Notes: generated by a model from the letters alone, not told the origin. A stretch of 64,000 bases of DNA from Phoronis australis (GCA_002633005.1 NMRA01000030.1:1599015-1663014), one strand, 5' to 3'. Numbered from the stretch's first letter, positions 1 to 64,000 are shown. A program made the numbers and translations.

Positions 1-140
1 TTGACGTTGCGAGAAGATACCTTCGCCAGGAATCATTGTTTAAAAATGTTTTGACGAGCTTTGGCGTTCCATGCCTCTTAAAAATTTACGATTTTGGCTT
101 CCATTATGACGAGGGTATCTCTGCAAAAGAGTTCACTTGC

Positions 141-2574
<2,434 letters not shown>

Positions 2575-3856
2575 TGTACAGATTTTTTCAGTTCTGGCTT
2601 CTGCAAAACGTGTGCGACCGGCGCAACCTCAGCATGTTGTCTGTTAAATCGCGAGCATGTAACTTTTCACGACAGTCACGTGCGGCTAAGAAACAGTGAA
2701 TTTGCTTTTCAAATATATTGTGTAGTACTAAAGGATCGTAAAAATCCTGTGACATCACAAATAATTTGGTGACGTGTAATCAAAATGGCGTGGAAAACAA
2801 CACTTCGCCGCATTAGAATTGAACAGTATGGTTTGGTGTGAGTACGTCCAAGCTACCATAATAGAAAAATAAGCACATGTTAAACTATACGCATTTCAAT
2901 ATGGTTAATGTTACCGAGGTTAGTGCCGTGAAAATTACCAGATCAATTTTAAACTTGTCGACATTTTTCAATGCGCTCCGATAGTTTGTGGTCATGCTGA
3001 AAATTTTGCTATTGGCCCATGACAATCTATCCTTCGAAAAATGTGGGCTGAAACAGCTCTTTTTGTCTTGTCCAATGAGGTGACTTTCAAAAAATAACCG
3101 GGCCATATTGAAAGTCACTTACCCGCCAGACATCGATAGTTCAGAACGCTAGGAAATCGTAAAACTTAGGTTGCAGATTTCATTAAAATGAGTGAACAGG
3201 CCGTTAACATTTTCCAATATTCGATCGTAAATTATCATTCCTGTTTACAGCTTTTACATGTGCATGACTATGTTCTAATTTTCAATGCCCTTGGGGTTTC
3301 TGTTTCATATGTTACCACTTAATTACACCAAGTCTGCCGGACACAACTTTTTGAAAAAAAAACTCTTTTTATCATCAGGGACACCCAAATGGCACGGGTT
3401 AAAATTGGTCCGGAATACCCATGTTTATGTAATACCAGTCTGAGGGAGGAGCACACAGATTTTACTTGGATTTAAAACAGTTAAAGCTGAGTGCCTAGGC
3501 TTGGCAAAGTTTTAGTGTCCAACCCCTATGTTTCTTATGTGGTTAACTTATGGGTCATCGCGAAATTCGTTGGCCTGTGTTGTAAATCACAGACATCCTC
3601 AACTTCTGATCATCCTCAATACATTATATATAATACCACAAGGCATGACACTCGGAACTAGGAATTTCATGAGTGCTTCATTTCACACAGAAATCTTCCC
3701 AAAAGCCGAGTGTCTGACCTCTTAGTATTAACGATATAGTGTATTTGGGACGATCAGACTCAGACTGGCTGAGGACGCCTGTGGTATAACTCACAGACGT
3801 CTGCAGCTTGTGATCGTACGCAATACACTATACATGTGAATAGCTACATGTACAAC

Positions 3857-4314
3857 AAGGTATGACACTCAGGACTAAAAATTTCATGGGTGCTTCACTA
3901 GTTCACTACAGCCGCCCATATCAAACGCGAAACTCAATAAATTTACACAAAACAGAGGTTCAGCAAACCATGAGCAATTGTTCTTTCTTCTGATAGCATT
4001 TACAGTGTCCTGCTCTGGTCAGCGAGTGCGCAACAAATTCGCGGTCGAAGCACAAATTCTGCCCAAAAAGCAGATGCGTACTGTCAATGTATCCCACGCT
4101 AGTCGATACGGAGTTTTCCGATGACTTAAGGGTGGACAGCAATTGCCGATTTATGATCACCGAAGGTTACGAATGATTTGGATAATGGTGAAGTTATTGA
4201 TGTCGTGACGAATCCCCAATTTCCGTGAGGCACATTGACAGTATGCATCGCCTTTTGGTGAAGATCGCGAATTTGTTGCGAACTCGCTGGAAGAAGACAC
4301 CGTAAATGCTATCA
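3857..4314. mobile_element. Fold-back MITE-like repeat, copy 1 (homologous to 7835-8278)
   Basis: Inverted arms ~3990-4056 and 4263-4314 (ATAGCATTTACAGTGTC..GCAACAAATTCGCG); upstream flank AAGGTATGACACTC..GTGCTTCAC shared with the 7835 copy. Confidence 0.7.
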
Positions 4315-4637
4315 TTTTTTGATTGGATTTAAAACGTTAAGTTAAATACAAATCCTTATAACTCGGTATGTTTTCATGCAATCGACACTTTATTTCATAA
4401 TTTTAATATATTACACATATTCACAACATTGTGTTGTTATTAAATTTTCAATCTTAGTGCAAGTGAGGTTGACCGAGTCCATATTCAAAATGGCGGCGAC
4501 TATGGGCTGCAGGATTTCAAAGTGCATTGTTTGGAAAATCAAGTTTCTGATATAAAATATTCGATGAATTTAAATGTAATTAAGAAAAGATCAAGCTAAT
4601 ATGTCTTGTAACTTTTCCACGTATTTTGCACGAAATT

Positions 4638-5320
4638 AAACGACTTTTTCCATGTCATTTTTAGCAAAAATAAGGTTCTTTGATTATCTCAGACAAATTT
4701 TTCACTTAATTAGAGCTTTTCGTAATTTAATTAATTATTTGTCCTTTACTCCGAAAGTGAGCAGTCCTGCGATATTGAGTAGAGGGAGTGAATACAGGCC
4801 CCGTTCGACACCCAGTGAAGAGGACAATTCGTCGTTCAATGAATAGATGGGTGAGCCAAGCTTTGATAAGCTTATTGAGAACTTGTCTAAAGTATTGGAG
4901 CTACTTAGAAGGTGCCAGGTGCGTGGCGAGGGAGTCACATGGCGGGATGTAAGCAGTTTGTGTGCTCAGGTCACCATCCAGTGGAAGTATGTCACAGGAC
5001 ACTATGGGACAATTGTTCCTCTTTCCGTGAGACGATAATGAGTACATCTCGGTACGCAGAAACAGTTTGGCATGTTGACTGACTGGTAAACAAAAACAAA
5101 CGACGACCGAACTTATCACAACAGAGGTAGAACAATGACTGACTCGGCAGCTCTCACAGGCAGAATATATGAAAATGAATTGGCGAGAAATATTTGCCTC
5201 CCAAAACGTAAAAGACGAGTAATCGTTTATTAAATTACAAAAAGCCTTAATTGAATGAAAAATATGTCTGGGATAATCAACCTTATTTTTGCTAAAAATG
5301 ACATGAAGAAAGGTTGCCTT
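4638..5320. mobile_element. Inverted-repeat element (MITE-like) just downstream of the SDR-A stop codon
   Basis: ~110-bp imperfect inverted arms: CATGTCATTTTTAGCAAAAATAAGGTT.. (4651) vs ..AACCTTATTTTTGCTAAAAATGACATG (5279-5305). Confidence 0.75.
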
Positions 5321-5360
5321 CGCCATTAAGTCGAGCCTAAACGCAAGCTCCTTTGGAAGG

Positions 5361-7708
5361 TCAAAGCTGTTTCATCCAATCGAACGCCCAGTCGGCAAGT
5401 CCAGCTGGCAAAACCGAGAGACAAAAAGCAAACTTGGCTCCAGAGCCAACCAAGTAGCGCCTGCGTGGATTTTTTGACAGAAGAGCGTGGATGTATGCGT
5501 CGACAACCAAGTGCGTTTTGTCAGATGCCGCCGCCATACTCTTCCGGGCGAGTTCTGCCGCTGCGATAAAGAAGGTAAAATTCTGCCAAAGGTTATGTTG
5601 GACCTTATCGACAAGTCTGTACATTTAGCAAAATATCTTCCGTAGCATTAGGTTTATGACTCCATGCCAGTCTGCTATACATTAGGTCTCCTAGTGACCA
5701 TGCTTTTTAAAGAATATTTAGTGAGAAAAAAGTTACATTCATGACAAACTAATAGAATCGATAATATGACCGTCAGACACAATTGCGTACGAAATCAATA
5801 CAAATGTTCAAGACAAAAGATCAAAAACACTGTTACAGTTTCCTATATTACCGTTTCGTTTTCGATGTATGCAAGTTTCAACTACTTTCAAAAAAGATAA
5901 ATTTTTGATTGCCCCTCGTACATAAGCGGAACATTTCAGAAACGATTCCTAATAGCAATTTGTAGAGCAGTGCGCATTTAAGTAAGGTATATCTCAAAGT
6001 TTCACTTGGCATTTCTGAGATGGGGTGTTACGAAGTTGTCCAAAATTGACATTTTGTAGGGTCCTACATAACTTTAAAAATACCATTTTTTAAATTTCAG
6101 TGCAGATCTCTAGATTTCCTCTTCTTTGATCAAGCATACTATCCCTAAAAATTTAAAAAGAAGAATCACATGTTTTCTCAATAACCTGATTGCCGTACAA
6201 TGACTAAATTTAAATAGAGCGTAACGAGTACTGACGAGTTGCAGATAAGAGCTACTTTATTAACGATAAGACCTGTTTCTCACTGAGGGAGGAAGCACAC
6301 ACAGTTATGCTTACCCTTTGCAGCTAATACCCGATCCTTCTCCTTCACTTCAGGGGGCGCCTTTTCCCAAGCAGTAAGCACACCTCGCTCAATTGCCTCT
6401 GGCGTGGTTATTGGCGTTTTAAACACGCCAGGTTCAATTATGCAAACTTTGATCTCTTTAGTTTCTCGCCTGCAATAAACGCTTTGGCATTAAAGTACTT
6501 GCAGTGGTGTTTTACTGCCTTACTCAAGACTTGCTAGGAATATCGTTGGCATCGTATTACTATATCGACCTACAGTGCTCTTCGCATTTTCTTTACAATT
6601 ACTGACAAAGTTAGCTTTAATGTAATACATATTAGCGCAACTAATGCAACCGTTGCTCATCATGGGTATTAGCCATGAAGCTAAAATGAATACCGGTACC
6701 ACAACTCTTCTTTTGTGACTTCACCAAAACTTCGTTCTGTCATCTGATAATGCACATTCGGTATATCACTTGAATCATAAAGGCGGTATTCAACTAAAAC
6801 ACTTGTCATCAGATGAGACTTGTGATTTTCGGTGTGTAGTCGAGTAACTCGCCTTTTTTAAGGTTAGCCATACTTACCTGCTTAGTACGCTTTGTAACGA
6901 GTTATCACATTCACTAGAACAGACTTTTAATATATGACCAGGATTTCAGAGCATTATTTCATACCAGACAATTAGATGGGAAAGACAGTGTTGATATGTA
7001 TTACTCAGACAAATCCGAGTTAAGTGTCCTTTGAAATAGGCCCAAAGTTCGCATGGACTATACTTTTGATTCATTGCAGATCTAACGCGACCAAATAAAC
7101 TAACAGTGCAAGGATAAAAGATGCACACGTTTTGTGCATAGTGTAAATACGGGAAGGCTTTTGCAAGTTGGATTTTGGTTTCCGGCGACCAATCGTACTC
7201 ATATAGAATGCTTTAATGATAATACGAAGGAGTCCTATATTCGAAGTTTGAAGTAAGTCACCTGAGTACATCCGAAAATGCTTCCACGGCGCATTTACTG
7301 ATACAGTAAGGGGAGTTGCCCGGCATGGGAAACAACCCAAGCATACTGCTCATATTCACTACACGCCCTCCCTCTTTACGGACTAGTTGCAGAAACGTTG
7401 TGGTGACGTCGATCGTTCCGTACATATTGACGTTCATGCATAGCTCGTAATCCTTCTTGGTGAGCCATCTGGTCAGGCCTATTGTAGATACACCGGCGTT
7501 GTTGACAATTCCCCACAATCCTGAGTAAATGTAAGATGGAGCGGGGTAAAAAGAGCAATGATTTCGGTTCAAGCATCACAGTACGAGTGATCTACATAAC
7601 CAGAAAGAAGCACGTCCCTTTGGGCGCAGAGTTTAGTAGCTTAGGAAATTTTCAATAGACGTCACTGAAGTCACAGGCGTCCTCTTCTGATAATCTCCAA
7701 TACGCTAT

Positions 7709-7774
<66 letters not shown>

Positions 7775-10700
7775 TTATATTTATATTTATATTTATATTT
7801 ATATTTATATTTATATTTATATTTATATATACTACAAGGTATGACACTCGAGACAAGTATTACGGTGCTTCACTTCAGCCGTCCATATCAAACACAAAAC
7901 AGGGTTTCAACAAACCATTAGTTGTTGTTCTTTCCTCTAATACCATTCACGGTGTCCTGCTCCAGCGAGATCGCAACAAATTTGCGGTCAAAGGACAAAA
8001 ATGTTCCCAAAAAGCCCACGCATCTGTCCTCCTTTGACGGTTCGAGGTCTAGGACGGTACGGAATTATCCGATGAGTTACGGATGGACGGCAATTGCCGG
8101 TTCATCACGGAAAGTTACGAACTGGTGTGGCTAAGCCAAGCATGGAGTTATGGACGTCGTGACACTCCGTGACAAATCGGAAATTGCCATACTGTCCTTG
8201 ACCTCGAACCGTCAAAGGAGGACTGATACGTGGGCTTTTTGGGAACATTTTTGTCCTTTGATCGCAAATTCGTTGAAATTCATAGACAAAAACATGAATA
8301 AATTTCTTAAACATTGTCCGATTTTGATGATTCTTTTTTTAATTTGCACAACTAAATAACTCTTTGCATATGCATATGAGATTCAGTTTGCATTTAGTAA
8401 GTGATCAAAAAAATTATTTGAGACCGTAACACAGTCAACTCTCGAATAGAAACCTTGATTGTGATTTAGCCGATTGTATTGGGAAAGACCAGAAGCTGAT
8501 GACGCCTGTGACTGAAGTATGTATGTAACCCTACGGAGTTTGCTTCAAGATGCACTTCACCGAATTTACACTCAGGCTAAAAACAAAATTCGAGTTAGGG
8601 CTTTTACTCATACACAGGTGGTCTCAAGTTTTCCTTTACCCTGAAAGGGCTTATTTTCTGTTACCATAAAGAACATACGGACCCTCAACTGGTAAAAAAT
8701 GCACCGGAATAGGATCGATATTTTCGGGGTTGGGCAACTATGAAATTAAAAAATGGCGCAGAGAATTCCATTCAAAAATTGGATCAGTCACGCGACGCAA
8801 CAGTCACCATTTCTGTGAGTACATAACTGATCCTAATTAAAAACTAAGTTAGTATTTTTGATATGAAATTAGTTATTTAAGCACTTTAATATACTAGAAA
8901 TATCTTAGGCGATCGTGAAACCATGCAAACGCATGCACGGAAGATTGAATTTCTTACCTTTATGTGATCTGCACGCAGTATTTGTCTAACGTCAAAACTT
9001 TTATAAACAATAAAGGGCTCGGTAATTTTTGAGTTGCTGATACTTGAAAAATCACGCGTATCTAAGTAAAACACATTTTAACCAATCGTGAATCCTATCA
9101 ATCATGCGCACAAAAAAGGGGTTGACGGTCAAAGAGAACTTCAGGCGTACCTGCATGCCCACATGTGCAACACACCGAATGCAGCTGTGACAGTTTTGAC
9201 TAATATCAAATTAAAGCTCGCATACTGTAAGTGCTACAATCATCATCAACAGAAACAGTACACTCTCAAAGGGCACAGCAGGCACCTTTCTTTCAGGTGA
9301 GTAATGGCTCTGTAGTCTTTCCTCACTCATAGATGCCCGTGAAGTTCCTCAAACTTGTCAAAGCGTTTGGCATTCGCACTAACAGCTCGTTTCTGCGAGT
9401 GTGCAACCTATCCCAGCGCTCGACACCGAGCTTGACGCCAAGTCGCATTTGGCGACCGAGAAAATGGGACAAAAGTCCACTAAATCAGCGCAAACGCGCA
9501 ATTCACAGAGGTGCTCCCGTTTTCTTTTATACCGCCCGCCCTTTTGTTAGCAAATGGTCCACAACGTCGGGAATTTGAGCCCCCCATATCGAAGGCTGGG
9601 TGCGCGCATGTGAACACGCGCGTATTTAGGGTATGGGTGTGACTTTTGGGGAGTAGTTTTGACGAATTTCACTTTTTAGGTTGCCAAAAAGATGTACTGC
9701 CAAAACAGCTCTTTAGAGTGTATAAAAATAGGGTAAGACAGCGCCGGATTTATAGGGAGACAGTGGCGCAATCGTCCCGGGCCGGCCCTCCGAGAGGCTC
9801 TATCATTAAAAACCGGAACAGGAAAGACAGTATTTAAATCACCGGTTGACCCTTCAAGAGATGACCTCCTTCAAGGTTTATATACGATTTCAAAAACAAC
9901 CAGGAAAAGAAAGTAAATCGATTCTGTCGTTGGCACCCCCATCCGCAAGTAGAAAGGATATAAATAAAAACAGGAAAATTGTGGCAACGGATCAACTGAA
10001 GGGTCTCCTCCTACGGATGTGGCCCTTAAATATGAACAGGTAATTATGAACAGAAAAAGAGCATCAGCGACCCTCTGCATCAGGTGGAATTCAATTTCAA
10101 CAAAATGAAACAAGAGAGGAAAGGATGAATTCAAAATACGCTTTGCTATAGAGGAGGGACCCCTCCGGATAAACACAGTGTCATCTTAAATGTAAAAAGT
10201 TGAGCCCAGTTCTAAGAAACTGGCTTATGTTCATTTTGGTCTTAAATCTAAGGTTATTTCGCATTCCAACAATCTTAGCTAAGTCTGACTTAAATTTCTA
10301 TCTTAACTTTGAGTGGAGTATCACTTTGTCTTAAGTCGATCTTATGTTTGTCAAAAAGGGCGCCTTTTACATTTGTGAGCGAAGATAATCCGACACAAAG
10401 TTTATCAAGATCGGATTGAATTTGATTTATTTGATGAGTGCTTTAGAAAGGAAAGGGCTACAGTTGGCACACTGGCCACTTGTTTGGGAAATCAATTAGA
10501 ACCGGAGACAGAGGAGATTCATCGACAACGGAGCAACAACAAGCAGCTGCGTTGAGACTACGTATCCGACAGTTTCCTAACTGTTGTCGGTGACACCGAG
10601 GGTGTCGGCAAATCAATCGTGTCAAGCACAGTCACGAAAGTTACAAAATTTCTCCCGACCTCTCGCTCCACAAAGTGGCCGATAACTTCGATCTCTACCG

Positions 10701-12382
10701 ACCGACAATTTCATCAAGTCGCTGGTTTTCCCCAGGTAGATGCAAAACGTGATGGAGTGGTAAGCAAAAACGATAACTATGAGTACGATTGTAAGATACT
10801 GGTAATTCCACTTGTAGATTGTATTGTTCTAAATTCACGCAATTCGTACATGTAAGTACATTCAGTTTTAGCATGTTTAAATAGTCGACATAAAGTTGAT
10901 AACCCGGGCTCAAAACTAGATAGCCTTGGTACAAAGCTGTATACTAAATACTTAATACAGCTTTGCGCCGATGTGGATAAAAAATGACCAGATAAAATAT
11001 GACACAAAATTAGTAGTGTTATTAAAAACTACACACTTATTTGAGTAAATAAATTTATTTTTTGGTTTTGGAAAAATTGGCGTTCTACCGTTATTCTGCT
11101 GCTAAATTTGTGGAGCGATCTTCTGCATCAGTTTTCGGCACCATGAAATATTGCGTCACCTATTGGCAAGTTTCTTTTTTCGCCGATTCTTCTATCAACT
11201 GTTGTTCTTTCACGGGGTTGCGTACACGTCACGACAAATTATTGGAACTGGTTTCATTTCATTAGAAGTTTTTAAAAATTTGATACCAGCAAACCGAATT
11301 TCAGAAGAAATTTTGCTGCTGCCAAGTTATTATCATCTCCCGAGAGATGTCGCAAAAACATAGGAAATGGCGCGTGCGAGAGTATTGTTTTTGAAACGAC
11401 GACATAAGTTTTCTTTATTAGAAAAGGCGGAGGATTACGCAATAAAATGACGTTCATTAGATTGTTTTTCACTTAAACGGCTTTAACGGGCGAGGTGAGT
11501 GTCGGTTGATTCCCAGATTTTGCATGCACCCCGTCCGGTCTGTAGCTTTACATGTTGATAATACAAGTTTCACGGCGAGGTGACGAGCAGAACTACCCTG
11601 GCTGTGTGCAATTTTGGGGTCTACGGAAGAAATACACATTATTGGTACCTAGCTGTATTTTGACGACAGTCTTCATACAGCTATCTGGTTGGCTAGGTGC
11701 GCCCATGGAATCGGTCGTCAAAAATTCACCCATGGTGCATGCACGTGCTGGACTAGGAAAGAATAATGCATTGAGCTTTGACGGATCACACATGATGAAA
11801 AAGCCGGAAGTATCGGCATTCCTAACGCAAAGTTGCAATTGCAGTGTAAGGATATCTCAACTGGGGAAATTTAGGCGCGTACTAAGATACGTGGGTAACC
11901 TACATTGTACACGCATTATTTCATATTTACGTTACCGTCAATTTTTGTTGTTATAAATATTAAATTACATTAAGTAAAACTCAGAATTCCTCACCTGTGT
12001 TTTCTGGCAGCAGTTTTTCCACGTGATCCTTTGCGGCAGCTAGACTTTCCGGCTTGGTGACGTCCAGTTTAATAGCAGTGCATCTACGCGATGTAGCGAT
12101 ATTCAGCTTTTCCAAACCGTCATCCGTGAGGCATCCGGCTATCACGCCACATCCTAAGTTATCGAGATATTTAACCAAGTCGTTTCCAAATCCACTGTCA
12201 CACCCCGTCACTAGAATATATCGGCGCGAAAGGTTTGCGATGAATTCGTCTTTCCGCCACCAAAGGTAGAGTGGAAAGGCAGCAGCGCTGACTAGGAGTA
12301 GAACAGCACCTATTGAAGCTGCAGACCCTTCGGTGTTCAATACCCAGTCTTTTAACCCTGCCACACAAGCCTGTATCGTCAT
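5361..12382 (-). CDS. SDR9C-family short-chain dehydrogenase/reductase (RDH16/HSD17B6/BDH1-like), paralog A; complete, 4 coding exons, ~333 aa
   Basis: Exons 11995-12382, 7262-7520, 6315-6469, 5361-5560 (388+259+155+200=1002 nt, all GT-AG, phases consistent). TM segment, TGCDSGFG, VNNAG, YCISK, IEPGVFKT, ALLSKNPRRRYLVG C-terminal motif typical of SDR9C. Confidence 0.93.
5940..6170 (+). repeat. Old interspersed repeat fragment (second copy ~32540-32780)
   Basis: Shared blocks AAAGTTTCA..CATTT.TGAGATG..CCAAA.TTG.ACATTTT.TAGGGTCCTA.ATAAC at both loci. Confidence 0.5.
7707..7830. repeat. Compound (TA)n / (TTTATA)n microsatellite
   Basis: Directly visible. Confidence 0.97.
7835..8278. mobile_element. 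Fold-back MITE-like repeat, copy 2
   Basis: ~110-bp inverted arms 7972-8083 and 8176-8276 (CAAAGGACAAAAATGTTCCCAAAAAGCCCACG vs CGTGGGCTTTTTGGGAACATTTTTGTCCTTTG). Confidence 0.8.
10202..10911 (+). mobile_element. Internally deleted PIF/Harbinger element with degenerate Harbi1-like transposase fragment
   Basis: TIR-like GAGCCCAGTT..AACCCGGGCTC; frameshifted remnants AALR..SFLTVVGDTEGVGKSIVSSTVTKVT..FHQVAGFPQV resemble the Harbinger HTH/GFP motifs. No clean TSD seen. Confidence 0.7.
10921..11695 (+). mobile_element. Non-autonomous TAG..CTA DNA transposon (AcademH-like), uninterrupted ~775-bp copy in SDR-A intron
   Basis: Termini TAGCC..GGCTA, each followed by an AGCTGTAT-n-ATACAGCT hairpin; reverse-complement homologous to 13020-13760 (ORFs 11062+ and 13444- are homologous). 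No TSD on this copy. Confidence 0.8.
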
Positions 12383-13759
12383 GTCTCTGGTTAGGAAACA
12401 AAGACAGAGAGAAAAGAGTTCATGGTGTATGCGCTTTCACGTACACGTGAATCAGGCTCGATCTGTATTCAAAAATCTTTAGTAAATATCAAAAAAATAC
12501 GCTTGAAATGTGTAGTAAAAGGTCTTGAAATCGACAGCAAACGTGGCTCGATCAAACAAAGACAAACGTGCAGAGGGTCTTATTTAATGGCAAAAGAAAG
12601 CGGGTGATTACAGTAGGCTAAGCCTATAACCTGGACAGAGCAGCTGCTCTCCCCTGTCTCTAGAATTGGAAATGGGGCGTGCGCGTCACGAGCGTATTCT
12701 TTTAAAACGACGACATAGCTCTTCTTTGTTAGAAAAGCCGGAGGATTACGCATAGAACTGACGTTTATTAGATTGTTTTCTTCTTAAACGGCTGTAACGG
12801 GAACGGTGAGTGTTGTTAGATTCCCAGATTTTGCATGCACCCCGTGCGGTCTATAGCTCCACAAGATGATACAGGCTTCACGGCGAGTTGGGCAGAACTA
12901 CTTTGGCTGTGTGCAATTTCGGGCTCTATGGAAGAAAAACACACAGTGGTACCTAGCCAGCCAAGTAGCTGTATGAAGACTACAACTCGGTACCACTGTG
13001 GGTTAATCTTCCATAGACCTAGCCTGCCAGCTAGCTGTATGAAGACTGTCGTCAAAATACAGCTAGGTCCCACTGTGTGTATTTCTTCCGTAGACCCCGA
13101 AATTTCACACAGTCTGGGTAGTTCTGCTCGTCACCGCGCCGTGAAACTTGTATCAGCATGTAAAGCTAAAAACCGGACGGTGTGCATGCAAAATCTGGGA
13201 GTCAACCGACACTTACCTTTCCCGTTACAGCCGTTTAAGTGAAAAACAATGCAATAAACGTCATTTTCTTGTGTAACTCTCCGCCTGTTCTAACAATGAA
13301 AAGTATTTCGTCGTTTTGAAAAAATTACACTCGTGTCGCGCGCACGCGCCATTTCCTAAATTTTTGCGACATCTCTCGGGTGATGATGATAGCTTGGCAG
13401 CAGCAAAATTTCTTCTGAAATTCGATTTTTCGGTATCAAAATTCTAAAAACTTATAATAAGTGAAACCAGTTCTGACAATTTGTTGTGACGTGTAAGCAA
13501 GCTCGTGAAAGAACAACAGTTGATTGAAGAATCGGCGAAAAAAGAAACTGGCCAATAGGTGACGCAATATTTCACGGCGCCGAAAGCCGTCGCTAACGAT
13601 CGCTCCACAACTTTAGCAGCAGAATAACGGTAGAACGCCATTTTTGCCAACAAAGTTAAATAATTTAGTTTACTCAAGGAAGACTGTAGTTTTTAATGAC
13701 ACCAAATTTGTGTTAGATTTTATCTTGCCAGTTTTTACCCACATCGGTGTAAAGCTGTA

Positions 13760-15404
13760 TAGTCCGGATACCTATCGTCGTCAGGCTCCAAAGGTCGTCC
13801 GCCATCTTCTTTCGCGTGCAGCGCAGCCACGCGGGACTTAGCTTTCCAATTCGAGGAGGCAGTGTGGCCTGGTTGATAAGTGCCCGCTTTCTTTACTCGA
13901 GGTCGTGGGTTCAAGTCCCACCAGGTCACACTGCTAAACCCTTGAGCCAGGTTTCTAGCTCCTCAGCTCGGTTTTAACCATATATCAATAAAGCATAAAA
14001 ATATTTCCAGGTGATCATCAGTGCAATGGGCCCACATGCGAGGTCTGCGCACGTCTGGTACAACGTGTATCAGACCACCTGCAATTATTTTTTTTAGCTT
14101 TCCAATTTGGAGTGCTCGTCTGCGCGTTAGGTACTAACCTCTCTGGAGAAACACGCATGGAATAACTGAGACTAAAATTAATGCATTTACCGACTGTTTT
14201 TTTTTTGAGACCACTTAAAAACTTGTAGATTTTACTAATGCACTTTTTTGCTCATTTTCAGAAGATATTTTCGAAATTAAAATTTCTTCAGACGGAACAA
14301 AAAGCAACTCAGGGATTGTTTATGCAATGTATCTATTTGTCCCAGGCACTAACCAAAGCCTGTTAGGCCAAAGGAAAAACGCAGCAGACAAATGGAACAC
14401 GCTGGGTGCTTAACAGTTTCGGCCCACGCCTTGGTCATCAAAATATTGTCCACTTGTTTTTTTATTGCAAAACAAAGTACTGAGCTCAAAATTTATGTTG
14501 CATTTTTTTATTAAAGCATTTTGAATTTATTTGAAGAAAATTAAAATACTTGAATTGATAGAGAATGGCCACCAATAAAGTATATCATTGACTTTATTTC
14601 ACTATTATATTGCATACAGTGTAATTGTTACATACAACACACCATGATATAATCAAAAATAAAAGAAGAGATTGAGCAATAAAATTCAAATGCGACTTGG
14701 GTATTTATTTATTTATTTATGATTGCAAAAGCCTGTTAAAGATGAGAAAAAATCAAACAATACGATTATGGGTAATTTATTTGAACAATTGTATTGAGGT
14801 TCAATGATCAACTTGCGCCGACAAAGTCTCAAAGGGTTATAGTTCTGTTCTGGCTGACAAGGTGTTAACAGAGAATGAAGAGAAACTGAAACGAAAAAGT
14901 TAGACAGCAAAGATAAGTGGTGTTAAGTACAACAAGAGCAAAAAGTCAAATAAAGAGGTCACAAACAGAAAATAAGTCTAAGTTCTATCTGGAATAAAAC
15001 AATCCAGGGCTCAGCCGCGATTTATTTTCCAGAACTGAAATTATAAATCAATTTTAATCGATTTAAAAATCGATATACTAGTAGAGCAGTTTGTGGTTGA
15101 AGTAGAATTGCTGTAAACCACTTTCCACTATTTTCTTGGCCTTTTTCTGTGTGGTTTTCTGTTCTTTCAAAAGGCGGCAGCATATGACGACCATAGGAGT
15201 TATTATAAAATGGCTGCCGAAAAGCAATGCACAGTTGAACAACTCGGCATAAGTAAAAGAAAACATTTGAATCAACGAATACTATATATTTGTGAGAGTA
15301 AAATCAAATCCTATTCATATCATAACTTTGAAGTGGAATAATTGGGTGAGTACGACAACAAGCCGGTTTTATGCTTAGGCGGACGACCATTGGGTTTCCG
15401 AGTA
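13760..15404. mobile_element. Unclassified ~1.65-kb TIR element D inserted in the terminal hairpin of copy C
   Basis: Left end TAGTCCGGATACC..GGTCGTCCGCC vs reverse complement of right end TACTCGGAAACCC..GGTCGTCCGCC; splits C's AAAGCTGTA|..ATACAGCTTT hairpin. TSD ambiguous (TA, or TGTA/TATA). Confidence 0.6.
13853..13970 (+). mobile_element. tRNA-derived SINE
   Basis: A-box GTGGCCTGGTTG, B-box GGTTCAAGTCC, then SINE-body-like CCCTTGAGCCAGG; not a complete tRNA. Confidence 0.7.
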
Positions 15405-15515
15405 TATATTTATATAGATACAGCTTTGTACCAAGGCTACCATAGACCCCGAAATTGCATACAGCCAGGGTCAAAGTTCTGCTCGTCACCTCGCCGTGAA
15501 ACTTGTTTCAACATG

Positions 15516-17783
15516 CACATATTGGACCTGGGAAAGTCCAAATGGCCAAACAAGAAATCAAATTGATTTTATTTTAACTACAGACAAAAATATCGTCATG
15601 AACTGTGAAGTGTTAACAAATGTTAACATTGAAAGTGACCACAGAATGGTTAGAGCAAAAATAAGAATCAACGAAAGACTACTAAGGCTTAAAAAAAATA
15701 CAAAGACTGAGACCATTGAAGGCAAACACAGAACACATGGAACAATGCAAAGAGGAATTTCAACTGGCACTACAAAACAGATTTCAAGCTTTAGAAGAAG
15801 AGACTCAATCAATAGATACTGTTAACAAAATCCTAACAGAAGAAATCAAGATCCTACATGAGAAAAAAGGAAAGACAGGCACAAGTCTATCACCTGAAGA
15901 CACTAAAATTCAACAGATGTACACAAAAAGAAAAGAACTGTACAAGAAAGACAAAAAGACAGAAAGAGAAAGAATAGAATGCAATGAACTTAACAAAACA
16001 GTGAAAAATGAAGAGAAATAGATCTTGACGAAAAAGAACAAAGATGATAATGAACACAATTGTAAAAGGAAAATTACCAAAAGAAATCTCCAAGCAAGGA
16101 AATAAAAAGAAGATATCAAAAATGCGAAACTCTAACGGAGAAATAACAATCAACAGAGAAGAAATACTCAAAATATGTGCCGATTTCTACAAAATTTTGT
16201 ATGAGAAAACGATGAATCCACCAGAAAAGATGGGAATCAGGAATCTAGACACAGAACAAGTACCACCTTTTACTTAGGAGGAAGTAGAACATACTCTCAG
16301 AAGGATGAAGAAAAGAAAGGCAACAGGAAATGATGATATTACAAGCGATATAATTTCGGCAGGAGAACAAGAAAAAAAAACAAATACTTGACAAAAGCAT
16401 TCAATGTAATTTTAAGGACCCAAACCATCCCAGAATGCTGGAAAGAAGCAAAAATAATAATATTATTTAAAAAGGAGACCGAAGTGACATAAAAAACTAT
16501 AGACCCATAAGCTTATTAGCCCATACATACAAACTGTTCACAAGGCTATTACAAAATAGAATGGAGAAACAACTGAATGAAAATCAACGCCGAGAACAAG
16601 CAGGGTTTAGAAAGAGCTAATCAACAACAGACCATCTGCAAGCCCTTGGACAAACAACTGAAAAATGTAACGAATTTAACCTGCCACTGTGTGTTGGTTT
16701 CATAGATTATGAAAAGGCTTTTGATTCAATTGAACACTTTGCCATCATTGAAGCCCTAAAAACATCAACATAAATGAAACGTATGTAAAATTCCGGCAAA
16801 ATATTTTTCAGATGCCACCGCCAGAATACACATCGACAACCACGTCTCTGAAAGATTCAACATAAAGAGAGGAGTTAGACAGGGAGACCCAATTTCACCT
16901 AAACTGTTTACATTGACAATGGAAGAAATCTTCAAATCTTCAGACCCTCAGAGGGGAATAAACATAGACGGAGAACATCTAACAGACCTAAGATTTGCAG
17001 ATGATGTTGCTTTGTGCACAGAAGACATAATACAATTAGAAACAAATTTAAATATACTGAATGAAGAAAGTAACAATATAGGATTAAAAATACACAAGGA
17101 CAAGACAAAGTAAACGACAAATTTTGAAACAGACGAACAAGTAATGGTGGAGAACAAGATCATTGAAAGAGTCACACAATACAAATACCTGGAACAAACT
17201 ATACAAATGGGAAACCGTATGACCAATGAAAAATAAATCCGAATAAGAGCTGGGTGGAGTTGCTTTGGAAAAAACAGAGAAATATTCTTAGATAAGAACA
17301 TACCCATATCCCTGAAAAGAAAAGTATTTGACCATTGCATCACCCCCACAATCACCTTTGGATGCCAAACATGGACCTTAACAAAACAAACAGTTGCCAA
17401 GCTAAGAACAACACAGAGAGCAATGGAGAGAAAAATGCTCGGAATAAAGTTACTAGACAGGATTCCACACACAGAGATAAGGGAACGAACAGAAGTCATG
17501 GACATAATCAAGACAATTCTGAAATTGAAATGGAGGTGGGACGGACACGTCGCCAGAGCACAGGACAACAGATGGACAAAAAGATGCACAGAGTGGCAAC
17601 CCAGATATGGAAAGAGATCAAGAGGACGGCCCCAAGCCAGATGGAGAGATGACTTCGTGAAGACGAGAGGCACAACGTGGATGAGAGCGACAAGAGACAG
17701 AACAAATTGGAAGGCATTGTCGGAGGGCTACATCCTGCAGTGGATGGACAATGCCTAGGTACAAGGTACAAGGTATAAGGTAC
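15516..17783 (+). mobile_element. 5'-truncated, frameshifted RTE-clade non-LTR retrotransposon
   Basis: APE C-terminus (WTWESPNG..IDFIL..SDHRMV), RT motifs YRPISLL, EQAGFR, FIDYEKAFDSI, GVRQGDPISP, LRFADD, C-terminal KWRWDGH..RGRP..RW; multiple stops/frameshifts; 3' tail of (AGGTACA)n repeats. Confidence 0.93.
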
Positions 17784-20700
17784 TTTTTACCCACATCGGC
17801 GCAAAGCTGTATATTTAGTATACAGCTTTGTACCAAGGCTAAGTGGTACCTAGCTGTATTTTGACGATAGTCTTTATACAGGTAGCTGGCTGGTTACCCT
17901 GTCTCAAGAGTTTTTTTGCTGAAGCGTAGACGAGTTGACATACTCGTGTATTTGAACGAAAGCAAAAAACGAGAAGGTTACTTTTTCTTATCACTTTACA
18001 ACTATTTGAAGAGACTGTAAAATGTGTGTAATACTCTTCTGTCGGTACGCGTGCACTTACAGATTTAAAAAACTGGATGCTAGTCGCGATCTCAAAACTT
18101 AAAAAATTAGCCTTGGCATAAATAGCACGAACTTGACGTGAATAATTGGCTTCTTAAAATCACTGGCGCTTGAATTTATGTGCTCTCCGATCACCACAGA
18201 CGTCACTCAATATGTTTTTTATATGGTTAAGAGTCATCTGAAAATTTGAGTTTTTATGCTTAAAATTCTATGCTGAAGCCTTTTATTGTTATCTCCTTTG
18301 TGTTGCTACAGATAACGAATTGTGACAAAAAAGTTGGATTCTCTCCAGTGGACTTGGCTTAGATCACCAACGTCTTAATGGGAATTATTCACCAGTATTA
18401 TTCAGAGATTTCACTGATATGATCCTATTATTTGCAGAATTGCTTGATCGCTTATTTTTAGTGTTTGCGTTACTGTCTAACTGTAAGAATTAGCCTACAC
18501 AATGCCTGTCTGACGTACATGTATTTAAGTTATGCAGTTGAAACGAACCAAAGACGATTTCGAATACGTTATAAAGTGTTTCAAACAACTGGCAAGAGAC
18601 GCGACGTTTTCTGGGAAAAAATTATTTTCCGGTGAAAATTCAACCGTTTGCGGTGCTTCTTCAATTATACCAAGTCCTAAAGAGCTTACCTTCAAAAGCC
18701 ACCTTTCACCAATATATGTTTTCCTAATTAATGTCCCGAGACTGGAGTCTCTGACTTGGCGTGCAGGATTGATGGTAGCACCGTTGGCCAATATCACGGT
18801 ATACAATGTAAGCAATCGTTTAAACGACTAGCTTTTTATGGTAATGCAATCCTCTGCTTTGTTGACTCAGCAATCAGCAGATTCGTGCCACTAGCAACAG
18901 CTAAAGTAATAGAGAAAGTTTGCTGAGTGAGAAAGTTACACAGGGAAACTGTCGGCGCAAAACGATAGTTGGTTAATTGATTATTAACGGTGACATCTAT
19001 TTATAAATCTTTAGGCCCTCGACTTTTGATACTTCAGAAAACAAAGTAAACAATGTCTCTGTGCAATACCATTTTTTCGCCCGTTCTCACATAAAGTACC
19101 CAATAACGGTAAAGATATAATTTAAAAGAAATATTAGATTTTCCATGAACTAAGCATTTGAAGTCATTCCTTTTCAGTGTATAGCAAACTATGTGCAATT
19201 GGCACCCTGGATATTCATTTTTGAGGAAGTTGTAACACTTTTAATTTTTACACTCCCCTCTACCATTTTGATAACAGCAACGACACCTCCGACGGTACAG
19301 ACCTAAAGATGTTTCTATTACTTCTAAAATTGGGTATCAACTTAATTTTAAGTCAGATGTCGTACAGGTAAAAACCTGTTAGTGGCACTATCTTGCTGTG
19401 TAATAGCGGTAAAGACATAGCGCTACAGACGTAGCATTATCCAGGTACTTTTTGATACTGGGGTTAGATATTATTTCATGTGTCAAAACTTCATCCAGGT
19501 AAAGATTGTAACTATATGTAATCAACTTATTTTGACACAATAAAAGTTAGGATAATAATATCTACTTGATCTGTAAAAACAGCGAGGATAGTAAAGGCAC
19601 ACGAAATGTAGGGCAGTTTGGAATTTTCTTACCTTTTAGGTTACGTGAGACCCAAAAAAGTTTGCAAATTTCTGCTTTCTAAAACTATATACAGCAGCGC
19701 CGATTCCGCCTGCAGGACCTTTTCCGGCTATGTGATTTTCGAGAAAGTACCATGCCACGTGTTAAGATTTTAAATCAAAAGGATCCCATGTAAGAGTTTG
19801 AAATTCATAATTGTTCTTGTACTGGCTGCTGGGACCATCAGAAACAAAATGTATGGTGTCGATTCCACGTGACCTGAGATCTCGTAGGACAGGATGCAAG
19901 TGGGCCCAAACTGCTGCGTAGTTGTGCCTGGTGTCCGAACTCATAATGCAATAACACCTGGTCAAATGTTTCCCATCTGTCGTCACAGTAGCATGACACG
20001 TGTGTAGGGAAACGTGCTCTGCTTGCTCCAAAATGCATAGACAGGACTTCAACTGTTACCTTACATTGATAATTTTCACTGAAATCAATCTGCAAGAAGC
20101 TCTCATGTTCTTTCAGCTTGAAAGAGCATGAGAGAGGTACTTTTCAGATGGGGAATCTCAGAAAATTGATGGTGAATTCGAAATTCTTGGTGCATAAGGA
20201 CTTTGAAATTTGATATTAGCAATAGTGTCCTTCTTTTCAATCTTCTTTGTCACTCTCATTTCCACTGCTGCATTTTGGTTCTTTGGTTTCCAGAACAGTG
20301 TTCCATTCACTATAGGAAATGTTATCGATTGACGTTGTCAGTTTTTTCCCTGTGTAGATGTTATGATTTTTGTTTTTGCAGTTCTTACATTCATACATGC
20401 ATCTTTGATTTCTTGTACAGCATACCAACCTTGCGATGAAACTTTTAAGATTGGGTGTAGCCAAAGGACCGTGTAAATAAAGTTTCGATGCTATTAAGTT
20501 CGGCGTTGCAAGTGTACATTGAATGCCACTGCGTCTCCGTTCTTGACACTTGGTGGTACAACATAAAATGGGCGTAGGCGGGTGAAGTTCGGATACGACA
20601 ACATGGTTCCAGGATTTTCTATATAAAACTCCTTAAACAAATTCCTCATTGTGTCATACAGAAACCGTTTATGGCGTTTGTCTTTGGAATGTGTCATTGT

Positions 20701-21706
20701 TTCACGTTTCCTAGGTGAGGGCATACTGTTGTCACCTCTGTCATAAAAACGAACTATCTTGTCTTTTGTTATACCAAAGACAGTTCTTTGTTTTCTGTTA
20801 TGTTGTAGGATACCCATCTTCTGCGTGTTGTTCTTGAGGCAAAATTCAGACAGTGACAGCTGAGCCTTAGCCTTGTTCAGCATTCTGTATTTCTTCAAAA
20901 TCAGTCAGACTACAGCTTGATGATTAAGCTTTTTCTCTTTCAGCCCTTTAATTTGACCTTTCAATTTCAGTTGAACATCAACACCTAGTGCAAACCCAAA
21001 GGTAAAGTCCCGTCTTATTTGCACAGTGTTTCCAGATCGCAACAACGCGGTAACTTTAGAGGCAGGAGAAACAAAGCAATGCTTTGAAATAGGTTGCTTC
21101 TTATACTGTGACACTTTGTTTGTGTCTTTCAGGCCCGTAGCCAGGAAAGGCTCCAGCCCCGGCCTATCCGTTAAAGATGGGATAACAACAACAAAACTGT
21201 TGCAGCTACTGGTCCTACTAACTACAATGATAACTTTTGAATTGGGTTCACGTAATCATCGGGCCGTACCCGGTCAACTTCGCCCGAATGGTGCTTGATG
21301 ATGGGGTCGTGCAGACGATTAGAGAAGGCTTTATGTTATTCATCGGTATTGAACGCGCGTGGTGGTTACAACATAGGTAACACGGTACTCTAGAAGTAAA
21401 TGTCTATACCTAGATATAATAGACTATATTGCAGAGAGCTCCCAAAAAGTAGTGCGGCGTGAACGTCTTGAAATCGACCAAGAAACAAAATAGCAGAGTA
21501 GTTCTTTCTGCTATTTTTATTGTGGCAGAGTACGGTAAAGTGCAGACATTTTCAAATTTCCACTTTGGCTCTTAATAGGTAGATGATATGCGTGCGTGTA
21601 CACGTGAGTGCGTTTCCATTCTTTTAAATTCAGAACACGGCGATGATAATTAAGTTCGCTATAGGCAGTCCTCCGTCGTTGCAAAAAAAAATCAGACATT
21701 TAACTA

Positions 21707-21838
21707 CATGGACGGCGCACCATAGGGGGTTGGGGGGATATAGTCCCCACTTTTTTCAGTGCTGCGCCCCCCATGGTCTATGGGCGATGCACCACAGGGA
21801 GGCTATAGCCCTCATTTTTAAGTGCTACACCGCCCATG
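21707..21838. mobile_element. Tiny dimeric CATGG-ended MITE nested in the 21130 element
   Basis: Two ~65-bp units CATGG(A/G)CGGCGCACC..GTGCT.C.CC.CCCATG; TSD AACTA; related dimer at 57894-58030. Confidence 0.75.
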
Positions 21839-21968
21839 AACTACCGCATTTTCTTGCACTAAGAAAACCCCGACGAGCATGTTTATATTATTAGGGAATG
21901 GTAGGTCTAGACCTTATAAAAAACTTTGGTCAATGAAGAAAGTCTTCTCTTGTCAATCAGTGCCAATG

Positions 21969-23159
21969 GCGCACAGCCTCTCAGGCGTCATACGAGCAAC
22001 AAAGTTGATGGAAAAGATTTCCAAGGTTACATGTTATTATTCCGTAGGTTCACTATTCCAAAACTCCACTTGGAATCGCTAATGATAAGTTACGAAAAAT
22101 GTCACATTTTGGCTAAAGATTTGGAATCGCGATTGATCTGTCACGAAAAAAGCTGTGTTGAATGAGCAGCTCACAGGTGTGTACCGCACGTTGGCTCTGT
22201 TTCGATAGGCTTGTGGTCGTCTTAACGTGTCATGATACATTTACACTCTCTGCCCCTCCTGTATGCCCCTCTACTTGCTGCCACGTGTATTTCACTTTTT
22301 ATTTAGCTTCGTATGTATTCATTCCACTTATTGCTTGATGATGAGACATGCAGTTTCGAAACATAGCCAGTGTTTTAATTTGTTTGTTTCTTACGCCTCT
22401 CAGTGTTTTGATACATAGCTGTACACCTGAAGACAGGAGACAGTTTCGACGCTATATGTATTAGCGACTCTGTATCAACCTTTCCAACAAAAAGTTTAGT
22501 CGTGTTTTCAACGAAATTTGTGTTAACGAAGGGCTGCTACCGAACTATACTGATTTTAAAAATGCCAGAACGTACTCATTTTCCATCGTAAGAGATGCGG
22601 GCAATTTCGTATGTGCATTTTAATCAGTAATACCCGGACGCGTTGTTTTCGCTATAGGTACATGTACATGTACACCACTCAGCTCATCTAAATACCGAAG
22701 TATCGTTTATTGTTGCATGCAAAGCATAAAAATTATACCCGAGTTCGAAATTTTAGATATTTTCGGAGTAGTGAACCTTCGGAGAAATGTACCTCCAGAG
22801 ATGTAACTCGCAAAAATACAACCAGGTAAAGTGGCCTACTGCTAACCACATTTAGTTTTTACCCGGCCGTGCACAAGGTTCTTTGGGTGAGGTTGTGGCG
22901 CAGCGGCCTTAAACTCTTCAGTCGCGTTGCGTTGCGATCTTGACATGGATTTGATGAATGCGTCGTGGTTGATAATTCATCAGTATTCCGACTTCATATC
23001 GTTCTAAAAATGCAAGTGTGTACTTATTTTAAGACATGCGGGCAATTTCGCATGCACAAGCATACACACGAAATCTGACCACCGTTTCTAGTGAGCAGTG
23101 AACCTTCGAAATAGTGAACCTCCGGACTAGAGAACCTTCGAAACAGTGGGCTGTTACCG
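21969..23159. mobile_element. Possible nested MITE with subterminal GTGAACCTTCGGA repeats
   Basis: Repeated GTGAACCT(T/C)CG units at 22770, 23098-23140 and inverted at 22041-22055; end GGGCTGTTACC vs start GGCGCACAGCC; no clear TSD. Confidence 0.4.
22230..22460 (+). mobile_element. Possible Penelope-like element 3' remnant with degenerate hammerhead-like motifs
   Basis: LN..LPLLYAPLL ORF-end-like remnant, then TTGATGA-TGAGAC-ATGCA-GTTTC-GAAAC (22335-22362) and CTGAAGA..TTTCGAC (22427-22450). Confidence 0.4.
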
Positions 23160-23613
23160 ATTCCAGCGATGTAAGCAACTTAAATAACACGCAAAAATAA
23201 AACCGAATAAACAATTTCGTCAAGTCATTAGCCGCTTAAACTTTATATTTCCGTCCGATATGTAATGAGGTGTAATCACTCATTTAAGCATGGCTGATTT
23301 GGCAGGTGGTAATGCGAGAACGTTCTCTTTCTGGACCGCAACCGAATTTGTGTCCCGTTCTTTGCTAGTAACCGTCACAGCGTACTCATTTCTGGTATTA
23401 CAAAATCTGTCTCATCTCATGAACGTAGAGCTGAGAGCTATCGTTATGTATACTGATCCCCACCCATAATTAACTTGAAGCTGCGACAAAGGCCTTACCG
23501 AAATTTCTACAGTCCACCGTTCTAGAAATTCGAACCGCCCCCGCTCAGTGCTGGCTACGGGCCTGTCTTTAACTGTTTGATCTTGTTCTTGTATTTCTTT
23601 AGTGTATTGTTGT

Positions 23614-24463
23614 CAGTGGCGGATCTAGGATATCACAAGGGGGGGCCCAACATTTTGTCTGAAAACATTTGCGCAAAGCACGATTAGATGCGCATAGCAC
23701 CGAATGGGGGGAGGAAAATTTTTCTGTTTTTTCCTCTAAAAATCAAGCATTTTCCTTGATTCCTGAAGTATTATCCAAGAAAAAATGCAAAGAAAAAGAA
23801 AAGCAAAAAACGGAGAACGTGTCAAACATGAAAAAGCGCAAAAATCACAAACACGAACTCATGACCTGGCGGAGAGAGAGCTCGTGCTTTACTACTGCAC
23901 CACCACGACTTTACTCGTGAGTTGATAATGAGAGACCTCCTTGTTTATGGTCCACAGCGTTTGCGCGCGAAACAAACTTCTTTTTGTATTGCTTAATACA
24001 CTTTTTATATTTTGTGCAATCAGTTCGTAAAAAAATTGTTGTAATATAGTCTTCAATTGCCCAAGACACCAAATCCGTTTTTTGTGTTGGCATTAATGAC
24101 GTAATTGCTTTGGAAATCGTCTAAGTTAAAGTTTGACAAAGAGAGAATTATGAGTTTCTGAGTGATTCACTAAGGCTTCGATTAAAATTCACATCTTACC
24201 AGCAGCTTCTGTTTTTTCATCGCCACTCAGATTCCATTTTCCTTAAAAATGAAGTAATTTTCTTCATTGCACAGTGAAGCAGACGACGGAAACGGAGTCT
24301 TAGTGCGCAGCGCCACTGCCGGTCGCCTGGGATATCGCGGGAGAGCCTATACTTAGCCACAGTTTCGTTACGATTGAGCCGTGCTCTGAATTTGACACAT
24401 TGGATCTGAGCCNTTTTATTTTTTTGCGGCAGCCTTCTGACCCCCCCCCTCATTCCGCCTATG
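23614..24463. mobile_element. Second hAT5-like non-autonomous element in the Sola2 ORF
   Basis: Imperfect TIR CAGTGGCGGAT..ATTCCGCCTATG with G/C tracts; TSD GTTGT at 23609-23613 and 24464-24468; contains an N at 24413. Confidence 0.75.
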
Positions 24464-24849
24464 GTTGTGTTTCACTGTTGCTTTGTTGGAGGTGTTTGGT
24501 TAGTGCATCGTTCGTGTACTTTTATTGCACGTCTCCCCGTTTTTCTCCTTCATTCAAGTCGTGCACTGTTTTCAGCATCCCAACTTGTTTCCTTTGTTGA
24601 TACCTTAGCTTTTCTGTTACCAAGTATGCCTCGTACCTTTCAGGACCAGCTTTCGTCCTTTCTCAACTTTTTCTCATTGCCTCAGCATTGGATTTCGTAT
24701 TACCTACCATTATGTTTAACTTCAAGATAAAACAGAATGAAATAACAAGAGCAAACCACACCTTTGAAATCAGTGAAGTCGATAAGCTTATACGAGTGTT
24801 AATTGATATCACTAGAACATGAAAGTCTGTCAGAAGTGGACTGACACTG

Positions 24850-25451
24850 TTCTTAGTTTAATTAACCTGTTCTATTGTTCTGATTGTGTTCTAGCAGATA
24901 GTTATTCATTGGCATGACCCCCGAGGTCAGGACAGCGATGATGTAATTTGTTTTCCAAAGAATAGTTTTGAACATTCTAGAAGAATCTAGCATGTGAGTG
25001 ATCAATGTAATCAGTAACATTCCAGAGCCTAGGATATGTTTGTAGAATGATTGGGTAGATTTGGGAAAGTTCTAGAATGTGCTTGAATTGATGAAAATTT
25101 CTAGAACATTCTATAGATACCAAAGCACAGATGTGTGACAGTTAGTTGAAAGTTAGCAATAAGAGAGTTACAGTTAAGTTGCAGTGAAGACAATCAGCAA
25201 TTACAGCGATAGCCAATGGAGACCCAGCTTTTGAGACAGCAAGTTATTGAGTCAAAGAGTGCCAACAGTTGCCGGAAGTGTCTCAAAAGTTCATCATAAG
25301 TCAAGGCTTCGCAGCACTGGTTGGAGCATGAAATGGACATTACTCGGACGTTTTGTTTGACTGGACTTGTGAACGTACGGTCGAGATTAATAACTCGAAT
25401 CAGTATTCAGTCTATCGCCGCACTGAAAGCTATTAGCACCGGGCGGTATCA
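24850..25451 (+). mobile_element. Possible solo LTR-like sequence
   Basis: Clustered TCTAGAA motifs and a GGCGGTATCA end resemble invertebrate Gypsy LTRs; no partner LTR or convincing TSD. Confidence 0.3.
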
Positions 25452-25599
25452 ACCTGCACCCACCCACACACGGGGAAAGACGTGGCACAGTAAAAAATTG
25501 CCTGCCTGGGTCTCAAGTCTGTTTTTTTTTTGTATTGTCAAATCTGTATCCAAATCAGTTCTGTCCAATATTCCGGTTTGTAAGGATGTCTTTGAGTGA

Positions 25600-26070
25600 A
25601 AGTGATACATTTATTATGGGTACATGTACCTGATTCAAGGAGAAAGGATGGGGCGGAAGAAAAATCGCAAGGGAGTTACCAGGAAAACGGTGGGTCATGT
25701 GACTGTAAATAGACTTATTACTAAAATACGCAACACAGGGTTTGTCGCGCAAAAGTGGCAGTGGGAAACTAAAGACATGTTTGAAAGAAAACGAGGATCG
25801 TATTGAGGAACGGATTCAATCCCAGGAGGACATCCCGGCCCCACATGTCCCAGAGAGAAGTCGCAAGGGATTTACAAGTGAGCAAGTCATCAGTGCAAAG
25901 AATGGCGAAAAAACTGGAGTTAAAACCCTTCAAACGACTGTGGGTATCACGGAGAGATCAAAATACTAGAAAGAAAAGGAAAACTCGATGCTGCTACTTG
26001 CATCACCGCTGTTCAGCCACTGATGTGAAAAGAATCACTTTCAAAGACTTAACGGCTAGAAATTGCTAAG
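25600..26070 (+). pseudogene. Tc1/mariner (maT-like) transposase N-terminal fragment
   Basis: Frameshifted HTH-type motifs TVNRLITKIRNTG..RKSGSG..IQSQED.P..HMSQREVARDLQVSKSSVQRMAKKLELKPFKR; catalytic domain absent. Confidence 0.7.
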
Positions 26071-26538
26071 GCTGTTTTCAGACTAGTTATATCACCAATA
26101 ACGTCACTTAAAAAAATATCGAAATATCTGTGAAACGTACAGAGCGTAAAATTCCATAATTTTACTAGTTTACTAACACGCCTTGAAGTCTGCTGCGACA
26201 GGCTCTTTCTCTCGTTCGTTTTTACGCATTTAGTTGATCTGGATTGCAACTGCTCAAGCACATCGTAAAACCATTTTGTTCACAACCAATGTTTGTCCGG
26301 CTATTGTTGTATTAACACGTGACCGCGCCCTAGTTGGTTGCTTAATTAATGTCAGATCATTAGACAACGTCACTTCGACGTATTTGTCATCTTCCTTACC
26401 CAAAAGAAAATAGTGACAAACAAAATGACTATACAAAGCAAACTCGTACCCCCCAAGGTAAAAGTGCTGAGCTTCCAGTGAAACCCTGTTTTGACATTTA
26501 AGAAAATAACTCATGCTTATATTGCTTACATGTATATG

Positions 26539-26698
26539 CAAGGGCGGATCCAGGATTTTGAGTTGGGGGGGGGAGCAGGGCAGAGTATTAGCCAGGATTT
26601 TGCCCGTCAAACATTGGCACCCCAGAACTGCCAAATGGAATTTGGGATAATTTTAGGGGGTACGGCACCCCCTTGGCCCCCCTCTAAATCCGCCAAAG
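26539..26698. mobile_element. 160-bp hAT5-like MITE
   Basis: CAAGGGCGGATCCAG..CTAAATCCGCCAAAG; TSD ATATG at 26534-26538 and 26699-26703. Confidence 0.8.
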
Positions 26699-29600
26699 AT
26701 ATGAGACACAGTATCGTATTTACATGACTATGTAGGATTCTGTAAGATCGTTAACACCACCAGCAAGAGTGCAACATGCCCATTAAGAAAACATAAAAGT
26801 GTAGACCATGTTGTATTGGATTTAACACAAAAATGCAAAAAATCAAAGTGATCCTTAACTGTAATTGAAGAATGGAACAAAAGGTAAAATATTAAATACC
26901 TATGTCCTACGACGAAAATACATCTCACAACTACAGTTCCATTTTGATTTGAGCCATTGCAGTGATTAGTAAACTAGTGCAATGGCCAGTCATTGGTACT
27001 CAAACAATACAGCTGACACTCGCCAGTCAATGTTCAACATACAAGGCATAGTTAAGGGACAAAACATTAAAAATTAAATTGCAACTTGCATGGTCCAAAA
27101 TGCATAAATAATAAAACACACTGATAAGCATGTCCACTGTGTTCTGCTACATAAAGTTAAAGCAACGTCCAATACTGTTGGATTGCATGTCAGTAAGACA
27201 ATATAAAAATAACTCTAAGATGAGTGCTACAGAATGGCACAAAATGCACTAGGCCTGCAGACTTACTTGTGCACAAACTATATCTAACTTTGCAACTAGC
27301 TATACAGAGCGAATTAATTATCACCATGATGCATGAACAACAGTACAAATACATTTACAATTAGAAATTCAGTACCCTCAGCTCAGTAAAGCAATGTTTT
27401 GGTAACAGAAAGATTACACACCTCTTAATACATACACAATTTTGCCTTCAAAATAACTTTAAAAAAGCCAGGATTCAAAAAATAAAAGTTTATATCCCAC
27501 ATGGTTCACAATACAAGGCAAATGTCCAATAAATTTAGAGAACAACAAACAATCCGCACTATTGTAATCCCAATTTACAATTATCTGGCTGCATTTTGCT
27601 TTCTCACATTCACCCTCTCCAATGATTCGACTGTCATCGTCACCCTGTACCATGACTGCCGTGTCATAGTGAACTTCTCAGCTACAGACCAGTGCAATAA
27701 AAATTTACCTCGTTTTATAGATACATTTCAAAGGGACTGAACACTCAACAGTTATAACATATCCACAAACATACTGAATAATCGACTTTATCTACATCAT
27801 ATGGAAAATTTATAACTATGGCAATAGCAGACTGTTTAATTTCCAAACAAAATGCACCATTTTCATGGCACTGTAAATTCACAGCCATTCACAACATCTC
27901 CATGAATCACAAATAATCTGCAAATGAATGACACTGAAAACAAATGGAATGACTTTCATTCATCCAATCACAACACTAGCAAGTTAAACAGATAAAGCCT
28001 ACAAGCAACTGGACATACATAGCACCAGATATATGCATCAACTGAGATTTTTTTCAGCTTACAAAGCAGAGTCTAAAATGTAATTATCACAAAACTGAGA
28101 CAATCAACCCACAAATGCTTAATAAAAATTCCAATGTCCTCATCATAACTCAAGTGATGATGCAACTCTCACCAATTTATATGGATGGCCCTCCATAAGG
28201 ACATGGGGAGGTCAAGTACATAGTTTTGTCCTACACATGTGACTCAAGTCATAAAACCTTTATTATTTGCAACTTGGGAGAATTGCGTTAATTTCATACC
28301 TCAATAGGATTGGAATAGACTGGGTTTCGTGACCTGTTGGAAGAAAGAGAACTGTTTGATACATTACAGAGTGCTATCACACTGGCTAGAGTTTAGAAGA
28401 CCCTGTCTTACATATAGCACCTACTGACGTAGCTACAGTTCTTGGTGTCTAAGACTTGACCAGCTATGGGAGCTCCTTGTGACAAGGAACAGATGCCTAA
28501 CATAGCCCCGTTTATATGCAACACTTTTTACACCCACATGTAAATGCACATCATATGGAAATATTACACATAGTATAAATGTGAATTTGCATCGCATGGT
28601 ATGGGGACAAAAAGAAAAGCGATATTTGCAATAGGCCATGAGATGGAAATATAATTATGGTTACTGAACTGGATAACCACATAAGTATAAGCTCTCCAGA
28701 GTTCTGAAACAACACTTTTCCTATTCACAACATACTTTAAGAGAAATTTGCAACGTAATAAGCAATTATTGCTCATCACATAAGATTTCCATAAATAATA
28801 ATCATTTGGTAATTATTTGAATACTGAACTTGGGAATTTTCAATTGCATTGGTATCGATTAAATCTGCATTTCAATTGCTACGCCCAAAATACTGTTCGC
28901 ATTTTTTATTTAAACAAAAATACATCAATTCTTCTCCTACTCAGCACACAATGTAACAGACGAGTGAAATTATATTTGGTCAAAATTTTCCACAAAAGCC
29001 TACATTAAGAAATGTTTAGTCTATAATTAACTTGGTTTGCACTGTCACATAACAATATGAGGTAAGGCTCACATTAACTGCACCAAGATAATCAGCATTT
29101 GACAAATATTTTTGTGCAAAACAAGAAGTTCCCGCATTTAATTATTCTTTCTTTGCTGTTTGAAAACAAAGATGCTTCGCAAAGTGAACCAAAAAAGTTG
29201 TCCTGGAAAAGACATAAGTAAACCTATTGCATCTGTTCCACATGGTGGTTATCCTGTATCCAGCAAAACCTTGGCATGTAATAGTCATGAAACTTTCACC
29301 CAGTTAGCATCAGCATTTCAATAAAAACCTTCCAAAGCATGCTGGTTGACGGGGTTTGCTTTTGGAAGCTTGAAGGAAAAGTGATGTTGCTTGATCACAG
29401 ATATAATGTTGTAATGACACTTGTCGCCAAGCCATTCTGCATTTACATCTGTACATGAATTTAAATCTCGTTCACATCTGTCATGTATATTATTTGCATA
29501 AGTGTAAATTTACATTTACATGACCTCCGAAGGTGGTGTAAATGACACCCAAGAGCAGCACTGCACAAACGTGTATTAGCATTTACATGACATAAATACA

Positions 29601-29709
29601 TAATACGTAAAAATACATATCATACGGAAAATACATTTGGGTGTAAATACACACTATGGTGTAAAACAGTATCACATAAACCAGGATTTAGGCTCAAATT
29701 TACCCCCAT

Positions 29710-32700
29710 CTAGAACACAAGCACCATGCCATCTGGGCTCTTCCTAAATACTGGTGTGCTGTCACTTCCTTTCTCCACAGACAGGTTGCGCTGCTTGTCA
29801 CCAAGCATGCATGTGATTGATCCATTCTTCACAATAACTCGCAGGTTACGCTTCTGAGTCCTGAGAAATAGAAAATTCACAAACTGATGTCCACATAAAG
29901 GCAACTTAACTAAACTCAGTGATCTAGCACAGCTATTAATTAGTTGAAGTGGCAAGTTACAAAGATTATGTATTGTCTACATAGACACCATTGAGTCACA
30001 CATTTATATCAAAATAATTGCAATGAATACAGCCCTAATATTAACTAAAGGTAAACATGTCATGTTCAAGTTAACAAGACAATGAAAGTTATGTCTTTTG
30101 ACACATTAGTGAATATCAGTTAGTACGTACTAATCACACTATGCATGTTGTATGTTCAGGTGTGCTGTGAATTCAGTTGTAGCGTATCAACATTGAAATA
30201 AGGTTGTTGCTTTTTTCAGAAATCTTTTTAAAGGAGATTTTATGTAAACCCACCAGATTCCCCAATACTGTTACTATTACGTGGAGACACATGACGTAGG
30301 TCAGCGGTGAGTCTCGTGTTTCAATTTTTCATTTGTCAAGAAAAATAATAGGAAGTGTTGAAATAAGGCGTGTTGACACTCGTGTTCCATAACTGAAAAG
30401 TGTCTGGGGTGGAACTGCTCAGGGCTATTTTGATCTTAAACTGTCTCTTAGCTGAAAGTTACACATTGGGTCCCCGAAATCATGCTAATAGCTAAAGAGA
30501 TAAAAGACCTGGTTTTAACAGATATAAACAACAACTCTCCCCATTCAGTTCTCTAAAACAAAATAGTGCTATGTTATCTCCTCAATTCTCAAAAGCTTGG
30601 AGTAATTTAACAAAAATCTAACAAACTCTGTCAAACGATGACCTAAGGTAGGTGACTTATGTGTCAACTGTAAGGAAAGACCACCCACTGTGAGCATGAC
30701 CTGCTATTTGTTGAATCCTGCATTTATCAATCAAGTGAGATGCCAATGGTGCATTAGCTTAGGCAGAATGAAGATTTGGTAGAAATCACCAAAAGAGGAT
30801 TCAGTATATGTTCCGATGATTATCGCTATCTGTTTTCATTTTTGCCAATTAAATTTCCTGAATAAATCCAAACAAACATCTTGCCTTTTCTGTTTTTAAC
30901 AAATGGTAGCCTACCTAAAAACTACGAACAATTTATTGTGAAGGGAAAGTTTTGGGCAAAATGAAAAGTAACACTAGTCATGAGAAATCTAGTCTCTTAA
31001 GACCACTGCTTTATTTAAATGATGGTGTAATCATTAGAACCACTAAAGCCTACCTTTGCCACAGCCTGTTGAGGACTCCGACCAGCTCACCCACCCTATC
31101 ACCATTGTCTTGCTTGCCACAGATACAGAAGACAAGATCATTGCCTCCCTGCAGATGGACGATCACTAACTGATCTGGTCCTCCCGTTACACTCACACCA
31201 GTCATCTGGAGGTGGAGACAGCCAATAAACTGACCAGTTTCTGGTTTGCATGCATTTCAAAATAATAAATTTCAAAATTGCGGAAAACATGACACATTTC
31301 CCAGGAGTTCCTAAAAAGTGAATGACTCCCAAACCTCAAAGAAAAGTACTTTGGTCAGTTTTTTAATTTAAATATATTTGCTGAGTATTGACATTCTGTG
31401 CCCCTTTAAAGAGAATGTCATTTGCTACTGCAGGATAGACATGCATGGAGAAGTCTGCATGTCTGTCTGTATGGATGATTGAACCTCTGTAGGTATAGAG
31501 TTAATTGGAAACAATGGCTAGAATATGTCTAAGCTTACGTTTGTAATAGGAATCCCAGGACCCATGGCTTTGAACTTTTTCAAGTTTAACTTATAGATGA
31601 ACTTGTCTGTGAANAGTTTCTGGTTTGCATGCATTTCAAAATAATAAATTTCAAAATTGCGGAAAACATGACACATTTCCCAGGAGTTCCTAAAAAGTGA
31701 ATGACTCCCAAACCTTAAAGAAAAATACTTTGGTCAGTTTTTTAATTTAAATATATTTGCTGAGTATTGACATTCTGTGCCCCTTTAAAGAGAATGTCAT
31801 TTGCTACTGCAGGATAGACATGCATGGAGAAGTCTGCATGTCTGTCTGTATGGATGATTGAACCTCTGTAGGTATAGAGTTAATTGGAAACAATGGCTAG
31901 AATATGTCTAAGCTTACGTTTGTAATAGGAATCCCAGGACCCATGGCTTTGAACTTTTTCAAGTTTAACTTATAGATGAACTTGTCTGTGAACATAAGAG
32001 CTCTGTCTGCCGATTTGCTATGCTTGTTCACCTGAAATGCACAACACATGTCAATCAAAAGCTACACAACTGCCAGATGATAGTCTAGTTTCATCCTAAG
32101 AGACACGTCCGTGTCAGATTTGGCCAGTAGGCATACTGGTGCCACCTTTTTTCAACATTAAGGTTAATATGTAGAACCTTATCAACAAGCCTGTGTACTT
32201 AGCCATCTACAAAACTATTGATTTGTCTGTAAAAGAGCGTAAACATTTTGTCTCTAATAGTTCATACGGCCACTTTTGTGTCTATTAATTTGAACACGAA
32301 GCTGTCAAGGAAACAATAGTTCGTACTGTGGTGTACGGACTGTAACACAAATCACTAATCATTTTGTAAAAGTAGAAAGCTTGTAGAATTTGATGTTTAA
32401 CTTTTTATCAATTTGTCATTAATTTCCTTATGAGATTTTTAAATGATCATTTCATTATCACTTCATACAAATTTCGTTTTTTTTTTGAAAATCATTAAGT
32501 CCAATTTTTGATAGCCCTTCATTCAAAACTGGAAGATTTTAAAAACAATTAATAATCATTCCCAACAGCGTCTTAGAGAACAGTGCATAAAGTATAGTAT
32601 TCAAAAGTTTCATATGAATCTGATCAGACATTTTTGAGATGTGATGTTCCAAATATTGCCAAATTTGGACATTTTAGGGTCCTAAATAACCATAAGAAAC

Positions 32701-35700
32701 AAAAAAGCTTCATTTAAGAGAAAAATGGTTTTCAAAATCGCATTGACATTTCTCATGCATATCAGCACTGTATATTCATGAGAAATACGTGACACCCATG
32801 AACTGTCATTTGACTAAGAGGTCCCCGAGAGGGCCCCTGACCATAATTTAGAACAAGTAACACATAATCCCTAACAACTCCTAAAAACAGAATGCTGATG
32901 TCACTGTTATGTTGCTATCACATTTTTATTTAGGTTGTGCTCAGAGCGAAGTGCATTTTATAAATGGATGCATTACAGACTGATGGAAGTAGTATTCAAG
33001 AAAGCATGAACTGTACCTTCTTAATGAGACATGAGAAGAGGACTTTACTAAAGCTATCCTTGGCCTTTAAACGGTTGCACTCTGTGACATAATCCAGTGT
33101 GCTGGAATTCTCACTGCCCTGAAATAGGAAACATATGCAAAAGATCATATAAACAAACTTGTACTAACTAGTGATGACTTCCCATCCAAAGCACAATACC
33201 ATTCAACAATGATGACAACTGTGTCACACAATTACCACTCAGATGGACAATGTCAGCAGGTAATATTAAGTTGTGTAAAGACAATCCAGATACGACAACT
33301 GTTGCCAAAACCTGTCCAGCTGCTCACACAGTACAGTGTTCCACAAGTCAGTGAACACTGGTCTTCATAATTATCCACTTGTCAAGAAAAAAACACCAGA
33401 ATATGATAAAGGTCAAAAATGTGAATTCAAAATCATCCTAGTCACAATTTTCTTACACATACGACATCTTCAACCGAAACAATTTGCATTTTATAAAAGT
33501 TTTTTTACACAATGGTATTACTCACAATGTTGAGGTAGTTACCCTCCCATTGGCGACTGTAGCCCCAGTCCTGCCTTTTGCCAGTTAGCACTTCACCAGC
33601 ACAGATCTTGAGACGGAACATAGGCCAGGTATCACGGGGGACACCGCGAAGGATCATGTTGGCGCGCCACCTGGAGGCAAAACACTAGAATGAATGTCCA
33701 CAAGGATGGAAACAACTTGACCGTACAAATTATTTCACAGGAGGCCAAGACTGTTACTCCACTATTATAGAACAAATATCACGCAGTTTTATAATTCTGT
33801 CACCGTGATCATGTGCCATTGAACCATTATTGTTCATCAGCAGGGTGACACTCGTATTTGTTTTCATTTTCCACACGTTTTCAAGGAGTTATTCAGGATA
33901 AACTACTCATTTTCCATCACTTATTTTCTCATTGATTGTTGTCAAGCATAACTGCATGCAAAAAACTCATGTCATGACTCGATAAAATGAGTTTTCTCAT
34001 TGCTTTTTTAGTTTTTACGCCGTTTCCTTTTTCCCATCCCTGACAACATTTTCCTATAATCATATTCCAGCAAGAGTGAGAACCAAAACTAGTTCATCAA
34101 AAAGAGAAACTTCCATGTTGTTGTCTATCATACAGAATGAAGGGTTGAGGTTAGCTTTCTACAGGTTGGTTGCGAACGATTCTTTCTTGATACCTCCTGT
34201 GTGCCTTCTTCAGTTCTTCCACAAGACCCTCAAGAACAGCTGGTGGTTTAGGCCACTCCAGGCTCTTGCCATAGTCAGCCATCCTGCGCACGTTCTTGAA
34301 AACTTCAACTATCTCCAGGATGTACTGACGCAACTTATAGCGACGGAACCGTGCCATGATTCGGTAGATGGCTCGCATCCGCTTAGCACGTAGTCGTGCA
34401 GCACCCCCACGCCACATCTGCAGACAGCATTTATAAAGGAACTCATTAAGTCACCGCAGTCCCATCCACCTAACTTCTGCTTGTGCTAGGTACTGTGGAA
34501 ATGTAGCAGCCAAAGTCCTCCTGAATTATAATGTTTACAGTGAAAAGGTCTATTTCATAAAAAGGGACAAGGCTTAAGTCAGTCAGATTTTTTTTTCTAC
34601 ATCACATCGCAATTTCTCAATGAAGTTTGTGCACTGTAATTGTAAGCAATCACAGCATAGCAAGAACTTATAAAAACTGTCTTTACAGTATGCTCAGCTG
34701 AGATTAAGGATTCAAAAGCAAATAGTTGTGCAGAGAGGAATTGCAGACAAAAGATCTTCAAACCACTTTTCAAAAAACTGGTTTTGAACTACTATCATAG
34801 TAAAGTTATTACTAGTTGATTTTTTTGTATAATAATTACCCAAAATAAACTAGGATATCATTGCCTACTTGAAAGCAGAGCATATTGTAAGCACGTGTGA
34901 ATAACTTATTTTGACATAATTGCACATACTACCTTTTGCAAAAACACAACAATGGAGGGCACCACTTTGCCTCGCTCTTCCTCCAGTGTGAAGATAGTTT
35001 GTGGTGAGCGAATGAAGAGCTTGGTTTTGCCGAACTTGACATCATCGAGAAGATTTTTGGCTTGTAGGAGGACCCGGATACCATCCTCCACAGAACCACT
35101 GTAATTTGGCCACGTCTGCTGAGATATGCACTTGTACCTAGCACCAAAATACAGAAACGTCAAGTCCAATAGACATTCTCTGATATGGTGGCGACATGAT
35201 GACACACCCCTTGTCTGAATTACCGATAACTTTTTATAAATTCTTTGCCAACTTCATACCATAAAACAATCACTGTTGTGTAGTGGAAAAGTCAACAATT
35301 TCAAACCATCCAGTTATCTAGTAATGAAGAATTTGTTCTAAACAACTCTGCCCGTTTTGCACACCTGAATAACAAACTTAGGCAAGCGAAAGAAGCTTCC
35401 ACAATGTCACAATGCTAAAAATTTTCAAGTTTAGTATTTCCTATAGGCATACAGAGGTTGTCTTAAATAAATTGTTTTTCACTTGGGAGACAATTATCAT
35501 TTTTATTAAAGAGTATACTCCGAGTGTTAACAAAGTTTTTTGCAAATTCAATGTTCATTGAAAGCCTGATAGGAAATAGTAAATAGGTCATCACCACAGC
35601 TGCAGGGTCACTGAGCTCTGCATGTTATTCAGAGAACCAGCAGCATGCAGGTCCTGAATGGCCAATGACTCTTTAATGTAAAGTGAATCCTTTACAGGTT

Positions 35701-38700
35701 CTTTACAGATTATAGAGAACATCCCACCTCAGACAAAAGCAATGCCTAGACATTATGTCAGTAACTATCACCAAGCTAATTCAGTCGGTGTTAACTACAA
35801 AGAACCTGCTCAGTGACACTACAGCTATGGTGATGACTCATTTACTATTTCCTGTCGTTAATGTTCCACCCATTTCACTTCATGGATGTAACCAGACTCG
35901 TACGTTGTCACTTGATGACTGACTGCCTGTATCCTGATGATGTCTAATGAATAGAGGAAATGTCAAATTAGTATGAACCTTTTCGTTTGTGCGGCGATTG
36001 TCAGTTTTTGATTTTATTATGCCCAAAAAGTGATGTAATTAATTTAAAATCTTCTCCTGTTTCCAAAATCATCTCAGTTTCTGCAAGTCAAATGTTTGTA
36101 TGAATTCACATTTTTATGTGCAGAACACAGTCTCCAATATGCACTTGATGGACAGTGTCAACTCACCTGTCCAAAAACCTTTGGTAATGAATCCTATAGG
36201 CAAAGCCAGCCCTCCTCACTCTTACATTCTCCACAAGACCAAGGTACAACACCTGGTGGCGACATCTCTCATCATTGAACAAAACTGGGGATTTCTCCTC
36301 GTTGGGCTTAATACAGCGCACATAGTGCGGCTCCTGAAGGGACAGAAGAGAGCATGGAGCATTAGTAGCTGTTGTAACTCACAGTTATTGTGCCTGGAGT
36401 TATAGTCTTAACAGATATCATAGTTACTGAAATTACTGGAGTTATAGCAGTTATTGTTAGTTCATGTCAGTATCTTCTGCTATGGAAAATGCCTTCCAGA
36501 TAACATATTTTACTTCGCTAAGTTCTTAGAAAAGCGTTTTCCACAAACTACATCAAGGCCAAGATTGTGTTTTAAGTTTGCAATAAAAAATACAAACGCC
36601 TATTAACCATTAAAAATTTCACTCCAATGGGAAAGAGCATTTCTTTTCTTTCACTGATGGACATTTGACATCTTTTAAAGCTTTTTTTTGAAAAATATGG
36701 ATTGCGCTACTTCAAAATGGGTTTAATAAGAGAGCAATTAAGAAGCTAGCTACCTTTGATGCCAGCGTATCAACCAGTTCTATGATGGAGTTCTTGAAGT
36801 TGGTGCCCGCAGTTAGAGGGCGCTTAGTGACCTCCGTCACATCTTGGGCACCCTCAGGCCACATACCACTGATCATTTCATTAGAACTGAAACACACAAA
36901 CACAGACTTATATGCACAAGATCGGCAAAATTACACACTAACATGATGAAAAAACATTATTTTATTCTTTCAACTAAATTACATAAGTCTGGTTTTTTGC
37001 ACAAACCAAAGCATGATTTCAGTGACATTTAATTACTTTTAGCACACTGTTGCTGGAGTCAACTACTTAATAACAAAATGATTGCCGAGACTCAGTGTGA
37101 AATTATTGATAATAATTATCCATTCAATAATGTCATGTCCTCACACAAAACAACTTGTCCTGAACATGTAGAGCTTGGCAAAATGGTTGTTAATTATTTG
37201 GACTTTTCCTGCCATGTTCAGGATATTTCTCAACATTAAAATGCAGATTGCCAGTAGCGGATGGCATAAGTTCATAAAGTGATCAACAAAACATGAACGT
37301 GTTAAGGCTATTAGATGATTTAGCATGAGAAAAAAGGCAAATAACATAGAAAATAAATCTGAAACTAAATAAGGCGATCCAGATCCTCCCAAGGATACTA
37401 TTGTTTCATGAAATGTAGAATATAAATCGGTAAATAAAACAACAAGAAAGGGTCAACTGAAATTTGAAATTTTCGGATGTAATAACTTCCTTTGTCAACA
37501 GAAACAGAAACAAAGGCACCAAATGCATGTAACTGCACCAGAGCTCAATTGATAAGTACTTTTGTCTTGTCGGCAGGTATATAACCGCACTGTGAATGAT
37601 GTCTGGGCAACCTACCCCACCTCGATACAGAAGGGGTGAGATGCCGTGCCAGTGTCACCCCACCACAGAGCAATCAGCAACCATACTCTAACTAAACTTA
37701 GCGAGAACTCGTTCCAGGAGCAACGTGTTCAAGGCTATCTGGTATTGAGAACGTCATTTTAGATAATTCAAATTGCAACCACTTTATACCTGTTATAAAG
37801 AAGTCGCTTGAAGTCCTGGAACAGTGTGTCTTTGTTCTTGTCCAGGAAGCCAATAACACTGTACAATACATCGCCAGCGTAGTGCTTGACTCGGAAGTCC
37901 TGGTTGTGGGTCATGACTTTATCAGCTGGACTTAGCTACGAACACAGCACACACGTGACGGTCATAAGATACAGAAGAAAAACACTGCTGTGCCAAATCA
38001 CATGTCCAACAGATGAAAACCAACAATTGGCTTTTCATTACTCAGTATAACTGCAAGTGTGCAGTAAATGTTGAGCTTGATGCCAAGAATGTCTAAAGTT
38101 GGGAAACTCAGGACGTCTAAAGTTGGGAAACTCAAATATCACAACAAAGCTGTTACATTGAGCAGAACTGTAGAATGGGGGGTTCAAAAGAAAAAAATTG
38201 ACAACACAGTAAAAGGTGATGGAAAATAACTCCTTTCAGCAAAGTGAAGCATAAATTTGCTTCATAATTTACATAATTCTTCAGAGGAGATAATCACTAC
38301 TTTGCATTTGCTGCTTTGTGCTAGATGATTCATTATTTTCTATTGCATACTCTATTGCCTTGACAATTAAACAAAGTGACTTATTCATCAAAACATCAAA
38401 TGGACACACCACAAACAAGCTATTCATAAACAATATGGACTGCCTGGTGATTTACTCAGACACTCAGTTGAACAGGTGAATGATTTGATTAATTAAAACC
38501 CAGCAGCTGTCTAAATCAGCATTAAGGCATAGCTGAAATTGAAAATTGAAAGGTCTGGAACTGAATGATAACAATACCTGTCGACTGTCGTAATGTTCAT
38601 TCTGAGCCAGTTTTTTGTCCATGGCATGAAGAAACATCTAAAAGCAGAAATAACAACTGCTACACAAAAGTAAATTGGTATTTCTAGCCTCAAGTCACCC

Positions 38701-41700
38701 TTACCATTACATGAGAATACATTACATGTTAATATATACGGTCAAAATGGTATTTCAATCGGATTGATTCCAGGTGGGTAGTTTTACCCCTGTAAGCTTT
38801 AAACACTTGCAAAATATAACCTGTGTCTGATCTTTGATTATTATTTAAAGCCATGCACTCAGTTATCCTTTATTGTCACAGGAGTATAAGATAATACAAT
38901 AATTGTGCAGAGAATCCACCGTGTGCTAGAAACTGGGTGGTAATTCACAGTACATCTTCATTTCTTAGATTCTAACAACAATGTGAAAACCGATTTAAGT
39001 TGCTTTACTGATAAGAAAAGGGATCAGCATGCAGTCAGTTCACAGGGCTTAGAAACAAAAGTATGAACTGTCTGGAGACGAGCTGAATGCTAGGGGTGTA
39101 ATCTTTAAATACAGTACTGATGTCACGTAGACCATAACAAAAATTCAACATAATCCACCATAAACAGATCACTGTGTGCAATTGAATAGTAGCAAAATCC
39201 AGCAAGTTACCAATAAGTTCGTTCTTCCTGGGCTAATTTCACATAGTAGCATGTACTTGGATGTAACTAGACAATGTAATTCATGAACTGAGGTCTCTCT
39301 TCTCCTTAGTACATCTAATTCAAAAAAACTAGGAACCTACAGGTTTCATCTTCCATTTCAAGTTTCATATTTATAGATAAAACAAGAGCAACACGGAGCA
39401 TTGAAATGCGCCCACAACTGTACCGCAAACGGCGTACTTCTGGGATGTTTATTTGTATCATTAGATGCCACATAAAACATTGAAACCATCCACATATGGG
39501 AGGGTAGCGTCGTCTCTCAAAACTTTTTGCCAAATTTCATGAAAATCCATCAAAGAACTCCAAAGGTACAAAGGCAAGCATAACAATGAAACTACCATTA
39601 GGAACCACAGCAGTAGTCAAATCTGTCCATCTGCTGTCAAGTTAATAGGAATACAACTGAAAAATTTCGAAAAAAATCTTGCAAGGGGTTAAGGAGGTAC
39701 AGAATGCATATGAAAAAATGTCACTAGGGGGCACAAAAGAAGTTGGACCCATTTGAAAATCAACACTAGTCATGCTCTTTTCAGTAAAACACATCAGCTA
39801 ATTTTCATAATGATCCTCTGCGTGGTTTGGCAGACACAGTAGATTATAAAAACAGACTACGAATAATTAAAATGGCCACTAGCTGGTGCAGAATACGTCG
39901 AATCCATCATAAAAAGGAAAGGTGCTGTCGTCTTCATAATAAACACTTCTTTGCCAAATTTCATGAAAAGCGGCAAGGAACTCTGAAGTTACAGAGGCAA
40001 ATGGAAAAATTAAAATTGCTATAAGGGACCACAGCTGTCAGTAGTTGGATTGGTCTCAAATTTGTTGTCATATGTTGCCATCTCCATATGAACACATGTA
40101 CTAAATTTCAGAAAGATCTTGCCAAAGGTAAAGAAGACACAGCCGTGGACGCAAAAATATAATTGCCACAAGGGGGTGCCAGAGTAGTTGAACACATCTG
40201 AAAATCAACATCAGTCTCTGTCTTCTCATCACATCACAAGCAAATGATCCTTCAAGCGGTTTAGTGCATGGAGGGCTTGGTATCAAAAACAAAAAATGTT
40301 TTAAATGGTCAGCAGGTGGCGCAAAATATATCAAATCCACCCTCAAATGAGTAGGCGTTATCGTCCCCTTGATAGAAACCTATTTGCAAAATTTCATGAT
40401 AATACCGAATTTATTCGAAAGTGGGAATCTGTTGACTCTTTAATAGAGACCTATTGATTAAACTTCATAAAAATCTGCTAAGGGGTTTTGAAGATACAGC
40501 TTACAACAAAAAAAATAAAACTGCCACTAGGGTGCACAGCGGTAGTCGGATCCATCCTAGTGTTGTTGTCCATTGTCAACTTTATATAAATACACTTGCC
40601 AAATTCAATAAAGATTTTACAGATTGTTTGGAGATACAGCCACAAAGCAAAAATGTCACCAGGAGGCACCACAGTAGTCCGAGTCTTCCAAAACTCATCA
40701 TCAGCCATCCTCTTCACAGTAGAAAAATAAACACCAATTTTCAAAATCATCCTTAAGGTGGTTTGGTTGATTGCAGGGCAGACGCCAAAAACAGACTAGA
40801 AAACACTAAAGATGGCCACTAGATGTTGCAAAACACGTCAAACTGAACTGAAAACAGGAAAATGTCATCTTTTCTTTCGTAGAAAGCTATCTACAAAATT
40901 TTATGAAAATTCGACAAGGAACTTCAGAGAAACAGAGGAAAACGGAAAACAATAGAATTTCCACTAGGGAGCACAGCATTCATCGGAGCCGTTCAAAAGC
41001 CGTCGTCATCAGTTGTCAACTTTGATACGTTTGCTAAATTTAATAAAGATCCTGCAGAGGGTTTAGGAGATACAACCGTGGGTACAAAAAAACTGCCACT
41101 ACGAGGTGCCACAGTCTAAGTCAAATGAAAACCATTGTCTGCAGGCATCTTCACTGTAGGAATATAATATATAGGTATATGTATATGCTAATTTTCAAAA
41201 TCATCTTTAGAGTGGTGTGGCTGATAGAGGGCGGGTACCAAAAACACTCGAAAACAGTAAGAAATGGCCACTAGGTGGTGCAAAATACCTCAAAACCATC
41301 CGGAAATGGGAGGGTAGCGTCATCTCACCAATAGATATCTATATGCCAAATTTTATGAAAATCCATTGAGGACTTTTGAAGACACAAACATGAAAGTAGT
41401 CAGATCCACCTGAAAATTCGCTCGTGCCGTCCTATCCATGAAAGGAACACATGAATTGTGCAAAAATTTATAAACATACATCAAAGGGTTTTGGAGATAG
41501 GCAGCGCATGCCGGATGGGCGCTGGGCAGACGCCAGACAAACAGAGATGACGGCATAATGCACCCACATACAAATATGTGGGCGCATAATTATGCACGCA
41601 TTCATCTTATAAAATATGGAATTGCAGTACATTTCACTAATACCTTGTGGAGTGGGTACAAAAGAACGTGTCTGTCAGAAGAGAAAGACAGCCAGCTGTT

Positions 41701-44700
41701 CCAACATTAACCACCTGTAGCTGCCCTAGCTTCCCAAAAAAGGTTTAAGCACCAGCCATAGGGAGATGTTCCATAGCTACCCAACAAAGCAACATTCACT
41801 GGTTGCCAGTTTCACAAAATACTAGTGAACTTCACTGAATCATGAAAACTATACAACATGATAACCCACAGTGAAAAATAACTAGACTTCACACAGCCAG
41901 TGAATGACAAGCGAGAGAATTACTAGTTACGTAACAACTTACAGTATCAGTTACTTTACCCACAGAGAGACAAGCTTCATCAAGAATAGCCAAGATGCCC
42001 TTATGTGGAGCTTCTACCAGATCACAGATGACTTTATTGTTGAAGTAGTCAACCTGGAAAGGTGAAGGAATGGATAAGAGGTAGGCAAAGGCAGGAACTA
42101 CAAACAATGAAAGGTGGTCAACTATTAAACACCCCATAGTGTTGGTAAGATATAGTTAAAATCAGAAACTTCCAACTGAAATTAATCATATTAGCGGTAG
42201 CCAACTTTGCCGCTTAAGTAACCATTGCACGCCTCTTGGTCCATTGTTTTATAGCATCGAACGTTCATTTGCCATATACAAAAAGAATCCCATTTCCAAC
42301 CCAAAACCTGAACTAAAAAACAGCTGTCAAAGATGGTACTGCAAAGGGCTTTAAGAAAGTATATGTTTAATTATGCAGAATAATCCATGCACATTTCACA
42401 GAGCACAACCATTAGAGTAGTATTGGAGAACACAGCATATAAAGTTGATCCAGTATTGGAGAACAAATATAAGACAGCTCATTCACTTCTATCAAAAGGT
42501 TCACTTGCACTGCAATAACAAAACACTCCCAGTCAACCCTCACAACACACCCAATANCCCCCCCCCCAACCAACACCAAATGAGTTGCAAGTCAACACCC
42601 CCACACCCCTAACCAACACCACGTGAGTTGCCAGTCAACTCCCTTCTCAACACCCCCAGAACTCATGTGTTGCCAGCCTTCTCAACACCTCTAGTGTTCA
42701 TGTGTTGCTAGTCAATCCCTCAACACCCTCAGTACTCGTGTGGTGTCAATCCATACCTCAACACCCTCAGTACTCACGTGTTGCCAGTCAATCCATTAAC
42801 ACCCACAGTACTCACATGTTGCCAGTCGATCCCTCAACACCCTCAGTACTCATGTGTTGCCAGTCAACCCCTCAACATCCACAGTACTCATGTGTTGCCA
42901 GTCAATCCCTTAACACCCACAGTACTCACATGTTGCCAGTGAATCCCTCAACACACTCAGTACTCATGTGTTGCCAGTCAATCCCTTAACACCCACAGTA
43001 CTCACATGCTGCCAGTCAATTCCCTCCCTCATGTATTCTTCCTGTTCCTGCCTCAACACAAGCTCAATGAACAATTGCTGAAGCTTCTCATTGCAGTAGT
43101 TGATGCAGAACTGTTCAAAGCTAAAACCAAACAATACATTCACATGTTCTTTTAAAACTGCCTTTCCCAGTGACTATTAAATTTTGAATAAACATGGAAA
43201 ACTTTAGGGTTAGATGCACACATAACATTTTTATTTCCAAATAATAACATTTCATTCTGAGCTGAGGCAGCTATTTGCAAGGCTAAATATTAAAGATTTT
43301 AGGCGAAAATCGTGTATCAACAGTTAATAACAGCTATTGGACCAAATACATGTCCTGCCCAGAAATATACCTCATCAGGCAATTAGAAATAATCAGTTTT
43401 CAGCTGATCAATACCAAAATCTAGCAGCAAAAATTAAAAAGTTTTTTATACCTAACATACATAGAGAATTTCTACCAATAACACTGTCAATTATTAGCCT
43501 GCCCAGTACTCGGTGTATTCTTCATTTCTGTTCCAAAACTGAGCATGCTGAAGATGGCGGACAGGAATGGAATTTAAAAGTTAAAAAACTCATGAAATAT
43601 CTTGTGGTAATACACAACAGATAACAAATACTTGTTAAAGGAAAAATATTAAGTGACTCTGCAATTTGCCAGGCCAAAATGTTGGAGACAAACTTGGTAT
43701 TCAGTGACTAGAGACAAAATTAAAGTCTTGCTTCAACATTTAAGATATTGAGACAATGGCAACTGTTTACAACCACTAGGCAGGGATCGAACCTGTTGTT
43801 GTCAAATATTTCAAAGCCGTAGATATCCAACACTCCTATCACTGTGTTACGTCCATGACGCACTACGTCAGCAGGAACATGGATGGCATCGTTGATTCTG
43901 CTCACTATCCAAGAAAACATCCGTTCATACACAGCCTGAAAGAGTGTTCAGAGTTCTTACCAGTACATCGACAGAAAACAGAGTACATAGAATTATAGTG
44001 TTGATTTGCTATGACATCATAATACAAACCCTCATGCCTAGGATTGTACTATTAACACAACATTAATAACATAAACTGTACACTAAACAACACATATGAC
44101 TCATGCGGTACAATAAAGTACAAGGTGCAAAAACATTGTTATAATCTTGTTAAGTTTGCATCTATTATCAGCAGTTGATATCAGTCTGGCCAAATAATAC
44201 TAACAATATAAGCCCCGTGGAGGGCTGGGTGTTCCTAGTCTTTGTAACGAATTCATTGTTTAAATTCATTTGAACACATGTCACTATAATAAAAAATTAC
44301 TTACTTACTGTCTTACTAACAGCACTTAAAATTCTAACATAGAACAATACCTTACTCTCGACTAGCTACTGAATAACAGATGTAAAAGTGCCAAACTCAC
44401 ACAAGTTCCATCTTAGTACACACATCTTATATAAAAATGCCGTACCAACACCTAATAGACCACCAAACACCAGAAACACAGTACAAGAGAAAAGTAGTGA
44501 GACAAAATACCGTTTTCCCGTCATGACGTCAAATTCTAATAACAGCAAAAATGATTGATAATAACCATTAGCGCGGCAAAATCCTAATTACAAAATGACT
44601 TAGCCAACTTGCTAACTTTCCTGTTATTTCCCTTTCATTCTCTGTCATGAGGGGAGACTACTCTGATTTTGGGTTCCACTTCTGTCCAGTCGCCATGACG

Positions 44701-47700
44701 GGGAATTCTGCATCATTTTGTCTGAATACCTTTGGCTTATACTGTACTATAACTTTACCTTAGCTAATGCATCCTTTGCATAGGCTGCTTCTGAGACAGT
44801 ATGTCCTTTCTCCATTACCTCCCCCCTTGCGGCAACAACACGGAAGCACAGTGCCTTCTCCATGGAGTCTAAACTGACCGACAGTAGTTGAGCCACAGTG
44901 GACAGATGGTCCTTGTCCTTGACGGCAATGTTGTCACCATCTTCCGACACGTACTCCACCTCCCCCTGTTGGCGAAGAAGGTAAGTCAACAACCTACAGT
45001 ACACCATCAAGCTGTCGGTCTCCATGATAACAGAAGCTATACAACTACAACAAAACTATTTGCAAGCCAGCACAAATGTTTAATGTAATCAGTTTAAAAC
45101 ACCATGGCTGTTGTTGAGAGAGGGAGAGGGATAGTGAGGGGGGTGGAGGAAGAGGGGAAGGAGAGACGTCCTATGCCCAGCTACCATCAGACTATGTTTT
45201 GAGAAACTGTGGGTCTTTGAAAAACGAAAACAGGTCAATTTTGTCAATTATTTTTGTGCAAAATTGGTAAGATTTTATTGTCAGGACCGGCTGAGTTTGA
45301 AAAACAAAATGCTTAAGAAATCAATTTATTTTTATTGAACTCAATCCTGCCCAGCATCTTGTAAGATTGATAAGCTTCATACCAGATGAATGACAGCTGC
45401 TACAATCTTCCAGAGTGTCTCTGAAGCCTGCTGTGAGATACCCGTTGCCTTCATAGCCTCCATTACAGTCTTGTAGTCCGACCGGTCATTAATAGATGCC
45501 ACCTGGTAAGGAGGACACACTTGTAACTGAACGAAGAATGACCGTGTTTTGATACTCTCAAGCACACATACTGAAAGATCTGCATTTAGATTTTCCTCAG
45601 CAATCCCAAATGCTTGCTGCAATTTTGATGTTTTGTATTTTTTTGTATATACACCATTAAAGAAGAGTGACAGTTGGAATTTCATGATCACATAGATACA
45701 CGATGCAGCTATACCCAATAGCCTCAACTGATCATTACTATGCCCATTCAGAACACATTCAAGCACAACAGTGAAACCCTTCATCTTGTATTTCTCTTTA
45801 CTAAATATGAGCAGGTCTGAGTGTAGAGATGGAAGCAGCTAGACCCACCGTACCTTTGGCTCGCCCCCCTGTGACACATAGTGGTACTTCTGCGGAGTGC
45901 GCTCCAGTTTATATTCAGCCAGTTTCTGCTCGGGACAGCCATACAGCAGTTGGTAGAAGGAGTGGAAGTTGCGCTCACCTGGCTGTTGGTAGACAACACG
46001 TGACTGTGAGGGAAAACAAGGATATCATGGTCAGAATGCAAAGACCTGGATGCACCACAAGTACAGTATGGGGGGGTTATGCCACTTTATAACACTGGAA
46101 TATAAAGTGCCCCCATTGTCACGCACCATCATAACCCTCCATCCTAGCCAGCAATCAGATTATCCTAGATAAATATAACAACAATCTGAATCTAACAACA
46201 GACTGCCTTTAGACTCATGCAGATTGATTGCACAAACACATGCTGGGAGTATTGCTTCTCTACCTTTGCATAAGATAGTTGCCACCAATAGGGTCTCTCC
46301 TGATGTCTACAGAACACTATCCAGGTGTACATTAAGTGAGTGAACACACTGCACCCTACTGACAGTTTTGCCTTCCTACCTTCTCCAGTAGATAGTTGCT
46401 GATATGTCCACCAATAGGGTCTCCCTTGAAGTCAAAGTTAATGTCCATATACTTGCCAAATCGGCTAGAGTTATCATTACGGTTGGTCTTGGCATTACCA
46501 AAGGCTTCCAGAATGGCATTTGATCGAATGAGAACATCTTTTACCCTGAAATCAGAATGCAAGTGTAAAAAATGACAAGAGACCCATTCCTACACTGAGG
46601 CTGTGTTGCATAAAAGTGTGGGTGAGTTTGATTGATGTTTGACACATTGTTCAACAATGTGAAAGTGTAGCATAGTACTCTCACGTTTGTTGTTGTTATC
46701 CAACATGTAACATTTATGCAACAGGCGCAGTTATAGTCTAAACAGCACATTCAAAAGACTTGAGATGCCTTGGATGTGAGTCTTCTGACCGGCACATTGG
46801 TGTACAACACAGCAGCTTTAAAATATGTACTATATACCGAATGAGTATATAAGCCGATATGCTTCATACAATACAATGTGTTATAAATTCAAAGAAAACT
46901 TTAAGCTCAACTGCTTCTCTCATAGGCATATCCAACTATTCTTTGTTTTTGTGCATAACACGGTGTTTAAAGTGTATATTGAACATCATTGGCACTTTTC
47001 GTTTATTAGTTAACGCAAAAGTAAATACGCATTAACGTCGGCCATTTTGTAACATAAGTTAAGTTCCATTCACACAATACCACCACCCAATGGAACATAC
47101 GGTAACACAACATATTGAGTCTTCAGCTATTTTGCACACACACAATACCCAAATTGTATTTTCAATTGTTTCAAAAACTGAAGGCCTGGCTACAAACAAT
47201 CCGTTTTTTGCCATAAACAAGACATGACAGTCATGAAACAGTACATTCTTACTCTTTACTTTTGTTCAAAAATTGAACAAAATAGCATTCCACTGCTCAG
47301 CCATGTTATGTGATCAATAGGTGGCACTGTACGAACTAAAAATTATATTCTTGGGGTGTGCCAAGTTTGGCGGCAGTTTGAGGTATGCATTACAAGTAGG
47401 TTCAGTGAATCTGGTTTGCTAGTGCTTGTGAACTTGTTGTGAATCAGCGAACTCCAATAGTTCTTTTTCTTCAAAATGGTGGCTCCCGTAGCAGTGATGC
47501 ATTCTAGTGCACACTGAGGAATCTGTTGGGATGGCAGCAATTCCGGAGCACATTGTAAATTTGCTTTCAGAAAACTAGTGTTGGCTTATGTCTACCATTG
47601 GCAAGGAAGTGGTAATTCTTGGCTGAAAAGTGACCAATTAAGAACATTTCAAACACGCATGAAACACAACATACCTGTGACAAGGCACAGGATATATCCC

Positions 47701-50700
47701 ATTACCAAACATGTCCAACGCTAGTAAGGCCAAAAAAGCATTGTTGGTTTTAGTCTGTATAACATTATTAAAATTCACTTTCCAAAGACACCTAATAAAT
47801 TGCAAAAGTAAGCAAGAGATAAGACATGGATTCATCCTTACCTTTCTACCTCCTTTTGACCGCTGACATTGGTGACCGCGGCAATGTACCTCATGATGAT
47901 CTTGGAGGCTTCTGTCTTACCTGAGCCGCTCTCACCTGTAAATCACAGAGTATAAAAGGTTAGAATGCTCACATAAATGTGGTGAGCAGACTACGCTCAC
48001 CTCTCGAACATTGTCAAAAGAGTGAGGTTAAAGTACTATCAAACAGAGGTAACAAAAAGCCAGTACCCTGCTGACATAGACAAACCGTATAACACCAAGG
48101 GTTCCAGGTAAGGTTCAATTCTACACAGCTATTTCACACATTTGGCATATCCATCATTGCCATAGGTAGCATTTTTCCATAAAATATAATTACTCAAGAC
48201 CAAACCACAGTCTGTGTTTTAACCACCTTCACTGGAGAGTGGCATGTACTGAGTATTTGTATCATACCATTTAACTTTCCCTTAAGTTATCAGATTCCCG
48301 ATTTTAATGAGGTTGAGCGCTCTACCACACAGTTCACTCACCAGATTGCAAGCATCTAGTCATAATACAACTTAATTGTCCTATCTAAACAACACAACGA
48401 AACTACTTATTGTAAATACTATATTTTCAATCACAAATAGTTTTGTCATTATGTTTACCGGATTCTTTTAGTTAGCAAAAACCAACAAAATATCAAAACA
48501 ACACAAAGGAGTAAGAAATATGGTCACTGCCGTTTTAAGTTGTGGGCTTACTTTTCTCATTCAAAGACTAACAGGTAAGAAAATCTCCATGCTTTAAAAC
48601 CTTGAGGTGATTGTGTTGTATCTTGACCTCATGCGACACCGGAAGTCAATATTGCAAATACATAATGGTGTTAACTCTTATATGCTGCCAGTCATAGAAA
48701 TAACCATAGCAACACTGTTGTTTTAAAATCAACTATGGTTCAAAAATTAGAGGAGTTATATAAATAGTTATCCAAGGGGGCTTGTTATTATGGGTGTGTG
48801 CAAATATCAAAGCATCAAGCAAATGTACCAAATGTCCTCATTGTTCTCTGTGATGACTTTCTTGTCACATGGGTCAACAGATCAAGAGAGGCACATGTCT
48901 ATTACAACAGGAGCTTCTTGCACACATGACAACAAGCAAACAAAGGCACCACCTCTGTTGCAGCCATTGCACTCTGTACAAAGATTCTTGTAATATAGAA
49001 TTCATGCTCATCTCAACAGGAACACATCCATGAAATTCTGCAATGATCCTTCCAGAGGTCTGGCGGAGAGACAGGTGGGCGAAGATGATAGATCGAAAAT
49101 AACAAAAATGGCCACTGTGGAGTCGAATCCATCAGAAAATGAGGTGACATTGTCTTAATACAGAACAAATTTCATGAATGTCCAGAAAGGAACTCGACAG
49201 ACATAGAGTAAAGCAAAAAATGAAACTGCCACCACGGAACACAGCAATAATCAATTAATTCTATCCAAACTCTATCAGAGCCATCAAATGCATGATAGCA
49301 ACTTGCAGCTTGCCATTCATTTCTTTTAGGTTTCGCTTTGCTTATATACTTAGACCTTCAAAACTATTATTTTTACACCAATATTCTTAACATGCAGAGT
49401 TTAACTGGGAAGCTGGAATACCCACCAAATCAGAGAAGAGATCCATTTGTAGCGGGTTTCCATGAAAACTTCACATATCCGTAGCTTTGTTCCAGACCAC
49501 CATTTTCCAAGAACCTAACCCTTCCATGGGGTTATTTTGGAAAGTTGTATTAACCCATTAAGCCTGATGAAGTACAAGGAGTGCTACCATATCAAAAATG
49601 TGTACACCAGTTTCAGTAATATCAACAAAAAACTTCTGTGGATGTCTTTGAATAGAAAAGGAAGCTTTTCTAAATAGATCTGTGAGAATTTCAACGAACA
49701 ACATGCCCTTTTGTGGGGGATTGTGTCCTGGATTACAGGGCAATGGACCTATCTTTTATCCTGGAGATAAGAAAGCGTGTGGCCTATTTTTTTGAAATTA
49801 GTCCCATTTTCGAGTCTCCCATTGATGTCGGGAAGGCGAAGAATTTCAGATCATGCATCCACTGGTATTGGCCCAGTTTATCAAACTTTTTCACATCGGA
49901 GTTGCAGCCCAAAACACAGCAGTATGTAATACTTTGTTGGCATTGGAAGGACAAATAAAGTAATGCAACCAAGAAAAATTAGTAAATAATCAGCCAACAA
50001 CAAATAACATGTGAAGCTAGAGTGGCACGAAAAAGGACGGCCCTATTGAAATATATATATCATATACTGTAAACTCTTGCACAGGAATTTCAGTCAGTGG
50101 ATGATTACACCACTTGTCCAAGGCTTTTACTCAGACAGAAGGCAATGAGCTGAGCTGACAGTGTGCCCTCACGAAATTTACCTCCCTAGGTTTCCCACAT
50201 GCAGCCAAGCACACATGGTAGCAGTGAGTGAGAGACAAATTAGCTGTTGTCAGCTGATGCAATAATTAATTCTCCTTGGCTATCAATTGTGATCTACTAA
50301 GGCTCAGCTCGCCCCCCATACTGAGAAGATTGATGCCCACAAGTGAAAGAAATCCAACTAGAGAAACATTAACCTAACTGCCTGGCAAAGATTTTATAGA
50401 TACCTAAGATCTCCGACTTATGACCTAAATAGTCACAGCGTTACAAGTAGCGCCACCTTCTGGAAGGCGCTCAAATTCAGCATAATAACACGGTATATAG
50501 TATCTTTGCTGCCTGGTGAGGCAAAATCTAACAGTTCATTTTAATGCAGACATGAGTAATGAGCTGAGCTCATTTGCATTTGAAATGCATAGCTCTCTGT
50601 TTGCACTGGTCTTATCAGACAATGCAGAACTTAACAACAGTCCAGGAGGAAGTAGATCACTGTAGTTTAATGTAACATCACTATAAGCTACAGTAATAAT

Positions 50701-53700
50701 AATGCACTAGACACCAACTGGAGTACAGTAACACTAACCACAAACTAGTTGAACATTGTATAAATAAACCCATTTCCTACTCTTACCAAATCCTGTAAAT
50801 GAGGGCAACTGCTCATAGCATTCCCATATATGCTTGTCAATGAGTGGTCACTGATCAACTCAACAGCCTGTTACATGGAGTTTCCAAAATAAACTAGACA
50901 AACTTACACAGAACTACCCAAACTACACAACCTATGGCAAACTTCACACCAGAATTATTTGTCAGTTTAGTCTCACTTCAGTCCTTTCGAACTATTTTTA
51001 CAAAATTTAGAGAGGCGTTTAAGGTAGGCCAACTGCCCATAATAGTTTATTTGTGAATGGATTTGCACACTGTATGTTTCCACAAATAATATGAAGCAAC
51101 ACCTGCAGAGACTGTCAGACCTAGTGAGAACCAGAACTGAAACACAGTCCAGGAAAAATAATGAAATAGACAGTGGTGGTTTTGTGTATTAAACTTGGTC
51201 GAATTTTCAAAGTACCATATTCGCCCTAATAAGCACCCAGGGCGCTTAGAAAAATTCGCTTCAGGAAGGGGGCACTGGACACTAATTAGGGCGAATACAG
51301 TATCTTGTTTATTTTGAAAACTACAGCACCTATGAATAACAAAACCAAAGAATCAATTTACTGAATATGGCTTCCAATGTAAATCACATAGTAGAACTAC
51401 CAACACCTTGAAACAGGGGGAACAAGTAATTTAATTTCATTAGAATCAAATGTGCAATGTGGTCTATTTGTCCAGTGAAAACTTGAAATACCCGGTAGGT
51501 ATAGGGTCCCATAGTATGAATGCATGGACTACACTCATACAGCACGTGATATCAAGTGGTGGGAAGGATAGAATTAAAACCACTACTGTTTTGAACAAAG
51601 CTCAAGAAAAAGACAAGTGATGAAGTCATTTTATGTGCTTATCATTATCTCAAGCACACTGCCAGTTCATTCTAAAGCCCAGAGGCCACTTCTTGTACGA
51701 AAGAATGAATAAGTTGAGAACATTTTAATTTTATGCAGCAAAGTTCTGTTTCTTTTTTACAACACAGAAGTTTATTTAAAGAACAGCCTCATTGGGATAT
51801 TTTACGGTACCATAAAAATCAACTTTATCTCAACCTGTCCTTGAACAGTGATATGAAGTTTTGCGAGCACTTCCATGGTACAGTGAGTGCCCTTGATGAG
51901 CAGTTCTCAGGTACCGTAATGGCTACTAAATTTAGGTCCAGCATCATTTTGGCATTGCTTGGAATGACATACAATGTGTGTCGTGTCTGTCTCAAGATTA
52001 ATCGTACAAAAGCTCAGGTGGTGGCGATAGGTTCTCAAACAATAATTTTGTATTCTCAGGTACATGTGAAAAACATTGTCAAGAAGATTGGTGCGAGAAC
52101 AAAATGAAGAAATTAGGCCAACATTCAGTACTTGACACCGTTCTAATCTGCAAGTTCATGGACATCGCTTCTCAGGCTCTTGTTTTGATGGGCCTCATGA
52201 AGCTCATGGTGTTGCGCGTCAAGTTTCAAACGTGTCATCGCAGCCGCAAACTTTACTACAAGAATACAAAATAGGAAATGCTAGACTTGAGCCTGCTATG
52301 GTGTACTTGAGCGATGTACATGGAGTTGCATTGCCGACTGGCACAGGGGGTGGCAGAGTTACTCAAAGCTAAAAGTCGACTTCACCACACACCAGAGTGA
52401 TCCAGGGACACCCTTGGCTGGTGACTGAATGCAGTAGAAAAACACCATGATGTGAACATACAGGTTCAAGCATGTAAAGGAGAGAAAGGGAAAATATTCA
52501 GTATGAAGTAAAGTAGCCTAGGGCTAAAAGTCTTACAACATAAAGTTCTGTGAAGATATACCATAAACGTTCGGGTTAACGCCCATGCTCAGTTAACCGC
52601 CCTCCCCCTACTTTAGGTGGATTTTCAATTTAACCGCCCACTGCTCGGTTAAGCGCCCCCCTGTGATTTTTTAAGATTTCCAATTAAGCACCCACCTCTC
52701 GGTTAAGCGCCCATCCCCGTCTTTTAAAGAATGGAGATTTAGTGCCCAGTGCTAAGGAAACGCGCGATTTCCCGACTTTTAGAAAAATATCGATGATCAC
52801 AATGAGCGCAACGACGCCGGGCCTCCAAGACGGTGGTTTAGCAATGTGAATTGCAATTATACAAGTAACGAGTTATTGTCCTGGGTCATGGACTCACTTC
52901 AAAATATAATACTTGAACGTTTTTGTCACTTTATTTTCTTTGCAAAGTTTAAGAACACCGCCGGAGTCAAAACCTCCGCTTTCAGCGACTTTGTCTGCCG
53001 CGTTGAGTTTTCGTCTGCAGTGCACTTGATAAAACATATATTCGAAAAAATCAGGCCAGAGACAATGGTTAAAAGTATATAGTCACGCCCGTTTCTGTTA
53101 CTTAGGACTGTCGCTATTCTCTTTTGATGTGTGACTTTGTAGTGGTGCACTCTTTGGAGTGCATGTTACCTTGACACCAACATGTGATTGACAGGTGACT
53201 CGCACGTAGGCCCTACGCGCGTGCTGAATCCCGCCGCTATCTTTGGCCATAAAAAAACGAGATGCATATTGAAAGAGGCCGTTATATTACTTGACGGCAT
53301 TTCCAAGTCACGATTGTCAACCGACTGAGTCATTGCGCGCTAACAACGGGACCGAACAGTGCCGCAGTGCGATATTGCAAGTGATATAAATAGGATAATC
53401 TGGACATCTTGCATGAAAAATAAATGTTTTTCCACCACGAAGTTTGGTAAGGTGATCGTTTATGAATTGAAGCATCGCTGTTTTGTAGCGTTTTATCACA
53501 TATTTATACCGTGGCTCGAAATTTTATTCTTGATTGACGAGTGGCTCACGGCCGCTTGACCCCGATTCTTGTCTTGGGCCTACTTCTTTGCCGAGCATGT
53601 TTGGCACAACGGCAAGTGAGCAATGCCGGGCAGTCGAGATAAAACAGCAAGCCACAGAACCATACGCTGAAAATGTCATTGAGTCACGGAGTATCGACTA

Positions 53701-56700
53701 TAAACATCCCAAACACAAAAAAACTCTGAATTAAGGTTTTCAAACCGTTATTACAACCAATTTTAAAACTGCTCTCTGACTATGAACTTGGCAGCTAGTA
53801 ACCATAAATTTGATGTCTGCTATGGTCTCTGCAACACATGAAGCTTGCACGCGCGCACTTTAGCAAGATGAAATAGTTGCAATCCAAGTAGAGACTGCGT
53901 GGTCACTGGTCATCTGCGCTCTACAAGACCGCAAGACGGCACGGGGCTATTACTCAGCAATTCCATAAATTTAACAGTGAATAACTAATCTGAGGCATGA
54001 TAACCTTTGTTAGGATCATCCGCTGTTATGACATTTTCCCGTCATGTGGCGACGTGACGATAACGCTCTTTGAAAAGTGCTACGCGTTCCGAGTAGGCCT
54101 ATGTGTGTGGTGTGGGAACTTAGATCACGAGGTAAGATTAACCGCCCAGGGCGCTTGCCTGTCGTAATAAGCGCCCATGTTCGGTTAACCGCCCACCCTG
54201 GATTTTTTGAAGTTTCACGTTTAAGCGCCCATGTCTGGTTAACCGCCCACCCCCGATTTTTTGGGTTTTCCAATTTAACCGCCCAGGGCGTTAACCCGAA
54301 CGTTTACGGTAAGGTATACACATGATGACCGAATGATTTCATGCAAAAGTCACCAATCCTAAGATAGCAATAATGGACATTCATGGTGCAGAATTGGACA
54401 TTTCCAGGTAACTTTTGTTGACTCTTGGCTAACAGAAGCTGAGATACTGAAACTGGTGGTCATTTCAATATTACAGGACAATACGAAGCCTGTGTATGGG
54501 ACCTCTCAAAAATGACCATTACAGTACCAGGAAAGGTATTGCTGTACACTGGGTGGGACCACTAATATGATAACCTGTACTCAGATATCAGAGTTTCTAA
54601 GCTTTATCAGAGATCATAAAAGTCACTAACATAGATCAAGTAACCTTTTATCTTTCATTGGGAGTTCTTTAATTTATTACCAGAGTACCAATGATGGAGC
54701 ATTGTAAGTTACTGGTAGATCATAGAAAAATTATCTCAAGACTATATGCACAAAACACAAAGGATGTAATGGTCAGTGTGAAAGATAAAAGAATTGGTTT
54801 AGGATCAAAACTAAAACTGTGAGTTAACATCACAGTAAAGCAGGTAGATTTAACACATCAATACTTCAACACATTGTGATAAGTTGACAGCAGTTGTTGC
54901 CAATAATGACATGTTTTATGTTATTAATTGCTGATACTATGTTCAAATACTGATTAATCTAACGTTCTAAACACTTCACTGAATTTATTGTCCAAACATT
55001 ACACAAGTTTTATAAAAATTCCAAACAACAATAATTTCACAGAACCACATTGCAACAACTTCTACGACTGGAGTATCAGCACCATAATGGAAGGGCCTTT
55101 CTGAAAGTTCAAGAAACTTAAGTTTCCATGGGGACTACTCTTGTACCAGAGATACATTGGTCTGAATTGTATTACTACACACTGCACATCGTGAAACACC
55201 TACAACCTATGAGCAAGTAACATTGCCTTGAAGTGGTACACAACACTGGTGGTACATGACACTAGTGGTACACGACACTAGTGGTACACGGTACTAGTGG
55301 TACACGACACTATTGGTACACGACACTAGTGGTACATGACACTAGTGGTACACGACACTATTGGTACATGACACTATTGGTACACGGCACTAGTGGTACA
55401 CGACACTATTGGTACACGACACTATTGGTACACGACACTAGTGGTACATGACACTAGTGGTACATGACACTCCAAATGAAGCCCTTGTAGTGCCTAGCAT
55501 GAACTTAAAACCGTAATACCATGGCCCATGGCATCTGACTGTAACTTGACAAAAATGCTACTTTAATTATGAAGGCAAAGTCTGTCTAGTTTATTTTGAA
55601 AACTACAGTAGTTGTTATATAAATATGGCTGGCAGCAATGCTGTTTGGTTACAACTTGTCTTATTAAGCCTTGGGCAAAAGTTCATATAATGGCTTACCA
55701 AGCTCAGTTTTCATTAAAAACAAATAGACCAAATAAATCATTGTTTTTCTTTGAAATAGGTATTAACTGGTTGTTTTCTCAACACCCCACTAATCCTAAG
55801 AAGCAATTCAATCATTACAGCTGTCAAAAAAGCACTTTGCTCTCAGATTTTTCTAACAGAATGTTCAAAAACCTTGATGGCAATCATACAGGTTAGGCAG
55901 TCAGGGACTGGAAATGAGGCATGGACGTTTTAAACACCATTTTGATTGTCATTTCAATATATGGTGTAAAACATCAACTTTAGTTGTCATTTTGTTACTG
56001 GTTAAAAACAGTGGATTCTATTTCGCATGTGCAAGCAAAATCTGACAGCCTCAATAAGGGACATCTGCAGATAACAGCGGTGGTTCACCAAATGCAACAT
56101 ACAAGGGCACTTCACGTCATCAGGTCCACCCACTTGCCTTGGAGCACAAAACCTGAAGTGTTTTTATTTTATTCAAGAAATATGGCCAGAGGGAGATTAT
56201 TGGGTGTTAATTGGTCTTTGACAGATGCCAGAAATCGAAAGCATTCTTTCAGGGACCAAAACAGATAGTGTGGAGTATTCTTGCATATAAGAGGATTTGG
56301 AAGTAATTTTTGCAGGTTACTATGCAGTGTTTTCCACGACCGGTTTTGACTCCAAGGGGCAACGAGTTTAAATTTTGCTGCCTCGGGTTTGGAGAATGCC
56401 TCGAGTTTAAAAAGTGTCACGCCAAGTTAAAACTTTAACTGGCTTGCCCTCAGAATCAAAAATGAGGATGAATTTGCCATCATCACCCATAGTTCCATTG
56501 CTATGAGGCAGTTAACAATACATATATGACCTAATATTTGTAATAATAGAGTGTAAATTATTGCTAAAAAAGTAGGAAGAAATTCTTTTTCTAACATAAT
56601 TTTATGGTGTTAGCTACCTTACCTTAATAATTGATTAGCCAGCAATATTATTTTAACTTTAAAAATTTGCACCTAAACCTGTAAATTAACAATTTGATAT

Positions 56701-59700
56701 GCTTAATTTTGGACTGACATCTGGTAGCGAATTAGAACTTATTCAACAGGACAACAGGTGTCACTGAAAACTAGGTCACACCAGATCACATGTTAGTAGT
56801 ATTTAATAAGTAGAATTGATACTAAAATTGACATTTTTATTATTAAAGGAACTTGGGAGGGGTGAGAGGGGTGGGAGGGGCGGAAGGGCTCTTGCCCACT
56901 GCCGTGACCACCCTGTGTTCTTATGAGCTGTAAGTTTGGCATCCGTTTGTTTTGTTATAAACTTCAACCTGGAATACCAGAGAAATGGCAAAGAAAATTA
57001 TCATGTAAACACCAAATAGCGTAAAAATGTTTACATGTAAACGCTGCCAATACATGATTTCTGATTTTCTTTCTCAAGTTACATACCAAGCTGTTGAAAT
57101 ACATACTTTCCCAATTTTTTGAAAATTCCAGCTGAAGTGCTCACCTCTGGATTAAGCACTCACTCACCAAATTTCAGGCTAACCAATTTAATCAACCAGG
57201 GCCTGTGTCTGAATTTTTACGGTATACGTCGAGGAAACAAGAAAACACAGCCTGACATAAACTTGTTAATGACTCATACCATAACCATGGTGACATGCAT
57301 TTTTCTTAAACAGAAAATGATGAGGAGTGAAGTCATATTCAACAGCACAGAAAAGCTGAAGTGATGAACTGATTATACTAATTTGATTTCTTTCCAGCAA
57401 AACATGCTTGTGAATTTCTCCAGAATTACGTATTATGGAAACACATAACACTAATAGACTGAGAAAATCAGTTCGATACAGATACCGCCAAATTGATACT
57501 GATAACATTTTGTTTTTGTTTTCAAAAGAATGGTGGCATACTACACCAGAGGCAATGACAACAAATTGAACATGTGCTCTTGGCAAACTTGAGTTAGACT
57601 TCATACAGGGTTTGGTTCACTTCATGATTAACTGAATTCGGAAATAAACCATGAAAACATTATTAAGACGGCCACACTTTCTAGTTCCAAAGGTTTTGAT
57701 TAAGTTCGCTTTCCCGTTTGGGGAACTTCAGTTTACTGAATCTTAAAACTTCGCCAAAACTTTGCTTACCTCTCCCACTTAACAGCGATATCAAAGTTAT
57801 CAAGACAACAGACGGCGCAGTTCATTCGTACTCTCAAACGAATATTGAGTAGTGGGTTCGAGGCTTAACTGAAAATTTTTTGCCTGCCATTTACATGGGA
57901 GGCGTAGCACTGAAATAAGTGGAGGGGCTATAGCCCCCCCTACCCCCTACATGGTGCGCCGCCCATGTCTACAGGTGACGCAGCACTGAAAAAACTGGGG
58001 GCTATAGCCTCCTAGGGTGAGCTGCCCATGCATTTACGATTGTTTATGAAATGAACAGTGTCATTCTTCATTGTATATATGCTTTCTTATTTATTTAAGT
58101 CTGGCTATTGAGAGCACATGGGGTATGCTACAATAACAAAGAACGCATTTTGTGAGTCTCGCATGATCGTATATCATTGCCATGACCTCTACCGATAACT
58201 TCGTTATCGACTAAGCTTCGCTTTCTAAGTGTTCCCACTACACCGAAACTTCGGTAGTACCAAAGCTTCGCTTTTAAATCCTACTATTTTAAGCAAAGTT
58301 TCGCTTGCAGATTAACTACTTTCCGAAACTTCAGTAAAAGAAAAGGGACCTAAGGCTCCAAGTGACTATTTGACAACTGCAGCCTTGAATTTTGCAACAC
58401 TTCTGGAGTGAACTATTTGAACAATTCCCAGTTGGAAGCATTAATAATACAACTACTCGGTATGGTAAGAGCAACTTCTGTTTGATCCCACTTTTGGTGG
58501 CAGAGTTAATAGAGACAAAACAAAATGTTTCTTTCACTGACATTTAGCTCATTCTGTGCTCTGCACCAAAGGAACAATTCTGCAAAATTTCATGAACACA
58601 CATCAAGGGGTTTTGGAGATACAGCAGTTGACACCAGGAGGATGTGAGCACGTAAAAATGTTGCGAAAATGCACTCACTCCAAATCACTCTCTAATTTAC
58701 AGCAAAACAGTAAGGCATTGCATGTGTGCACATAAATTACATAGCAAATCTCAATATGTCTATTGGCATCTGCAAAACAAATCACACTTTTGTCCATTCA
58801 TCCAACTGACACTTATAAATCTAGGCTCAACAAAAAGCAAAGCATAAAAAGTCATTCTACAGCCTCCAGTAAAGGCATAGCAACCAGACAAATAAATCAC
58901 TATCTGTCAGCTTCATCATGACTTTGTTATTTAAACAATAAGTTGGTAAATAAGTCACCAGCTCCACAGCCAGCTGGAGCCCAGTGATAAGAGAAAACAA
59001 AAACAGTTCTGTTTAGCCAATTTGCAGGCAGCAAGGTCAGCATTTAGAGTAATTGCACCTCTCAACCAGCAGGAGGGCATGCATTGACGTTAGGCTACTT
59101 CATTTAGAAACAGGACATAGTCAACAGACATTTTTGGGTGGCTTATGATTAATGATGCAGTCCACACAACCACTTATCATATAAGTTACCCCAACTGTAA
59201 GTTATCACTATGTTGGTGACTAGTGTGGACATGTGGACGCCATTCACACTTGACCCATCTACAACACCTAAGCCCACCTTATCCTAGGGTAACATTGTCT
59301 ATGGTAACTTGCTAATACATGCAAGTCACGGTGTAGACACAAACCTGTAGCCAAAGCAAAATTAACACACCTGTGGATTTGAACAATTACAATTCATACA
59401 GGTACCTAATCAGTTTCTGCCATGTTTGTCGCAAGACGTAGGACATGTAGTGTGGACGTTCCGCTTACTAGGGACAAGTTGTTCCAGGTAACTCATAGTG
59501 TGGACGTGATTTTTCTGTCACTCATTTCTTTCATGCAAGTACTTTATGGTGTTAAAACAACACTAAGTCAAGTTTACTGGAGAATTCAAACGATCCATCT
59601 ATTTGTTAAAAATCAGCTGAATTTCGAGATCAAATTTTCCCAGTAATGTTAAAATTAATTGGTTTATGCTTTCTAGCTGGTTACTGGGTTTTGCCAATCG

Positions 59701-62262
59701 AAAAAAATGTAGATCAAGACTTAAAACAGTGGAGTGCCTTAGTTTCAATTATCACACAGACAACCATATGATAGTGAAATATACTGAGCACTGAGGATAA
59801 AAACCAAGTCGACCAATCTCCGTAGATGACAAAAATTTTATTTCGTCTTCACCAACCAGGCCATTCATGACCAAGAAAATTTGATCAGGGCTCGACATAA
59901 CGAGCTGCAGGTCGCATTTGCGACCTGAAATTTGGAAATGCGAGCTGAGATTTTTGTCAGCTCGTATAAAGTCGCAAAATGCGACCTGGAATTTCCAACG
60001 AATGCGAGCTGAGTTTTTACACTTCTCAACAGATACCCGGCCAATACGAATCAGCTCTTGTTAATCCGACCGTTATTTGGTTGTTGCCAAATACAAGTTC
60101 AAAAGAACACTAACCGAGAACAGTCCTCCCGATGACTTGTAAGCAAGTCGCGTGAACATGGGATATGCAGAATCGATCTTTGACGCGTTTCATTGGCTAA
60201 CACTTTCGGCCACTTTTGTAAATTCCCGGATTCGCCGAAGNCAAACCTGTAGCCAAAGCAAAATTAACACACAATTCATACAGGTACCTAATCAGTTTCT
60301 GCCATGTTTGTCGCAAGACGTAGGACATGTAGTGTGGACGTTCCGCTTACTAGGGACAAGTTGTTCCAGGTAACTCATAGTGTGGACGTGATTTTTCTGT
60401 CACTCATTTCTTTCATGCTAATTACTTTATTTTGTTAAAACAACACTAAGTCAAGTTTACTGGAGACTTCAAACGATCCATCTATTTGTTAAAAATCAGC
60501 TGAATTTCAAGATCAAATTTTCCCAGTAATATTAAAATTAATTGGTTTATGCTTTCTAGCTGGTTACTGGGTTTTGCCAGTCGAAAAAATGTAGATCAAG
60601 ACTCAAAACAGTGGAGTGCCTTATTTTCAATTATCACACAGACAACCATATGATAGTGTAATATACTGAGCACTGAGGCTAAAAACCAAGTCGACCAATC
60701 TCCGTAGATGACAAAAATTTTATTTGGTCTTCACCAACCAGGCCATTCATGACCAAGAAAATTTGATGATAGGATTTTAGTGTTTTTGCTACTCTCGGCA
60801 GTCACCTGTTGAAATGAAACAGGGTTCAGACAGGTTGTCTATCAAAGGTTGGGGTACTAGATTACAGCGATAGGAGTCCCACATCTTAGATCATGTACAT
60901 ACTGAGGTACCAGGTTATAAAGCAGTCTTCAGGAGAAGAACCCGCACTTGACTCAAGGCTCTCGGGTCAGTTCTATACGAGGCCCCCGGCCCTCCCCCCC
61001 ACCTGTCACAAAAGAATTCAAAGCTATCAGGTCATCGCTTCATAAGGAGGCACCACATTTAAGTGATGTAACAAAGACCCACACTTGATTCAAAGCTCCT
61101 TAGCCCTGTCCTCATTATGAGGAACCAGCTTATAAAGGAAAGAGACCAGGACCTCCACACTAGCTTAAAAGCTTTTAGGTCATTTCCTCAAGGCACCAGA
61201 TTATAAAAGAGTAGGAAAAGGACCCCCACACTCAGGTCATGTCCTCATTTCAAAGGTTTTAGGTCATGTCCTTATAATGAGGAACCAGAAGCGTGTTCAA
61301 CAGAGTGAGAGCCCGCTAGTGTGTACTCGCGCACACAAGGAACAGCTACTGAACAGCTGTGAGCGCTCACTGTGCGATCCAGTATGGGGACTCTGAAGCA
61401 GATTGTGTTGAACGTCTTAGCTGATGAGCTTAACACTAACAGTCCTTCCTATGGCGTACTGAGCGATAAATATGATTAATCTTTGCCAATATTAATATCA
61501 GCAACCCAAGACAACAACCGTGAAGGCTTTGGAACGACAAGAATCGAAAATTACGTCGATGAAGCTGCCGTCCTTGCTACAGAGATCCACAATTTAAGTC
61601 GCACTTTCGGATGAGTCGGTCAACTTTTGAGGTTAGTATTCGTGTTGCAGAATCACAATGGGTTCATATGTTGCAGACGTGAAGCCTTCGCAGGACGCCA
61701 TCTTGGAAATCTAAGCGAACATGCTCTCGAGGTTGTTCTCGAGCGCTAACGTGAACACAGCTGTTCAGGTTGAGGGCACTCAAATCGCTCACGGGCGCTC
61801 ACTCTATTGGTTATATGTTATAGAGGAGTGGCATTATGGCATTATATATACTGCCACACTTGAATCAAAGCTCTCAGATCATGTCCCCATAATAAACAGA
61901 GAACGCATTCTGCCCCAGGTTATTACTCTTCTAGGAAAACAAAGGTCACCATTAAGACTTGTACTAAGTTTGGATAAAACAGAAAAAGTCAAATTAAAAT
62001 TTAATCTTCTAAAGAAAACATGTACTGCTTTGACCAAACAAACTGATACGTACCGGAAATGACGATGCACGTGTCACGTCCCCTGCGTTTCATACTTTTA
62101 TACGCTGAGTCAGCTAAGGCAAAAATGTGAGGAGGGCGCTCGTAGATCTCTCTTCCCCTATAGTCCTCAACATACTCCTTCCCATAGATGTTCAATGGGC
62201 GATATGGATTAACACTGACAACCACTTCACCAATGTATGTGTAGATGCGACCCTTTCCAAAT
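29710..62262 (-). CDS. MYO1D: Unconventional myosin class I, short-tailed MYO1D/G-type (Myo31DF-like); 20 exons in window, exon 1 not found
   Basis: Exons 62054-62262, 47842-47935 (P-loop GESGSGKT), 46380-46545 ([17 protein letters not shown]), 45854-46003, 45383-45502, 44759-44965, 43793-43935 (LDIYGFE), 43006-43120 ([14 protein letters not shown]), 41943-42053, 38578-38637, 37790-37935, 36754-36886, 36167-36333 (YVRCIKPN), 34933-35137, 34194-34417 (IQ region), 33526-33670, 33017-33118, 31918-32031, 31054-31205, 29710-29860 (TH1 tail, stop). All GT-AG, 2914 nt, phases consistent; no SH3. Confidence 0.92.
39379..41593 (-). mobile_element. Helentron-associated non-autonomous element (HINE/DINE-1-like) with internal diverged tandem repeats
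   Basis: Plus-strand AACAAGAG end and subTIR ATGCGCCCACA (39406); other end hairpin ATGCACCCACATA-CAAA-TATGTGGGCGCAT (41558-41587) next to a degenerate GACA/GGCA microsatellite; internal recurrent AAATTTCATGAAAATC and GGCCACTAG blocks. Confidence 0.75.
42525..43028. repeat. 38-bp minisatellite overlapping the 3' end of myosin exon 43006-43120
   Basis: Unit CAGTACTCATGTGTTGCCAGTCAATCCCTCAACACCCT, period 38 (42730, 42768, 42806...), about 13 copies, more degenerate away from the exon; N at 42557. Confidence 0.95.
48900..49250. repeat. Degenerate fragment related to the 39379 HINE-like repeat
   Basis: Shared ATGATCCTTC..GGCCACT..AAATTTCATGAA blocks; another trace at ~58560-58630. Confidence 0.4.
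49790..49930 (-). pseudogene. THAP-domain-like fragment from a decayed DNA transposon
   Basis: [10 protein letters not shown]...LKFFAFP resembles the THAP N-terminus; stop follows; no intact C..HF. Confidence 0.4.
51215..51300. mobile_element. 86-bp Tc1/mariner-type (TA TSD) MITE
   Basis: TA|CCATATTCGCCCTAAT..ATTAGGGCGAATACAG|TA. Confidence 0.8.
52561..54309. mobile_element. 1.75-kb non-autonomous Tc1/mariner/pogo-type element
   Basis: 24-bp TIR CC(A/G)TAAACGTTCGGGTTAACGCCC, TA TSD, about six TTAA(C/G)CGCCC subterminal motifs at each end; no recognisable transposase inside. Confidence 0.88.
55243..55471. repeat. 16-bp minisatellite (ACACTAGTGGTACACG) x~14
   Basis: Direct tandem array without unique spacers. 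Confidence 0.95.
57632..58334. mobile_element. PIF/Harbinger (Tourist-like) MITE
   Basis: TAA|CTGAATTCGGAAA..TTTCCGAAACTTCAG|TAA; internal AAGCTTCGCTT/CCGAAACTTC repeats. Confidence 0.55.
57894..58030. mobile_element. Tiny dimeric CATGG-ended MITE, opposite orientation to 21707
   Basis: CATGGGAGGCGTAGCAC..GCTGCCCATG; 6-bp TSD CATTTA at 57888-57893 and 58031-58036. Confidence 0.75.
59886..60240. mobile_element. Left end of a hAT-type element truncated by assembly gap
   Basis: CAGGGCTCGAC start with TGCGACCTG/TGCGAGCTG subterminal repeats; absent from the duplicated flank at 60242-60767. Confidence 0.75.
60880..61290. repeat. Old diverged tandem repeat (~70-80-bp units)
   Basis: Recurrent TTATAAA..CCCACACTTGA..AAAGCT..AGGTCATGTCC..GAGGAACCAG blocks. 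Confidence 0.55.
61295..61810. mobile_element. Inverted-repeat MITE-like element
   Basis: AACAGAGTGAGAGCCCG..CTGAACAGCTGTG vs CACAGCTGTTCAG..CGGGCGCTCACTCTATT. Confidence 0.55.
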
Positions 62263-63379
62263 CTGAAACCAATGTTGAAAGAAAGAACACTGCAGCAGTC
62301 GTGAACTCTCAATTCTTTGCAAGACAAGAGTCACATCTCATAAATCATCAGAAAGAAGACATTTTCTATTTACTGGAATAGCATACTTGCAATTCGTCAA
62401 ATATTTTCTAGTAGTGGCTTACAAGCAAATACGGTTTGATTAGTGATCTCTCACTGACACACTGACAGTGGTGTAAGCTGTATATGAGAAGATGTGCATC
62501 CTACAAAGATCGAGATAAGCTCCAGCAAGGTTGTCATGCTATGATGAAGACCCCTCAAAATCTTTGACCGCTAGGTTTGGACGTCAGGGGACTGGTTAGA
62601 CAACTGGTGCCACCGTCTCTGCTTTAGTAGAGACAGTGATGCTCCCATAGGGCCTTCACAAAGCGGAAGCTTTTCGGCGAATTATGCCTTAAACCGATGA
62701 CTGATTAAACCATCAAAATCACATTACTATACTGTATGTACCTTTTGCGCAAAGAGGAACACCTTAGGATGCCACATCAGTGTTTTTTTCGAGCAGTCCT
62801 TCGTTCAGTTGCCCAAATCAGCAACTGGCCGGTGCGCCGCCCATGAAAAAGTAGCCTAAAGATCAACAAACAGTCCGAAACGATGAAGATTTGAGTCATT
62901 GAGCAACTTTGGCACAAACAGTATTAATAAAGATAGTGATGATTCATTCAGGATCACATTATCAAAAAACACACACCCAGTCTCAGGCGAATAAAAAGGC
63001 CTAAGCCGCCGAGCACTGGAACCGGCTTCGAATATTTTACACGTCATGTACTGCATGCTAAGAGAGAATGAAACTGGGCGAGTAGCCATTACCTTAGTTC
63101 TAAGTTTTTCATAAATGAATCCAAATCGATTGTCTCTAGAAGGACAAAATCTCCAATTCCGAACTCGGGACCTTCGTGAATGCTCGCCATCTCGATGAAA
63201 ATGGGTTTGGCTAAAATTGGAATCTTCATTCAAAATCACAAGGAGTGGTTGCAGCGCCTTCTTTGGACCGATTGCCGAACCCTAAGCGCAGTAACTGTTT
63301 ATTTTATGTCGGCCTGAGGCACAGGTGGCAGTGGCCGATATAAAATGTGAAGCAATAACATACAAGAGACAAGACTATT

Positions 63380-63900
63380 ATGTATATAGAGAGCAAATTA
63401 ACATACAAGACTTTTCAATCATCAAATGACAAAATTTGGCAGGCAAACCTTGGTAAAATGTGATAAAGGTTTCAAGATTTTGACATCTTACACTTTCAGG
63501 AAGCTTATTCCAACCATTGGCAACTGTAGTGAATGAAGGTTCGTGTGATATTTTAGCAAACCCGGAGACACGTACAGTTTTTTCACGTATTTTACAATAA
63601 GGCATTCCGACTATGGACTTAAGAGGAGTGGAGACTTAAGACAGCAGCATATGGAGAATGGTGAATGAACACAATTTCAACGCAAACTATTTCAATTTCC
63701 TCTTGAACAGTACATAAATGCCATGCATGGGAAGAGGATATGTTCAAACATATCTAAAAAAGTGCATAGTAAATCTTTACCCAAAGTTGGCGTCAGTATC
63801 TAACAAGCGGCACTAAAGTCGGGACACAGGTAAACGTTATTTGTTGCTTTTATTCAGTGGACTAATGACCAATATTGTATAATTAGTTAATGTTCACTAA
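63380..63900 (-). mobile_element. Decayed CR1/L2-like LINE 3' fragment
   Basis: SF..VANGWNKLPESV..F C-terminal motif and upstream ..FALKLC-like remnant. Confidence 0.45.
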
Positions 63901-64000
63901 ATAGCAGTGTCAGAGAATCATCAGTCATTATTTTTTATCTCAAAAGTATACGTTTTCGTTTAGCTAGGGCGTATGGCCGGCACTTTTAGAGCACAGTATC

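Follow-up and report, generated by a model that had tools for sequence, protein, structure and literature searches.

A triple nest of a probably AcademH-type transposon family in Phoronis australis, and a possible bias towards insertion in or beside its own copies

The window analysed here is a 64-kb stretch of Phoronis australis DNA in which three copies of one DNA transposon family (A, B and C) lie each inside the previous one, close to a fourth copy that stands alone. The stack sits next to an exon of a short-chain dehydrogenase gene. Its features, including target site duplications (TSDs), are listed below, with positions counted from the first letter of the window.

10921-11695, + strand: lone copy of the family, 775 bp, non-coding, TAGCC..GGCTA ends, a hairpin inside each end
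11984-12382, - strand: first coding exon of the short-chain dehydrogenase gene (adh_short, E 4.8e-07)
12652-12660, + strand: left TSD of copy A, CCCTGTCTC; right TSD at 17897-17905 (+)
12661-17896, + strand: copy A, the outermost; its family DNA is confined to 12661-12953 and 17842-17896
12945-12953, + strand: TSD of copy B, AGTGGTACC; second copy at 17842-17850, abutting the right hairpin of A
12954-17841, - strand: copy B; right end at 12954-13019 and 15440-15515, left end at 17784-17841
13011-13019, + strand: TSD of copy C, CCATAGACC; second copy at 15440-15448
13020-15439, - strand: copy C, the innermost, almost complete (about 775 bp, interrupted by a foreign insert of 1.64 kb)
13762-15402 (boundaries approximate), strand not assigned: TATA-flanked insert of 1.64 kb, unrelated to the family, in the loop of the left hairpin of C
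13852-14093, + strand: SINE-like insert inside the 1.64-kb element, with a T-rich tail and tRNA-like boxes recognized by eye only
15516-17783, + strand: 5'-truncated, broken LINE of 2.27 kb with a short-repeat 3' tail, in place of the interior of B

Exact 9-bp TSDs flank all three nested copies, and the repeat was present at a length of 9 only when lengths of 6-12 were tried. B is inverted relative to A, and C is co-oriented with B; the order of insertion is A, then B, then C. A first-pass annotation of the window had reported this nest, and both its coordinates and the three exact duplications were confirmed, with BLASTN tying A, B and C to the lone copy. TAG..CTA pairs with exact 9-bp flanks are not unusual in random sequence (mean of 0.66 per shuffled window); B and C are significant because their ends match the family ends, and not through TAG..CTA and a 9-bp flank alone. 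By eye, the three empty sites had no target motif in common beyond a 3' YC. Neither a TSD nor a TSD partner was found for the lone copy.

In this intact copy, AGCTGTAT and ATACAGCT form a hairpin at both ends, and only 5-6 terminal bases (TAGCC) are perfectly inverted. The end motif TAGCC-n-AGCTGTAT-n-ATACAGCT occurs four times in the window, a number reached in 0 of 100 shuffles. When six ends were folded, five gave z-scores of -2.1 to -4.3; the sixth, the right end of B, where an 11-bp deletion breaks the hairpin, gave 0.03. Once B and one TSD are subtracted, what is left of A is 339 bp long, a TAG followed by family positions ~437-775. It lacks positions ~4-436, hence the left hairpin, and this left part was most simply lost after insertion. 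B retains ~190 bp of family DNA (~58 bp of the left end and 133 bp of the right), with ~575 internal bp gone, and C agrees with the majority of reads at 33 of the 36 sites checked. The family had been described as hairpin-ended with TAG..CTA termini, which is accurate for both hairpins of the lone copy and for the terminal letters of B, C and the lone copy, but not for A, which ends in TTA and has no left hairpin, nor for the broken right hairpin of B. Pairwise identity among the four copies is 82-86% over the main aligned parts, and the short left end of B matches the lone copy at 93%. BLASTN at E<=1e-3 found the family nowhere else in the other 57 kb of the window.

The stack totals six elements, three of which are unrelated to the transposon family. 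The LINE, which we take to be RTE-like, retains a reverse transcriptase remnant (RVT_1, E 1.5e-14) at 16778-17110. The 1.64-kb insert in C has an imperfect subterminal inverted repeat; it was considered as a further element with a 9-bp TSD and rejected, its flanks repeating over at most 5 bp. The SINE-like insert has a 14-bp direct flank (13838-13851/14094-14107), and no tRNA was found in it, either as an ARAGORN tRNA gene or as an Rfam tRNA match at E<=0.1. Three unrelated elements share the stack and the window was chosen out of a large scan, both of which weigh against a bias of the family towards its own copies. The dehydrogenase exon gave one protein match, at 43% identity. Its ATG lies 279 bp from A, with the stack upstream. 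Because an acceptor-like sequence, a pyrimidine tract with AG, precedes this ATG, the stack likely lies in a 5'-UTR intron of the gene rather than in its promoter.

TAG..CTA ends are typical of Academ elements, and AcademH elements of animals are known with TAG..CTA ends, short terminal repeats and end hairpins, which the present family resembles. Long TIRs are usual in MuDR/MULE elements, with exceptions, and hATm elements have a 9-bp TSD and TAG ends, with an end motif that differs from TAGCC. PMC10045372 gives TSDs of 9-10 bp for AcademH and 3-4 bp for AcademX; the length attributed to AcademH in the first-pass annotation is thus borne out, and the 9 bp at all three nested copies falls within it. 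The element is therefore probably AcademH-type, being AcademH-like by TSD length alone. It differs from AcademH in that no transposase or helicase gene was seen: no Pfam match to either was found in 30 of the 46 window ORFs of at least 100 aa. The Repbase rule (PMC4455052) asks that the terminal 11 bp of a non-autonomous element align with a classified family. The features are those of a MITE-like element: 775 bp, non-coding, high copy number, TAGCC inverted ends and TSDs. A 9-bp TSD is shared with MuDR according to a passage of PMC3627910; the long TIRs are absent here, the terminal match extending over 5-6 bases only. The family may still belong to MuDR/MULE or to the 9-bp hAT group (hATm). 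Searches of metagenome and viral contigs returned 0 exact matches to the left-end motif. A loose end-hairpin motif was present at 35 metagenome loci, which we attribute to chance, since 0 of 35 had a BLASTN family match (E<=0.01) or a TSD partner.

We estimated the abundance of the family from sequencing reads. Of five listed runs of the species, four, from at most two samples, were aligned to the lone copy at 80% likeness; run X5 alone placed 28,760 reads on 10921-11695. The family makes up 0.11% of the bases read, and at most 0.25% if peak depth held throughout (raw-read Hi-C run, ~4% read). Peak depth corresponds to ~1,300-3,800 copies at an assumed genome size of 0.4-1.2 Gb. With uniform insertion, 1.6-4.7 simple nests and 0.001-0.004 triple chains would be expected per genome, and the probability of three more copies within 7 kb is ~1e-7 to 2e-6. 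Given the family share, four copies in 7 kb are therefore not a matter of uniform chance, for a locus that was picked from a large scan. That scan spans ~250,000 windows, and a few simple nests are expected per genome by chance, so that the stack might be a rare chance nest with no bias behind it, or a mis-assembly of similar repeats. We consider this highly improbable: triple chains should be far scarcer than one per genome, head-to-tail tandems in the reads exceed chance, and three independent exact TSDs with copies 82-86% identical are unlike the product of repeat collapse.

A hot spot or local hopping could also have produced the cluster. The site upstream of the dehydrogenase exon would then be accessible or tolerant, or the element would move in short hops, and the nesting would be a by-product. 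Three target sites within 370 bp (12652-13019), a non-nested fourth copy 965 bp from A, and the accumulation of LINE, SINE-like and TATA-flanked elements at the same place agree with this, and P elements have clustered hot spots and local transposition (passages of PMC1592238 and 10.1101/158386). The acceptor-like sequence before the ATG, however, suggests an intron and not a promoter, and nothing in the other 57 kb of the window matched the family at E<=1e-3. The relationship of the copies also counts against this explanation. Of 124 ungapped four-copy columns, 91 are invariant, 29 hold private differences (A 10, B 8, C 6, lone copy 5), two split the lone copy and C from A and B, and two are other; only the two split sites are common to copies. 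These private counts fit the nesting order and give little indication that one copy derives from a diverged neighbour, and the star-like pattern may also reflect old local copies. We also considered A, B and C as recent copies of the lone element and rejected this: its specific letter is present in C at 3 of 36 sites, in B at 0 of 5 and in A at 4 of 15. All 27 TSD bases match (27/27), which puts TSD divergence below 10.5% (95%) against 14-18% between copies. Had the 14-16% copy divergence arisen after insertion, such a match would occur by chance in 0.9-1.7% of cases, a figure to be read knowing that exact TSDs were selected for. TSD divergence below copy divergence leans towards the arrival of already diverged copies. 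Altogether we regard a hot spot or local hopping as a somewhat unlikely explanation.

The positions at which B and C landed bear on a more specific proposal. B entered A at the equivalent of lone-copy positions 11641-11649, abutting the TAG that opens the right hairpin of A, and C entered B, where the hairpin is broken, at 11618-11626, which lies 23 bp deeper in the element. Counted from the host ends, the targets occupy 46-55 and 57-66 bp; in full-length coordinates they lie at 46-54 and 69-77 bp. The first-pass annotation had placed both insertions about 55-66 bp from the right terminus of the host, beside the hairpin. Both are indeed right-terminal, but those figures are the outer TSD edges only, and contact with the hairpin holds for B and not for C. 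It had suggested from this that the transposase targets its own subterminal binding site. In such a scheme, transposase would bind the right subterminal hairpin of a copy already in place, and the new insertion would follow at a fixed distance from it. The geometry of B, with its TSD against the hairpin-opening TAG, is that of the 9-letter-spaced tandem at a true end, and the distances of the two targets from their host ends differ by 11 bp. Over six host-length assumptions, and with either end allowed, the probability of two hits in the right-terminal zone ranges from 0.005 to 0.15; a long B together with a full-length A, or a B that carried the LINE, gives 0.005-0.02, and an already short B gives 0.07-0.15. 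Helical-turn spacing was considered for the target distances, for which the points are too few. Against a fixed site stand the sample of two, the 23 bp between the targets in family coordinates, their opposite relative orientations, the broken hairpin of B, and the absence of any such joint from the best 15 of 505 joints in the reads. Of the self-targeting that had been inferred, the clustering above uniform chance remains, and docking at a set distance seems improbable to us.

The joints in the reads give a broader view of how the family ends are connected. All of the best 15 of 505 joints are skips and none is a self-insertion. Eight of these 15 connect the left hairpin directly with the right one and so produce minimal forms of roughly 60-85 bp (for example, the skip from 10943 to 11656 has 21 reads, and 5 contigs in X3), which shows that deletion forms keeping only the two ends exist. 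Among 12 of 279 rows, joins with intervening letters include three that connect the right end to family DNA. Two are head-to-tail (11695 to 10921 with a 9-letter spacer, and 11683 to 10921 with a spacer read as 1 letter), and the third, from 11695 to ~11552, lands 144 bp inside the element and could be a terminal duplication. None of the three falls in the 46-77 bp zone. They form a biased sample, restricted to joins with intervening letters, and are low-likeness contig joins. By chance alone, 0.35-2.4 right ends would touch family DNA, so that three joins have a P of 0.005-0.42; head-to-tail contact within 10 bp would arise at random only 0.003-0.009 times. In X2 and X4 (one sample), 90 contigs each run out of the element at 11695, and the flanks that follow are mixed (agreement 0.36); most visible insertions therefore lie outside the family.

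We favour, with a probability of roughly 45%, the reading that copies of this likely non-autonomous, AcademH-type family land inside or next to one another above chance, with no single fixed site. The cluster and triple nest exceed uniform chance and the head-to-tail tandems in the reads exceed chance, which makes a bias likely, as does, by analogy, the precedent of Castaway and Gaijin MITEs and of TSD-spaced P-element dimers. On the other side, the three right-end joins are non-significant at the upper assumptions, only the tandems are position-specific, and even these can be explained without self-attraction, because two insertions into the same hot site yield such spacing. In the model that we propose, an unseen autonomous partner would supply the transposase, which would mobilize the element in trans, would bind the AGCTGTAT pairs in the end hairpins, and would cut at the TAG ends and join them to a 9-nt staggered target. 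Transposase bound to a resident copy, or a target preference satisfied by the right part of the element itself, would then attract later insertions to within ~150 bp of the resident right end or directly beside it.

A stronger form of the idea, which we hold to be doubtful, is that the AcademH-type transposase captures targets beside the TAG-led end structures of resident copies and so builds stacks. True ends would then give 9-bp-spaced tandems and the inner right hairpin would give nests, in a manner likened to IS30 and IS911, two bacterial elements with end-targeting insertion. If this were true, it would amount to a self-homing route in a eukaryotic helicase-linked transposon. We know of no characterized mechanism of target choice in AcademH, and a bias that proved both real and end-directed would offer a clue to it; it would also be a safe-harbour behaviour, testable computationally on one good assembly. 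The locus itself illustrates cleanly how members of an abundant non-autonomous family come to lie inside one another, as is already known for MITEs and P elements.

No self-insertion of Academ elements was found in the titles, abstract openings and passages searched. The closest counterparts are MITE multimers of rice and maize (Castaway, Gaijin and Tourist), which share with this family short, non-autonomous elements and independent insertions into their own kind. According to PMC5172404, more than 10% of 6,600 rice MITEs are in multimers, and Castaway and Gaijin are reported to insert preferentially into themselves. These belong to other superfamilies in plant hosts, and the family described here differs in its 9-bp TSD, its perfect repeat of 5-6 bp and its end hairpins. 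IS-in-IS insertions matched random expectation (PMC12065110); PMC10799480, PMC10294476 and PMC5148889 also entered the comparison. The P element inserts into itself (passage of PMC4744444) and forms head-to-tail dimers with a TSD-length spacer, comparable to the 9-letter spacer seen here, through double insertion at strong genomic sites (passages of 10.1101/158386). It differs in its 8-bp TSD and in that its dimers are ascribed to such strong sites, not to attraction by a resident copy. Self-insertion as such has thus already been reported, in the sources cited, for rice MITEs and P elements.

Eight of the 15 best-supported read joints (505 in all; joins between positions of the lone 775-bp family copy in sequencing-run reads or contigs) fused the left hairpin to the right one, with breakpoints at 10921-10950 and 11649-11668. 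These fusions produce minimal family forms of about 60-85 bp that, as judged from the read joints, are present at several loci and may represent either the smallest mobile unit of the family or dead deletion products. In the contigs of one run, we also observed a head-to-tail family dimer (11695 to 10921) at roughly single-copy depth, the 9-letter spacer of which matches the target-site duplication length of the family.

At 54365-55792, a further TAG..CTA pair is bordered by a perfectly matching 9-bp flank but lacks homology to the family; such a pair is within chance expectation (mean of 0.66 per shuffled window). The window also contains the following elements and genes:

13762-15402, unclassified TATA-flanked element, inside the left hairpin loop of the innermost nested copy
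7974-8275 and 35568-35856, MITE-like inverted-repeat elements, arms of 110 bp and 49 bp
553-2628 and 7258-12382, minus strand, two tandem short-chain dehydrogenase genes

The TATA-flanked element carries imperfect subterminal inverted repeats (GGTCGTCCGCC), and the MITE-like elements are unrelated to the nested family. Diverged units of about 430-500 bp form an array at 39459-41499, to which short pieces at 49166 and 58576 are related; minisatellites (38-bp, 16-bp) and a tandem duplication of 882 bp, near-identical between its copies, occupy 42643-43061, 55200-55503 and 59389-60767.

Exon pairs of the dehydrogenase genes are 81% alike (555-819 versus 7260-7524). Two open reading frames within 34906-45838 gave weak myosin-head Pfam matches below the curated cut-off (E = 0.0046 and 6.6e-06), and on this sequence similarity are likely to be exons of a myosin gene.
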